This document shows positions 1 through 50,996 of a stretch of 50,996 nt of DNA, in pieces. Position numbers and translations under genes: made by a program. The first letter of the stretch is position 1. The number at the start of each line of letters is the position of its first letter. Where the stretch lies: the sequence record SRR31156797_2631; one strand, 5' to 3'. The notes beneath the pieces were generated by a model, which ran no database searches, was not told where the DNA came from, and saw nothing but the letters and a program-made list of their open reading frames with translations.

Positions 1-168
1 AAAGGGCAGGATCTTTTGTTAAGCGGATTCGGGAAATTTAATATCAAGGACAAAAAGTCAAGACGAGGCAGAAATCCACAGACAGGGAATGAACTTATAC
101 TTGACGCGCGGCGTGTAGTTACTTTTAAACCTTCTGGCATTTTGCGTACCCGCATAAATTCAGCGTAA
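1..168 (+). CDS. ihfA: Integration host factor subunit alpha, 5'-truncated by the window edge
   Basis: Manual frame-1 translation [55 protein letters not shown] has the IHF/HU signatures SGFGxF, GRNPxTG and RRVVTFKPS. Confidence 0.9.
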
Positions 169-192
169 CGGCTTCTCTATTTAAGTTGTACC

Positions 193-229
193 AAAGGGGC
201 ATCAGTATATGATGCCCCTTATTTTTTTA
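193..229 (+). terminator. Intrinsic terminator after ihfA
   Basis: AAGGGGCATCA-gtata-TGATGCCCCTT perfect 11-bp stem followed by ATTTTTTT. Confidence 0.8.
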
Positions 230-256
230 TTAATATTTTCTTTATTGGCAGGCAAC

Positions 257-1198
257 GTGAATCACTCTCATACGTTTCAGTTACTAGCACCGGACGAAAT
301 CCACCCTCTCCATGATTTTTTTCACCTGATACATGCAAATACCCCTCTTGACCAAACTTTGCTTTCAAGTGTTCAAACTTTTGGCATCATGCACCCTGTG
401 CTTGTTATGGAACTTGACGACAGCCAACAAAAATTCAACCTTTTATCGGGTTTTAAAAGATTACAGGTAGCGATAGAACTGACAATGCTTTCTGTTCCTT
501 GTATCGTTCTCTCTAAACAGACCGAACCTGTTGACCTATACCGATATATTGCGCTTCATAAACATCTGGATAATGATGTTAGCCTCATCGAAGACGCCCT
601 TCTTCTCAAGCAGGCGCAGCAACATTTAGATGATCAGGAAACACTCTCACTGCTGCAAATGCTTGGGTACAAACCTAACAAGCACCAGCTCAATGAGCTA
701 CTCTCCATGCTCAATCTGGAAAAAACGGCAATTAACAGTATCCACAAGGGCAAGATAACGCTCAAGGTAGGAAAAAAATTAATAAACCTCAGCCATGAAG
801 ATCAACTACTTTTAGCAACGCTTATCGAGAGGTACAATTTTGGTGGGTCAAAGCAGTATAATTTTGTAAAAATGGTCATTGAATTGGCCAAAAGACAAAA
901 ATGCCCTATTAAAGAAATTCTACGTGTACTGGAACAACAGGGGGTTACTGACGCAAATAACATTCCCCAGCAAGGGAGTCAGCTCCTTGAATTCCTCCAA
1001 CATCAATGTTCACCTGGACTTAATAAGGCAGAAAAAGCGTTTCAACAACGCATACGTCAATTACAACTACCCGAACATTTTCACCTTCAGCATAGTTTGT
1101 CTTTTGAAAAGGATAGCTGTGACTTATCCATCACCTTTGACAACATTAATGCTCTTGAATCAAAATTAGATGCTTTGAAGGCAATAATTCCACAATAA
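257..1198 (+). CDS. ParB/Spo0J N-terminal-domain protein
   Basis: SVQTFGIMHPVLV...LLSGFKRL...VPCIV resembles the ParB-N domain. The ATG at 209 lies inside the ihfA terminator, so the in-frame GTG at 257 is preferred. Confidence 0.65.
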   Translation: MNHSHTFQLLAPDEIHPLHDFFHLIHANTPLDQTLLSSVQTFGIMHPVLVMELDDSQQKFNLLSGFKRLQVAIELTMLSVPCIVLSKQTEPVDLYRYIALHKHLDNDVSLIEDALLLKQAQQHLDDQETLSLLQMLGYKPNKHQLNELLSMLNLEKTAINSIHKGKITLKVGKKLINLSHEDQLLLATLIERYNFGGSKQYNFVKMVIELAKRQKCPIKEILRVLEQQGVTDANNIPQQGSQLLEFLQHQCSPGLNKAEKAFQQRIRQLQLPEHFHLQHSLSFEKDSCDLSITFDNINALESKLDALKAIIPQ

Positions 1199-1199
1199 A

Positions 1200-2309
1200 C
1201 TACCAGGGATAACGCCTAATGCCATGAAATAAAATATCCGTACCGACTGCTTGTGTTGTCTGCGCAACAAAAAAGTCACAGTTGGCTTTTGTAATGGATG
1301 TGTACCCTTGAACTAATGGTGTTCCTGCATCACCGATAAAGAAAGGCGCATAAAAAAGATATACTTCGTCAACTGCATCTGCATCAAGAAAGGCCCCGTG
1401 AATACGGCTTCCTCCCTCCACCAAAACTGAAGTTATCCCGGAATTGCCTAAATGTAATAATACCTGCTCAAGGTCCACCTTTTGATCCTGCAGATCTCCT
1501 ATTCTATGCACCTTGGCGCCCTCTTTTTCAAGGATATGCTGTTTTTTTTCATCAGCGCACTCACAGCAATAAATCCAGGTCTCAGCCTCTGATTGTTGAT
1601 GCAACATTTTCGAATCCGGAGACAATCGCAGTGTGGAGTCAAGGACAACTCTTAAGGGATCTAAACCTTTGTCGTCACTTATCCTCGTCGTAAGGCTGGG
1701 ATTGTCAATTGAAGCAGTATCAACCCCGACAAGAATGGCGTCAAACCGATCGCGCAAGCCGTGTACCATTTCAAATGCCTTAGTTCCGGTGATTGATCCA
1801 CCACTCCCCACCTGATACGATATTCGACCATCAAGACTGGCCCCGGCTTTCATGGCTACCCATGGAAGGCCGGTGGAAATATGCTTTAAAAAAGGCAGGT
1901 TTAGTAAGCTACATTCACCTTCAAGGATGCCACAATTGACTTCCAGGCCGTTTTCAACCAAACGATTAATCCCGTTACCAGCAACATGGGGGTTTGGATC
2001 ATGCATCCCAATAACAACACGGGTAACCCCGCTAGCAATAATCGCTTCAGTACAGGGGGGCGTTCTGCCTGTATGATTGCATGGCTCAAGCGTCACATAC
2101 ATCGTCGCCCCATTAGTACTTCTTCTGGTATCAGCGAGGGCATTAATTTCAGCATGAGCCGTCCCGGCCTTCTGATGATATCCCTTTCCGATAACGTTTC
2201 CATCCCGCACAATAACGGCACCCACAACAGGATTTGGTGAAGTTCGGCCTATGCCTTTTTCAGCCTCTTGGATGGCCAGCTTCATAAAGTGGAAATCTTG
2301 ATTATCCAT
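1200..2309 (-). CDS. ribD: Riboflavin biosynthesis deaminase/reductase RibD
   Basis: PNPVVGAV, HAE, TLEPCNHTGRTPPC and VEGG motifs. Start placed at MDNQDFHFM (2309); the ORF track extends to 2357. Confidence 0.95.
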   Translation of the reverse strand: MDNQDFHFMKLAIQEAEKGIGRTSPNPVVGAVIVRDGNVIGKGYHQKAGTAHAEINALADTRRSTNGATMYVTLEPCNHTGRTPPCTEAIIASGVTRVVIGMHDPNPHVAGNGINRLVENGLEVNCGILEGECSLLNLPFLKHISTGLPWVAMKAGASLDGRISYQVGSGGSITGTKAFEMVHGLRDRFDAILVGVDTASIDNPSLTTRISDDKGLDPLRVVLDSTLRLSPDSKMLHQQSEAETWIYCCECADEKKQHILEKEGAKVHRIGDLQDQKVDLEQVLLHLGNSGITSVLVEGGSRIHGAFLDADAVDEVYLFYAPFFIGDAGTPLVQGYTSITKANCDFFVAQTTQAVGTDILFHGIRRYPW

Positions 2310-2340
2310 TATCGTCCATTTATAGTGTACCAATGTAGGT

Positions 2341-2805
2341 TTATTTATCGTTGGCATTGCCGAGGAAAATCTTCAATTCATCCATGAATTCGTTGACGTC
2401 TTTGAATTGACGATAAACGGAGGCAAAGCGGACATAGGCCACCTCATCTAAAGAAGGAAGTGCTTCCATAACCCATTCCCCTACTTGGCTGGTAGAAATC
2501 TCTTTCCCTCCTGCATCTTGAAGCCGCAGTTCGATAGCATCCACAAAAGCATCAATATCAGTCATACTCACAGGGAGTTTTTCGCATGCTTTTTCGAGCC
2601 CAGAAATAATTTTACCTCTATTCCAGGGCTCTCGCCTGCCATCTTTCTTCACCAACATTGGCAACATTAATTCAATGCGCTCATATGTGGTAAACCGTTG
2701 CTGACACGAGGAACAGGCGCGTCTCCTGCGTATAATAGTTTTATCTTTGTTAACCCGAGAGTCAATCACCCTATTTTCAAGGTGATTGCAGTAAGGACAT
2801 TTCAT
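2341..2805 (-). CDS. nrdR: Transcriptional repressor NrdR
   Basis: MKCPYC...RRRRAC..C..RFTTYE zinc ribbon, ATP-cone, VAYVRFASVYRQF. Confidence 0.97.
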   Translation of the reverse strand: MKCPYCNHLENRVIDSRVNKDKTIIRRRRACSSCQQRFTTYERIELMLPMLVKKDGRREPWNRGKIISGLEKACEKLPVSMTDIDAFVDAIELRLQDAGGKEISTSQVGEWVMEALPSLDEVAYVRFASVYRQFKDVNEFMDELKIFLGNANDK

Positions 2806-2834
2806 GGCACCCTCAAAAGAAATACAAGTAAAGG

Positions 2835-2871
2835 AAAAAAAAACCGGCAGCTTATTACAAGCATACCGGTT
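2835..2871 (-). terminator. Probable terminator after rpiB (end of fab operon)
   Basis: AACCGG..GCTT/AAGC..CCGGTT stem preceded on + by an A9 run, i.e. a U-tract on the minus strand. Confidence 0.55.
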
Positions 2872-2913
2872 AAAAAGTCTCTTTCGACTAACTATAAACG
2901 TAAAAAAAGATTA

Positions 2914-3339
2914 TTATTCAAGCATGTCTAAACGCCGCTGGTGGCGTCCACCGCTAAACTCGGTATTAAGCCAGGTTTCTACAATATCGATTGCTAATGA
3001 TACCCCGGTCAGTCTACCGCCAAGACACAAAACATTTGCATCGTTGTGTTCTCGGCTCATGCGTGCTGAAAAAGGCTCCATACAGAGTGCAGCACGAATT
3101 CCAGGTTTTCGGTTAGCCGCAATGGACATACCAATGCCAGTACCGCAGATAAGAATTCCTTTTTCTGCATCTTCCCTGCCGATAGCACCACAAACCTCAG
3201 CAGCAAAATCTGGATAATCTACAGAATCTGTGGAATAACAGCCGGCATCGACAACTTGGTGCCCATTGTGCAAAACAAACGTCATTATTTCCTGCTTGAG
3301 TTCAAACCCACCGTGGTCACATCCAATAATAATATTCAC
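2914..3339 (-). CDS. rpiB: Ribose-5-phosphate isomerase B
   Basis: DHGG, SVDYPDF, ICGTGIGMSIAAN, HNDANVL, GGRH motifs. Confidence 0.96.
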   Translation of the reverse strand: MNIIIGCDHGGFELKQEIMTFVLHNGHQVVDAGCYSTDSVDYPDFAAEVCGAIGREDAEKGILICGTGIGMSIAANRKPGIRAALCMEPFSARMSREHNDANVLCLGGRLTGVSLAIDIVETWLNTEFSGGRHQRRLDMLE

Positions 3340-3355
3340 ATCCGTCTCCGAGATT

Positions 3356-4597
3356 TTATGATGAGAATTTTTTCATAACAACCACACCATTAGTTCCACC
3401 AAACCCAAAAGAATTAGAGATAGCAACAATAGGGTTGCTTTCCCTAGCACTTAGTGGAACATAATCAAGATCACACTCTGGAGAGGGAGTATGTAAATTG
3501 ATCGTTGGTGGAATAATACCGGTATGAAGCGTAAGTGCTGTAAAGGCGGATTCAATACCGCCAGCAGCTCCTAACATGTGGCCAGTCATCGACTTTGTTG
3601 AACTAATAGCCAGCTTGTATGCATGTTCTTTAAAAACAGTCTTAATAGCCTGTGTTTCGCATTTATCATTGAGTGGAGTGGATGTTCCGTGGGCATTGAT
3701 ATAATCAACGTCCTCAGGGTTTAATTTGGCATCTCGCAAAGCAGCTGCCATACAACGAGCACCGCCTTCTCCATCTTCAGGAGGGGCAGCAATATGATAA
3801 GCGTCACTTGTCTGCCCGTATCCTATAACTTCAGCGTAGATTGTAGCACCACGTTTTTGAGCTGATTCCAACTCTTCCAGAACCAGCATTCCTGCCCCTT
3901 CGGAAATAATGAATCCATCTCTATCCTTGTCAAAAGGTCTTGAAGCTGAACTTGGATCATCATTGCGAGTAGAAAGGGCCTTCATAGCACTAAACCCACC
4001 AACGGCAAGTGGACAAATAACGGATTCGGTACCGCCTGTTACAGCAACGTCACAATCTCCGTAAACAATATGGCGATAAGCTTCACCAACAGCATGAGTG
4101 CCAGCGGCACAAGCCGTTGTCTGGGTGAGGTTAGGCCCTTTCGAACCAAGACGCATGGAAATGTGACCAGACGGCATATTTGGTATTACACGCGGAATGA
4201 AAAACGGCGTAATTTTTCGAGGTCCCCGGTTCACCATTATTTGGTGATACTCTTCAATTGTTGGCAGACCACCCATGCCACAGCCGGTAATAACCCCAAC
4301 ACGCTCTCGATTGTTATCACTTATGGAAAGGCCGCTGTTTTGCCAGGCCAATTCAGCAGCAGCAATTGCATATTGTACAAATAAATCCAAATTTTTGGAT
4401 TGTTTTTTCTCGAACCAGTCTTCCGCCTTAAAATCATTAACTTCCGCTGCAATTTGCGAAGCATGACCTGTGGCATCAAAACGAGTAATAGGACCTATAC
4501 CGCCACGGCCATTGACCAGACATTCCCATGTCTTGTCTGTTCCTGTACCAAGGGGAGTGACTAATCCGATACCTGTAACAACGACCCTTCTTTTCAC
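3356..4597 (-). CDS. fabF: 3-oxoacyl-ACP synthase II
   Basis: RRVVVTGIG, TACAAG (Cys), NAHGTST, GHMLGAAG, SNSFGFGGTN. Confidence 0.97.
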   Translation of the reverse strand: MKRRVVVTGIGLVTPLGTGTDKTWECLVNGRGGIGPITRFDATGHASQIAAEVNDFKAEDWFEKKQSKNLDLFVQYAIAAAELAWQNSGLSISDNNRERVGVITGCGMGGLPTIEEYHQIMVNRGPRKITPFFIPRVIPNMPSGHISMRLGSKGPNLTQTTACAAGTHAVGEAYRHIVYGDCDVAVTGGTESVICPLAVGGFSAMKALSTRNDDPSSASRPFDKDRDGFIISEGAGMLVLEELESAQKRGATIYAEVIGYGQTSDAYHIAAPPEDGEGGARCMAAALRDAKLNPEDVDYINAHGTSTPLNDKCETQAIKTVFKEHAYKLAISSTKSMTGHMLGAAGGIESAFTALTLHTGIIPPTINLHTPSPECDLDYVPLSARESNPIVAISNSFGFGGTNGVVVMKKFSS

Positions 4598-4614
4598 GAA
4601 ATTACCCTTACTTA

Positions 4615-4845
4615 CTATTGAATTTTGGCAACAAAATCGATAGCATTTTGCACTGTTGCTATTTTTTCTGCTTCTTCATCTGGAATTTCAACATCAAATT
4701 CTTCTTCCATAGCCATGATAAGCTCAACCAGATCAAGTGAATCTGCACCAAGATCATCCACGAAAGAGGCTCCAGGAACAACCTTTTCTTTATCTACACT
4801 CAACTGCTCAACGATAATGTCAATCATTTTTGCTTCTACTGCCAT
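4615..4845 (-). CDS. acpP: Acyl carrier protein
   Basis: [15 protein letters not shown] phosphopantetheine site. Confidence 0.98.
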
Positions 4846-4889
4846 TGTATTCTCCTAAAAATAAATTTGATTTCTAAATGTAAAACAGA

Positions 4890-4929
4890 TAGCAACTCTT
4901 TCAGCGGTGTCAATGCTGAATAGTTGCTA
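4890..4929. repeat. Imperfect stem-loop between fabG and acpP
   Basis: TAGCAACT..TTCAGC / GCTGAA.AGTTGCTA inverted repeat; its arms resemble the GTAACTGTTCAGC end of the palindrome at 50889. Confidence 0.5.
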
Positions 4930-5676
4930 ATTCCCCATATACATGCCACCGTTAACATGAAGGGTTTGACCGGTGAGATAATCACCACCATGAGAAACGA
5001 AAAAAGCAACAGACGCGGCCACATCTTCAGGGGAACCAAGGCGGCCCAAAGGGATTTGCGTTTGAATTGCTTCCTGCACTTCCTGGTCAAGTCCTTCAGT
5101 CATATCGGTAACTATGTATCCGGGTGCCACGCAATTTACAGTAATATTGCGTCCGGCAAGTTCCCTGGCCATGGATTTGGTAAAACCAACAAGACCAGCC
5201 TTAGCTGCACCGTAGTTCACCTGTCCACCATTTCCAAGAAAACCAATAACTGAACTAATATTAACAATTCGTCCCCATTTTTTTTTCATCATAGGACGCA
5301 TTGCAGCTTTACTACAATTAAAGGCACCTTTAAGGTTAGTATCCAGCACATCATCCCAATGAGATTCTTTCATTCGTGCCATCAATCCGTCTCTTGTAAT
5401 GCCAGCATTATTAACCAAAATATCAATACTTCCATACTGATCAATAATAGCTTTTAAATTTTTCTGAACAGCTTCAGCATCGGCAACATTAAACTGACAG
5501 GTAAACCCTTGTCCGCCTTCAGTTGTTATCTGGTCTAAAGTGTCCTCAGCAGCAGTCGGGTTCGAAACATAATTAATGCCGACCATGGCACCCAACGATG
5601 CAAGCTTGATGCACACCGCCCTGCCGATTCCCCTGCTACCTCCAGTAATAAGTGCAACTTTCCCTTCAAGACTCAC
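4927..5676 (-). CDS. fabG: 3-oxoacyl-ACP reductase
   Basis: TGGSRGIG, NNAGITRD, YGAAK. GTG start with GGAGG RBS, overlapping the etfA stop by 11 bp. Confidence 0.96.
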   Translation of the reverse strand: MSLEGKVALITGGSRGIGRAVCIKLASLGAMVGINYVSNPTAAEDTLDQITTEGGQGFTCQFNVADAEAVQKNLKAIIDQYGSIDILVNNAGITRDGLMARMKESHWDDVLDTNLKGAFNCSKAAMRPMMKKKWGRIVNISSVIGFLGNGGQVNYGAAKAGLVGFTKSMARELAGRNITVNCVAPGYIVTDMTEGLDQEVQEAIQTQIPLGRLGSPEDVAASVAFFVSHGGDYLTGQTLHVNGGMYMGN

Positions 5677-6862
5677 TTTTTACCTCCTGAATTCGTTTAA
5701 TAAGAGCAGGGATGACATCGTAAAGATCACCAACAATACCGTAAGTAGCAAAGTCAAAAATAGGTGCATTTGCATCTCGGTTAATGGCGACAACAATATC
5801 AGCAGACTGCATACCAACTGCGTGCTGTATAGCCCCTGATATGCCACAAGCGATATACAACTTGGGATTAACCGTTTTCCCGGTCTGGCCAACTTGGTGT
5901 GGATATGGAATCCAACCTGAATCAACGGCAGCCCGGCTTGCAGCAACCGCAGCGTTAAGTTCGTCGGCTAATTCTCTAATAAGCTCAAACCCTTTTGCAG
6001 AATCAAGCCCCCTTCCACCTGCAACCAATGTCTCAACCTCTTGGATGTTTACCTGATCTTGGTCGCTTAATACCGTATCTAGAATTTCTATCTTGGATTC
6101 TATAGCATTAGGTTGCACAACGATTGATTCCACTGAACCAATACGACTACTGTCGGGTTCAAGGGCAGCCATTACCTTAGGCCTCACTGTCGCCATCTGC
6201 GGCCTCGTATCAGGACACACAATGGTTGCCATTATATTGCCGCCAAAAGCAGGCCGGGTTTGCAGTAGCATCCCGTCACTTTCGCGAATTTCCAAACGAG
6301 TACAGTCTGCAGTCAAACCAGCATCAATTAAAGTTGCAACAAAAGGTATGACGGAACGGCCTATAGCAGTAGCTCCGGCAAGAACAATCTCTGGTTTCTT
6401 GGCGCGAATAATACCCTCAAGCACATGTCCGTAAACATCTTCACGAAATTGTTCAAGGCCATCATGTTCTGCAAGGTAGACATTGTCCGCACCTGCTGCG
6501 ATAAGGGAATCGCTCTGATCAGCAATATCTTTGCCAAGAAGAACAACACTTAGGGCAACTCCTCTGGTGTCAGCGAGTTTTCTCCCTACTCCTAGAAGTT
6601 CATAAGTTACAGGAGCAATGGATCCGTGCCGGCATTCACCAAAAACCATAATTCCAGACCAATCTGAAAAATCATCCTGTACTTTTTTGTCTGCAACTTC
6701 TATGGACAATGCTTCAACTTCACAATTTTCAACGCATGCCCCACAAAGGGTGCAATTATCGTTTACTACAACACAGTCTTCGTCTACATGTATAGCATCG
6801 AAAGGGCAGGAGGATTCGCAAATTCCGCAAACAATACATTTGTCACAGTCTATCTTAAGCAT
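5666..6862 (-). CDS. etfA: Electron transfer flavoprotein alpha subunit with N-terminal 2x[4Fe-4S] ferredoxin domain
   Basis: CIVCGICESSCP and CTLCGACVENC at the N-terminus; GLTADCT, RPAFGGN, QVGQTGK, GISGAIQH. Confidence 0.93.
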   Translation of the reverse strand: MLKIDCDKCIVCGICESSCPFDAIHVDEDCVVVNDNCTLCGACVENCEVEALSIEVADKKVQDDFSDWSGIMVFGECRHGSIAPVTYELLGVGRKLADTRGVALSVVLLGKDIADQSDSLIAAGADNVYLAEHDGLEQFREDVYGHVLEGIIRAKKPEIVLAGATAIGRSVIPFVATLIDAGLTADCTRLEIRESDGMLLQTRPAFGGNIMATIVCPDTRPQMATVRPKVMAALEPDSSRIGSVESIVVQPNAIESKIEILDTVLSDQDQVNIQEVETLVAGGRGLDSAKGFELIRELADELNAAVAASRAAVDSGWIPYPHQVGQTGKTVNPKLYIACGISGAIQHAVGMQSADIVVAINRDANAPIFDFATYGIVGDLYDVIPALIKRIQEVKSES

Positions 6863-6911
6863 GTTCTCGTATCGTTAAATATATAAAACAGAGGTGTGGT
6901 TACATCTTTTT

Positions 6912-7691
6912 TTAAAGATGGGTTTTCAGTTCTTGTACCAACTGATCGACTTGCTCTTCTACTGTACCTGAAAAAAGTGTTCGATCACCTCGGGCCTCAG
7001 GTGAAAAAACACGAACTACCTGAGTAGGTGAACCAGCGAGTCCAAGATTTTGAGGTTCTGCCTTGATATCATCAGCTGAGAGGGTTAGGACTTTAACTTT
7101 TTTAGCCTTCATTTTCCCTTTCAAAGACGCCACACGAGGCTCATTAATATCTTTCACGACAGTCAATAAAGCTGGAAATGGAACCTTAACAACATCAAAT
7201 CCATCATCCATCATCCGCTCGACCGTTATCGAATCCGAAGTCGATTGTCTCGTTTTTTGAACACAAGTAACAAAAGGGACGCCAAGCCTACAGGCGATAC
7301 CAGGACCAACCTGGGCAGTATCACCGTCAATTGCCTGTTTACCGCATAAGGTCAAATCGATACTATCTAAAGTTTCAATTGCTTTCGCCAGGGTATAAGA
7401 AGTAGCCCAGGTATCAGCACCGGCAAACGCACGGTCAGATACAAGCAGAGCTTGGTCAGCACCGCAGGCAATAGCTTCACGTAACACCTCTTCTGCCTGT
7501 GGTGGTCCCATCGTTATGACGGTCACTGCACCACCGTGCTCTTCCTTAAGGGTAACTGCCTCTTCAAGTGCATGTCGATCATATGGATTCATGATCGACT
7601 CGACGCCTTCCCTTGCCAAAGTATTGGTTTCAGGATCAAGTCGTACATCTTTGGCATCCGGTACCTGTTTAATACACACTACTATATTCAT
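6912..7691 (-). CDS. etfB: Electron transfer flavoprotein beta subunit
   Basis: VCIKQVPD, MNPYD, MGPPQA, GADTWAT, GKQAIDGDTAQVGP, INEPR. Confidence 0.95.
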   Translation of the reverse strand: MNIVVCIKQVPDAKDVRLDPETNTLAREGVESIMNPYDRHALEEAVTLKEEHGGAVTVITMGPPQAEEVLREAIACGADQALLVSDRAFAGADTWATSYTLAKAIETLDSIDLTLCGKQAIDGDTAQVGPGIACRLGVPFVTCVQKTRQSTSDSITVERMMDDGFDVVKVPFPALLTVVKDINEPRVASLKGKMKAKKVKVLTLSADDIKAEPQNLGLAGSPTQVVRVFSPEARGDRTLFSGTVEEQVDQLVQELKTHL

Positions 7692-7702
7692 GGGCTCAAA
7701 TA

Positions 7703-8851
7703 TTATGAATATTCTTTATTAAGTTCCTGACCTATCACATTCCGCTGAATCTGGTTTGTGCCTTCATAAATCTGGAGAATTTTGGCATCACGCATCATTT
7801 TTTCTACGGGATACTCTTTCATATAGCCATAGCCACCAAGTACCTGAACGGCATCGGTTGTAACCTTCATCGCCATATCGGTAGCAAAAACCTTGCACAT
7901 CGATGACGCTTTGGACATATTTTTGGGATTACTGGCTATATGCCGTGCTGCCGAATATACAAGTGCTCTGGCAGCTTCCAGTTGGATAGCCATGTCAGCA
8001 AGGATATGCTGAACCGCCTGAAAAGAAACGATGGGTTTACCGAACTGAACACGCTGTTTGGCATAAGTTACCGCCTCATCAAGAGCACCCTGCGCTAGCC
8101 CGACACCAAGAGCGGCGATACCTGGGCGAGAAATATCCAGTGTTTTCATAACCGTTATGAATCCAGTTCCCTTTCTTCCAACCAACCGGTCCTTAGGAAT
8201 TCGACAATCCTTTAAAATTAGTTCTCTGGTGGAAGAAGAACGGATACCCATTTTATCTTCCTTTTTGCCATAAGAGAACCCAGGATCGCCATCTTCAACA
8301 ACGAAAATAGATGCACCACGGGCACCTTTTTGCGGATCAGTTAAGGCTATTATGGTATAAATCTGGGCCTCGCCACCATTAGTTATCCATTGCTTGGTAC
8401 CATTGAGAACCCACTCATCACCATCGAGTATAGCGGTTGTCTGGATACCTGAAGCATCACTTCCTGCGTTTGACTCAGTTAACCCAAAAGCAGCATATTT
8501 TTCACCAGTTGCAATGGATGGCAAGTATTTCTGTTTGAGTTCGTCACTTCCCGCAATAAGAACAGGGTAGATACCAAGGGCACTTGCTGCAAAGCTGGTT
8601 GCTATGCCAACACACCCCCTTGAGAGTTCTTCCAGTGCAAGAGATATGTCAAAACAGCCGCCGCCGAAACCACCATATTCTTCAGGAATAAAAATGCTGA
8701 AAAGATCAGCTTTGGCAATATCCTTTAAAATTTCCCGAGGAAATTCATTTTTTTCATCAAGTTCGGCTCGAACAGGGATGATCTTCTCGTTGGTAATTTC
8801 CCGGGCGGTATCAACGATCATCTGTTGTTCTTCAGTTAAAAAATACTCCAC
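7703..8851 (-). CDS. Acyl-CoA dehydrogenase, butyryl-CoA dehydrogenase (Bcd)-like
   Basis: FGLTESNAGSDA, LNGTKQWITNG, KMGIR, QVLGGYGY, IYEGTNQIQR (catalytic Glu). Confidence 0.93.
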   Translation of the reverse strand: MEYFLTEEQQMIVDTAREITNEKIIPVRAELDEKNEFPREILKDIAKADLFSIFIPEEYGGFGGGCFDISLALEELSRGCVGIATSFAASALGIYPVLIAGSDELKQKYLPSIATGEKYAAFGLTESNAGSDASGIQTTAILDGDEWVLNGTKQWITNGGEAQIYTIIALTDPQKGARGASIFVVEDGDPGFSYGKKEDKMGIRSSSTRELILKDCRIPKDRLVGRKGTGFITVMKTLDISRPGIAALGVGLAQGALDEAVTYAKQRVQFGKPIVSFQAVQHILADMAIQLEAARALVYSAARHIASNPKNMSKASSMCKVFATDMAMKVTTDAVQVLGGYGYMKEYPVEKMMRDAKILQIYEGTNQIQRNVIGQELNKEYS

Positions 8852-8870
8852 GAGTCTCTCCTTGGTGTTT

Positions 8871-9848
8871 TTACCAACGCATAAGTAACGATGCCCAGGT
8901 CAAACCGGCACCAAAAGTACACAGCAGAACAAGGTCATTTTCCTTGATTCCTCCCTGCCTATTGGCCTCATCCAGAGCGATCGGGATGCTGGCAGCAGAT
9001 GTATTGCCGTACTTGTCTACGTTGATAAATAATTTTTCATCGGGAATTTCCAGTCTTTTCTGCAGTTTGTTCAAAATTCTGATATTTGCCTGGTGCGGTA
9101 TGACCAGATCAACATCTTTAATGGTCAACTGCTGCTGCTCCAATAGTTCAACAACGACATCCTCCATAGCACGCACGGCATGCTTAAAGATATCACCGCC
9201 GTTCATTCGGATTAAGGCACCTTCCCAGTCACTACTCTGTAGGTCAGGATTTTGGCTTTCAGGCCCATCCATATGCAGGAGGTTCCAGAGGCGCCCGTCT
9301 GAATGCAGTTTACTTCCTAAAATACCGCGAGTGTCGCCACTGCCACCAAGTACTGCTGCTCCAGCACCATCTCCAAAAAGAACGCATGTATTTCTGTCCT
9401 TCCAGTCGACCTTAGTTGACAGAGTTTCAGACCCAATAACCAACACCTTCATCTCCGGTTGGCATTGAATATATTTACTCGCCAAATCAAGGCCATAGGT
9501 AAATCCTGTGCAGGCAGCATTAATATCATAGGCAAAGGCATTGGCTGCACCGAGTTCTGACTGAACAAAACAGGCCGTTGATGGCATAATTTTATGTGGG
9601 GACAGAGTCGCCACAATGATCATGTCCAACGCGAGTGGCGAGAGGCCAGCCATTTCCAAGGCGCGTTGCCCTGCAGTAGTGGCTAGTCTAAAATTCTCTT
9701 CGCCTTCTCCTGATATTCGTCTAGTCTTTATACCTGTCCTGCTGGTAATCCATTGATCAGAGGTGTCAACTATCTGTTCAAGTTCAGCATTAGTCAACGC
9801 TTTTTGGGGCAAGCAAGAGCCTGTCCCTACAATTACTGCTTTACTCAT
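8871..9848 (-). CDS. fabH: 3-oxoacyl-ACP synthase III
   Basis: DTSDQWITSRTGI, AACTGF (Cys), PHQAN (His), GNTSAAS (Asn). Confidence 0.96.
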   Translation of the reverse strand: MSKAVIVGTGSCLPQKALTNAELEQIVDTSDQWITSRTGIKTRRISGEGEENFRLATTAGQRALEMAGLSPLALDMIIVATLSPHKIMPSTACFVQSELGAANAFAYDINAACTGFTYGLDLASKYIQCQPEMKVLVIGSETLSTKVDWKDRNTCVLFGDGAGAAVLGGSGDTRGILGSKLHSDGRLWNLLHMDGPESQNPDLQSSDWEGALIRMNGGDIFKHAVRAMEDVVVELLEQQQLTIKDVDLVIPHQANIRILNKLQKRLEIPDEKLFINVDKYGNTSAASIPIALDEANRQGGIKENDLVLLCTFGAGLTWASLLMRW

Positions 9849-9871
9849 TCTTTTGCCTCAATCAGGTCTCG

Positions 9872-10876
9872 TTATTGCCGAAGCCCCTGTACAATGACAT
9901 CATTAACCTTGTTACATACCATATCTGATGCCACTCTTATGGCATTACGGATAGCGGTAGCATTGGATGTCCCATGACAAATAATGCCCGTCCCATTTAT
10001 GCCAAGTAATGGCGCACCACCATATTCAGCATAATCAACCTGCTTGCGAAAGTCAGCAAAGGCCTTGCGAATAAACAGATATCCGATCTTGGCACGCCAG
10101 GTTTTCATAATTTCTTTTTTCAGCATCTGCGTGGCTGCTTCGGCGAGTCCTTCACTAATTTTTAGTGAAATATTGCCGACAAACCCATCACAGACAATCA
10201 CATCCACATCACCTTTATAGACATCCCTTCCTTCTACATTACCAACAAAGTTAAGAGATCCATGCTGAAGCAGATCGTAGGTTTCTTTGACAAGCGCGTT
10301 CCCCTTTCCAGTTTCTTCACCAATACTGAGTAAACCGATCCGAGGAGATTTAATATTTAGCAAAAGACTGGAACATGATGAAGCCATAACAGCAAATTGA
10401 TAAAGATGCTGCGGACGGCAATCGACATTAGCACCTATATCCATTAACATAACAGGACGTTGCAACGTAGGGAAAAAGCTGGCAATTCCAGGTCTTGAGA
10501 CACCGGCAAGACGCCCCAACTTTCGAACCCCTGCAGCTAACGTAGCTCCTGAGTTCCCAGCGGACACTACAGCATCTGCATTGCCAGACTTAACCAAATC
10601 AAACCCCACCATAACGGTGGAGTTCTTTTTCTTTCGTACAGCGTCGACTGGAGATTCATCCATCCCTACAACCTCGGGAGCATGTTGAATCTTTAATCGT
10701 TCTGATATGTTTGCAGGTTTACCTGTTACAGCTATTGCGAGTTGACCACGGAGGAAATCTTCAGGACCGACCAATAAAACTTCCAGATCCTTTTGCTCTT
10801 CAACAGCTGCAATAGCTCCTTGAATAAGCATTTCCGGTCCATGATCCCCACCCATGGCATCGAGAGCTATTCGCAC
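9872..10876 (-). CDS. plsX: Phosphate acyltransferase PlsX
   Basis: IALDAMGGD, SAGNSGA, DIGANVD, CDGFVGN, YGGAPLLG. Confidence 0.97.
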   Translation of the reverse strand: MRIALDAMGGDHGPEMLIQGAIAAVEEQKDLEVLLVGPEDFLRGQLAIAVTGKPANISERLKIQHAPEVVGMDESPVDAVRKKKNSTVMVGFDLVKSGNADAVVSAGNSGATLAAGVRKLGRLAGVSRPGIASFFPTLQRPVMLMDIGANVDCRPQHLYQFAVMASSCSSLLLNIKSPRIGLLSIGEETGKGNALVKETYDLLQHGSLNFVGNVEGRDVYKGDVDVIVCDGFVGNISLKISEGLAEAATQMLKKEIMKTWRAKIGYLFIRKAFADFRKQVDYAEYGGAPLLGINGTGIICHGTSNATAIRNAIRVASDMVCNKVNDVIVQGLRQ

Positions 10877-10885
10877 AGTTGTCGC

Positions 10886-11074
10886 CTAATTAAGTTCATC
10901 CTCTAATTGGATAACATTTTTCCCTTTATAGACACCGCACCCACCACAAAGTTGGTGCAGCATTTTAGGTTCACCACATTCCGGACACTTACTTACACTT
11001 GGACGACCAAGTGCATCGTGGGCTCGTCTTTGTCTGGTGCGTGATCGGGAATGTCTTCTTTTAGGTAAGGCCAT
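10886..11074 (-). CDS. rpmF: 50S ribosomal protein L32 (zinc-binding form)
   Basis: MALPKRRHS...RRAH, CPECG...HQLCGGCGVY; canonical position upstream of plsX. Confidence 0.95.
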   Translation of the reverse strand: MALPKRRHSRSRTRQRRAHDALGRPSVSKCPECGEPKMLHQLCGGCGVYKGKNVIQLEDELN

Positions 11075-11139
11075 TTTTATTCTCCTTATTCATACTAAAC
11101 GCTTTCAGCGCACAATTTGATAACGGTAGCTGAAAACAA

Positions 11140-11661
11140 TCAATTATTTCTTTTTAAACGAGAAAGCACTGCAAACGGTGACTCGGTAATAGTATTTTCG
11201 CAATCACAAACAGCATCATTCAAATTATTACCACACCGGTTACAAATGCCTTTGCATCCAGAGGAACATAGATTTTTTTGGGGCAACGCCAATTCAATTT
11301 GCTGACGAAAAACGTCGTCGCAGTCTATCAAGGGTTCGTCCAAAAAAACTGTATCCATCTCACTGGATGTGCATTCAACTTCCTTAAGTTGCCACTTCTC
11401 AGTATCACCTGTTTCAAATAAAATGTGAAAGGAGGTGTCAATAGGGTAGGCAAATGGTACCAGGCAACGGTCACAGTTGACAACAGCTGTGACGATCAGG
11501 GTTCCACTCATTTCAACCTGATTGTCATTTTTCCTCTTCAAGGAAAAGGAAAACCGACTTTCACCTTCAAGGGAAACGCTCTCAACCTGCTCTAAGCCTG
11601 TAACTTCAAATAGTTCAAACTGATTCCCATGGGGTGAAATCTCGTTAAATCGAAGGCGCAT
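11140..11661 (-). CDS. yceD: YceD/DUF177 family protein
   Basis: CDRCL and LC..GCKGIC..CG.NLN...C.C motifs, C-terminal PFAVL; sits upstream of rpmF. Confidence 0.9.
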   Translation of the reverse strand: MRLRFNEISPHGNQFELFEVTGLEQVESVSLEGESRFSFSLKRKNDNQVEMSGTLIVTAVVNCDRCLVPFAYPIDTSFHILFETGDTEKWQLKEVECTSSEMDTVFLDEPLIDCDDVFRQQIELALPQKNLCSSGCKGICNRCGNNLNDAVCDCENTITESPFAVLSRLKRNN

Positions 11662-11869
11662 AATACACTACCCCGTGGTAACAATGGTAATTTTCGTCAA
11701 AGCTGCTTTATATACACAAAAAATGAGAAGAAAGCTAACGAAAAATAAGGTCAGATGCTTTGTGAGGTTCCCCTGGAATAATATATCCGTTTATCAGGGT
11801 TGTAAGGTGTCCCTTTAACAAGAAGTGAAAACACTCAGAATCCTTCCACCTTCTCTCAGCTACACTCTT

Positions 11870-12544
11870 TTACTGCTCGTTTTCTGCAGTATCGACTTCT
11901 ATTGCAGCTATTTTTTTTTCGATCTCGTTGACTAGATGCTCGTAGCCGTCAGCCCTTACTATCTCGTCAAACTGTTCCTTATAGTTACGAACCAGACTGA
12001 CTCCTTCAATAACTACATCATAAGCCATCCATTGGTCTTCCTTAAGTAACATAATGTAAGACACAGGGATGCTTCTACCCGAATCAATTAGCAGTGTTTG
12101 CACCTCGGCACGCTTACCACGGATACGTTGCTTCTTGTACTCAACTACAGTACCCGCATATTCTTCTATTTTACCAATATAGGCATGTTCCAGAAGACGG
12201 GTAAACAATTCCTCAAAATCAATCTGTTGTTCACTTGTTATTTGTTTCCAATGTTTTCCCAATACCCGTTTAGACATTTCCTGGAAATCAAACCGCTCTC
12301 TGGCAACATCGATGACCCTTTGACACAACGTACATTTGTCTCCGTTGTTGGACTCCTCATCCTGTAAAATAGCTATGACCTTTTCGATAAAGGGCCGTAA
12401 CTGCTCTGTAGGGTCTGGCGTAGCGGCATGCACTCTCGAAACAGGCATGATAAGTACTGCAAACAGGATGAAAAACAAAGGCCCCGACAGCCATCGGCGA
12501 TGGTACGCCCTCTCTTGAAATTGCATACTGCGAAAATTATGCAT
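11870..12544 (-). CDS. mlaC: MlaC/Ttg2D phospholipid-binding protein
   Basis: FDFQEMSKRVLGKHW, YDVVIEGVSLVRNYKEQF; signal peptide; exact start uncertain. Confidence 0.9.
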   Translation of the reverse strand: MHNFRSMQFQERAYHRRWLSGPLFFILFAVLIMPVSRVHAATPDPTEQLRPFIEKVIAILQDEESNNGDKCTLCQRVIDVARERFDFQEMSKRVLGKHWKQITSEQQIDFEELFTRLLEHAYIGKIEEYAGTVVEYKKQRIRGKRAEVQTLLIDSGRSIPVSYIMLLKEDQWMAYDVVIEGVSLVRNYKEQFDEIVRADGYEHLVNEIEKKIAAIEVDTAENEQ

Positions 12545-12547
12545 ATA

Positions 12548-13327
12548 TTAATTTTCCCAAAACTCTGAATCAACTTGAAAATCAGTATGGTCCCTGATCT
12601 TTTTCCGATTTTGAAAATAACTGTTTCGCAAGGCAACATAAGGGTCAAAGCTTAATTTTTTCAAATCATCGTAAACATTCAAGTATAGCGAGAGCTTGTT
12701 CACCTCTTTTGTTGCGTAAATACCTCCCAGTACAAGGTAATCATCTGACCAAAAGTAGTAAGGGGACATTGTCATGGAGTCAACAACCGTACCAGTGATA
12801 TCTCTTAAGGTAGTAGAGCCGTAGAACGGAACAACCAGATAAAAGCCATCACCCACCCCCCAAGTTGCAAGAGTCTCGCCAAGTGAGGCGTCAATCATAG
12901 GAATCCCGAATTCCCTTGTGGCAGGATTACCAAGCCCGAAGACTCCTGCAACAGAATTAATAGCAAACCGTGACAAAACCCACATAGACTCCTCAAACCT
13001 TCCCTGCAAAACACAATTCACAAAACGAAGAGGTTCTTCCAAATTGCGGAAAAAGTTCCACACACAGCCACGAATATCGGTGGGCACCACAGCACTGTAC
13101 CCTGTTGCCAGCGGCTTGAGCAGGTAAGTGTAAGCAGAATCGTTAAAATCGAAAACAAGCCTGTTAAAAGGTTCTATGGGATCTTTAACAGCAGTACTTT
13201 CCTGCTCATCCGTGTAAAAGTCATCATCTAGGAAGTCGACTTCCTCTGCGCTAAACGCAGGAACAGCAGCCAGCAACATAAAAGACAATACAATCACACG
13301 ATATATTGGTGAATTCTGGTAAGACAT
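12548..13327 (-). CDS. mlaA: MlaA/VacJ family protein
   Basis: DPIEPFNR, GETLATWGVGDGFYLVVPFYGSTTLRD, DPYVALRNSY. Confidence 0.9.
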   Translation of the reverse strand: MSYQNSPIYRVIVLSFMLLAAVPAFSAEEVDFLDDDFYTDEQESTAVKDPIEPFNRLVFDFNDSAYTYLLKPLATGYSAVVPTDIRGCVWNFFRNLEEPLRFVNCVLQGRFEESMWVLSRFAINSVAGVFGLGNPATREFGIPMIDASLGETLATWGVGDGFYLVVPFYGSTTLRDITGTVVDSMTMSPYYFWSDDYLVLGGIYATKEVNKLSLYLNVYDDLKKLSFDPYVALRNSYFQNRKKIRDHTDFQVDSEFWEN

Positions 13328-13333
13328 GACCTT

Positions 13334-13792
13334 CTATTTAACCTTCCCAAAAGCAAACTTAGAAATGAGGGATTCAAGATCAACCGAGGATTCCGTATCT
13401 ACAATAACATCGTCAGGCCCATACAACTCATCATCACCACCCGGTGAAATCTGCAGAAATTTATCTCCGATAATCCCCTGAGATTTTACAGAAACGATTG
13501 AATCAACAGGCAACTTGATACTGTTATCAAGCTGCATAGTCACCACAGCAAGGCCATCTTCACTGAGCTCCAATTCTTTGACTAGCCCCACATTTACCCC
13601 TGAAATCTGGACATCCGCCCCAGTTTTTATTCCAGAAATATTATGGAATTCTGCCTGGATATCATAGCGCTTAACTCCTGTAAGCCACGGTACCTCACCG
13701 AGCTGAAGAGCAAGCCAGCCAAATGCACCAAAACCGAAAATGAGGAAGATCCCAACCAACACATCAAAACGGGAATATCGCATTTTAATCAC
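13334..13792 (-). CDS. mlaD: MlaD (MCE domain) protein
   Basis: N-terminal TM; A.F.NISGIK.GA.V.ISGV.VG.V; GIIGDKFLQISPGG; SVDLESLISKF. Confidence 0.92.
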   Translation of the reverse strand: MIKMRYSRFDVLVGIFLIFGFGAFGWLALQLGEVPWLTGVKRYDIQAEFHNISGIKTGADVQISGVNVGLVKELELSEDGLAVVTMQLDNSIKLPVDSIVSVKSQGIIGDKFLQISPGGDDELYGPDDVIVDTESSVDLESLISKFAFGKVK

Positions 13793-14585
13793 CTTTATTT
13801 ACAGCCTCTTGGGCTAGGCCAAGAGTCTTTTCAGCAAATTCAGCTATATATGGTTTTTCCGAGGAAACAACTTCATCCACATGACCAAAAACATCAAGCT
13901 GCCCTTTATTAAGGAGAATAATTCGATCTGCCAGCTCAAAGACCTGCGGAATATCATGACTTACAATTACGGCGGTGTATCCCAGACGTTTTTGTACACT
14001 GGTAAAGAGATCATAAATTTCTCTGGTCATCACAGGATCAAGACCGGTTGTCGGCTCGTCGTACAGAACAATTTCAGGTTCAAGCTGTAACGCTCTGGCC
14101 AGGCCAACCCGCTTCTTCATGCCACCGCTTAACTGCGCAGGAAATTTCAGATCATGACCAGTCAGTTCGAGTTGGCTCAGTGTTTGCGCCACCTTTTCAT
14201 TGATTTCAGACTCATTAAGTTGAGTTCGTTCGCGCAAAGGTAAGGCAATATTCTCATAAACAGACAAAGAGTCAAAAAGCGCAGCGCCCTGAAACAGGAC
14301 ACCAAACAACATCCTCAAATCCTGCAGTGCTTTGTATCCCATTTTACTTACATCTTTATCACCAATATAAATGGCACCACTGTCAGGCTGAAGCAACCCT
14401 AATATCAATTTTAGGATAACGCTTTTCCCCTGACCGCTTCCGCCTGCGATAACAGTTGTCTGCCCTTTGGGGATGGTAAAATCGACGTGATCAAGAACGA
14501 CATGCTTACTATCTCGAGTTCCAAACGATTTCACCACGTCTACAAATCGTATGGCATACTCTGGGGGGGACGGGTTCTTTTCCAT
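13785..14585 (-). CDS. mlaF: MlaF ABC transporter ATPase
   Basis: GGSGQGKS Walker A, LSGGMKKRVGLARAL, YDEPTTGLDP. Confidence 0.92.
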   Translation of the reverse strand: MEKNPSPPEYAIRFVDVVKSFGTRDSKHVVLDHVDFTIPKGQTTVIAGGSGQGKSVILKLILGLLQPDSGAIYIGDKDVSKMGYKALQDLRMLFGVLFQGAALFDSLSVYENIALPLRERTQLNESEINEKVAQTLSQLELTGHDLKFPAQLSGGMKKRVGLARALQLEPEIVLYDEPTTGLDPVMTREIYDLFTSVQKRLGYTAVIVSHDIPQVFELADRIILLNKGQLDVFGHVDEVVSSEKPYIAEFAEKTLGLAQEAVNKGD

Positions 14586-14599
14586 TAATTATGCCCCTA

Positions 14600-15421
14600 T
14601 CAGATCAATATTGCAGTCAATAGATAATCGAAAACAAGAATAGAAATAGACGCAATCACAACAGCCTGGGTTGTAACTTTGCTGACACTTTCAGCACCAA
14701 AACCAGCACCTCGTATCTGCTGGACAAAGTAGCCTCTACCTGCGCATATCCAGACGATCAGTACCGCAAAAACAAAAGACTTAACAACACCGAGCCGAAT
14801 ATCGTGATTAGTGACACTTTGCTCCATGCTGGCAAAATAGGCACCAGCATTCACCCCCATGAGCTTTACCCCTGCAAGGTATCCGCCGAATATACCAACG
14901 ACATCAAAAACCGCCGTCAACAACGGGACAGCAATAATAGTAGCCAGTACCTTGGGAGAAATCAAGTATCTGAAAGGGTCAATAGCCATGCATTCCAATG
15001 CGTCTATCTGCTCGGATATGCGCATAATACCGATTTCAGCACACATGGCTGATCCAGCCCGACCTGTCACCATCAACGCTGTCAAGACAGGGCCAAGCTC
15101 CATGACTAAAGTCAAAGATACTGCAGACCCCAGCATCCCCTCCGCACCAAACTTACTCAACGAGTAGACCCCTTGCAGGCCAAGAACCATCCCTGAAGAG
15201 AGTGCGGTAAAAAAAATGACTGTCAACGACCCTGTCCCTATGAAATGCACCTGTTTTATCAATTCCTGACTTCTGAAAGGGCGTTTGAATATACTTATAA
15301 GGCAGAAAAACAGAAATATACCCATTCTGCCCAGGTCCCTTAACAGATAGATGCACCCATCTCCCATGGCTCCAAAAAAGTTACCCATATAAGTCGTCTT
15401 TTTTATCGATTCAGCATTCAT
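14600..15421 (-). CDS. mlaE: MlaE ABC transporter permease
   Basis: ELGPVLTALMVTGRAGSA..AEIG.MRISEQIDALE, GAESVSKVTTQAVV. Confidence 0.94.
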   Translation of the reverse strand: MNAESIKKTTYMGNFFGAMGDGCIYLLRDLGRMGIFLFFCLISIFKRPFRSQELIKQVHFIGTGSLTVIFFTALSSGMVLGLQGVYSLSKFGAEGMLGSAVSLTLVMELGPVLTALMVTGRAGSAMCAEIGIMRISEQIDALECMAIDPFRYLISPKVLATIIAVPLLTAVFDVVGIFGGYLAGVKLMGVNAGAYFASMEQSVTNHDIRLGVVKSFVFAVLIVWICAGRGYFVQQIRGAGFGAESVSKVTTQAVVIASISILVFDYLLTAILI

Positions 15422-15523
15422 GGCTAAGTGTCATTATTGATTTGTACAGGGAAAAACAAACTAGGGAAACTAGGATACAGGAAAAGAAAATTCATGCACT
15501 CTATTTGTGCGGTGCATTACTTT

Positions 15524-15949
15524 CTATCCGCTAGCAGAACCTGTCTTTTCAACGGAGGAAACAAGAGGGAAATCTTCCAGGAAATCTTTGGCAATCCCAA
15601 TGGGATCATCTGAGGCGTAAAGAACCATGGTCTGAAGAAACATAAAGCTGTCATCTTCCATATCGGTGAATTCAACAGCAATCCCTGCCTCTTCAGCACG
15701 AACTACTTTAGCGAAGAATTTGAGAATCAGGCTAGAGTACTCTCCTTTTTCATGGAGTTCAAGCTGGCATTCTCCGTCCACAATACCCTTCAGCGTTTTA
15801 TCATCAATGAAAAGCCCTCCCATACTGAGATTCCGTGCAGGGAACTCCCCCAGAAGGCGATCGTTGACCGATAATCTGACTGTCCGGGTAAAAACAACCC
15901 TTGTATGACGACGCTTCTCGGGAAGAAGTGTCTGAATAACGCTTTTCAT
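15524..15949 (-). CDS. PilZ domain protein (c-di-GMP-binding motifs intact)
   Basis: RRHTR (RxxxR) and NLSMGG ([D/N]xSxxG); AKVVR...GIAVEF. Confidence 0.85.
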   Translation of the reverse strand: MKSVIQTLLPEKRRHTRVVFTRTVRLSVNDRLLGEFPARNLSMGGLFIDDKTLKGIVDGECQLELHEKGEYSSLILKFFAKVVRAEEAGIAVEFTDMEDDSFMFLQTMVLYASDDPIGIAKDFLEDFPLVSSVEKTGSASG

Positions 15950-16120
15950 TTGTCGATTTCCAGCTGTAGTAAATATTACTGTTGGTATATAATATAAACA
16001 GTCGAAAATTTAAAACCTAATTTTTTAAAATTATATAAAAAAATTAGGTTACTACTCAGCCAATAACATTTATTTTTCCCTAACCTCGACAAGTAACTGC
16101 GCAGCAACGCTCAAATGAGC

Positions 16121-16822
16121 CTACCACCTCTTACGAAACCACTCCTGTACATATTCGATGTGTTCTCGCATCGCCTCCTCGGCAGCATCAGGCTGCCTAT
16201 TAGCAATCGCATCATAAACCTTTGTGTGGGCAGCCAAAACAATATCAATATTATCAGGATCATCCCATAGATGGCTCAGATTCTTTTTAATTCCCAAAAA
16301 AAGCAGATCGTAAAAATTCCTCATCAAGTGAATCTGCACCGGATTTTTGGTGGCAAAGCTGATCGCCATATGAAAAGCTGCATCAGCCTCATTACCGAGG
16401 GCACCGTTTTTCACGGTTTCTTCCATCTCCTTGTTAGCTTTCGACAAATTAAGGATATCCTGCGGCGTCGCTCGGGATGCGGCCATCCTGGCAGCATTAC
16501 ACTCAAGCCCAAGCCGTACCTCCAGCAAGTCGTGAATGGTAACTTCATCAATAGCAAGCATCGTTGCTAATGGGTTCCCCTGGTCTCCGTTAGGGGTCGT
16601 TACAAAAGTACCCTGCCCTTGCCGGTGTTCAAGCAGCCCTAGAGTTACCAGCTTATTAATGGCATTGCGCACTGTCGTTCGGCTGACTTCAAGACTGGTT
16701 GCAAGTTCACGCTCTGGAAGCAATTGCTCCCCCGGCTTTAATTCGCCGCGATAAATGAGCTCACGTATCTGTTCAAAAACCTGATCAGAAATCCTTTTGG
16801 GTTTAATCGGGCGTAAATTCAT
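16121..16822 (-). CDS. GntR/FadR-family regulator (LldR/PdhR/GlcC-like)
   Basis: LKPGEQLLPERELA..LEVSRTTVR..I..L...G...RQGQGTFV wHTH plus FCD domain (ADAAFH, H..VY.AI). Start at MNLRPIKPKR with GAGGA RBS, 7 bp after the glcF stop. Confidence 0.9.
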   Translation of the reverse strand: MNLRPIKPKRISDQVFEQIRELIYRGELKPGEQLLPERELATSLEVSRTTVRNAINKLVTLGLLEHRQGQGTFVTTPNGDQGNPLATMLAIDEVTIHDLLEVRLGLECNAARMAASRATPQDILNLSKANKEMEETVKNGALGNEADAAFHMAISFATKNPVQIHLMRNFYDLLFLGIKKNLSHLWDDPDNIDIVLAAHTKVYDAIANRQPDAAEEAMREHIEYVQEWFRKRW

Positions 16823-16829
16823 ACATTCC

Positions 16830-18125
16830 TCAGGAAATTGATTCCGCATACAGTTCAACAAAATGTTTAACAGGTATACTGTCGCCCTGCTGTGACAGCA
16901 TATCAGATACCTGCATCATACACGCAGGGCAACCGGTTGCTACCACATCACACTCTGTTTTGACAATAGCATTTCTCTTTTTGAAACCAATACTACGTGA
17001 GATATCATAGTATTGAACGTTAAAACTGCCTCCCATGCCACAGCAAGAGTCAGCACCCTCCATTTCAACGAGTTGGTAACCTACAGAAGCACCAATGAGC
17101 TGACGAGGCTCCTTGAAGACCCCCAAGGATTTCCTCAGATGGCACGGATCATGATAGGTGACCTTTAATGCATCATTTTTTACTTCTAGCTGTTCCTTTA
17201 CACCCAGTTTACCGACAAGCAGTTCACTGATATCGAGAGTTTTCTTCACAATATCCTCAAGCAATGCCCTGTCTTCTCCGCTAAGATCGGTTAGCATCTC
17301 CGGCCAAATTTCTTTGATAGTAGAAGTACAGGTTCCACAGGAGGTAACCAACACATCAAACTCCTCTTTCCTGTACAGGTCAAGGGTATGCAAAGCTAAT
17401 TTTCTCATTGTTACAACATCACCAGAAGCAATAGCGGGTATTCCACAACACCCCTGCCCTTTCGGTAGAAATATTCCAACCCCATGGTGTCCAAGAACTT
17501 TGATCGTTGCATGAGCTATATCTGGGAACACCTTATCTATAACGCACCCTGTAAAGATTGCTGCGCGCAGCCCTGATTCCCCTGCTGGTGTTGAAATATT
17601 TTCCACCACCTTGTGAAACGGTTTGTCAGCCAACTTTCTAAAATGTCGCCCCCCTATCAACGGTGCTGCAATTGTTGCGCAGGAAGTACCAACCGTTTCA
17701 TTTACCTTCTTAGTAAACACCCCTTGAAAATTCCCCCCCCATTCAATGAGGGTATCAAAAAGCTTTGGCTTTGAAAGTAAACCGCGAAAAATAACTTTTT
17801 TAAGGGGAGAAAGGCCTGAATAACCAGTGAGTATGGTCCGGGCCTTTAAAAATATCTGAGACAATTCAACCCCGGATGGACAGTTGGCCTCACAGGAACC
17901 ACAAAGCAGACATTTTTGCAACCTTTCCCGAGCTCCACCCACATCTGTAAGCATGGTCTCCATAAGTCCATCAACCAGTGCCAGCTTGCCGCGTGCCACG
18001 TCTGCTTCCTTTCCTGTCTGGCCATATACAGGACAGACTGCCTGACACATACCACATCGCATGCAGACAATCACCTGATCTTCCAGTTCCTTCATCATGC
18101 GGGCTAAATCTTGTATTTCTGACAT
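16830..18125 (-). CDS. Fe-S (CCG-domain) subunit of glycolate/D-lactate dehydrogenase, GlcF-like
   Basis: CMRCGMCQAVCP, CLLCGSCEANCP, two CCG motifs, YHDPCHL, TGCPAC. Confidence 0.88.
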   Translation of the reverse strand: MSEIQDLARMMKELEDQVIVCMRCGMCQAVCPVYGQTGKEADVARGKLALVDGLMETMLTDVGGARERLQKCLLCGSCEANCPSGVELSQIFLKARTILTGYSGLSPLKKVIFRGLLSKPKLFDTLIEWGGNFQGVFTKKVNETVGTSCATIAAPLIGGRHFRKLADKPFHKVVENISTPAGESGLRAAIFTGCVIDKVFPDIAHATIKVLGHHGVGIFLPKGQGCCGIPAIASGDVVTMRKLALHTLDLYRKEEFDVLVTSCGTCTSTIKEIWPEMLTDLSGEDRALLEDIVKKTLDISELLVGKLGVKEQLEVKNDALKVTYHDPCHLRKSLGVFKEPRQLIGASVGYQLVEMEGADSCCGMGGSFNVQYYDISRSIGFKKRNAIVKTECDVVATGCPACMMQVSDMLSQQGDSIPVKHFVELYAESIS

Positions 18126-18127
18126 GA

Positions 18128-19510
18128 CTACCTCCCTAGCACTTTGCCGGGGTTGAGAATATTTTTAGGATCAAGTGCCGCTTTAATTTTTTTTGAATAA
18201 TCAATCGTAGCAACAGACGTTTCCTGCACAAGATACTTGGACTTCATGGTCCCTGTTCCGTGTTCCCCGGAAATGGTTCCATCAAAGCCTAACGCCTTTT
18301 CAAAAATCTTATCTATTGCCTGCTCGACTCGTCCCCATTCACTCTTATCGCGTTTATCGGTAAGAATCGTAGGGTGTAAATTACCGTCACCAGCATGTCC
18401 AAAAGTGCCGATTAAGAGATCAAACTCAGCTGCAATCTCATCAACGGCCTGTACCATGGCTGGGATTTTCGAACGTGGGACAGTCGCGTCCTCCAACACC
18501 AGGGTCGGCCTCAATTTAGCCAAAGAGGAAAGTGCGGCCCTCCTTGCTGCCCAGATAGCATCTCTTTCACTCTCATCAGCAGCGACTTTCAAATCCCTGA
18601 CGCCCATCTCCTCACATATACGGCGAACCGTTTCGGCATCATCAGCAACCTGTCCGGGGTGACCATCTACCTCTATCAAAAGCAGGGCTGCAGCATCGAT
18701 CGGCAGCCCCGCCTTGCTAAAATCTTCAACCGCCCTGATAGTTACATTATCCATAAACTCCAAAGTCGCAGGCACCACTTTACTGGCGATAATCCGGGCA
18801 ACGGTTTCCGAGGCACGATGTATACTTTCAAAAATAGCGAGCATGGATCGTCGATCTTGAGGCGGAGGAATCAGTTTCAGCGTAACGGTATTATACACAC
18901 CAAGAGTCCCCTCAGATCCAACCAGAAGCCCCCCCAAATTATACCCAGACGCGCACTTCACGGTCCTGGCACCGGTTTTCACAAGCTGCCCCTCTGCATC
19001 AAAAAAATCCATAGCCATTACATAATCACGGGTTACTCCATACTTTAACCCTCGCAGCCCGCCTGCATTTTCTGCCACATTACCGCCAAGGGTAGATATA
19101 GCCTGGCTCCCGGGGTCTGGCGGGTAAAACAAACCAGCCTTCTCCACTTCATGTGCAAATTGTGCTGTAATCACTCCAGGTTGTACGACTGCGAGCAAAT
19201 CTTCCTGATTAAGTTCCACTATTTTATTGAGTCCGGTGGTCAATACCACCACCCCACCCGGATCAGGGACCGTCCCCCCGCTCAAGTTACTCCCTGCACC
19301 ACGGACAGTTATCGGCAGGTTATTTTCACTGCAAAGGACTATTGCCTGCCCCAAGGCTTCACTGTCAACTGGCCTGAGAACGAAACCGGGCATCACTTGT
19401 TCTGTAGGGGCCGAGTCGTAAGAATAAGTTAGCAAATCAGCCTCTTCAAAAAATACATTTTCCACACCCAGCACATCCTGAAACTTTTCCACTAAACTCT
19501 GCCGGCTCAT
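18128..19510 (-). CDS. FAD-linked oxidase, GlcD/D-lactate dehydrogenase catalytic subunit
   Basis: RGAGSNLSGG, YPPDPGS, GGNVAENAGG, GSEGTLG, GHAGDGNLHP, SGEHG. Start at MSRQ with AGGAGGAG RBS. Confidence 0.9.
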   Translation of the reverse strand: MSRQSLVEKFQDVLGVENVFFEEADLLTYSYDSAPTEQVMPGFVLRPVDSEALGQAIVLCSENNLPITVRGAGSNLSGGTVPDPGGVVVLTTGLNKIVELNQEDLLAVVQPGVITAQFAHEVEKAGLFYPPDPGSQAISTLGGNVAENAGGLRGLKYGVTRDYVMAMDFFDAEGQLVKTGARTVKCASGYNLGGLLVGSEGTLGVYNTVTLKLIPPPQDRRSMLAIFESIHRASETVARIIASKVVPATLEFMDNVTIRAVEDFSKAGLPIDAAALLLIEVDGHPGQVADDAETVRRICEEMGVRDLKVAADESERDAIWAARRAALSSLAKLRPTLVLEDATVPRSKIPAMVQAVDEIAAEFDLLIGTFGHAGDGNLHPTILTDKRDKSEWGRVEQAIDKIFEKALGFDGTISGEHGTGTMKSKYLVQETSVATIDYSKKIKAALDPKNILNPGKVLGR

Positions 19511-19558
19511 TGTCGACTCCTCCTTGCTCACTTAAAATTGGACTAACACGTACAGATA

Positions 19559-19573
19559 ATTGGTAATACCAAT
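19559..19573. promoter_or_regulatory. FadR-family (PdhR/LldR-type) operator 1
   Basis: ATTGGTA-A-TACCAAT palindrome matching the known AATTGGTnnnACCAATT consensus, ~50 bp upstream of the glcD-like start. Confidence 0.8.
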
Positions 19574-19666
19574 CATGGAAATCCGGAAACAAACTTCTAC
19601 ACAAAAGCCACCGTCACACCAGTTACCTTACTAATATCATGTTATTTTTATTTATCAAGTTTTTTC

Positions 19667-19695
19667 TTGACTGCTACCGTTTTCAGTGCTATGGA
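19667..19695 (+). promoter_or_regulatory. Putative sigma70 promoter for dctPQM
   Basis: TTGACT-17 bp-TATGGA with a TG extension; abuts operator 2. Confidence 0.5.
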
Positions 19696-19710
19696 ATTGG
19701 TTATACCAAT
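19695..19710. promoter_or_regulatory. FadR-family (PdhR/LldR-type) operator 2
   Basis: AATTGGTTATACCAAT, a second copy of the same palindrome, over the predicted dctP transcription start. Confidence 0.8.
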
Positions 19711-19797
19711 AGAGAGGTCTACAAAAAAGACCCTCGCCGCCAAAATTCCATACAGGGTTTATGGCTATTTACTTTCCCATCTAAAGGAGGCTTTTCA

Positions 19798-20949
19798 ATG
19801 AAACGGTTCTTAATGGCAATGTTAACCGTCGGGCTTGCATTTGGTCTGTCGGCAAACGGTGCTGATGCTGCTAAGCGTGAGAAATTCGGTATTGATGCAC
19901 GTCACAAGGAAGCAAAACGTGTTAATTTTAAGCCTTCACAAGAAAAGGTCCGATGGAAGATGGTCATGCCATGGTCCAAAGGGTTGCTTTTTTATGACAT
20001 CGCAGTTCACTTTGCTGACAGTGTTCGCCTTGCGTCAGCAGGAAGACTTGACATTAAACCGTTTTCAGCAGGCGAACTTGTTCCTGCCGGCCAGGTATTT
20101 GATGCGGTAAGTAAAGGTTCAGTGCAGATTGCTCATGCCTCACCGCTTTACTGGAAGGGTAAAAATGAGGCGTTTGTTGCCTTTGCTTCCGTACCTTTTG
20201 GCATGGACGCGGAAGCCTACAACATCTGGATGACCCAACGCGGCGGCCAGGAAATGCTCAATGAACTGTACAAACCTTATGGACTGATCGCATTTCCTGC
20301 AGGTCAAACCGGCCAGGAAATGGGGCTCTTTTCCAATAAACGCGCCACCAAAATGGAAGATTTCAAAGGGATGCGTATTCGTACCCCTGGCTGGTATATG
20401 GATATCATGAATAACCTTGGCGCCTCTGTAAGCCCATTGCCAGGCGGCGAAGTATACCTTGCGCTTGAACGAGGTGTTATTGATGCAGCAGAATACTCAA
20501 CCCCGGCAATCAATTACCCCATGGGTTTTGATGAGATCACCAAATATGCCATTCAGCCAGGTGCACATCAGACAGCTTTCCAATGCGACATTATTATAAA
20601 TCAGGAAGCATGGGAAAAACTGCCCAAGGATCTGCAGTGGATAGTAAAAATGGCTGCCGCCGAAACCCACGCTTGGGCTTATGACTGGATTAACTCTTTG
20701 AATGCAGATGCCATGAAAAAATTCAAAGAAAAAGTGGAAATCGTAAAGCTTGAGCCAGAAACCTTAATCGAATTCCGTAAAACTACTAAAACCTACCTTG
20801 ACGGTCTGAAAGCGAAACACGCAGATGTCAAAAAGGTGCTTGATTCCCAGGAAACGTTTCTCAGTGATTATGCAGAATGGCGTGAAGCACGAAGCGGTGT
20901 AACCCCATGGCCATATGAGACCTACATTTCAGGAAAAACCACAGAATAA
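19798..20949 (+). CDS. dctP: TRAP transporter substrate-binding protein (TakP/lactate-2-oxoacid type)
   Basis: AAGGAGG RBS then signal peptide MKRFLMAML...ADA; WKMVMPW, AGELVP, MRIRTPG (conserved Arg), LERGVIDAAE. Confidence 0.9.
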   Translation: MKRFLMAMLTVGLAFGLSANGADAAKREKFGIDARHKEAKRVNFKPSQEKVRWKMVMPWSKGLLFYDIAVHFADSVRLASAGRLDIKPFSAGELVPAGQVFDAVSKGSVQIAHASPLYWKGKNEAFVAFASVPFGMDAEAYNIWMTQRGGQEMLNELYKPYGLIAFPAGQTGQEMGLFSNKRATKMEDFKGMRIRTPGWYMDIMNNLGASVSPLPGGEVYLALERGVIDAAEYSTPAINYPMGFDEITKYAIQPGAHQTAFQCDIIINQEAWEKLPKDLQWIVKMAAAETHAWAYDWINSLNADAMKKFKEKVEIVKLEPETLIEFRKTTKTYLDGLKAKHADVKKVLDSQETFLSDYAEWREARSGVTPWPYETYISGKTTE

Positions 20950-20963
20950 CAATTCGCCCTACG

Positions 20964-20997
20964 CCACGGCCCTGTTCCTTAATGGACAGGGCCGTGG
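20964..20997 (+). other. Intergenic stem-loop after dctP (mRNA stabiliser or attenuator)
   Basis: CCACGGCCCTGT / ACAGGGCCGTGG 12-bp perfect stem without a U-tract. Confidence 0.65.
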
Positions 20998-21043
20998 TGC
21001 ACAACCACAAACTACACCCAGTCCAAAACATTGAGGTGCGTAT

Positions 21044-21565
21044 ATGTTTCAACGGTTATCACGATGGATCGACAAGTTCATTACCGTGCAGGGCGAGTGG
21101 ACATCACTGCTTATCCTTCCCCTCCTTCTTGTCGTTATTTATGAAGTGGCCATGCGGTATGGTTTCAACGCACCAACTGTTTGGGGTTTTGAGGCTACAA
21201 CATTTCTTTATGGTCTTCATTTTATGTTCGGCATCTCTTATACAGATGTCACTGGTGGACATGTCAAAGTCGACATTTTCACTCAACCTGCCCCTAAAAA
21301 AGTTCAAGCGTTTTTAGGCGCTTTAACCACTTTTGTTTTTTTCCTACCGGTAATGGCCTGCCTAACTTGGTATGCCATCGAATTTGCTTTTGCATCAGCT
21401 ATAGATCTTGAACGAAATCCAACCAGCTGGGCACCTCCGATCTATCCTTTAAAAATCATCATGGCATTATGCCTTCTATTTTTATTGTTGCAAGGTATCT
21501 CCAATCTCATCCGTGATCTCTCTATCCTTTTTGGCAAAAGAGATATTGACACCAAGGAGGCATAA
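21044..21565 (+). CDS. dctQ: TRAP small permease
   Basis: 4 TM; YEV.MRY.FNAPT.W, GHVKVDIF. Confidence 0.92.
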   Translation: MFQRLSRWIDKFITVQGEWTSLLILPLLLVVIYEVAMRYGFNAPTVWGFEATTFLYGLHFMFGISYTDVTGGHVKVDIFTQPAPKKVQAFLGALTTFVFFLPVMACLTWYAIEFAFASAIDLERNPTSWAPPIYPLKIIMALCLLFLLLQGISNLIRDLSILFGKRDIDTKEA

Positions 21566-22908
21566 TGAGCCCTGAATTTTTAACCGTTGCCATGTTTGCC
21601 ACTCTCATTGGCGCAATTGTACTTGGCCACCCACTCGCCTATACTCTGGCTGCAGTGGCCACCCTTTTTGGCCTTATTGATAATGGATTCGATATAGCCG
21701 GCCTGTTTCTCATGTTTGCCAACAATGCCTGGGGACTCATGAACAACTATGTACTGGTTGCGATTCCCCTCTTTATCTTGATGGCACAACTCCTGGACCG
21801 GTCTAAAGTATCGGAGTCCCTCTTTGAAGCACTTTACATTGTTCTAGGCTCTGTTAAAGGTGGACTGGGACTGGCTGTAGTCGTTGTCTGTACAGTTTTT
21901 GCAGCAACAACAGGAATCATTGGCGCGTCAGTCGTGGCCATGGGGTTGCTGGCAACGCCAGCGTTACTCAAAAAGGGTTACCAGAAAGACCTCACCGCCG
22001 GTATCATCTGTGCAGCCGGAACCCTTGGCATACTCATCCCACCAAGCATCATGATGGTTGTATACGGAGGGTTAACCGGACTAAAGGAAACCAGTGTGGG
22101 TAATCTTTTTGCCGGTGCTATTTTCCCAGGTCTGCTACTTGCCGGATTATACTTCCTCTATATCTTTGTTCTCTGTAACCTCAAACCGGAACTCGGGCCC
22201 CCTATCTCCAAAGAAGAAGCTAAGCAATGGTCAGCATCTCAAAAGTGGGGCATGACTCTCAAATCACTGATCCCCCCCCTGGCACTTATCCTGGCTGTAA
22301 TGGGTACAATCCTTGCCGGGGTAGCAACACCTACAGAAGCAGCGGGCCTTGGCGCACTTGGTGCCATGATTCTTGCGTTTCTCAATAAAAAACTCAACTG
22401 GACCGTCATAAGGGATTCAAGTCATGCCACCCTGAAAACAACAGCAATGGTAATGATGCTGTTTGTTGGCGGTAAATTCTTCAGCACTGTTTTTCTTTCT
22501 ATGGGAGGCGGGGATGTTGTAGCAGACTTGCTTATCGGCAGTGGGCTCAACAGGTGGACAGTGCTCCTCATAATGATGGCTATTGTCTTTCTCATGGGTA
22601 TGTTCATTGACTGGGCTGCAATTTTGCTTGTCACCGTGCCCATCTTCATGCCCATTGCCATGGAGCTTGAATTCAACCCGCTGTGGTTCTCTATTTTAAT
22701 GTGTGTTAATCTGCAAACCTCCTTTCTGACCCCACCGTTTGGGTATGCATTGTTTTACTTCAAAGGAGTTGCCCCTTCTGGATATTCCATGATGCACATC
22801 TACAAAGGCATCATGCCATTCGTGTTATTACAGATTGTTGGCCTTGTTCTCTTGTGCCTGTTCCCCACTATAGTTACGTATCTACCGGAACTCTTTTTCG
22901 GCAGCTAA
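21565..22908 (+). CDS. dctM: TRAP large permease
   Basis: LVAIPLFILM, AGTLGILIPPSIMM, TPTEAA, LTPPFG. Confidence 0.94.
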   Translation: MSPEFLTVAMFATLIGAIVLGHPLAYTLAAVATLFGLIDNGFDIAGLFLMFANNAWGLMNNYVLVAIPLFILMAQLLDRSKVSESLFEALYIVLGSVKGGLGLAVVVVCTVFAATTGIIGASVVAMGLLATPALLKKGYQKDLTAGIICAAGTLGILIPPSIMMVVYGGLTGLKETSVGNLFAGAIFPGLLLAGLYFLYIFVLCNLKPELGPPISKEEAKQWSASQKWGMTLKSLIPPLALILAVMGTILAGVATPTEAAGLGALGAMILAFLNKKLNWTVIRDSSHATLKTTAMVMMLFVGGKFFSTVFLSMGGGDVVADLLIGSGLNRWTVLLIMMAIVFLMGMFIDWAAILLVTVPIFMPIAMELEFNPLWFSILMCVNLQTSFLTPPFGYALFYFKGVAPSGYSMMHIYKGIMPFVLLQIVGLVLLCLFPTIVTYLPELFFGS

Positions 22909-22924
22909 ACCATCTTTTTAAACC

Positions 22925-22959
22925 AAACAAGGGAGATCACAAAATGATCTCCCTTGTTT
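22925..22959. terminator. Bidirectional terminator between dctM and the K+ channel gene
   Basis: AAACAAGGGAGATCA-caaaa-TGATCTCCCTTGTTT 15-bp perfect inverted repeat between convergent genes. Confidence 0.8.
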
Positions 22960-22998
22960 ATTCCTACTTTTAACCTGCCTACAACTTCTTGATAACGA

Positions 22999-24348
22999 TT
23001 ACCCTACCATTTGCCGCACTGTTTGAATTATTTCCTGAGCCTCCGAACTCTTCACAATAACATCATCTGCCCCAGCTTCAAGACATTGGCGACGTAGCGC
23101 TGGATCATTCTCTGCAGTAAACACCACTAGCTTTACCTGATCACCAAAGTGAATTCCACGAATTGTCCTACAGATATCAAGTCCGGAAATCCCAGGAAGC
23201 ATATAATCTATCACTGCGACACTTGGTCTTTCTTTTAAAATAAGTTCAAGTCCGTCCTCGCCATTTGCTGCCGAAAAAGGATGATATCCTTCTTTATGAA
23301 ACAACCTGCTGAACAGTCGTACGATTACCGGATTGTCATCAATAATAACAATTTTTTTCGGTGAGTCCCCTTTTACCAAAAGGGGCTTATCATTCTCCCC
23401 GTTTGGCACCACAAACAATTGGTCTCCCGGTTGAACCACAACATCTGCTTCAGGCTGCACTACATCTGAAGTATCGCTCCTCAGGCCTAGCACCTGGCAC
23501 TTAAGAAAAATTTCGGCTTCATGGATCGATTTCCCACTAATATATGAATCGCCCCCCACAGTAACCCACTCAGGGCTGTGTGTACTCTTTCTGATTTGCT
23601 GAACTACCCCGCCCTCAACTTTGCCGGTAGCCGTAAGCAAGTCACCTGCTATCTGCCGGCCTGCAGAATCAAAAGGTGAGATTATCGAATCAGCTCCGGC
23701 ACGTAGAATTTTCTTTTCTGTCTGCTTTTCCTCTGAACGGGCAATAATGTGCAAGGTAGGATTGAGTTCTCGTGCTGTAAGAACAATGAACAAATTAAGT
23801 GGATCTGAATCAACTAATGCGAGAAGGCCACTAGCGTTTTTTATACCAGCCTCAAGCAGTACAGACTCACGAGTTGCATCGCCTTCAACCGATAGAACCC
23901 CTTTACCATGACACCTTTCATGCGTGCCTGGAGCCGCATCAATCACAACAAAATGAGCACCTGCCTCTTCCAGGTGCTCAGAAGCCACCTCACCTACTCT
24001 ACCAAAACCACAAATGATATGGTGGTCCGTCAACAATGCAATCTGCTTCTTCATTCTCTTCTCCAAGACATTCCCACTCCACACCTTTTCCAAAAGCGAC
24101 TCTACAATCGAATGCCCCACAAAACCAAGGACAACAAAACCAAGCAATATAAGAACAACTGTAAACAAACGTCCCCAATCCGAAAGTGGGTATATCTCAC
24201 CAAACCCAACCGTAGTAATGGTGATCACCGACATATACAGGGCGTCAACAAGTGGGTATTTATCTATAAAGCTGAACCCAAGAGTGCCAATAATTATAGT
24301 GACAGTCAGCAGCAGCAGGGAAAGAGTTATTTTATTAAGAGAAAACAT
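22999..24348 (-). CDS. 2-TM potassium channel with RCK (TrkA-N/C) domains and a C-terminal response-regulator receiver domain
   Basis: Pore TITTVGFG; ICGFGRVG Rossmann motif; GDATRESVL; C-terminal IVIIDD...VIDYMLPGISG...VFTA...GADDVIVK. Confidence 0.88.
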   Translation of the reverse strand: MFSLNKITLSLLLLTVTIIIGTLGFSFIDKYPLVDALYMSVITITTVGFGEIYPLSDWGRLFTVVLILLGFVVLGFVGHSIVESLLEKVWSGNVLEKRMKKQIALLTDHHIICGFGRVGEVASEHLEEAGAHFVVIDAAPGTHERCHGKGVLSVEGDATRESVLLEAGIKNASGLLALVDSDPLNLFIVLTARELNPTLHIIARSEEKQTEKKILRAGADSIISPFDSAGRQIAGDLLTATGKVEGGVVQQIRKSTHSPEWVTVGGDSYISGKSIHEAEIFLKCQVLGLRSDTSDVVQPEADVVVQPGDQLFVVPNGENDKPLLVKGDSPKKIVIIDDNPVIVRLFSRLFHKEGYHPFSAANGEDGLELILKERPSVAVIDYMLPGISGLDICRTIRGIHFGDQVKLVVFTAENDPALRRQCLEAGADDVIVKSSEAQEIIQTVRQMVG

Positions 24349-24394
24349 GAAGATGCCCTATCAACAGCATTATTTGACACTCCCTAAAAGAAGA

Positions 24395-24442
24395 ACCGCT
24401 CCGGTAGGGCCGAGGAGTTTACAGGCGGAATGCGTACCCTAC
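24395..24442 (-). ncRNA. Candidate pseudoknotted cis-regulatory RNA in the K+ channel leader (possibly chrB-a/b-like)
   Basis: Minus strand GUAGGGUACGCAUUCCGCCUGUAAACUCCUCGGCCCUACCGGAGCGGU: P1 GUAGGGU/GCCCUAC, and loop CCGC and CUCC complementary to the 3' tail GGAGCGG. Family assignment from memory, unverified. Confidence 0.5.
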
Positions 24443-24460
24443 ATTATATTATGTATGATG

Positions 24461-24469
24461 ATTATAGCA
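24461..24469 (-). promoter_or_regulatory. Extended -10 promoter for the K+ channel leader
   Basis: TGCTATAAT on the minus strand ~20 nt upstream of the structured element. Confidence 0.5.
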
Positions 24470-24525
24470 TGGGCTGTGCGGAACTTGAAAAATAACGGAG
24501 ACACAGCGGCAAAACGACACCGTTC

Positions 24526-25554
24526 TTATTTGATTTTTTTTTGCCGATCTTTATCCGTTTTAAAATGATCAAATCCACCATAGGCAACTCTCTGCTCTCG
24601 GACATCGTTGTTCTTCTCACGAGTAACCAGAACAACACCCGATCCTTGACAGATGCGCCCCACCCTGTGCAGATCAAGGGAACAAGCTTGTCCTATCTGC
24701 TCCACGTCACCTGCAGCGTCAGGAGGAGCAGTAAACAGCAACTCGTAGTCTTCTCCACCATTTATCGCTAGCCTCTCAGGGGAAGAATCAAGAAAAACGG
24801 CAGCCCTAGCCAGAGGCGCAGACAATGGTAACCGGTCAGCATAAATTTCACCTTTCACTTTTGACCGCTTGCATAAGTGGGCAAGATCCGTTGCCAAGCC
24901 ATCGGATAGATCCATCATGGAACTGACAACACCGCGCCTGCCCAGTTCCAGCCCCAGTTGGGTTCGGGCCTCGGGGTTAAGGTGTGCATTGAGCAGCGGT
25001 TGAAAATCCTGCCCAACAATATCGATACCACGAGAAAAAATCTCAAGGCCAGCAGCAGCATGGCCTAACCAGCTGCTCACCCAAATGTCTTCACCGAGCG
25101 AGGCATTGCTTCTGTATAGTACATGATCTTTTTTCGTCTCTCCGATAACAGTCACTGTAAAACTATACCCTTCCGGACTGCATACAGTGTCTCCACCAAT
25201 CAGGATGCAGCCATAATCCCTGCATCCCCGAGCAATCCCCTGGGAAAATGCTGAAAACCACTCTTTGTCAAAGGATTGAGGCAAACCTGCTGAAAGCAGT
25301 ACAAACATCGGTTCACCACCCATTGCGGCAATGTCACTAACATTGACAGAAATCGATTTCCTCCCAAGCAACTCTGGCGGGTGCCACTCACGGTCAAAGT
25401 GAACCTTCTCTACAAGGGTATCCATGGTCAGCAGCCATACGGCATCACCATCTTTTTCGATCACAGCGCAGTCATCACCGATGCCCTGCACGACCCCTTC
25501 GCCCCTGTTTGGAGCCAAGTTAGTTATATATTGTATAATGTCTCGTTCGTTCAA
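24526..25554 (-). CDS. thiL: Thiamine-monophosphate kinase
   Basis: GIGDDCAV, NVSDIAAMGG, IGGDT, MDLSDGL..DL, GGEDYELLFT; TTGA overlap with the ptsI stop. Confidence 0.95.
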   Translation of the reverse strand: MNERDIIQYITNLAPNRGEGVVQGIGDDCAVIEKDGDAVWLLTMDTLVEKVHFDREWHPPELLGRKSISVNVSDIAAMGGEPMFVLLSAGLPQSFDKEWFSAFSQGIARGCRDYGCILIGGDTVCSPEGYSFTVTVIGETKKDHVLYRSNASLGEDIWVSSWLGHAAAGLEIFSRGIDIVGQDFQPLLNAHLNPEARTQLGLELGRRGVVSSMMDLSDGLATDLAHLCKRSKVKGEIYADRLPLSAPLARAAVFLDSSPERLAINGGEDYELLFTAPPDAAGDVEQIGQACSLDLHRVGRICQGSGVVLVTREKNNDVREQRVAYGGFDHFKTDKDRQKKIK

Positions 25555-27368
25555 TAGCAGTTACACTGATAAGGATAATAATTAGCTAAATAGGCCTTTA
25601 CAAAATTTTTCGTCTGCTGCCCGTCGACACAACGCAAGACGTCCTCTCCCAATTGCTGCAACTGTTCATAATGGAAATGCCGAAGTAGTCTTTTGATATG
25701 CGGTATGACAGCTGGCCGCATGGACAACTCATCAACCCCCAGTCCCAACAAAACCAATGCGCAGAGAACATCTCCAGCCATTTCCCCACAGACAGAAACA
25801 GGAATTCCCTGGGCATGCCCGGCATCAACCGTCTGTTTTATCATTCTCAAAACAGCCGGATGAAAGGGATCATACATATGGGCCACATGTTGGTTACTGC
25901 GATCAATTGCCAGGGAATACTGGATCAAGTCATTGGTGCCAATAGCGAGAAAGTCTACTTCCTTGGAAAATACATCTGCTAAAATGACGGCACTTGGCAC
26001 TTCCACCATCACTCCCAGTTCGACACCGGGCCCGTAAGCAACACCTTCCTTATCTAATCTGGAGGAGACCTTCCGTAAAATAGCCTTTGCTTGGTGCAAT
26101 TCGGGTAAAGAGGATACAAGAGGGAGTAAAATGCGTAACCGTCCATGAGCCGAAGCTTTCAATAGCGCACGCAACTGCATGGTAAACAGTTCAACTTCAT
26201 GCAAAGAAAAACGGATTGAACGCAAACCTAAAGCTGGGTTTCGCTCAGGATCAAGCTGGGAAGAATGGTCAGGTAGGTGATCTAAAAATTTATCCCCCCC
26301 TACGTCAAGCGTTCTCACCGTCACCGGGTGTGGCGACATGGTTTCGAGCAGTTGCCTATATGTTACCAACAGTTCATTTTCATCTGGTTGACGCTGCTGG
26401 TTAAAAAAATCGAATTCGCTGCGAAACAGTCCTATTCCTTCGCAACCATACCGGTGAACAGTTTGCAGTTCTTCGACCATTTCAATATTTGCACTCAGGC
26501 GAACACTATAACCGTCAAAAGTTTCCGAAGCGAGATGGACATATCGTGCCAGTTCATCAGCAAGCGCCCCGCTCTGCAAGGCCTTCTGTTTATACACCTG
26601 CACCTGTTCAGGATCAGGCTTGATTACCACCTGCCCTAAACCACCATCAAGAATAATAGTATCCCCGGTAGCTACGGAGCCGGTAACATGGGTCAGCCCG
26701 ATGACTGCAGGAATATTGAGTGAACGAGCAACTATAGCGGTATGAGAGGTAACGCCTCCTTTTTCGGACAGAAAGCCGAGTAGGTTTTCCGTATGCAGCT
26801 GCATTGTATCTTCAGGCGAAAAATCGTTTGCGACTACAATAACCGGCTCGTTTTCTTTAACAAGCTGATACGGCTCATGGCCGAAAAGAATGCTGAACAC
26901 TCTGTCGGCGACATGCTTGATATCGGCATACCTTTCCTTGATATAAGGATCTGCAATTTTATCAAACCGATTTTTAATGTGGTTTAACGACTGGGCCAGA
27001 GCCCACTCTGCATTGACATTTTTAGATTTGATGAACCGGATAGTTTGATCGTAAATCATCCGGTCCTTAAGCATCAAGATATGAGAATCAATGATGGAAA
27101 GTGCATCAGCTAAATCATCGGCAAAATTTTCTCTCAATTTTACCAACTCATTTTCAGCCTGTGTAACCGCCTGGTGAAACCTAGCTACTTCTTTCTGAAT
27201 ATAATCCGGCGGCAGGTGGTATCGACCCGCACGACAGGTGTGTCGTTTGATAACCACAACCCTACCGATAACGATTCCAGGAGAAACACCTATCCCCTGC
27301 AGCAAGTTGGGTGCACCATCTCTGGAGATTGCCGACGCAGCATTTTTCTTATCGCTTTTCATGCTCAT
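25551..27368 (-). CDS. ptsI: PEP-protein phosphotransferase (PTS enzyme I)
   Basis: GGVTSHTAI (phospho-His), GIGLFRSEF, RTLDVGGDK, GTNDLIQY, VCGEMAG. Confidence 0.95.
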   Translation of the reverse strand: MSMKSDKKNAASAISRDGAPNLLQGIGVSPGIVIGRVVVIKRHTCRAGRYHLPPDYIQKEVARFHQAVTQAENELVKLRENFADDLADALSIIDSHILMLKDRMIYDQTIRFIKSKNVNAEWALAQSLNHIKNRFDKIADPYIKERYADIKHVADRVFSILFGHEPYQLVKENEPVIVVANDFSPEDTMQLHTENLLGFLSEKGGVTSHTAIVARSLNIPAVIGLTHVTGSVATGDTIILDGGLGQVVIKPDPEQVQVYKQKALQSGALADELARYVHLASETFDGYSVRLSANIEMVEELQTVHRYGCEGIGLFRSEFDFFNQQRQPDENELLVTYRQLLETMSPHPVTVRTLDVGGDKFLDHLPDHSSQLDPERNPALGLRSIRFSLHEVELFTMQLRALLKASAHGRLRILLPLVSSLPELHQAKAILRKVSSRLDKEGVAYGPGVELGVMVEVPSAVILADVFSKEVDFLAIGTNDLIQYSLAIDRSNQHVAHMYDPFHPAVLRMIKQTVDAGHAQGIPVSVCGEMAGDVLCALVLLGLGVDELSMRPAVIPHIKRLLRHFHYEQLQQLGEDVLRCVDGQQTKNFVKAYLANYYPYQCNCY

Positions 27369-27634
27369 GGATCGTTTTCTGCCGTCAGCACAGCTCCTAT
27401 CTCAGCCAGAGCGGGTTTGGCCTGCTGTCCGGATAAGATCACCTGGACTTCACTTCCATGAACTAAGGCCATGGAAAGTACGTCGAGGATAGAGTCACAA
27501 TTGACTTGAATGCCATTGTGTGAAAGTAGCACATCCACTTCAAATTCAAGGGCAATTTCTGCCAACTTGGTGGCCACCCGTCCATGTACGCCCTTAGCGT
27601 TACCTATGATATATGAAGCTGTTACCTGGCTCAC
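27365..27634 (-). CDS. ptsH: HPr-family phosphocarrier
   Basis: N..GVHGRVA (His15 region) and SILDVLSM (Ser46 region); ATGA overlap with ptsI. Confidence 0.88.
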   Translation of the reverse strand: MSQVTASYIIGNAKGVHGRVATKLAEIALEFEVDVLLSHNGIQVNCDSILDVLSMALVHGSEVQVILSGQQAKPALAEIGAVLTAENDP

Positions 27635-28005
27635 TTTATTCTGCGGATTCCCTTTTTAATTTGACCAGGCACATTGACTTTTACCACTTCAGGCTGAGCG
27701 TCATGATCTTCCAGACTAAAATCAACTGCCTGAATAAAACGCCCCTCTCCCCCCATGGTAAAAATCTCTTGCCCCGTAAATTGTGGTGTACGAAGGGTCC
27801 AGGTAACCTCCTGCAAAGGAATACTTAAAAACTGCATGGTTACATGCCACCATTCATTTTTCCTGCTGTCATCGCGTTCTATTTTACTGACAACTGCATA
27901 CGTTAAAAGCTGCGGTTCTTTGGCAGCCACAATAACCACATCTCCGATAACCGTTGTCTGTTTAAAAGGGAGAATTTCTTTAAGATCAGCTACTAGTTTT
28001 TCCAT
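27631..28005 (-). CDS. Hypothetical protein
   Basis: 124-aa ORF with a GTGA overlap onto ptsH; no family recognised. Confidence 0.7.
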   Translation of the reverse strand: MEKLVADLKEILPFKQTTVIGDVVIVAAKEPQLLTYAVVSKIERDDSRKNEWWHVTMQFLSIPLQEVTWTLRTPQFTGQEIFTMGGEGRFIQAVDFSLEDHDAQPEVVKVNVPGQIKKGIRRIK

Positions 28006-28067
28006 AATAATACTATAGGCAACAGCAGGTACCTACAAGCACCTGCTTTTTATCGTTTTCAAATTCC

Positions 28068-29780
28068 TTACGGTAGAGTGTACAACAAATCAAGCTCTAC
28101 CACCAGATCTTCGGCTTGGCTCACAATTCGTATACCTTGGGAGCGTACCCCGGCAAGACTCTCAAACATCGGTAGAACAAACCGTTCCATGAGCAGATCT
28201 CGCTGCTCCCGAGTTAACCCATGAGTCCCCTCCATGGCATTTATACCCCAGAAAAACAAGTGGAGCAGCCCCTGGTTCACTTTATCAATCCTTGCGTAAA
28301 GGAGTACATTGCTTTTCCGGGTAAATCCATTATCAACCTGAATAAAGGCCTCATCTGCAAGAAGCGTTTTTTTTCTGCTGTCCAGAAACTCTTTAATCTG
28401 ATTTACGTGATCAGCAATAATGAGCCACTCATCCAAAATAAGATAGGTTGGTTGAATCAATCCACCCGCCATAATCACAGAAACCGCCTCAACATCACCC
28501 AATTTAGTCACATGGGTTTTGACCCCCTTCAGCTGCTTTTCAAGCAATTTGCTTAGTGCAGCAGGTTCCCTTACGTGAAGCTGCAGACAAACCATGGGCA
28601 CAGTTGCAAACGTCGCAGATGGCACCTCTTTGATAAAAAAGCCAAACTGTGTACCCAACAGGGAGGCAAAAGTCGAAATGTCGGTCCCGGTATGTTTATA
28701 AAACTTTTGAGCGATATAAAACATCACGGTTGCTGTCTCTAAGGTAGGTGCCTGGGAGGCAATTAACCAAAACTTGGAAAAATCCAGCCAATTACTCCAA
28801 AAATAAACAGCGGTACCGGAAGAAATTTGCTGCAAGTGTGAATTGACAACAGGAGGTGCCAGTTGATAATGCTGAACAATACCTGTTGGCCGTTTCCCGT
28901 ACCCTTTGAGAACCATCCGGATGCTATTTTTATCGTTCTCTGAACGCTGTAACAAAAAAAGCCGTTCGTCTTCCCCTACCCATATCCTGTTGCCACTATT
29001 TTTGTCCAAGTTACTCCACTCCGCGGCACCTCTAGCCAAGTTAACATACAACAGAGAGTCCTCTCTATGCTTCGCGTTTTTCACAACCTGCTGATACATT
29101 TGGTCCTGGTAAAGTGTCAGCCCTGATCGCAGTAAACGATCTTTAGAAAGGCTAATACATCGCTGTATGGGACGGGGATCAATTCCGACTATGAGACTTT
29201 GCTCAAGCAAGGCATAATGCAGAATGGTCCCGTTTTCCAATGCCACAGATGTTATCGTGGTTCCATGGTAATGAGTACTGGTGGAGTCGACATTTCCCGG
29301 CACAAATCTGGAGAAAAGTGACCTTGGCGCAATTGGTAGTTTTGCCTGGGCAACAAGAACCAGATTTCGTGCAAAATGAGCAGCAGAGTTACCAGCTTGA
29401 ATTTCCGACGGCAAAAGGGCCAAAGCAGCCTGTCTCCCAAAGATGACGTGCAGCAAAGGGTGTTCGACCAACTCTTTGAAAACTTCAACGGTCTCTAAAA
29501 CTTTCTCTTGCAAACGCTGTTCTGTTCCAAGCTGCTCAAGGACAGAATCGAGCTGCGGAGCCATCAACTGTTTACCCATAGGAGATTCTTTAAGGGCAAC
29601 CGACATATCTGCCAGGTCGTCCACTTTGACAAACGCGACAGTATTAACAGGTACCAAGTCTGCCGGATCGGGCACGGGCCGCAGATTAACGGTTAAAACA
29701 TAGCACGCTGCGGCCAGCACGATGAGCAGCACCAGGCCGCTCATTAGATTTTTATGTATTGCAGTAAATTTCAGCAGCAT
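28068..29780 (-). CDS. Membrane-anchored hypothetical protein (possibly DUF3352-like)
   Basis: 570-aa ORF; N-terminal TM helix followed by a 'P..LVP.NT..F' pattern and two internally similar halves. Confidence 0.6.
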   Translation of the reverse strand: MLLKFTAIHKNLMSGLVLLIVLAAACYVLTVNLRPVPDPADLVPVNTVAFVKVDDLADMSVALKESPMGKQLMAPQLDSVLEQLGTEQRLQEKVLETVEVFKELVEHPLLHVIFGRQAALALLPSEIQAGNSAAHFARNLVLVAQAKLPIAPRSLFSRFVPGNVDSTSTHYHGTTITSVALENGTILHYALLEQSLIVGIDPRPIQRCISLSKDRLLRSGLTLYQDQMYQQVVKNAKHREDSLLYVNLARGAAEWSNLDKNSGNRIWVGEDERLFLLQRSENDKNSIRMVLKGYGKRPTGIVQHYQLAPPVVNSHLQQISSGTAVYFWSNWLDFSKFWLIASQAPTLETATVMFYIAQKFYKHTGTDISTFASLLGTQFGFFIKEVPSATFATVPMVCLQLHVREPAALSKLLEKQLKGVKTHVTKLGDVEAVSVIMAGGLIQPTYLILDEWLIIADHVNQIKEFLDSRKKTLLADEAFIQVDNGFTRKSNVLLYARIDKVNQGLLHLFFWGINAMEGTHGLTREQRDLLMERFVLPMFESLAGVRSQGIRIVSQAEDLVVELDLLYTLP

Positions 29781-29915
29781 GATTTCAGGGCATTAATACC
29801 ATTTTGTGCAGGCATGAATATATGGTCCACAGAACAAAAAAATCGCCTGTAGATACAACAAAAGCAACCTAACTACCTAGTGTCGCGCCAACGCTGTTCT
29901 GACGTATCTTGCTCG

Positions 29916-31445
29916 TTATTTATCATACTGGACCCGACGATACTGTACAGCCTCAGCAATATGGGAAACCTGGAGATCCATAGCACCTTCAAGATCGGCA
30001 ATGGTTCGGGCAATCTTCAAAATCCGGTAATACGCCCTTGCAGACAGGCCAAGCCTGGTAATGGCATTTTCTAACAGCTTACGGGACGGCTCATCAACCT
30101 GACAAAATTTTTTAATATTGCGAGACGACATCTGCGCATTGCAGTGCACATGATTATCAGACTTCAGTCGCTCCGACTGGACCACTCTTGCCGTGTTTAC
30201 CCGTCGCCTGATCTCAGCAGAAGATTCACCAGGGGTAGCCTGAGTAAGCTTTTCCACCTTAACGGCAGGCACCTCAACATGCATGTCTATTCTGTCCAGC
30301 AAAGGACCAGACAGCCGGCTCCGATATCGCTGTATCTGGACCGGACTGCAGGTACACTCATGGTAGGGATCTCCAAGGTGCCCACATGGACAAGGGTTCA
30401 TAGCTGCAACCAACATAAATTGCGCAGGAAAGAAGAGGCTCATGGCTGCCCGCGAAATGGTGACATTGCCGTCTTCCATAGGTTGGCGCAGCACTTCAAG
30501 CACATTTTTTTTAAACTCAGGAAGTTCGTCCAAAAAGAGAACTCCATTGTGGGCAAGTGACACCTCTCCCGGCCGCGGAATATTGCCACCCCCTATAAGG
30601 CCGGCATCAGAAACAGTGTGATGGGGTGCGCGGAAAGGCCGAGTAACCATGAGCGGCATTTCAGAAGGTAAGGCTCCGGTTGCGGAATAGACCTTTGTTG
30701 TTTCCAGGGCTTCTTCCAACGCAAGGTCTGGTAAAATAGCAGGCAATCGCCTTGCCATCATAGTCTTTCCAGTACCTGGCACACCACTGAGTAAAATGTT
30801 ATGGCCACCAGCTGCGGCAACCTCCAGCGCTCGCTTTACATGCTCCTGGCCTTTGACTTCAGAAAAATCGTCGAGGTACCGATTGGTGGCACTAAAAAAA
30901 GCTCCCAGATCAACTACCACCGGTTCAATATCCAACACTCCTGACAGATACTCTACGGCTTGATCAATTCGCTCAATGCCAAAGATAGCTATATCTTTAA
31001 CAACCGCAGCCTCACGTGCATTTGCTGCAGGTACTAAAAAGCGCTTCACCCCACTATCCCTGGCAGCTATCACCATGGATAGCACCCCGCGAATTCCTCT
31101 TACCGAGCCATCCAGAGAAAGTTCTCCTACAACGGCAGTATCTGCAAGGGTATCAGACGGGATAATCCCAGAGGAAGCAAGAATACCCAAGGCAATGGGG
31201 AGATCATACCCCGCCCCTTCTTTTTTGATTGATGCAGGTGCAAGATTAACAGTTATTTTGCGCTGCGGAAATTCATAGCCCCCGTTTTTGATGGCCGCCT
31301 TGACTCTGTCCTTTGCCTCACGAACAGCGCCCTCCGCAAGACCGACCGTAGAAAATGCAGGCAGCCCTTGGGCCAAATCGACCTCCACCTCAACCATCAA
31401 CCCGTTGACACCGGCAACAGCACCACTTTTGACCTTGGCTAGCAT
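29916..31445 (-). CDS. comM: YifB/ComM Mg-chelatase-like AAA+ ATPase
   Basis: [60 protein letters not shown]; start at MLAKV. Confidence 0.93.
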
Positions 31446-31446
31446 A

Positions 31447-32199
31447 TCACTCCCTGTACATGGCCTCCATTGCCGGTGAATATCCCCCGTTTTTTTGGGT
31501 ATAGATGTAAAAAGGAGGAAGAATTTCGCATTGTTCACCGCCATTTTTGACAGCTTCCACCAGTACCAGTCGAGCGTTCTGCAGGCCGGGATAGGAATAT
31601 ACAGGTTGTATTCTTTTCACGATAAGACGTTGAGTATACATTGTAGAGATAAGTATTCCTGTATGTGCTGCAGGGTAAACAAAAACAACTTTTTTTCGGT
31701 TCTTTACTACAAAGGCAGCAGCTCGAACAAAGCTCTGTAAATCTCCAATGATTTCATGGCGGGCAATGGCAACCTCCTCGACCAGGTTATGCCGCCCGCT
31801 GTCAATCTTTCCGTATGGCGGATTGCAGACCACCAGATCAAACGACTCTGGCTGGCTATACTGCTCTATGTGCCCGGCATTACCATTGATCGCTGTAAAC
31901 CGCTCGGTATACCCGTTGCTTCGAACGTTTTCAACCACTAGTTCAATCATGGATGGTTGCAAATCGAGTCCGCACACATGTATCTTGGGGACTCGATAAG
32001 CTAGAATCAATCCAACCACACCGCAACCGCAACACAGATCCAGGACACGAGTATCGCTTTTTTGCAACTGGCAAAAATGGGCAAGCAACACTGCATCTAC
32101 GGAAAATCGATACCCCTGTTCATACTGGTTGCAATGTAACTGCCCTTGAAATAAAGTATCACATGTTTTTTTCATATACTCGCTATCAGCATTAACCAC
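31447..32199 (-). CDS. tRNA1(Val) (adenine37-N6)-methyltransferase family
   Basis: [33 protein letters not shown]. Confidence 0.88.
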
Positions 32200-32256
32200 T
32201 GGATTACCAACACTAATTCAGGCTTTTATTTATCTTACAAGGAATCATATCACCAA

Positions 32257-32625
32257 ATGGATATTTTTATTAAAACCCATTTCTCCGGAGGACACCATCT
32301 GCGTGACTACCCCGGCAGCTGTGAGAAACCGCACGGCCATAACTGGAAGGTCAAAGTCACCGTACGTGCTGTAAAACTGGATCACCTTGGTATGGGCATT
32401 GATTTCAAAACCCTTAAGCTCCATGTCAATGAAGTCATCGACACCTTAGACCATTGTGATCTTAACGAGCACCCGGCGTTTGTGAGCAACAATCCTTCCT
32501 CTGAACACATTGCCACCTACATTTTTGACCAACTCAAGGAAGTCTTGCGTACAGAGCGATATGGTCTTTATGCTGTAGAGGTCAGTGAAACCGACTCCAG
32601 CGGTGTTATTTACTATGGAGACTAA
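32257..32625 (+). CDS. queD: 6-carboxytetrahydropterin synthase
   Basis: H.LRDYPGSCEKPHGHNW, DF, LDH, NPSSE.IA, V.ET. Confidence 0.92.
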   Translation: MDIFIKTHFSGGHHLRDYPGSCEKPHGHNWKVKVTVRAVKLDHLGMGIDFKTLKLHVNEVIDTLDHCDLNEHPAFVSNNPSSEHIATYIFDQLKEVLRTERYGLYAVEVSETDSSGVIYYGD

Positions 32626-32714
32626 TCCATTCGCAACTTCTTCCGCCTCAATAATAATAACATAGTATTTTCCTAATACGCCCTTAACATTTCAAATTCT
32701 ACCAGGAACCCCCG

Positions 32715-33992
32715 ATGCCTGAAATACAATCCTCACGAATAGCTGTTATCGGTCTTGGTTATGTTGGCCTGCCGTTGGCAGTTGAATTCAGTAAAAAGAT
32801 GCCAACAATCGGCTTTGACCTTAAACAGGAAAGAATAGCAGAACTCAGCAATGGAAATGACTCCACCAGAGAGGTAAGTTCTGCAGAGCTCAAACAGGCA
32901 GGAAACCTCCGGTTCACCTCTACCATCGCAGACCTCGAAAAATGCAATGTTTTTATCATTGCCGTGCCGACCCCCATTGACAGCAACAAGCGACCAGATC
33001 TTTCTCCGCTTGAGGGAGCATCCCGTACTGTGGCCCAGGTATTAAAAAAAGGCGATGTGGTCATTTACGAATCAACAGTTTTTCCTGGTGCAACAGAAGA
33101 GGTCTGCATCCCTATCCTTGAGCAGCAGGCAAAGTTAACGTATAACCAAGACTTCTTTGCAGGCTACAGCCCGGAACGTATCAATCCTGGCGACCATGAA
33201 CATCGGTTACCGACTATCATGAAGGTCACCTCTGGCTCTACTCCTGAGATTGCAACGTTTGTAGACGACCTTTACGGTGCCATCATTACTGCCGGCACTT
33301 TTAAAGCAAGCTCAATAAGGGTTGCAGAAGCGGCAAAGGTTATCGAAAATACACAACGGGACGTCAACATTGCTCTGATTAACGAACTGGCGCTCATTTT
33401 TAATAAGCTGGAAATAGATACCCTTGAGGTACTTAAAGCTGCGGGCACCAAGTGGAACTTCCTCCCCTTTCGCCCCGGCCTTGTTGGTGGGCACTGCATT
33501 GGGGTTGACCCTTACTATCTCACCCACAAAGCCCAGGAGGTTGGATATCATCCGGAAATGATCCTGGCAGGTCGCCGCCTTAATGATGATATGGGCAGGT
33601 ATATAGCATCGGAAGTCATCAAACTCATGCTGAAAAAACGGATTCACGTGGCTAACGCCAAAATCTTGATTTTGGGACTTACCTTTAAAGAAAATTGTCC
33701 TGATCTGCGCAACACCAGGGTGATCGATATTATAGAAGAACTGCAAAGTTACGGTGCCTGTGTGGATATCTACGATCCATGGGCTGATAACCAAGAGGCA
33801 CGGGACAGGTATAAGGTCTCCATGGTTGAACAATTGCCGGAAGCCCACTATGACGGGGTCGTCCTGGCTGTTGCCCATCAGGAGTTCAGTGAGTTTTCTG
33901 CAGCAGACCTAAAAGGTTTCTGCCGCGAGCAGTGTGTCGTCTATGACGTTAAACATGCTCTTCCACAGGAAATGGTTGATGGGACCCTTTAA
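32715..33992 (+). CDS. UDP-N-acetylhexosamine 6-dehydrogenase (TviB/WbpO family)
   Basis: [51 protein letters not shown]. Confidence 0.92.
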
Positions 33993-34487
33993 GGGGATCT
34001 GTCGCAACGTAGCTTGCAGAACAAACACTATCAACCTCGGCTGGAGAGGCTTTAACACTCTCTCCAGCCGAAAACCAGCCCCTTTATCTGGTAACGGAGT
34101 CATGCTTACGACGTTGACCTCATTTAGGTCACGATTTCAATTATTCAATACTACCTAACAGTACAGACGTATCTACCCGACGACCACTTCTGCCTCGCTC
34201 AATCATTGGTATGCCCATACTTAATTTCCCCAAAATGCCTTGATTTAATAAGCTCCTAGTAACACGAGGTTCTACCTGTCGCAGATAGTTATAGATAAGT
34301 TCCTGTTTAGCACCAAAATCCTCCTCAAAACCTCAGACTTAAATTTTAAAATCAAATACAACATAGTCTTTCCCGTTCTAGGTTGCAGCCAAAGCTTCTC
34401 AGCGGTAGTTTTCCCCTGGCTTTTCCTCTTGGCTAAATGCAACCTGTTCAACGACCAAATGGTGGCCATTCAATACAAGGTTCACTC

Positions 34488-36455
34488 TTATTTTTTTCTG
34501 TATTTCTTAATAATGACCTCACTTGCCTTTTCGCTTATCATGTACACGGAGGCGAGAATAAAGAGCCCAGGAATACGCGGAAAGACAGAGGCATCGACCA
34601 CCCGAAGACTCTCCACTCCCTGAACTTGAAAATCTTTATCAAGCACTGCATATTCACCCCCAACAGGCCCTATCTGGCAGGTACATGAGGCGTGATGTCC
34701 CCATGCGTTGTCCCGCACAAAGGTATGAAAATCTGTTACTTCAGGGGCAGGTGTAACCTGCTCTGCAAACACACCTTCTTTTTCCAGTCTCGCGTTTATT
34801 TTCTGTACAAATTTGATGCCATCGACAACACTTTGCACATCGCCTGTATCGGGCTGGGCCCCCTCTTCAAAGTAATTAAAATGAATATCCGGCCGGTCAA
34901 ACGGGTCAGCAGAATTGAGGGCTACCTTACCTTTCCTGTTATCCGTATGCCCCTTGAGAACAGCCCAGGTAAAATAATTTTTAGAGTTAATTGCCACTTG
35001 AGAATACCCCAGCTCATAGCCTCGAAATAACCCTGGAACGCCAAAAATATATAGGTCAGGAGGGTCTGTAGGCTTTCGAGTGGACGAACGTTTGATTACA
35101 CCGATCAACGCGCCGTTGGTTGCGTACACCCCTTCTCCCTCGTTAAACCATTCTGTGTAGATTGGATCAGGATCCTGATCTTCAGGTTCACTTTTGCCCT
35201 TAAAGGTTGCCTCCTCGATAATTTTAAACGGTTGGGCGGCCTTTGATACCACCCCAACCTCATAACGATCCTGAAGGTTTTCTCCAACCCCTTCACTTCT
35301 CACCACAACATCAATACCGTGTTCTTTCAATTCCTGCTCCGGGCCAATACCTGAAAGCATAAGCAGCTGCGGTGTATTAAAGGCTCCCCCGCATAGGATA
35401 ACCTCTTTTTGAGCTGTATACACAACAGGGTCGCCTTCTGCGCCAGGGGATTTACTATGATGCCGCGCCCTATAAAGATCCTCTCCTGGAATGCAGTGAA
35501 CACCTATTGCCCGTATTGGTTTTTCCTTGGTTAATACAACCTTGGTTGCAAAGGTATTGAAGACGATGTCCAGTTTCCCACTATCTTCGCCCTTATCGGC
35601 CTTCTGTTGTAACTCTTCAATAGCTTGCAGAACCCGCTCTCGTGCCCCGGTTCTATTGCAACGCTCGCCTGGCTTAGCTTTGGCATCTTTGTGCACTGAG
35701 ATTGGAATGAGGTTGACGCCTTCAAGGTTATCAGCAGCAACCTTGGGATGATTTGGATTAAGATCCGGCATCGCCTTCAACCCCTGCTCCCATGCAGTTT
35801 TAAAGGTTGCCTTAACAATTTCAAGTACCCCTTTTTTGTCGCGCAACAACAATTTGGGGTCTGCCTGCCCCACCGAAAGCCAACCGTTCTTTTGTTTCCC
35901 CTGTTTCAGATCGGTGTAACGTTTAAGAAAATCTTCTAATATTTCCTTTTTGTTAAGCAGTTTCAACAAGGTACTCCCTTTACCATACTGAGGCCGTTCA
36001 ATGTCATCAAAATATTTCCTCATTCTCTCTGCTTTCCAACTGTCATCATCAACCAGGTCAGCAATGTACTCCCAATCACTTTCATGAGGATAGACAGTTA
36101 TCATAGCATGATGGGTTGTACAGCCTCCCAACCCGGAGGCACGTGGATAAAAAACCCCAGGAAATCCAGGTAAAATGTCTTCACCTTTTTTGGGATGATG
36201 CTTGGGGTCACGCTGAGGATTGTTATCTTCTGAGTAGTGTTTTACAAAAAACTCCCAGCTGTAAACAGGATCTTCAGTTAATAACGGATGGTAGGCTGGT
36301 ATTGAATAGTTATCGTTGATCTCATCTGTTCCGGCTTCGATTAATAAAACACTGAAACCAGCAAGTGCCAGGTTAGCTGCAAGCGGACCGCCACCTGCGC
36401 CAGACCCAACAATTATAAAATCATGTTCTTGTGAGTACTCTTTAACCTGTGTCAT
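34488..36455 (-). CDS. GMC-family FAD oxidoreductase
   Basis: IIVGSGAGGG, LGGCT, LCGGAFNTPQLLMLSGIG, VGENLQD, GHHASCTC, LRVVDASVFP. ATG at 36455 has an AGGAG RBS. Confidence 0.9.
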   Translation of the reverse strand: MTQVKEYSQEHDFIIVGSGAGGGPLAANLALAGFSVLLIEAGTDEINDNYSIPAYHPLLTEDPVYSWEFFVKHYSEDNNPQRDPKHHPKKGEDILPGFPGVFYPRASGLGGCTTHHAMITVYPHESDWEYIADLVDDDSWKAERMRKYFDDIERPQYGKGSTLLKLLNKKEILEDFLKRYTDLKQGKQKNGWLSVGQADPKLLLRDKKGVLEIVKATFKTAWEQGLKAMPDLNPNHPKVAADNLEGVNLIPISVHKDAKAKPGERCNRTGARERVLQAIEELQQKADKGEDSGKLDIVFNTFATKVVLTKEKPIRAIGVHCIPGEDLYRARHHSKSPGAEGDPVVYTAQKEVILCGGAFNTPQLLMLSGIGPEQELKEHGIDVVVRSEGVGENLQDRYEVGVVSKAAQPFKIIEEATFKGKSEPEDQDPDPIYTEWFNEGEGVYATNGALIGVIKRSSTRKPTDPPDLYIFGVPGLFRGYELGYSQVAINSKNYFTWAVLKGHTDNRKGKVALNSADPFDRPDIHFNYFEEGAQPDTGDVQSVVDGIKFVQKINARLEKEGVFAEQVTPAPEVTDFHTFVRDNAWGHHASCTCQIGPVGGEYAVLDKDFQVQGVESLRVVDASVFPRIPGLFILASVYMISEKASEVIIKKYRKK

Positions 36456-36596
36456 TTCTTGATGCTCCTGGGATTGCTCTATCTTCAAAGAAGGGAAAGA
36501 AGAGTATAGGAATAGGGAGAGCCAAACGATAAGTGAAAAAAGGGTCTGCTTCGAGGGTGAACCGATACATTAAAAAAAGTGTGATCAAATAATAAC

Positions 36597-36634
36597 AAAA
36601 AAAGCCGAGCTGCCTTATTCAAGGCAACCCGGCT
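36597..36634 (-). terminator. Intrinsic terminator forming the riboswitch expression platform
   Basis: Minus strand AGCCGGGUUGCCUU-GAAU-AAGGCAGCUCGGCU followed by a U-tract; the 5' arm is the aptamer's 3' strand. Confidence 0.85.
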
Positions 36635-36692
36635 ATCTTAAAAAGATCCGAAGCTTTCCGTCCCTGTCTCACGACAGGTTTGGCTTTATCTT
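36620..36692 (-). ncRNA. c-di-GMP-I (GEMM) riboswitch aptamer
   Basis: Minus strand AAAGCCAAACCUGUC-GUGA-GACAGGGACGGAAAGCUUCGGAUCUU-UUU-AAGAUAGCCGGGUUGCC fits the GEMM-I pattern (AAACC, GNRA-capped P2, GGGACG.AAAGC, GCCGGGUUGCC). Confidence 0.92.
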
Positions 36693-37599
36693 TTATTGTA
36701 TTTTATCTATTGAGCATGGGTAAAAAGCTATGACCGTTTATAGGACTCGTCAAGGTAAGGACATGCGTAACATCATTATGGCGGAAAATCAGGTTGGTAC
36801 CATGTAATGGTCTCGGCAAAAAGAGACACTGCTCCCATTAAAGCTACTACTGTGATGACAGCGGATATAAATATTTGTCTCATCATAAGGTGATATTAAC
36901 GAATCTAATACAACTCTTATCGTCTCTGCAAAATCTACTATTATAAACGGTTATAGGTAAAGACATTAATCCAATATTATTGACCTGCTCTTCATTTACC
37001 ATGTTACTGTAACCAAAGTAAAAATTGATAAGAGTATTTGATTTTATTTTTTGCAATAGCACCAACGAAATACCCCCCCGGTCATGGATGGCGTGGTCAT
37101 AGCCGTTATTACCAGGACGAATACACCTTGCATTGTCATAAACAATAAAAGGGCCTCAAAACTGCTGGTCCGTATCGCCCTATTACACACTATATCCAAG
37201 GCTATCAAGAGTATGCTTCCCATTCTAGCTGAAGAGGGTCCAGCGAGAAACCAAATACTATCCCGCTTTGTACAAGAGGTTCAGCTTGCTCTATTCTCTC
37301 CATACCCCTAGTTACTGCAACTGGCAATCTTACCTTGAAAAATCAAGACAAATACCCCTCCCAAAAAATCACAATAAATAAGTGCATGATTTACTTCACC
37401 CTTAACTGCTGCATGCTGCTATTTCGACAAGATGAAATATCGGCACCAGAAGCAGATTTAACATTCTGTAAATCTTGACATAATTCAAAATAACCGGCAT
37501 GTTATAGTCGTTATATCCAGTCAAAAACTAGAAAATTCAAGTCCCCACGGCTGGCTGCAATTTGAAATTTTCTTTAGAAACTCCCAAAGGAGGCTGGCC

Positions 37600-38592
37600 A
37601 TGAAACGAGTTTGCCCCATCATCCTGTTCAACCTGAGCCTTTTCCTCTTCATCACAACAATCAGCTATGCCGCCCCTCAAGTCCCAATGGGAATAGTAAC
37701 AGGCAGTACCAAGGGTACATATTACCAATTCGGCTTGAATATTGCTGAGCTGATCAAGACAAAAGGAATTCAACTCAAGGTTGCGCCATCAAAGGGGTCG
37801 GTGGAAAACATTTACGCAGTCTTTAAACGTCCCAGGACACAGTTGGGCATTGTCCAGGCTGATGTCTTGGCATTTGTGTCTCGAGTAGAGACAGATCCTG
37901 TTTTGCAGCAAATTGCCAAAAAAATCAAATTGGTATTTCCGCTTTACAATGAAGAGATTCACCTTATCGGCAGCAATGAATTAACTGAATTTTCAAATTT
38001 GGCTGGCAAAAAAGTCGCGATTGGCACAGAAGGGAGCGGAACCTACCTTACAGCCCGTCTCCTTTTTGAAATTTCAGGGGTAATCCCAGAAAAAGTCGTA
38101 ACCATAGGGACGAGTGAGGCGCTTACTCAACTAAAGACAGGTAAAATAGATGCCATGTTTTATGTTGCAGGCTACCCTGTAAAACTTTTTTCTGACGAAA
38201 TCAGTGACAGTGACAGGATTACTTTGGTCCCTATTAGAAACAAGGCCATAGGCGAATTTTATCCAGAGACAGATATCCCCGCCAATACCTACAACTGGCA
38301 AAAAGAAGCAGTGTCTACCATGGCGGTGAAAGCAGTTTTGGTTTCGTACAACTTTCGTAACAAGCACTGTGCAAATGTTGGTCGAATAGGACGCTACATT
38401 TACGACAATCTTGAGTGGTTACAGGAAAACGGCCATCCCAAGTGGAATGCTGTGGATCTGAATTTCCCTTTGAAGGGCTGGGAACAATATGACTGTGTAC
38501 GGAAAAACTTGGCTGACATTTCTGGAGCTGCCAGGAGAAAAGAAGATATGAATCCGGTTCTGGAGGCAATCAAGGATGTGTTAAAGAACTAG
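37600..38592 (+). CDS. TAXI-family solute-binding protein
   Basis: AAGGAGG RBS; signal peptide; TGSTKGTYYQFG, SKGSVENI, LGIVQADV, LYNEEIHL, GSGT, IDAMFYVAGYP. Confidence 0.88.
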   Translation: MKRVCPIILFNLSLFLFITTISYAAPQVPMGIVTGSTKGTYYQFGLNIAELIKTKGIQLKVAPSKGSVENIYAVFKRPRTQLGIVQADVLAFVSRVETDPVLQQIAKKIKLVFPLYNEEIHLIGSNELTEFSNLAGKKVAIGTEGSGTYLTARLLFEISGVIPEKVVTIGTSEALTQLKTGKIDAMFYVAGYPVKLFSDEISDSDRITLVPIRNKAIGEFYPETDIPANTYNWQKEAVSTMAVKAVLVSYNFRNKHCANVGRIGRYIYDNLEWLQENGHPKWNAVDLNFPLKGWEQYDCVRKNLADISGAARRKEDMNPVLEAIKDVLKN

Positions 38593-38700
38593 CTGACAAG
38601 CGTCCCTTATAGGTGGAGTCCTGCTAAAATAAAGACACCCTTCATCACCTTTAAAAGTGTAGGACACAAGCGGTGAAACACAAACACACACCGGCTGGAT

Positions 38701-40467
38701 ATGTATCTACAATTTTATGACCTCCACAGGGCTCCTTTTCAGAATTCTATTGACCCTGACTTTTTTTGGCAGGGAAAGAAAATTCATAAATTACTCAAGA
38801 TCCTCACTTTTGATTTTGAGCGACACACACGTATTAGTATAATCACTGGTGATCCAGGCTGCGGCAAGACTAGTGTTTTCCGTGCTGTTCTTGATTCGCT
38901 TAATCCATCCGTACTCGTTTCCGTGGTGCAGGATTCCCGGCTTTCGGTCCGTGAATTTTACGATTTAACCGGAAACGCCTTAGGGCTGCCGGATCCACTT
39001 CCTACTCGTAAAGCCTTCCATAAACAAATACTAGCTCTGTTGCATCAGGCGGCAGAACAAGAAAAACATGTCCTGCTAGTACTTGACGAGGCCCAGCAGC
39101 TTTCTCCGCAGCTAATAGATGAAATAGATGCAATCATTACTCTTGGCAATCAAGAGCTTGAAGGGTTATCAGTATGCCTGATTGGTCAACTTGACAATGC
39201 TGATTGCTTAAAAGGTCACATTCTGTCCTTTTTCGAGAACCACGACATGGTTCTCCACCATATTGCCCCCATGACCGAGGAAGAAACTGGCAGCTATATT
39301 CAGCATCGGCTCCAGGTTGCCGGCACCACCCGTAAAATTTTCACCGACGATGCTGTTCGGGAAATCCACAAACACTCCGGCGGTTACCCTGTACAAATCA
39401 ATAATATATGCGATTTAGCCCTTTTTATCGGACAGAGCAAACAAGCAACAAAAATTGATGATGTTCTTATCTTAGCCACTGCTGACAAATTGCAATTTTC
39501 GACCCGACAAGGTGACGTACCGACAAATCACCAGATTGATGATGCAGGCAGGGATAAAGACAACAACGCTGACCTAGATATTTTCAAACCAGATAAAAAA
39601 CAAAGAATATCTGCTCTGGAAGATTTTGCCCAAATGGATCAGGATAAAGAAAAGCAGGAACCAGAACCCAACCTACCTTTCGCTCTACCTGCACTTTGGA
39701 TATGTCTTCTCCTGCTGCTTGGTACCAGTGGTTACATGTACTACCACAACAAACAGACCGAAAGCCCTGAAGTTACACCTCAGGTTACACAGGTACAGTT
39801 CCAGGAAAAAGAACAAAAGGCAGCGATCAGCCAGATACCGGCAGACAACTTTACTCCTGCGAGGGAGCCGCAAGACATCTCGCCCAAAATCCTTACTCCA
39901 ACTCTGGTTGACAATACGCTGAGCATGGCTCTGGAAAAAACTCCCGATAAGAGGGCTGCAAAACCAAACTATGTTTCATTGCAGGAGAAGCAACCCGTTC
40001 ATACGCCGGTTCCACTCAAGGTACAGCTCGATGATGAAAAACCAGGGGAAGACAAACTGGTTATGCCCCAACTCCAGGAACAAATCCAAGACCTTCTTCC
40101 GGAGACAACCAGTGACATTTTTCAGGAACAAGCACCCTCGGATAGAGAGAAAAAAAATCAGAAAAAAGTGGCTCTTCTTTTGCCAGAAAAAAGCCTACCC
40201 AAGCCTGAACATGAAAAACCTCTGCCGGCGCTCAAAAGAAGTCAGCAGCTGAACCAATTTCTTGCAGGGGGATCATTTGCCGGTGAAAAAAAGAGTGAAC
40301 AAAATAGACAGCCGGTCCAGAATAAAGAAAAAGGTGTTTCTCTTTCCTCTACGACTAATAAAAAGAAACAGCCACACGATGAGCCTGCCCCAACAAATGT
40401 TATCGACTGGCTGCTTAAAAAAAAAACAAAGGGCTCCACGGCCCTAGCTTCAGATGAGCAAACTTGA
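38701..40467 (+). CDS. ExeA/GspA-like AAA ATPase with TM helix and low-complexity C-terminus
   Basis: MYLQFYDL..APF....DP.FF, GDPGCGKT, LVLDEAQ, YIQHRLQVAG, SGGYP..INNICD.AL; TM near aa 330-348. Confidence 0.82.
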   Translation: MYLQFYDLHRAPFQNSIDPDFFWQGKKIHKLLKILTFDFERHTRISIITGDPGCGKTSVFRAVLDSLNPSVLVSVVQDSRLSVREFYDLTGNALGLPDPLPTRKAFHKQILALLHQAAEQEKHVLLVLDEAQQLSPQLIDEIDAIITLGNQELEGLSVCLIGQLDNADCLKGHILSFFENHDMVLHHIAPMTEEETGSYIQHRLQVAGTTRKIFTDDAVREIHKHSGGYPVQINNICDLALFIGQSKQATKIDDVLILATADKLQFSTRQGDVPTNHQIDDAGRDKDNNADLDIFKPDKKQRISALEDFAQMDQDKEKQEPEPNLPFALPALWICLLLLLGTSGYMYYHNKQTESPEVTPQVTQVQFQEKEQKAAISQIPADNFTPAREPQDISPKILTPTLVDNTLSMALEKTPDKRAAKPNYVSLQEKQPVHTPVPLKVQLDDEKPGEDKLVMPQLQEQIQDLLPETTSDIFQEQAPSDREKKNQKKVALLLPEKSLPKPEHEKPLPALKRSQQLNQFLAGGSFAGEKKSEQNRQPVQNKEKGVSLSSTTNKKKQPHDEPAPTNVIDWLLKKKTKGSTALASDEQT

Positions 40468-42019
40468 TACCCTTGCCGCAATAGCCGCCAACCTGACGGC
40501 CATCTTAAGTGCAGAAGACCGTTATGAACGTCTGCTCGAGGCACTGCACATTGCCATCCCCTATGACGCAGCCGCCCTGTTAAGAATCCAAGGTGACACC
40601 CTTATTCCATTGGCTGCCAAAGGGTTAACTCCAGATGCATTGGGCCGTCAATACCAACGCAAGATCCACCCACGGCTCGATATAATATGCAACTCCAGCG
40701 AACCTGTGGTCTTCTCCAAGGACTCCCCTCTACCCGATCCTTTTGATGGATTAATTGCTCTTGCCTCGGAGCCAAACCAGCACATACACGCATGCCTTGG
40801 ATGTCCCCTTCATGTTGGCGATCAGCTTGTAGGGGTGCTGACCGCAGATGCACTGGACCCTGGAGCATTTGACCATCTTCCCAAAAAATTTCTAAAAGTA
40901 ATCGGCCTGATGGCGGGTGCACAAATGCAGACAGCAGACCTGCTAGCTGCCCTGGAAAAAAAGGCTGAACGCCAAGGCCAGATAGCAACCGACTTGATGC
41001 AGGATGCACTTGCACAACGTGGTACTGAAATCCTTGGCACCAGCAAGGTTATAGAACAACTAAGGCAAGAGATCAGCCTGGTAGCAAAATCTGATTTTAC
41101 CACCCTGATCCTTGGCGAAACAGGAGTAGGCAAGGAACTTGTTGCCAGGGCTCTGCATACCCAATCCCTCCGCAGGGGAGAGCCCTTACTCTATCTGAAC
41201 TGCGCTGCTCTGACTGATTCGCTGGCCGAGAGTGAGCTTTTTGGACATGTTAAAGGGGCATTTACAGGAGCCACTCATACTCGAACAGGAAAATTTGAAC
41301 TTGCCGATGGAGGCACCCTGTTTTTAGACGAAATAGGTGAACTCTCGCTTGAAAACCAGGCAAAAATATTACGTGCCATCCAAGAAGGAGAGATTCAGCC
41401 TGTTGGATCAGAAAAGATGGTACATGTAGATGTTCGTCTGCTGGCTGCAACAAACAGAGATCTTGAACAAGAAGTTTTAGCCGGCAGGTTCAGAGCGGAC
41501 CTTTACCACCGTCTCAATGTGTACCCTATAAAAGTAGCGCCGCTCAGGGAAAGAAAGGAAGATATAGCTGTTCTTGGGGGATATTTTGCGGAACGATCCA
41601 TGGCCAGATTGGGGCTGAAAAAAGTTCGCATAGATGAAGACGCACTGCAGTTGCTTCTCCGCTATAACTGGCCTGGTAACGTCCGCGAACTAGAAAACAT
41701 CATCTCCAGGTCAATGCTGAAGGCATCGGCTGGTTTTGACCACAACGACATCATCACGATGCGTCCGCACCACTTAACCGCAGACCTGGGAACAGCAATC
41801 TACACAAACCCTGTGCAAGAAAAACAGCCCCTCTTGGAGAGTTTCAGTAAAACCTCGTTACGGAACGAACTGAAAGAGCTGCAAATTCGATTAATCAAAT
41901 CCGCCCTTGAAAAGAACAATGGCAATTGGTCTGCTGCCGCCCGTGACTTAGACATGAACAGAAGCAATCTGCACAACCTGGCAACCCGGCTTGGTCTTCG
42001 CAAAAAACGAAGTTACTGA
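40454..42019 (+). CDS. norR: Nitric-oxide-sensing sigma54 activator NorR
   Basis: GAF domain with HPRL, LPDPFDGL, HACLGCPL, LTADA (equivalents of the NorR Fe ligands); GETGVGKE, GAFTGA, FLDEIGE; C-terminal HTH. Confidence 0.88.
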   Translation: MSKLDTLAAIAANLTAILSAEDRYERLLEALHIAIPYDAAALLRIQGDTLIPLAAKGLTPDALGRQYQRKIHPRLDIICNSSEPVVFSKDSPLPDPFDGLIALASEPNQHIHACLGCPLHVGDQLVGVLTADALDPGAFDHLPKKFLKVIGLMAGAQMQTADLLAALEKKAERQGQIATDLMQDALAQRGTEILGTSKVIEQLRQEISLVAKSDFTTLILGETGVGKELVARALHTQSLRRGEPLLYLNCAALTDSLAESELFGHVKGAFTGATHTRTGKFELADGGTLFLDEIGELSLENQAKILRAIQEGEIQPVGSEKMVHVDVRLLAATNRDLEQEVLAGRFRADLYHRLNVYPIKVAPLRERKEDIAVLGGYFAERSMARLGLKKVRIDEDALQLLLRYNWPGNVRELENIISRSMLKASAGFDHNDIITMRPHHLTADLGTAIYTNPVQEKQPLLESFSKTSLRNELKELQIRLIKSALEKNNGNWSAAARDLDMNRSNLHNLATRLGLRKKRSY

Positions 42020-42154
42020 TAATGCAAGCAAACAGCCTCCCTTCAACACTCTTTTTGTACCGAGTGCTCCCAGCAGATTATTGATTCACCAGTACAATGT
42101 TTACATCCCATGACCGATGCTTAAAATATAGTATACTAAAATTATTATATTCAC

Positions 42155-43558
42155 ATGTCCGTCAGGGGATTTGCAAAGATGATCAAATGGAGACGACCCG
42201 TATCATTTCTTCTTGCTTACTGTATCCTGCCTTTTATCTTTACAGTGCTCAACCTGAATGTTCCGGAAACTGCTCATGCAAATAGCAGGGTTCTGGTCCT
42301 GGAAGTAAAAGGAGTAATCGGGCCCGCCCTTTCCGAATATATTCAAAAAGGTTTAACTACGGCCCAGCAACAACAGGCAAACGCTGTTATTCTGCGTATT
42401 GACACTCCCGGTGGTCTAGACAAATCCATGCGAGAGATCATTAAGGCTATTCTTGCCTCTCCGATTCCGGTGGCCTCTTTTGTTGCCCCAGGGGGTTCCA
42501 GAGCCGCCAGTGCTGGAACTTATATCCTCTACGCCAGTCACATCGCGGCCATGACTCCTGCCACCAACCTTGGTGCAGCCACCCCTATTAGTCTAGGCAG
42601 GCTTCCAAAATCCACTTCTCCGTCCGACGAAGGAGATAAAGAAAAGCCAAAAGATGTCTCACTGCCCGACACCTTGCAAAAAAAAATCATCAACGATGCC
42701 GAAGCATACATCAAGGCGCTGGCAACCAAACGCGGCCGCAACAGTGAATGGGCAGCAAAATCTGTAACCCAGGCTGAAAGCCTGACCGCAAAAGAGGCCT
42801 TACGTTTAAAAGTTATAGATATCGTAGCTGATAACATCCAAGATTTACTCATCCAAATGGACAGCAGAAAAGTCAATATGGTTTCCGGCCAACACATCCT
42901 GCAGACCCAAAATCCAATAATTGCATTCCAGCCACCTGACTGGAGAACTCGCCTCTTGATGGCAATCACGGACCCCAACATTGCCTACATCATGCTCTTG
43001 CTCGGTATCTATGGGCTTATTTTCGAAATGGCAAACCCCGGATTTGTTTTACCAGGCGTTATTGGGGCGATATCAATTGTCATAGCGCTCTACACCTTCC
43101 AAGTTATGCCCATTAATTATGCTGGACTGTTATTACTCATCATTGGCATGGCTTTCATGGTTGCCGAGGCCTTTGCTCCCAGTTTCGGCGCGCTGGGGGC
43201 AGGTGGCATTATAGCCTTTATCACTGGTTCAATCATTCTTATGGATGAGCCCTCTTTTCGAATATCCATCCCCATAATTAGCGCAACTGCCTTTACTTCG
43301 GCTGGATTTCTCATTCTTATAGCAGGGAGGTTGCTAACCATTCGTCGCAAAAAAATAATCACCGGTGAGGAACAGATGCTCGACAGTCTTGGCCAAGCCA
43401 TGGAGGACTTCGACACTAAAGGTCGTGTCAGGATTAACGGAGAGTCCTGGCTGGGGCGATGTTCACAACCGGTTAAACGTGGTCAAACCGTCAAAGTAAC
43501 CGCCCAAAATGGTCTGATCTTAGACCTGGAACTTGTTGAGGAGAAAAAAAATGATTGA
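42155..43558 (+). CDS. nfeD: NfeD long-form membrane serine protease
   Basis: [16 protein letters not shown] (Ser), [16 protein letters not shown] block, C-terminal OB fold (G.V.INGE.W); start uncertain. Confidence 0.9.
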
Positions 43559-44336
43559 AGCTTCCCATGCCCTTCCCATTGCTGTTTCTCTTTTTCTTGT
43601 GGTGGGTCTTTTTACCATATCCATCAAGGTTGTCCGCGAGTACCAACGGCTGGTTGTCTTTTTTTTAGGCCGTTTTCAAACGGTGAAGAAACCTGGACTA
43701 CGCCTTATCATTCCTGGCATTCAACAGGCTGTTAGGGTCGATTTGCGTGTGATCACCATGGATGTTCCCAGCCAGGACGTTATCTCCAAAGACAACGTAA
43801 CAGTACGAGTCAATGCGGTACTGTACTTCAGAGTGGTAGAACCGGAAAAAGCGATTATCCAGGTTGAGGATTATTTCAACGCAACCAGTCAACTAGCCCA
43901 GACCACCCTACGGTCTGTCCTGGGGCAGCATGAACTGGACGAGATGTTGTCGGAACGGGAGAAGATGAATGCCGATCTTCAGGAAATAATAGACAAACAA
44001 TCAGATGCGTGGGGCATTAAAGTGACCAACGTGGAAATCAAGCATGTCGATCTAAACGATAACATGATCCGTGCCATTGCCAAACAGGCAGAAGCAGAAA
44101 GGGAAAGACGGGCAAAGGTTATTCACGCTGAAGGGGAATTGCAAGCCTCGGAAAAATTACTGGCAGCAGCTAATATTATCTCCCAAAATCCACAGGCATT
44201 GCAGTTACGATATTTGCAGACTTTAAATGATATCTCAAATGAGAATGCATCAACCATTGTCTTTCCCTTACCCATTGATACAATCAGTTCAATTTTTGAT
44301 AAAAAGACTGAATCCTCACCAAATCAGGATTGTTAG
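43551..44336 (+). CDS. Stomatin/SPFH (slipin) protein
   Basis: [62 protein letters not shown] at 43551 with GAGGAG RBS. Confidence 0.93.
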
Positions 44337-44522
44337 CTTGAACTGTTATTACTGCTCCTGCTAAAATAATAGTACAGGCAGGGATTTGTAGAAAAAACCT
44401 GGTGTTTCAACTTATTGATACATCCTTAAGATGTCTCAAAAATACCACAAAAAACCAAAGGAAGCTACCACCAGAAAAACAACCAGACGTGCAAAAGTTC
44501 ACCCCTTACAATGTGAGAGCCT

Positions 44523-46916
44523 ATGAAGATTCGCACCGTTACCCAAGAAGAAGCCTACCACCACTGTAATGCAGATGATTTCCCTTTTGAGACTACAGCC
44601 GAAATAAAAGAATTTGTCCGTTACATTGGTCAGGATCGTGCTTTGGAAGCGGTCGAATTTGCCATATCCATGCCTTTACGGGGATTCAACCTTTTTGTTG
44701 TAGGCCCAGAAGGATCTGGGCGTCACAGTGTTGTTCAATCCTTTATCCACAAGCAGGCAAAAGAAAAAGCCACCCCTCGTGACTGGTGCTATGTTTATAA
44801 TTTTGAGAGTACCCATCAGCCGCTTACCCTTGAATTTCCTCCCCAGCAGGGTCCCGTTTTCAAAAAAGAAGTATCCCAACTTATCGAAGCGGCCAAAACA
44901 ACCCTCCCCACCATCTTCCAAGGAGACGATTATCGTATCAAAAACCGGGCAATTGGCGAGAAGCTGCAGCAGATGGTGGACAAACTCTACCAAGATCTGG
45001 TGATAAAAGGCAGGGAGCAATCCATTGCCGTTATCAAAAACGATCAGGGAATGATGTTCTCTCCTATGGACGACAAAGGGGAGCCCATGGATTTGGAGTC
45101 GTTTAAAAAATTACCCGAGGCAACCCAAAAAAATATTGAGAAAACCATAGAAAAACTACATGACACACTGCACAGGACTGTACATCAAATAAATCAGCTC
45201 AATCGAGAAGCAAAGGAACAGAAAAATAAATTAAAAGAAGAAACAGCAAGCCTCTCTGTCAGCCACCTCATTGAATCTCTATTGACCAAATATTCTGATC
45301 ACAAAAAAATCATAACATATCTCAACAGTATTCGTACCCAGCTCATCAAACACGTGGATGACTTTCTGGATAATACATCTGCTAACCAGAATCCTTTCAT
45401 CTCACTCCAGTCAGGCCGCCCCACATTCCACAAATATGAAGTGAATGTACTTGTCACGCAAACCGAGGATGGAGCCCCTGTTATATATGAAGACATGCCA
45501 ACCTACCAGAATATCCATGGCCGCATTGAACACCAGGCACAGATGGGCATGCTCACCACCGACTTCTCTCTGATCCGGTCAGGTGCTCTGCATCGAGCTA
45601 ATGGAGGTTACATAATTATTGATGCGAGGAGGCTTCTCATGCAGCCTTTCGCCTATGAAGGGCTGAAGCGAACCTTACGGTCCCGTCAAATAGGGATGGA
45701 ACCGGTCGAGCGCCTTCTTGGCCTGGTGAGCACAGTCTCTTTAGAGCCGGAACCCGTTCCGCTCGAGGTCAAGGTGGTGCTCATCGGTGAACCCATGATC
45801 TACTACCTGCTGCAAGCGCACGATCCTGAGTTCAAGACCCTGTTTAAGGTACAGGCGGATTTTGAATATGACATGGAACGTGATGCCGCCAGCCAACAGC
45901 AATATGCAGCTTTGATAGCAAGCCTTGCTTCGGAAAAAGACCTGCTGCCGCTGCATAAAACAGCAGTGGCTCGAGTCACCGAAGAGGCAGCCCGCCACGC
46001 CGGTGACTCGGGTAAGCTTTCACTGCATATTCGCAAAATAGCAGACCTAATAAAAGAGGCTGATTACCTTGCTCGCAAAACAGACAAACAATGTATTGAT
46101 GGCCAGGATATAGAAATGGCACTACTGGCATCCAAACGACGTGGCGGGAGGATAGGTGACCGCATTTTTTCTTCCATTGAAGAGAACATCCGTCATATTG
46201 ATACCTGTGGGAAGAAAATTGGCCAGGTCAATGGCTTGTCTGTGGTTGGACTCGGTGAGAATTCCTTTGGATTTCCAACCCGTATCACAGCGGTGACCAG
46301 GCCAGGGAAAGGCAACATCGTTGATATTGAACGTGAGGTGGAGTTGGCAGGCCCCATTCATTCAAAAGGTGTAATGATCCTTGGCGCATTTTTAAACTCT
46401 CGTTATGCCCGCCACATTCCCCTGGGCCTGCAGGCCAGCCTCGTCTTTGAACAATCTTATGGCGGCGTCGAAGGCGACAGTGCCTCATGTGGAGAACTGT
46501 GCGCCCTGCTCTCTTCTCTCTCAGGCGTGCCAATCCTGCAGAATATTGCTATCACCGGCTCTGTCAGCCAACTGGGAGAAATTCAGCCAGTAGGTGGGAT
46601 AAATGAAAAAATTGAAGGTTTTTTTGATATTTGCAAAGTGCGTGGATTGACAGGAACAGAGGGTGTCATTATTCCGGAAACAAATATCCGTCACCTCATG
46701 CTCAAAAAAGAGGTGGTCGATGCCATTGGCAAACAGCAGTTTACCATCTACCTTGTCACAAAAGTAGACGAGGCTATAGCATTACTCACCGGAATGGAAG
46801 CTGGAGAACTCAGTGAAGAGGGATACCCGAAAGGTTCCATTAATAGCAGAGTCGAAGCTGCCTTGCTTAGCTTTGCACAGGACCTACGCGCATTTAATAA
46901 GGGAGATGAAACCTAA
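44523..46916 (+). CDS. LonC-type Lon-like protease
   Basis: IGQDRA, degenerate Walker A GPEGSGR, GALHRANGGY, GQVNGLSV, EQSYGGVEGDSAS (Ser), GGINEKIEGF (Lys). Confidence 0.9.
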   Translation: MKIRTVTQEEAYHHCNADDFPFETTAEIKEFVRYIGQDRALEAVEFAISMPLRGFNLFVVGPEGSGRHSVVQSFIHKQAKEKATPRDWCYVYNFESTHQPLTLEFPPQQGPVFKKEVSQLIEAAKTTLPTIFQGDDYRIKNRAIGEKLQQMVDKLYQDLVIKGREQSIAVIKNDQGMMFSPMDDKGEPMDLESFKKLPEATQKNIEKTIEKLHDTLHRTVHQINQLNREAKEQKNKLKEETASLSVSHLIESLLTKYSDHKKIITYLNSIRTQLIKHVDDFLDNTSANQNPFISLQSGRPTFHKYEVNVLVTQTEDGAPVIYEDMPTYQNIHGRIEHQAQMGMLTTDFSLIRSGALHRANGGYIIIDARRLLMQPFAYEGLKRTLRSRQIGMEPVERLLGLVSTVSLEPEPVPLEVKVVLIGEPMIYYLLQAHDPEFKTLFKVQADFEYDMERDAASQQQYAALIASLASEKDLLPLHKTAVARVTEEAARHAGDSGKLSLHIRKIADLIKEADYLARKTDKQCIDGQDIEMALLASKRRGGRIGDRIFSSIEENIRHIDTCGKKIGQVNGLSVVGLGENSFGFPTRITAVTRPGKGNIVDIEREVELAGPIHSKGVMILGAFLNSRYARHIPLGLQASLVFEQSYGGVEGDSASCGELCALLSSLSGVPILQNIAITGSVSQLGEIQPVGGINEKIEGFFDICKVRGLTGTEGVIIPETNIRHLMLKKEVVDAIGKQQFTIYLVTKVDEAIALLTGMEAGELSEEGYPKGSINSRVEAALLSFAQDLRAFNKGDET

Positions 46917-47110
46917 AAAGAAATCCGTTTTATGGGAACATTATTTGGTTAAAATCTGTTTTAAATCATAGGTATTACAAAAAGTTTGTGGCCGATATAT
47001 ATAACCGTGTTTACTGTTCGGCTATCTGTATAGTAGAAAAAAATGGCTGCAGGCCTCCTTCCCCCTCACCTGCAGGAACGTAACAATAACCCTTTAGTAA
47101 CCAAAAGAAT

Positions 47111-47779
47111 ATGAACGTACACGAAGCCCTTCTCGCCCGTAAATCAACCCGCGCCTTTCTTGATAAAGAGGTGAGTAATGAAAAAATAGTGAGAATCCTG
47201 CAATCAGCCCGCCATGCCCCCTCCGGCACCAATGCCCAGCCTTGGCAGGTGGCTGTGGTTTCTGGTCAGAAAAAAAAGGACCTGACAACAGCAATGGAGA
47301 ATGCATTTAAAGAGGAAAGCAGCACCACAATGGATTATCAGTATTATCCGCTTGAATGGCGCGACCCTTACAAAAAAAGACGCGTTTCGTGTGGCGCACA
47401 ACTCTACGATGCCCTAAATATAAAACGGCAGGATAAAGTGGCTCGTCTTACCCAGTGGACTGCGAATTACCAAGCGTTTGGCGCACCAATGATTCTTTTC
47501 TTCTTCCTGGATCCGGTCATGAAAAAAGGTTCTTTTCTTGATTACGGCATGTTCATTCAGTCCATTATGCTGGCAGCAGTTGAAGAAGGCCTTGCGACCT
47601 GTGCCCAAGCCGCTTTGGGTCAGTTTCCGGAATTAGTTAAAACTTCGCTGGGATATGATCAAGAGACCATCCTTATCGGAGGGATGGCCCTTGGATACGA
47701 AAAGAAAGAAGCGCCGGTCAATAATTACCGAACGCCGCGGGAAGAGGTTGAAGTGTTTACCCGTTTTTTTGATGAATAA
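47111..47779 (+). CDS. Nitroreductase family protein
   Basis: RKSTRAF, APSGTNAQPW, DYGMFIQSIMLAA..GLATC, GMALGY. Confidence 0.93.
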   Translation: MNVHEALLARKSTRAFLDKEVSNEKIVRILQSARHAPSGTNAQPWQVAVVSGQKKKDLTTAMENAFKEESSTTMDYQYYPLEWRDPYKKRRVSCGAQLYDALNIKRQDKVARLTQWTANYQAFGAPMILFFFLDPVMKKGSFLDYGMFIQSIMLAAVEEGLATCAQAALGQFPELVKTSLGYDQETILIGGMALGYEKKEAPVNNYRTPREEVEVFTRFFDE

Positions 47780-48018
47780 TTAAATCAGCACCTACAGCAA
47801 ACACACAATGTATAATAGCTCAGGCCAGACCTGAAAGGTGCAATAGAATGTTGTAATTACATCCGACATTGCTGGTGGCATTTTTTGGCAGTAATAGATT
47901 ACGCCATGCTAAGAGCAGTACAGAGAAGGTCAATTCCGAATTGTTACTGATACTTTTGTTACCTTCATATAGTACCACTGATTGCCAACTCAAATATTTT
48001 CGGCTGTTGACATATTTT

Positions 48019-48192
48019 TTAGAGTACCTCCAGTATCCTGCCATTTTCCGCACGCAGATCTTCCCTTTGCTGCAGATACACTATTCGACAGACGGCGACT
48101 GCGGCGGACACCGAAACCAGGTCAGTCTGGGCTTCGTTGAGACGGGTCAATGCTGTGACACCCGCCCGATATGAACGCTCAACATAATCGGA
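48019..48192 (-). pseudogene. C-terminal fragment of a TolC-family outer-membrane efflux protein
   Basis: DYVERSYRAGVTALTRLNEAQTDLV...RIVY...L.AENG fits the Y..G.....L..AQ..L OEP C-terminal helix; no upstream body of the gene is present. Confidence 0.6.
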
Positions 48193-48297
48193 ATCATACT
48201 TCCTACGTTGCACTCATATTTTCCTCCTGCCAATTAATTATTATTGGCTTAACTGAGCGTCCACTCTTCCATAGCAGGATCACTTTGAAAAATCACT

Positions 48298-49803
48298 CTA
48301 CCGAGGACTGTACAGCGGACAGGATATTTTTTTCAACATTCTGTAGTCTTGATCCTGCCATTTCCGTGGAGCTGGGGTCTTGCCTGAATTATAGAAAATA
48401 GTGATCCGGTTTCCACCCCAGGTGAGGATTTCTTCTCTGCCATCATTAAAGAGGTCAACAACCAACACAGCAGCTTCGTATGGGTTGAAATTCGCTTGGT
48501 TGCTTTGCCCAACCCATGCTTGGGGATCTTCCATCATTCCACCACCAAATATTGGAGTGAGTGGTCTGTCATTAAGGGGAGAAACCACCCTAAGCCGTGG
48601 CCTCGATGCCTGGGAGCGAACAACGCTCATATGACGTTCCACATAGAGTATTTCAGTACCGGTGGTATCGTCCCACTCAATTGCTTGAACATATTCACCA
48701 CCTCCCTCCCAGCCAGGATGGACTCTCCAGCCCTGCCTCAAAAGCTTTCCTTGGAAATTGATGATCCAATGATTATGGCCATCACTATTTCTCACTACAG
48801 TTTCAAGCCCCCTTACCTGTGGAAAAAAGTCGCCTACCGCATGCTGGTGAGGATGGCGGTTGGCATGCGGGGAATGGGCGGCCCAGATTTCATTTGGAGC
48901 AGAATCGTACCCATGGGCGATAATCGAGGGGTGATCACTGGGCGGACCGTAGAGACTGTACACTGCCTCAAGTCCGGTGGCTGTGGGGTCGATATCCCGG
49001 ACCGTGAAGGCATGAATACCACGATTCCCGGTCCTTCTGTTGGCATCGGCTAACCAGATAAAGCCCCCCTCCTGATCTAGGGCAAGAGTACCATGGAAAA
49101 TTTCATCGCCTCCCACCCTGTCGAGATTTGCTGTCTGCGGAGGTGGATAGATAAACATACCTTGGTTGTGTACCGCTTTTCTCTGGTACCATTCTACTTT
49201 GGGACTGCCGGCTCGCATATCAATGGAAATGACCGAAACCGTCGGGTCATAGGAAGCACTGGCAACAACGATGCGGGTTGCAGCCCCATTCCGGTCATCA
49301 GCCCTGCGTGCTAATACGACGTACATCCACTGCTCATCCCCAGGTAAATCAACCCTATATTTAAGCCCCCCTGTCCTCCCATCGCGGATAAAGAGTGTTC
49401 TCCAGTCAGAACCGATATGCAAAAACTCAGTCTTACCGTCACCGTCGGCATCGCCGATATAGCCATAGGTGGTATAGTTCCAAAAAGAGTGTTTGGGATA
49501 ATCCCAGTTGGTATCTGCCTTGATATCCCAGAAAATATTGCCGCAGACATCGTAGGCTGCAATCCTCTTTCTAGAGGAAATCACATAGTCTGGCCAGCCA
49601 TCATTATCAAGATCACCTATTGCCGGTCTTCCGTTGAAATTAATCTTGAAAGCATGGGCCTGCACCTCTCCGGTGGGGCCCTCAAATGCACCAACTAAAC
49701 ATTCCGGCATATTCGACTGAACCTGGGCAAACGCTCCATTGCAGGCTGCAATTAGAGAGATGCTGCAGACAAAGAAAAAAAAATGGTTCAAAGATTTCGT
49801 CAT
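48298..49803 (-). CDS. Secreted FG-GAP/VCBS-repeat beta-propeller protein (PL11 rhamnogalacturonan-lyase-like fold)
   Basis: Signal peptide (possible lipobox IAAC); repeated Dx[DN]xDG-type loops GDLDNDG, GDADGDG, NLDRVG, RDIDP, GDFFP, VDLFNDGREE. Confidence 0.65.
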   Translation of the reverse strand: MTKSLNHFFFFVCSISLIAACNGAFAQVQSNMPECLVGAFEGPTGEVQAHAFKINFNGRPAIGDLDNDGWPDYVISSRKRIAAYDVCGNIFWDIKADTNWDYPKHSFWNYTTYGYIGDADGDGKTEFLHIGSDWRTLFIRDGRTGGLKYRVDLPGDEQWMYVVLARRADDRNGAATRIVVASASYDPTVSVISIDMRAGSPKVEWYQRKAVHNQGMFIYPPPQTANLDRVGGDEIFHGTLALDQEGGFIWLADANRRTGNRGIHAFTVRDIDPTATGLEAVYSLYGPPSDHPSIIAHGYDSAPNEIWAAHSPHANRHPHQHAVGDFFPQVRGLETVVRNSDGHNHWIINFQGKLLRQGWRVHPGWEGGGEYVQAIEWDDTTGTEILYVERHMSVVRSQASRPRLRVVSPLNDRPLTPIFGGGMMEDPQAWVGQSNQANFNPYEAAVLVVDLFNDGREEILTWGGNRITIFYNSGKTPAPRKWQDQDYRMLKKISCPLYSPR

Positions 49804-49874
49804 GGCACTGGAAAAAAGGTGGCTGGTGTTGTCCTCTTTGAGTAGCTGGAAAGGGAACGGAAGAAAAGAATCAG

Positions 49875-50137
49875 AATTATTTATCGAGCATTTGCGGCAC
49901 GCATGGAAGTAATGATCAGATCATGGATTTCAATACATCATAGCTGCCTTGGAAATAAACGAGATCGTCAGACAACCTATGGCCGGATGTTTGGGCCCAA
50001 TTCCTGAAGCAGAGATCAAGTTGATCAGAGGCACACTCCAGAGAGGGCAGTTGACAGGTAACGAACGATTTCGCCAGTAAGTATCTCAGAGTTTCGGGAT
50101 CCGTATCTCAAATAAGGGGCCTGGCCGCCCCAAAAAG
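49875..50137 (+). mobile_element. Degenerate 3' remnant of a REP-associated tyrosine transposase (RAYT/IS200-like)
   Basis: Frameshifted pieces NYLSSI, DQIMD and LGNKRDRQTTY, then IPEAEIKLIRGTLQRGQLTGNERFRQ*VSQSFGIRISNKGPGRPKK with an internal TAA at 50078. Matches my recollection of RAYT C-termini ending GRP(K/R)K. Confidence 0.6.
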
Positions 50138-50187
50138 ATAACAAATAGTTCCGACACCTTTTCGCAATTTACTCTTTCAAAGAGAAC

Positions 50188-50421
50188 CTACGATATCATT
50201 TTGATGGCTGTAATAACAACTCCATAATTTCGTTCTTCCCTTCGGTGAATAGCTCCACCAGACTCAGGTATTATACTATTCATCTTTTCAGCCATATACG
50301 GGACACAGAGAAAAGTAAATTGCTGCCCCACATTCATTTTGCCAAGACGTGCCCGCACGTCATCAAAACCCCATCAGCAGTCTTTCCTGTAATCCATATC
50401 TATCCGAACACGTTTTCTCAT
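50188..50421 (-). CDS. Putative selenoprotein, TusA/SirA-like sulfur-carrier fold, 77 aa with Cys15-Sec16
   Basis: Manual translation MRKRVRIDMDYRKDC-U(TGA 50376..50374)-WGFDDVRARLGKMNVGQQFTFLCVPYMAEKMNSIIPESGGAIHRREERNYGVVITAIKMIS*; TusA-like length and pattern; SECIS-like hairpin directly downstream of the UGA. Confidence 0.72.
50337..50376 (-). promoter_or_regulatory. Bacterial SECIS-like element
   Basis: UGA, 12 nt, then GACGUG-CGGG-CACGUC (G-containing apical loop), extendable by a UUUUG/CAAAA lower stem. Confidence 0.7.
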
Positions 50422-50538
50422 ATTTTTCCCAGTTATGAGTATATTGAATGGATGGACTTTCTGTATGAAATCAGTTAAGTCACCCTTTTGAGCAGTAAGA
50501 TGGTTACAATCTCACCTCTCCTGTACTGATTTGATATT

Positions 50539-50880
50539 ATGAACGATATTGACCTTCATCATTATAAAGAAGTCCTTCTCCAGCGGAAAAAGGATATCCT
50601 TGACATGCAGCAATCTTCCATGGATTCTACACGGCCGGTTGACCTGGATCAATCGAGTGTCGGTAGATTGTCCAGGATGGATGCGATGCAGTCACAAGCC
50701 ATGGCGTTGGAAAACAAACGTCGCCGTGAAATTGAACTCACCCGCATAGATGCTGCCTTCGAGCGGATCGAAGAAGGTGAATACGGTTACTGTGCTGCCT
50801 GTGATGAAGAAATTGACCAACGTCGCTTAAGCGTTGATCCGGCAAACCCCTTTTGTGTGGTATGTGCCTCCAAAATATAA
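50539..50880 (+). CDS. TraR/DksA C4 zinc-finger protein
   Basis: N-terminal coiled coil; I..A..RI..GEYGYCAACDEEI...RL...P...FCVVC. Confidence 0.9.
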   Translation: MNDIDLHHYKEVLLQRKKDILDMQQSSMDSTRPVDLDQSSVGRLSRMDAMQSQAMALENKRRREIELTRIDAAFERIEEGEYGYCAACDEEIDQRRLSVDPANPFCVVCASKI

Positions 50881-50888
50881 ATATAAGC

Positions 50889-50996
50889 GTAACTGTTCAG
50901 CAACACCACCCCACCTCCGTACGATCAGGCAGGAAATAATAGCATTACTATGGTTATCCAGCCTGGTTGTACGCATCTGGAGCACTGCTGAACAGT
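50889..50996. repeat. Long palindromic MITE/REP-like element (possibly cut by the window end)
   Basis: ACTGTTCAGCA (50892-50902) / TGCTGAACAGT (50986-50996) terminal inverted repeat; inner GTACGATCAGGC / GCCTGGTTGTAC stem with two G-U pairs; ATAG/CTAT apex. Confidence 0.65.

Follow-up and report, generated by a model that had tools for sequence, protein, structure and literature searches.

We found that an acyl-CoA dehydrogenase family protein (ACAD), EtfB and an EtfA carrying a ferredoxin domain are encoded together between fabH and fabG in the FAS-II operon of a Desulfobulbus relative, in a 50,996-nt stretch of DNA (SRR31156797_2631, hereafter the window). With modest confidence, we propose from sequence that this module serves FAS-II as an enoyl-ACP reductase that uses NADH and reduces ferredoxin; in this lineage FabL probably makes it redundant. 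A broader reading, which we offer more tentatively, is that the module could represent a new class of bifurcating enoyl-ACP reductase, the sole one in many strict anaerobes, yielding one reduced ferredoxin per cycle. If this is true, membrane-lipid synthesis would partly repay its own ATP cost via reduced ferredoxin. No published description of such a FAS-II-linked enzyme was found in the literature.

The module lies within the FAS-II operon

The genes of the FAS-II operon, named using Pfam and NCBIfam, are all on the minus strand (Table 1). They run in the order yceD-rpmF-plsX-fabH-ACAD-etfB-etfA(2x[4Fe-4S])-fabG-acpP-fabF, followed by rpiB, nrdR and ribD; plsX is the first lipid gene of the operon. 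The gaps on the upstream side are 23 nt (plsX-fabH), 19 nt (fabH-ACAD), 11 nt (ACAD-etfB) and 49 nt (etfB-etfA), and those on the downstream side are -11 nt (etfA-fabG, an overlap), 81 nt (fabG-acpP) and 17 nt (acpP-fabF). The coordinates thus confirmed an earlier note on this DNA, which had described the order from plsX to fabF with gaps below 50 bp around the inserted genes (here -11 to 49 nt) and an 11-bp overlap of etfA with the fabG start. Promoter-like sites (21, compared to 16.2 +/- 4.2 in the shuffled background) and terminator-like sites (12, compared to 8.2 +/- 3.5) were not above background.

Table 1. Features of the FAS-II operon in the window
Feature	Product or description	Position (nt)	Strand	Evidence
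yceD		11140-11661	-	Pfam/NCBIfam; upstream of plsX
rpmF		10886-11074	-	Pfam/NCBIfam; upstream of plsX
plsX	phosphate acyltransferase	9872-10876	-	TIGR00182, 372 bits (cut-off 243); PF02504
fabH	beta-ketoacyl-ACP synthase III	8871-9848	-	TIGR00747, 403 bits (cut-off 292)
ACAD	acyl-CoA dehydrogenase family, 382 aa	7703-8851	-	PF02771, PF02770, PF00441, each above cut-off
etfB	small ETF subunit, bifurcating type	6912-7691	-	PF01012
etfA	large ETF subunit, 398 aa	5666-6862	-	PF01012, PF00766, Fer4 families
etfA N-terminal domain	2x[4Fe-4S] ferredoxin domain (Fer4 dicluster), about residues 1-60	6683-6862	-	
fabG	3-oxoacyl-ACP reductase	4927-5676	-	NF004197, 335.5 bits (cut-off 332); TIGR01830, 330 bits (cut-off 298)
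acpP	acyl carrier protein	4615-4845	-	NF002149, 115 bits (cut-off 106)
fabF	beta-ketoacyl-ACP synthase II	3356-4597	-	TIGR03150, 643 bits (cut-off 494)

The order plsX-fabH-fabD-fabG-acpP-fabF, previously given as the usual one, was indeed that of the E. coli K-12 record and of three Desulfobacterota genomes. It is not present in the window, where fabD is missing and ACAD-etfB-etfA follow fabH. Genes of the fabD, fabZ, FabI/FabL, FabK/NMO and FabV types were not found in the rest of the window by Pfam scans of ORFs of at least 110 aa, and tblastn queries (FabD and FabI from E. coli, plus one relative's FabL-like, NMO-like and FabZ-like proteins) matched only fabG, confirming the reported lack of fabD, fabZ and fabI/K/V in the window.

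The three proteins resemble bifurcating Bcd/EtfAB complexes

Among solved structures, the best relative of the ACAD was Bcd of C. difficile (5ol2_C, 398 bits). The protein shares about 55% identity with a genuine butyryl-CoA dehydrogenase, and its catalytic Glu, located in a conserved YEGT motif, aligns with the Glu of 5ol2_C. Its top NCBIfam match was the acryloyl-CoA reductase AcrC (442 bits, below the cut-off of 640), every best family match being a CoA-dependent enzyme, and orthologs of 61-88% identity were found in many phyla. For EtfB, the top five solved relatives were all bifurcating or confurcating (CarD, 260 bits; 5ol2_B, 239; LctB, 234; 4kpu_B, 232; 7koe_A, 222), whereas the non-bifurcating mitochondrial and Paracoccus ETFs reached at most 100 bits. 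Bifurcating relatives ranked above respiratory ETFs for EtfA as well, and its full-length match to CarE (6fah_A, 416 bits, residues 2-394) included the ferredoxin domain. The EtfA translation contains two CxxCxxCxxxC motifs, and among 48 related loci having an etfA match, that match spanned the ferredoxin domain in 46. By sequence, EtfB and EtfA are assigned to the bifurcating ETF group and not to the AMP-holding respiratory ETFs. Together with the ACAD they are predicted to form a Bcd/EtfAB-type, CarCDE-like complex, the N-terminal, middle and C-terminal ACAD domains, the catalytic Glu and the ferredoxin domain all being found; the solved-structure matches supported the same assignment in the earlier note.

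These relatives would also suit a complex working at the CoA level, in which a short-chain enoyl-CoA reductase acts on crotonyl- or acryloyl-CoA and its butyryl- or propionyl-CoA product primes FabH. Consistent with this are the butyryl-CoA dehydrogenase as the closest solved relative, the top NCBIfam matches to acryloyl-CoA reductase subunits (all below their cut-offs) and the position of fabH directly upstream of ACAD; moreover, propionate and odd-chain fatty acids are among the products of Desulfobulbus. We nevertheless consider it improbable, and the putative acyl pocket is one reason. Helix E of the ACAD starts with the small residues A84-T-S-F-A88-A-S-A, of which A88 and A89 are conserved in at least 90% of 36 orthologs, while the same segment is Q95-T-A-I-E99 in human MCAD and a shorter I-L-S-A-H in C. 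difficile Bcd. The LCAD structure paper ties this segment to cavity size, which hints at a pocket deeper than that of butyryl-CoA dehydrogenase and would argue against a shallow C4 pocket.

FAS-II linkage is conserved across phyla

Synteny was scored in the best 80 related loci as an ACAD on the same strand and within 8 kb of fab genes. The results revealed that ACAD lies beside fab genes in 49 of them, from Desulfobulbales, other Thermodesulfobacteriota, Nitrospirota, Margulisiibacteriota, Saganbacteria and unclassified MAGs, and since the arrangement recurs at this frequency it is not due to chance. In the ACAD tree, well-supported branches forced at least seven changes of the fab+etf label. 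The survey, suggested earlier for Desulfobacterota, thus showed that embedding in the FAS-II operon is kept across phyla. Nitrospirota and Margulisiibacteriota have fabH-ACAD-etfB-etfA-fabD-fabG; as fabD there follows etfA, the earlier description of an insertion in the fabD slot holds as to position only. Desulfobulbales relatives have both fabD (in the relatives G001-G004) and fabZ elsewhere in the genome.

Modules that are not fab-linked were surrounded by housekeeping genes. In no locus inspected did thiolase, hbd, crt or CoA-transferase genes adjoin the module, which speaks against the CoA-level primer enzyme, as does retention of the module in phyla without a common fermentation type.

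Co-occurrence with known enoyl-ACP reductases differs between lineages

An enoyl-ACP reductase role predicts that the module and FabI or FabK exclude each other, as was seen in Nitrospirota. Among 61 genomes, 25 had a single-copy ACAD ortholog (66-71% identical), 32 had FabI (identity to the E. coli protein 39-52%) and four had FabK above the cut-off. There was no overlap of ACAD with FabI or with FabK, only one genome had none of the three, and the exclusion was significant (Fisher p = 3e-16, kinship among genomes being ignored). An ortholog of the ferredoxin-domain EtfA occurred in 24 of the 25 ACAD genomes and in 0 of the other 36, even with the genes unlinked. Ten further ACAD genomes from other lineages had no FabI and no FabK above the cut-off, with a FabL-like match in two, and four genomes of other phyla (G147, G151, G154 and G155) had the module and no other reductase candidate at the thresholds used. 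If the complex only made CoA primers, the elongation-cycle reductase would stay missing in such module-only genomes. The reading as sole reductase is clearest in the FabI/FabK-free Nitrospirota and would extend to organisms from at least seven further phyla. Many of the sampled genomes are MAGs, and a search for FabV (0 of 142 genomes) was uninformative because its control too matched nowhere.

In the Desulfobulbales, all four relatives tested encoded a FabL-type reductase that scored 333-368 bits (NCBIfam cut-off 328) and has the Tyr-x6-Lys motif of ENRs. This lineage therefore does not need the module as its only enoyl reductase, and the suggestion that it replaces FabI was not borne out here. 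The earlier note had named a canonical reductase elsewhere together with non-conserved synteny as grounds for refutation; the former was found in these relatives, in FabL form, while synteny proved to be conserved. Our Desulfobacterota sample comprised 81 genomes, 34 with and 47 without the module. Under strict criteria FabI or FabK exceeded the cut-off in 1 of 34 module genomes and 13 of 47 others (p = 0.006), in line with the anti-correlation with fabI/K that the earlier note proposed to test, but when FabL-like proteins and FabK-like proteins of at least 300 bits were also counted the figures became 12 of 34 and 22 of 47 (p = 0.36) and complementarity was gone. In 14 of the 34 module genomes, the thresholds used yielded no further candidate. 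Neither the module nor a detectable reductase was present in at least 13 Desulfobacterota genomes, the three inspected having a canonical fab operon, so that the lack of a known reductase does not by itself point to the module. Among 71 Clostridia genomes, FabK or FabI was also found in five of the eight with full-length ferredoxin-domain EtfA, an ACAD ortholog adjoining EtfA co-occurred with FabK in three (G190, G191 and G223), and about 25 showed no known reductase and no module. Collectively, phyletic complementarity was perfect in Nitrospirota, weak and threshold-dependent in Desulfobacterota and absent in Clostridia.

The Desulfobulbales and Clostridia data raise the alternative that another protein is the true enoyl-ACP reductase, be it the FabL-type SDR of Desulfobulbales or an enzyme elsewhere that has gone unrecognised, and that ACAD-Etf is accessory or redundant, a housekeeping NADH:ferredoxin device acting on some enoyl-thioester and placed near fab for co-regulation. 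The Tyr-x6-Lys FabL-like proteins and the three Clostridia genomes with both module and FabK agree with it, as do the Desulfobacterota and Clostridia genomes lacking both known reductase and module, which imply that undetected reductases or FAS-free lifestyles exist. We regard this alternative as unlikely, given the ACAD inside the fab operon at 49 of 80 loci across phyla, the perfect exclusion in Nitrospirota, and the 14 Desulfobacterota and four other genomes in which the module is the only candidate at the chosen thresholds.

The same genomes bear on a role in anaerobic synthesis of unsaturated fatty acids, in which the ACAD would dehydrogenate or isomerise acyl-ACP ("backtracking") as FabX does, with Etf as electron acceptor. 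Dehydrogenation is the normal ACAD direction, and there is a flavoenzyme precedent: FabX of H. pylori dehydrogenates decanoyl-ACP and can thereby yield the cis-3 intermediate. We found, however, an NMO-family match in 21 of the 25 module-bearing Nitrospirota; the one such protein compared with solved structures, from G005, scored 227 bits against FabX (7e1q) and 73 against FabK. An NMO-like protein, with the motif CX3CX3CX4C, is also encoded by the Desulfobulbales relatives. In addition, oxidation of acyl-thioesters by a bifurcating Etf would use up reduced ferredoxin, and trans-2-enoyl-ACP would already be supplied by FabZ. Since the same genomes already encode FabX-like proteins, this alternative, also raised earlier, is weakened, and we think it very improbable.

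Proposed mechanism

In the enoyl-ACP reductase reading that we favour, ACAD, EtfB and the ferredoxin-domain EtfA would form one flavoprotein complex, co-transcribed with the FAS-II genes and serving FAS-II as the enoyl-thioester reductase that carries out the final reduction in every round of elongation. The ACAD would be the catalytic subunit and trans-2-enoyl-ACP its likeliest substrate. By homology, NADH would reduce the bifurcating FAD on EtfB (beta-FAD site), the first electron passing via the EtfA FAD and the ACAD FAD to the enoyl thioester and the second reaching ferredoxin or flavodoxin via the pair of [4Fe-4S] clusters in the N-terminal domain of EtfA. Overall, the reaction would be 2 NADH + Fd(ox) + enoyl-ACP -> 2 NAD+ + Fd(red) + acyl-ACP, returning one low-potential electron pair per elongation cycle. 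Lineages that lack FabI, FabK and FabL would have no enoyl reductase other than the module, which in the Desulfobulbus lineage probably works beside the FabL-type enzyme.

Comparison with known systems

The Bcd-EtfAB complexes of C. difficile (5OL2) and Acidaminococcus fermentans (4KPU/4L1F) share the three families, and the order ACAD-etfB-etfA, with the window. Against the C. difficile complex the ACAD, EtfB and EtfA scored 398 (5ol2_C), 239 (5ol2_B) and 281 bits (5ol2_A), and the catalytic Glu is conserved. The Bcd-EtfAB EtfA subunits, however, have no N-terminal ferredoxin domain (matches begin at query residue 71), their operons serve butyrate fermentation whereas the window module lies among fab genes, and the helix-E segment of Bcd differs. 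For both EtfA and EtfB, the top match among solved structures came from the caffeyl-CoA reductase-Etf complex CarCDE of Acetobacterium woodii (6FAH; CarE and CarD, respectively), but CarC was only the 20th-best solved match of the ACAD (324 bits). CarCDE serves caffeate respiration by reducing the CoA ester of a phenylacrylate; no caffeate-pathway genes were seen in the window. AcrC and AcrA of the Clostridium propionicum acryloyl-CoA reductase AcrABC (NF042970-NF042972) were the top NCBIfam matches of ACAD and EtfA, and AcrB the second-best of EtfB. All three scores fell below the equivalog cut-offs (AcrC 442/640, AcrB 246.5/475 and AcrA 333/600 bits), so membership in AcrABC was rejected.

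Precedent for carrier-protein thioesters as ACAD substrates comes from the mycobactin acyl-ACP dehydrogenase MbtN and the prolyl-PCP dehydrogenases RedW and PigA, which oxidise their substrates and belong to secondary metabolism; on these models the window ACAD scored 81, 256 and 236 bits, far below the cut-offs of 700, 650 and 500. The known enoyl-ACP reductases (FabI, FabL and InhA, which are SDRs; FabK, an FMN TIM barrel; and FabV) resemble the module in the reaction proposed for it and in belonging to the FAS-II genes. The ACAD, EtfB and EtfA have no homology to these enzymes, belonging instead to the ACAD and ETF families, and the module, if an enoyl-ACP reductase, would therefore be a new structural class, with an unrelated fold, three subunits, FAD and Fe-S clusters, and reduced ferredoxin as the presumed second product.

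Organisation of the operon and identity of the three proteins

The window derives from a Desulfobulbaceae bacterium; an uncultured Desulfobulbus MAG encodes an acyl-CoA dehydrogenase family protein (ACAD) with 88% identity to the one in the window. The ORF listing and family scans revealed that the ACAD gene lies with etfB and etfA between fabH and fabG of a FAS-II operon, with rpiB, nrdR and ribD downstream of fabF. The intergenic gaps from plsX to fabF were 23, 19, 11, 49, −11, 81 and 17 nt, promoter-like and terminator-like sites within the operon showed no excess over shuffled background, and no fabD, fabZ, FabI/FabL, FabK or FabV-type gene was found in the remainder of the window. An earlier note on this DNA had thus read the gene order, the gaps, the etfA/fabG overlap and the absent fab genes correctly in all details.

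Coordinates of features in the window and in loci (L) of related genomes (G)
Feature	Position	Strand	Basis
yceD	11140-11661	-	ORF listing, family scans
rpmF	10886-11074	-	ORF listing, family scans
plsX	9872-10876	-	ORF listing, family scans
fabH	8871-9848	-	ORF listing, family scans
ACAD, 382 aa	7703-8851	-	ORF listing, family scans
etfB	6912-7691	-	ORF listing, family scans
etfA, 398 aa	5666-6862	-	ORF listing, family scans
fabG	4927-5676	-	ORF listing, family scans
acpP	4615-4845	-	ORF listing, family scans
fabF	3356-4597	-	ORF listing, family scans
c-di-GMP-I-GGC riboswitch aptamer	36619-36693	-	RF03167
GMC-oxidoreductase ORF, 666 aa	34488-36488	-	
ORF, 570 aa	28068-29780	-	
ORF, 124 aa	27631-28005	-	
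Ion channel-receiver fusion, 449 aa	22999-24348	-	
Putative hydroxy-acid unit	16121-22908		
FabL-type gene	L082:3989-4744		NF005975
FabL-type gene	L083:3992-4744		NF005975
FabL-type gene	L085:4001-4735		NF005975
FabL-type gene	L086:3995-4747		NF005975
Second lipid gene cluster, G001	L084:93-8679		
FabI-like gene, G002	L087:3941-4756		
FabX-like gene, G005	L090:3953-5056		

All three ACAD domains were recognised in the window ACAD, as was the catalytic glutamate within YEGT; among solved structures the protein was closest, at 398 bits, to 5ol2_C, the butyryl-CoA dehydrogenase subunit of a bifurcating complex from C. difficile. The top five solved relatives of EtfB all came from bifurcating or confurcating complexes (222–260 bits, versus at most 100 bits for classical ETFs). 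For EtfA the alignment with CarE, a subunit of the caffeyl-CoA reductase complex, was full-length (416 bits) and took in the N-terminal domain, where two CxxCxxCxxxC motifs occur; this confirms the earlier suggestion of a Bcd/EtfAB system whose EtfA carries a ferredoxin domain. The nearest NCBIfam equivalogs were the acryloyl-CoA reductase subunits, whose cut-offs were missed widely by all three proteins. Given these matches and the missed cut-offs, the module belongs to the Bcd/EtfAB–CarCDE kind and stands outside every characterised substrate family.

When ACAD residues 60–140 were aligned with human MCAD, without gaps, A84 paired with Gln95 and A88 with Glu99; from the VLCAD structure paper, these two residues reportedly form the floor of the MCAD cavity and are both glycines in VLCAD. 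Small residues make up much of the segment A84-T-S-F-A-A-S-A, with A88 and A89 conserved in at least 90% of 36 ACAD orthologs, whereas C. difficile Bcd reads I-L-S-A-H there and is one residue shorter. This comparison is a weak hint that the ACAD pocket may be deeper than that of a C4 enzyme. The LCAD structure paper links small residues at the start of helix E to cavity size.

The module is conserved within the fab operon

With each species represented by one genome, the scan yielded 595 or more ACAD relatives, and the best 80 (61–88% identity) were examined by tblastn with the window proteins and E. coli FabD, linkage being defined as same strand within 8 kb. In this synteny survey, which the earlier note had called for, ACAD was linked to fab genes at 49 of the 80 best loci (37 with adjoining etfBA, 12 without an adjoining etf match), while 14 had etfBA alone and 17 neither linkage. 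Some of the 80 loci end directly beside the ACAD gene, and at L069 fabD-like, fabG and fabF genes were present just beyond the 8-kb limit. The complete window order was found again at loci L001–L026, from Desulfobulbales and Thermodesulfatator relatives. At five Nitrospirota loci (L028, L029, L035, L036 and L038) and one from Margulisiibacteriota (L051), fabD lay between etfA and fabG; the order at L074 and L075 was plsX-ACAD-fabD-fabG, and in Desulfobulbales relatives fabD and fabZ were located elsewhere in the genome. Because fabD is kept after etfA in other phyla, the module is an insertion after fabH and does not replace fabD; the previously described 'fabD slot' holds as a position only.

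In a quick IQ-TREE run the ACAD tree followed phyla, with at least seven changes of the fab+etf label required by well-supported branches. Module copies without fab linkage had housekeeping neighbours and no butyrate-pathway genes beside them. A link to accA-D/accBC was suspected at stand-alone Nitrospirota ACAD loci; these neighbours proved to be hpt, queD and pmbA. That the module, kin to butyryl-CoA and caffeyl-CoA enzymes, is a CoA-level primer enzyme is quite unlikely in our estimate. We lean, by a modest degree, towards its being the enoyl-thioester reductase of FAS-II: the complex would reduce enoyl-ACP, and would bifurcate electrons to ferredoxin. In the accessible text of the literature (PMC4916218, PMC5317091, PMC8626469, PMC8085960 and PMC11153573 included), no tie of an ACAD/Etf complex to FAS-II enoyl reduction was found.

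Distribution of the module and of known enoyl reductases

All genome-wide statements here rest on relatives of the window organism. Among 61 Nitrospirota genomes, a single-copy ACAD ortholog (66–71% identical) was present in 25, FabI (39–52% identical to E. coli FabI) in 32 and FabK above cut-off in 4. None combined ACAD with FabI or FabK (Fisher p = 3e-16, ignoring relatedness among the 61 genomes), one had FabI plus FabK, and one lacked all three. A ferredoxin-EtfA ortholog occurred in 24 of the 25 ACAD-bearing genomes versus 0 of the other 36, often on a separate contig or hundreds of kb from ACAD; since it tracks ACAD even when unlinked, the proteins move together as one functional unit. 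In ten further ACAD-bearing genomes from other lineages, neither FabI nor FabK above cut-off was found, and two had a FabL-like match. The module and FabI/FabK exclude each other across the 61 Nitrospirota genomes. The anti-correlation raised in the earlier note did not extend to Clostridia, where full-length ferredoxin-EtfA occurred in 8 of 71 genomes, four of them with FabK above cut-off and one with FabI; in three of the four FabK holders an ACAD ortholog adjoins EtfA. FabV (PF12241) matched 0 of 61 Nitrospirota and 0 of 81 Desulfobacterota genomes in a search without positive control, the control likewise matching no genome.

The proposal that the module replaces FabI found no support in Desulfobulbales, as all four relatives tested also encode an SDR above the NCBIfam FabL cut-off (333–368 bits versus 328) with the Tyr-x6-Lys spacing of enoyl reductases. 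In these genomes (G001–G004) the gene always adjoins a DUF362/Npun_F2552-family gene of about 310–330 aa, a neighbour at first taken for fabD, and metK lies near the pair in two of the four (G001 and G002). Contigs of run X1, possibly the source sample, matched the FabL-like/DUF362 locus of G001 (80% likeness) only in 36–44-nt patches, which speak neither for nor against FabL in the window organism. We infer that the module is probably redundant with FabL in the Desulfobulbus lineage. An accessory or redundant role of the module as a whole, which the Clostridia would also fit and the Nitrospirota would not, is unlikely.

Within a Desulfobacterota sample of 81 genomes, 34 had an ACAD ortholog (at least 61% identity). 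These included one FabI-like match (38%), no FabK above cut-off, FabL-range matches in six (two with an internal stop) and FabK-like matches in five (305–345 bits); 14 were without any other candidate reductase. Among the 47 genomes without the ortholog, FabI or FabK above cut-off was found in only 13, and at least 13 had no detectable reductase. Three of the reductase-less genomes (G089, G080 and G103, at loci L099, L100 and L101) have the canonical yceD-rpmF-plsX-fabH-fabD-fabG-acpP-fabF order without ACAD. In these three, searches at E 1e-18 recovered neither FabI nor FabL, FabK-family matches did not exceed 127 bits and no relative of ACAD reached E 1e-30; relaxed reductase searches returned nothing beyond a weak NMO-like protein.

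A weak FabK-family match was common in module genomes. The 367-aa NMO-family protein checked from the Nitrospirota genome G005 was far nearer to H. pylori FabX (227 bits) than to FabK (73 bits), and the Desulfobulbus protein, which carries a CX3CX3CX4C motif, scored similarly on both; Desulfobulbales counterparts lie at L088, L089 and L091. FabX is a [4Fe-4S]/FMN acyl-ACP dehydrogenase-isomerase of unsaturated fatty-acid synthesis, with O2 as final acceptor in H. pylori. The FabX likeness makes the NMO-like proteins poor candidates for a hidden reductase. It also weakens a role of the module in unsaturation, the anaerobic double-bond alternative of the earlier note, as FabX-like proteins already occur in module genomes; we regard that role as highly improbable. 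Such proteins with C-terminal cysteine clusters were common in strict anaerobes, despite the O2 requirement of H. pylori FabX.

Other features of the window and of related genomes

The second lipid gene cluster of G001 contains an OleC-like ligase, a haloalkane-dehalogenase-like hydrolase, a KAS III-like gene (PRK09258), a FabI-like SDR below all cut-offs, FabZ-like and FabG-like genes and two CrtI/carotenoid-isomerase-like oxidoreductases, and possibly specifies a pathway for olefin or polyene lipids. The ORFs flanking the FabI-like gene of G002 are sized like those of this cluster, sizes alone being compared. In the window, a full-length riboswitch aptamer (72.6 bits, gathering 59) lies about 130 nt upstream of the GMC-oxidoreductase ORF; a GMC oxidoreductase under c-di-GMP control is unusual. 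The 449-aa fusion joins an Ion_trans_2 pore, TrkA-N, TrkA-C and a C-terminal response-regulator receiver domain. The 570-aa and 124-aa ORFs matched no Pfam family at E ≤1e-5 and are flanked by comM and a gene for a PtsI-like PEP-utilising enzyme. A GntR/FCD regulator, a GlcD-like FAD oxidase and a CCG/Fe-S subunit, divergent from a DctPQM TRAP transporter, probably form a unit for uptake and oxidation of a hydroxy acid (lactate or glycolate).

Implications

Enoyl-ACP reductase sets the pace of fatty-acid synthesis in bacteria and is targeted by drugs (triclosan, isoniazid, afabicin). The enoyl thioester lies near −10 mV, and its reduction by NADH wastes about 60 kJ/mol. If the module is the FAS-II reductase, part of this energy could be retained as reduced ferredoxin, flavin-based electron bifurcation would serve anabolism besides fermentation, and lipid synthesis in many anaerobes without FabI or FabK would be explained. 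It would also bear on how hydrogen-isotope signals in the lipids of sulfate reducers are read, and on the engineering of energy-efficient fatty-acid production. The known enoyl-ACP reductases are FabI, FabL, FabK, FabV and InhA; alongside them, a reductase of the bifurcating ACAD/Etf type would form a further class, its fold unrelated to theirs.

Follow-up and report, generated by a model that had tools for sequence, protein, structure and literature searches.

On the minus strand of the window, that is, the whole stretch of 50,996 nt of DNA that was analysed, lies a reading frame of which a table 11 ORF listing gives only a part: at this locus and on this strand, it reports a single ORF of 56 aa that begins at a GTG. 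The first-pass annotation had proposed a longer frame, running from an ATG to a TAG through one TGA. Translation confirmed this frame: the read-through product is 77 aa long, contains exactly one in-frame TGA (codon 16), begins with M-R-K-R-V-R-I-D, and carries the motif D-C-U-W-G. The two RNA elements that had been described, a GACGUG-CGGG-CACGUC hairpin 12 nt past the TGA and an outer UUUUG/CAAAA stem, are likewise present in the sequence. The hairpin is situated within the coding sequence, where the same bases encode residues D21-V-R-A-R25. Three terminator-like sites were found in the region, compared to 0.5 ± 0.8 in shuffles of it. Coordinates are reported in Table 1.

Table 1. Features of the candidate selenoprotein locus (positions are those of the window)
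Feature	Position	Strand	Remarks
Predicted selenoprotein gene, 77 codons plus TAG	50188..50421	-	ATG at 50421, TAG at 50190-50188; from sequence and translation
In-frame TGA, codon 16, predicted to be read as Sec	50374..50376	-	Kept in the loci of relatives
Cys15 codon (TGC), putative vicinal partner of Sec16, directly 5' of the TGA	50377..50379	-	Near-invariant in all subfamilies
Candidate SECIS core hairpin, GACGUG-CGGG-CACGUC	50346..50361	-	Frozen synonymous sites, covariation, selD-like spacing
Parts of the core hairpin	Stem, 50361-50356 with 50351-50346 (6 bp); loop CGGG, 50355-50352 (4 nt)	-	
Predicted outer UUUUG/CAAAA stem, 50368-50364 with 50341-50337	50337..50368	-	Closest relatives only
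GTG (Val22), taken by ORF finders as start of the 56-aa ORF	50356..50358	-	
Terminator-like G+C stem with T-rich tail	50106..50131	-	57 nt past the stop codon; consensus match only

In related DNA, the codon aligned with codon 16 was TGA at 42 of 42 loci. These correspond to 37 distinct 90-nt sequences; 16 of the loci are on genome contigs named Desulfobulbus, Desulfogranum, Desulfocapsa or Desulfobia, and 26 are metagenomic. The gene family was present in 121 of the 401 genomes of the same order (Desulfobulbales), with two or three copies in about 29 of these carriers, and in 20 of the 401 genomes of a phylum sample. All loci fetched, 30 at the order level and 15 at the phylum level, had [DN]-C-TGA. 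The family proteins are 72 to 98 aa long and fall into several paralogous subfamilies, all of which have [DN]-C-U; no longer or fused form was obtained at E <= 0.001, in a search that counts as weak evidence by its own rating. The nearest relative of the window's gene, at 81% identity, is the copy of Desulfogranum marinum DSM 2058 (genome G001, locus L002), a cultured isolate, and the two form a clade with support 100/99. Next to the TGA, Cys15 is invariant with a free choice of codon (TGC in 21 and TGT in 13 of 34 sequences).

Homologues in protein databases look different. As had been claimed, gene callers do miss the gene: most entries are truncated to about 56 aa and begin with M-R-A-R-L, and the others have the full length but show W at the position of the TGA. 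Such a W could be taken as the mark of a pseudogene that arose by a TGG-to-TGA nonsense mutation, and Trp at this position in homologues had been named in the first-pass annotation as an observation that would speak against Sec. Trp does occur in protein homologues; at the DNA level, however, codon 16 is TGA (TAA once) at every family locus that was read, and none of 72 loci had TGG or TGY within the W-G motif, which speaks against a simple nonsense mutation. The full-length proteins with W are found in ENA only, on contigs of 503 to 794 nt, and we infer that W arises there because a gene-calling model with TGA=Trp was selected for these short contigs. A check for homology based on proteins alone would lead to the wrong conclusion that the gene is a nonsense mutant. 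Truly decayed copies differ from the intact loci, with frameshifts in L015, L016 and L079 and a TAA in L076.

The read-through frame as a whole had a pN/pS of 0.26. The value was 0.09 for codons 1 to 15, where purifying selection is stronger than elsewhere in the gene, and 0.32 for codons 17 to 71. A conserved TGA with conserved protein on both sides of it, the outcome on which the first-pass annotation had staked its comparative check, was therefore observed, and selection on both sides is not what a pseudogene predicts. Among the other five frames, four had values of 1.05 to 1.78 and one, antisense, 0.37. An antisense ORF of 77 aa (50245-50478, plus strand), open both in the window and at 21 loci, could also be regarded as the true gene, but its pN/pS is 1.23, it has stops in 5 of 34 sequences, and its openness follows from its being, codon for codon, the exact complement of the sense frame. 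The comparative data already refute both the nonsense-mutant and the antisense reading, whose joint probability we consider to be practically nil. Another possibility is that the true product is the 56-aa ORF itself, as given by ORF finders and most database entries; the 21 codons upstream would then be a leader or uORF, and the hairpin would regulate translation or transcription. This reading is made highly improbable by the constraint on codons 1 to 15, by the in-frame conservation of codons 17 to 21, by the presence at the start position in other subfamilies of GTA or GTC, neither of which is a start codon, and by the hairpin, which would bury the proposed start.

Some homologues are free of TGA, and have T-L or I-L instead of C-U. 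In the tree, this group consists of four rows in one clade (support 100/99); L104, which carries C-U, does not belong to the group. No homologue with Cys in place of Sec was found: the order-level TGA-free matches inspected were T-L/I-L paralogues or fragments, and the pattern D-C-C-W-G occurred in 0 of 401 genomes, a pattern that itself fits only 47 of the 72 known loci. A missing Cys form is unusual for selenoproteins, among which such homologues are usual but not strictly defining.

As a single sequence, the hairpin is at chance level. Its fold is no better than expected (z = -1.26; 22 of 200 shuffles reached an equally good fold), 16-mers with six of six pairs and a 4-nt loop number 377 in 101,960 window positions (about one per 270 nt), and Rfam scans of the region and of the whole window gave nothing near threshold at the locus. 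Its above-chance status comes only through comparison with relatives. Over the hairpin codons 21 to 25, codon entropy was 0 to 0.32 bits, synonymous sites being frozen, compared to 1.3 to 2.0 bits for other invariant or near-invariant codons of 4- or 6-fold degeneracy (R4, R12, G18, G32, A44, G56, V69 and others). Aspartate codons provide an internal control: D14 is GAC in 13 and GAT in 21 sequences, D21 GAC in 33 and GAT in 1. Covariation was analysed in 79 sequences, 74 of them distinct, which come from subfamilies whose peptides differ across the hairpin (DVRARL, DVRLRL, DVSLCL and GVGLRF). Pairing was maintained in 99.8% of 444 cells, a proportion that fell to 19 to 70% when the 3' partner was slid by one to three columns. 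At pair 36-41, GC was found 45 times, AU 25 times, CG twice and GU once; at pair 32-45, AU was found 66 times and GC 7 times. Two-sided changes amounted to 35 cells, significantly more than in shuffles (10.1 ± 2.3; 0 of 500 reached the observed number). As a negative control, the three TGA-free homologues fetched pair at 3, 4 and 3 of the six positions, and the hairpin is absent from them. The outer stem is restricted to the closest relatives (L001, L002, L017 and L018) and is not conserved elsewhere.

The legend of Figure 2 in PMC13188914 gives a model of bacterial SECIS elements: a loop of 3 to 9 nt, a stem of 4 to 16 bp, a G in the first two loop positions, 16 to 37 nt from UGA to loop, and a minimal free energy of -7.5 kcal/mol or less. 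The family hairpin, with its 4-nt loop, invariant G at loop position 2, 6-bp stem, 18 nt from UGA to loop and consensus structure at -7.8 kcal/mol, satisfies all the constraints of the model as stated in that legend. It would thus qualify as a minimal bacterial SECIS. Like other bacterial SECIS elements, it lies within the ORF, immediately downstream of the UGA. A closer comparison is possible with the selD genes found in related genomes. In four of five, the selD hairpin starts 12 nt past the UGA, as does the family hairpin; four of the five have 8 bp, versus 6 bp here. Unlike the selD hairpins, that of the family is near-invariant in sequence within the window's subfamily, and has no conserved lower stem.

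These selD genes have one in-frame TGA in all five related genomes. The SelB wing domain and tRNA-Sec (72 to 74.5 bits) were each detected in four of the five, and selA in the one relative genome tested, as well as in 362 of the 401 genomes of the order. SelA being near-universal in the order, its co-occurrence with the gene says little. In D. marinum DSM 2058, selA, SelB, selD and tRNA-Sec are all present. No sel gene was found within the window; its only ORF with an AIRS domain (24526-25554, minus strand), examined as a selD candidate, is thiL (318.9 bits with TIGR01379, compared to 60.5 with the selD model).

The UGA might be recoded without Sec, either by near-cognate read-through (Trp, Cys or Arg) stimulated by the hairpin, or as a regulated stop that determines how much of a 15-aa peptide is made relative to the full-length product. 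UGA is the leakiest bacterial stop codon, and the failure to find Cys homologues would fit such a scheme. The hairpin, however, fits every SECIS constraint listed in the legend mentioned above and shares the 12-nt spacing of selD, relatives possess the Sec machinery, the TGA stands beside an invariant Cys, which is a known context of Sec (C-U families), and TGG, a single transition away from TGA, is never seen in the 72 loci. We consider recoding without Sec to be very unlikely. The core of the first-pass annotation, a hidden gene with a vicinal Cys-Sec pair and a SECIS-type hairpin, is upheld by the TGA at 42 of 42 loci, the pN/pS values, the frozen codons, the covariation and the selD spacing. 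Judging from these sequence comparisons, it is very probable that the 77-aa gene is real, that UGA16 specifies Sec and that the hairpin is its SECIS, the three taken together. The frame would then be a functional gene that stands on its own and encodes a 77-aa selenoprotein, with UGA16 decoded by the SelB/tRNA-Sec system; its family occurs in the Desulfobulbales and elsewhere in the same phylum.

The protein had also been described as TusA/SirA-like. At E <= 10, the window's protein had no match in Pfam or NCBIfam, PF01206 included, and the gene was not recovered when five carrier genomes were searched in six frames with PF01206. Sequence and profile searches of the PDB returned nothing relevant, the single match (E = 1.2) being to the C-terminus of an ABC ATPase. 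The description is nevertheless weakly favoured by four sub-threshold leads, all concordant. PF01206 matched 2 of 40 family members (E = 1.9e-4, 21.6 bits, profile positions 14-70; and E = 0.028, profile positions 8-70), the curated cut-off of 28.6 bits being reached by no member (best, 21.6). With hhalign, a broad family profile was aligned to 14 TusA domains of the same genomes over 54 colinear columns (P = 9e-4, probability 23%), while narrow profiles gave 1% for the window's subfamily and 0.45% for the TGA-free paralogue. In JGI/IMG, three of the seven members of the TGA-free paralogue cluster are named 'TusA-related sulfurtransferase'. Finally, the three named language-model clusters nearest this paralogue are all 95 to 99% PF01206, with scores of 0.77 to 0.79 and 180 to 181 shared features; these neighbours, which serve as a lead only, were obtained with two natural TGA-free homologues.

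The position of Sec relative to the TusA active site had been given as exactly that of the CPxP motif. The motif itself is absent, the site being D-C-U-[WKRASQI]-[GA] with no proline, and three alignments put the TusA Cys opposite D14, C15 or U16, so that Sec falls at the CPxP Cys only approximately. With no CPxP and no match above threshold, we do not assign the family to PF01206. It does resemble TusA, SirA and YedF in size (70 to 80 aa) and in the order in which hydrophobic strands and helices are predicted to follow each other; it also shares with them a reactive chalcogen residue in the loop that joins strand 1 to helix 1, a G-x-x-[FL]-x-[FV] strand 16 residues further on, and a C-terminal V/I-x-K. 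It differs by its Sec beside Cys, by the replacement of CPxP, and by scores that are below the Pfam cut-off or lacking. A TusA-like beta-alpha-beta-alpha-beta-beta sandwich is, on this basis, the probable fold; the Cys-Sec pair would then lie where strand 1 passes into helix 1, the site of the persulfide-forming Cys in TusA.

Alternatively, the selenoprotein may have another or a new small alpha/beta fold, in which the Cys-Sec pair serves mainly as a ligand of soft metals (Hg, Cu, As) or as a redox sensor, and not to carry sulfur or selenium. The missing CPxP and the lack of a TusA match for the profiles of the window's subfamily and the TGA-free paralogue would agree with this; so would the link of several C-U families (SaoL, SaoC, HgcA and MbdU) to metal or organometal chemistry, as far as it is documented in the available parts of PMC13188914 and 10.1101/2022.07.06.499078. 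Against it, four independent, if weak, leads all go to TusA and none to another family, and no gene for metal resistance or metal transport recurs beside the gene. We hold such a non-TusA protein to be rather unlikely. The neighbourhoods yielded no common partner across subfamilies: a divergent dksA/traR gene is common only to the window and the four closest loci, and the other subfamilies have as neighbours a CxxCxxCC-domain gene with a 4Fe-4S gene, CreA, TatC, or dus.

Returning to the TusA-like fold, we tentatively propose that the protein is a small chalcogen carrier or redox shuttle with the Sec16 selenolate as nucleophile. The selenolate would accept a sulfane sulfur or a selenium atom; or else Sec16 could form an intramolecular Se-S bond with Cys15, closing an eight-membered ring as the C-U pair of thioredoxin reductase does. 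The animal thioredoxin reductase has a C-terminal G-C-U-G. The protein might cycle towards partner proteins that differ between subfamilies. More speculative still is the idea that the family is the first Sec-bearing branch of the TusA fold, an obligate Cys-Sec relay of sulfane sulfur or selenium without a Cys-only form and with several paralogous copies per genome in the sulfur-cycling Desulfobulbales, from which the T-L paralogues would be derived and non-catalytic. If this were so, methods that rely on Cys/Sec pairs would have missed the family for lack of a Cys-only counterpart.

The gene most likely encodes a small Sec protein whose family, truncated or mistranslated by gene callers, we did not find among the selenoprotein families described so far. 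SirA-like selenoproteins had been presented as already known in deltaproteobacteria; the literature consulted gave no support for this, and a 2026 review of 119 prokaryotic families (PMC13188914) does not mention SirA or TusA. A literature search, in the portions available of its sources, gave no Sec-containing TusA or SirA-like deltaproteobacterial selenoprotein. No such family appears in the 119-family table of PMC13188914 or in the available portions of the BSepDB and deep-Sep (PMC12013277) papers; the supplementary tables of all these papers may list more. The gene adds a selenoprotein family, often in two or three copies, to about 30% of the sampled genomes of the Desulfobulbales, a clade already home to record-size selenoproteomes according to the part of PMC12013277 available. 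Current detection pipelines lean on Cys-for-Sec homologues, as described in the available text of PMC12013277 and PMC13188914, and a family for which no Cys homologue was found marks a blind spot of such pipelines. If the TusA likeness is true, Sec would be tied to the chemistry of sulfur relay in bacteria that disproportionate sulfur or reduce sulfate. The existence of a cultured carrier, D. marinum DSM 2058, makes these predictions directly testable.

The nearest analogues among known selenoproteins are those with a C-U dipeptide, namely SaoL, SaoC, SaoB, HgcA, MbdU, the KCU-star family and the Csac_0668 family (PMC13188914). No sequence relationship links them to the present family: a search of NCBIfam release 20 with three family members at E <= 10 gave only two chance matches (E about 0.1), and none with SaoL (NF040728), SaoC (NF040734), MbdU (NF045648), KCU-star (NF033934), HgcA (NF040863) or any other C-U family. 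The likeness lies in the vicinal Cys-Sec pair, which in both cases would be able to close a Se-S bond or to chelate a soft metal, and in the fate of the genes, those of C-U selenoproteins being likewise truncated at the TGA in databases, according to the available part of 10.1101/2022.07.06.499078. The pair is placed differently: the present protein, a single domain of 77 aa, has it close to the N-terminus and not to a C-terminus.

Reading, translation and folding of the window bore out the coordinates and features that the first-pass annotation had assigned to a hidden selenoprotein gene at 50421-50188 (see table). When the TGA is read through, the frame encodes 77 residues with the motif D-C-U-W-G; under the standard code, a 56-aa ORF starting from GTG 50358 is the sole ORF listed at the gene. 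A UUUUG/CAAAA stem surrounds the core hairpin. Taken alone, the hairpin is not significant: its region has a z-score of -1.26 in a single-sequence fold, the window has about one hairpin with a 6-bp stem and a 4-nt loop in every 270 nt, and an Rfam scan at the locus gave no match.

Features of the window, with the basis for each
Feature	Position	Strand	Basis
Selenoprotein gene frame	ATG 50421 to TAG 50190-50188	-	sequence reading, translation
In-frame TGA, the sole one, immediately 3' of the Cys codon	50376-50374	-	sequence reading
Perfect 6-bp stem with CGGG loop, 12 bases 3' of the TGA	50361-50346	-	sequence, fold
FG-GAP-repeat ORF, 501 aa	48298-49803	-	
Nitroreductase gene	47111-47779		
NfeD-SPFH (Band 7) gene pair, then LonC/LonB-like AAA protease gene	42155-46916	+	
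c-di-GMP-I-GGC riboswitch aptamer	36619-36693	-	RF03167, 72.6 bits (gathering score 59)
GMC-oxidoreductase-like ORF, 666 aa	34488-36488	-	
AIRS-domain ORF, thiL	24526-25554	-	TIGR01379, 318.9 bits

A word-indexed protein search returned eight relatives. Three of these are short (56-57 aa, starting M-R-A-R-L), the short forms including one NCBI 'hypothetical protein', and five are full length with W at position 16. Trp at this position, which the first-pass annotation had named as a refutation of the selenoprotein reading, therefore does occur in database proteins, but the DNA loci carry TGA: it stands at codon 16, between K-D-C and W-G, in all 42 loci fetched from genomes or metagenome contigs. 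Among 72 loci, TGA precedes the W-G motif in 47 and neither TGG, TGY, TAA nor TAG does so in any; the remaining 25 belong to subfamilies with another residue following the TGA. The W-bearing relatives come from ENA only, on contigs of 503-794 nt. To judge from the family's DNA, the Trp forms are likely the product of a gene caller that picked a TGA=Trp model on short ENA contigs. Trp is also found at the family's TGA site in the database proteins P0004-P0008, P0010, P0014 and others, which are ENA predictions from contigs of about 0.5-1.5 kb.

Codon variation and pN/pS were computed over 34 distinct sequences, with 71 columns per codon position. Variable columns numbered 44, 34 and 62 at positions 1, 2 and 3, respectively, most variation thus falling at third positions. 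In the read-through frame, pN/pS was 0.26 overall, 0.09 across the 15 codons 5' of the TGA and 0.32 past it, which argues for a coding frame under selection on either side of the TGA. These flanking values, together with the wide conservation of the TGA, rule out a pseudogene. The window and 21 loci also have an open antisense ORF, the exact codon complement of the sense frame; a gene on that strand is ruled out by its pN/pS of 1.23 and by stops in 5 of the 34 sequences. The last alternative, two separate ORFs with the 56-aa one starting at its GTG, falls because other subfamilies have GTA or GTC at the matching codon and because selection acts 5' of the TGA.

The hairpin codons of the window's subfamily (D-V-R-A-R) show almost no synonymous change, with a codon entropy of 0-0.32 bits, compared to 1.3-2.0 bits for other invariant or nearly invariant four- and six-fold degenerate codons of the same gene. 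Asp codons 8, 10 and 14 mix GAC and GAT; codon 21 is GAC in 33 of 34 sequences. Since the stem is nearly invariant there, no covariation was seen within this subfamily alone. All TGA-bearing subfamilies have a 6-bp, 4-nt-loop hairpin 12 nt from the TGA, despite differing encoded peptides, and pairing was assessed over 79 sequences (74 distinct) from several subfamilies. In this set, 99.8% of 444 cells were paired, a value that dropped to 19-70% when the 3' partner was shifted by 1-3 columns. For the closing pair, GC was counted 45 times, AU 25, CG 2 and GU 1; for the second pair, AU 66 and GC 7 times. Changes on both sides were observed in 35 cells, compared to 10.1 +/- 2.3 in shuffles (reached in 0 of 500), and loop base 2 was G in every sequence aligned. 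In a negative control, three fetched TGA-free homologues (T-L or I-L for C-U) formed only 3, 4 and 3 of the six pairs. We conclude from these alignments that the hairpin is selected at the RNA level. It also fits all four constraints on bacterial SECIS elements set out in the Fig. 2 legend of PMC13188914: the loop has 4 nt with a G among its first two positions, the stem has 6 bp, the loop lies 18 nt from the UGA, and the consensus energy is -7.8 kcal/mol. Covariation, synonymous freeze and the fit to the model in that legend thus uphold the SECIS hairpin of the first-pass annotation.

Further subfamilies were found by profile searches of whole genomes sampled from the order Desulfobulbales and, more widely, from the phylum. 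Those in the order have the motifs D-C-U-K-G-F-K-D-V-R-A-R-L, D-C-U-K-G-Y-K-D-V-R-L-R-L and D-C-U-K-G-V-K-D-V-R-R-R-L, and those outside it D-C-U-K-A-Y-x-D-V-[SG]-L-C-L, D-C-U-A-G-F-L-D-V-S-L-R-L and I-D-S-R-K-D-C-U-K-G-L-V-G-V-G-L-R-F; the TGA after [DN]-C is kept in all. Closest to the window's gene is the copy of Desulfogranum marinum DSM 2058, which is 81% identical and pairs with it in a two-row clade (support 100/99). No Cys-for-Sec homologue was found among the inspected order-level matches or with the D-C-C-W-G pattern, which fits 47 of the 72 known loci. Several loci are decayed gene copies: L076 (genome:contig G327:C24) has TAA at the Sec codon and an intact hairpin, the same genome having another copy with one TGA; L079 (G168:C227) is frameshifted by a 1-nt insertion immediately past the TGA; and L015 and L016/L042 have frameshifts or extra stops. 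TGA-free paralogues in the order (loci L074, L075 and L077; proteins P0044 and P0060) have T-L, I-L or T-R for C-U, and the three fetched loci lack the hairpin. Four T-L/I-L sequences form one clade (support 100/99) beside the TGA-type sequences in an unrooted tree; this would fit a single loss of the Cys-Sec pair.

Among gene-carrying genomes, selA was present in the one tested (and in 362 of 401 genomes across the order), the SelB wing domain in four of five, selD, itself with a TGA, in five of five, and tRNA-Sec (72-74.5 bits) in four of five. The D. marinum DSM 2058 genome has all four components. The window holds no sel genes, and its AIRS-domain ORF, considered as selD, was rejected as thiL. 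It is very probable that the locus is a real gene with a Sec-encoding UGA and a SECIS element.

The protein's kinship is less sharply drawn. The window protein matched nothing in Pfam and NCBIfam at E<=10, sequence and profile searches of the PDB gave nothing relevant, and a search for longer or fused forms came up empty, though this counts as weak evidence. Four weak leads concur on TusA. PF01206 was hit below threshold in 2 of 40 family members, the better match (E 1.9e-4, 21.6 bits; cut-off 28.6 bits) spanning profile positions 14-70. With hhalign, the 40-sequence family profile aligned to 14 same-genome TusA domains (P 9e-4, probability 23%) in 54 colinear columns that start at helix 1 and reach the C-terminus. 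In JGI/IMG, three of seven members of a TGA-free paralogue cluster are named 'TusA-related sulfurtransferase'. For that paralogue, the three closest language-model clusters that bear a name consist of PF01206 to 95-99%, with scores (0.77-0.79) that serve as a lead only. Against this, narrow profiles gave probabilities of 1% and 0.45%, and the protein differs from TusA in lacking C-P-x-P. The TusA/SirA likeness first proposed is therefore retained in part: we favour a TusA-like fold for the candidate protein, which is not filed as a PF01206 member. Likewise, the placement of the UGA at the CPxP site is approximate, the TusA Cys falling opposite D14, C15 or U16 in three extrapolated alignments.

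Cys15 and Sec16 are the only redox-capable residues common to all TGA-bearing subfamilies, Cys39 being limited to some. Like the pair in thioredoxin reductase, adjacent Cys and Sec can join in a selenenylsulfide ring. Should the pair occupy the TusA position, the simplest model would have the Sec16 selenolate as nucleophile; it would take a sulfane sulfur or selenium atom, or cycle via an Se-S bond, and the loaded sulfur or selenium would then be passed on. Such a chalcogen-carrier or redox-shuttle mechanism is put forward tentatively, at somewhat less than even chance. Its main rival is a metal-binding or sensor role; adjacent Cys-Sec also marks several bacterial selenoproteins linked to metals (table in PMC13188914).

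Gene neighbourhoods leave the choice of mechanism open, the partners differing between subfamilies. Upstream of the selenoprotein gene there is a divergent dksA/traR gene in the window and the four loci closest to it. At eight loci of one in-order subfamily, a gene for a CxxCxxCC-domain protein lies upstream, at a distance of up to 20 nt or, at a single locus, 146 nt. A convergent 4Fe-4S gene accompanies it at seven of the eight and is present at three more loci that gave no CxxCxxCC match. This subfamily includes L047, L050, L051, L056, L058, L070 and L071 (also L049, L054 and L061); the directly upstream neighbour is a PF03692 protein of 220-260 aa, and the convergent 4Fe-4S protein has about 248 aa. 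In another subfamily the gene lies after CreA. In the most distant one (L118-L123), a same-strand tRNA-dihydrouridine synthase gene follows at six of seven loci (gap -14 to 84 nt); the wider region is syntenic, with an ABC ATPase or arginase upstream and DivIVA downstream, and the adjacency may be inherited gene order. In the window, the FG-GAP ORF separates the selenoprotein and nitroreductase genes. It seems to have been inserted in the lineage of the window, because the close relatives L002 and L018 have the nitroreductase gene within about 100 nt past the selenoprotein gene. L018 and L030, too, have the Lon-like gene in the vicinity of the selenoprotein gene. Elsewhere in the window, the riboswitch aptamer lies about 130 nt upstream of the GMC-oxidoreductase-like ORF.

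The family was not found in Pfam, searched with the window protein, or in NCBIfam release 20, scanned with three family members. It was not found among the 119 families tabulated in a review of May 2026 (PMC13188914), direct scans reaching the entries that have more than a cd or PTHR identifier; 'TusA' and 'SirA' do not occur in that review. Nor was it found in passages of the deep-Sep paper (PMC12013277), the BSepDB paper and a 2022 preprint on C-U families (10.1101/2022.07.06.499078), or in literature searches, most subscription papers and supplementary tables lying outside their scope. According to passages of PMC12013277 and PMC13188914, some selenoprotein detection methods require Cys-for-Sec homologues; such methods would be expected to miss this family, because none was found. 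The gene is widespread and repeatedly misannotated, points to a blind spot of detection methods, and is open to direct test in a cultured isolate. The family appears new and the recoding mechanism itself is ordinary; the finding amounts to one more bacterial selenoprotein family and no new principle. In the positive control, selD of five related genomes has one in-frame TGA, and in four of the five the SECIS hairpin starts 12 nt past the UGA, as in the candidate gene.
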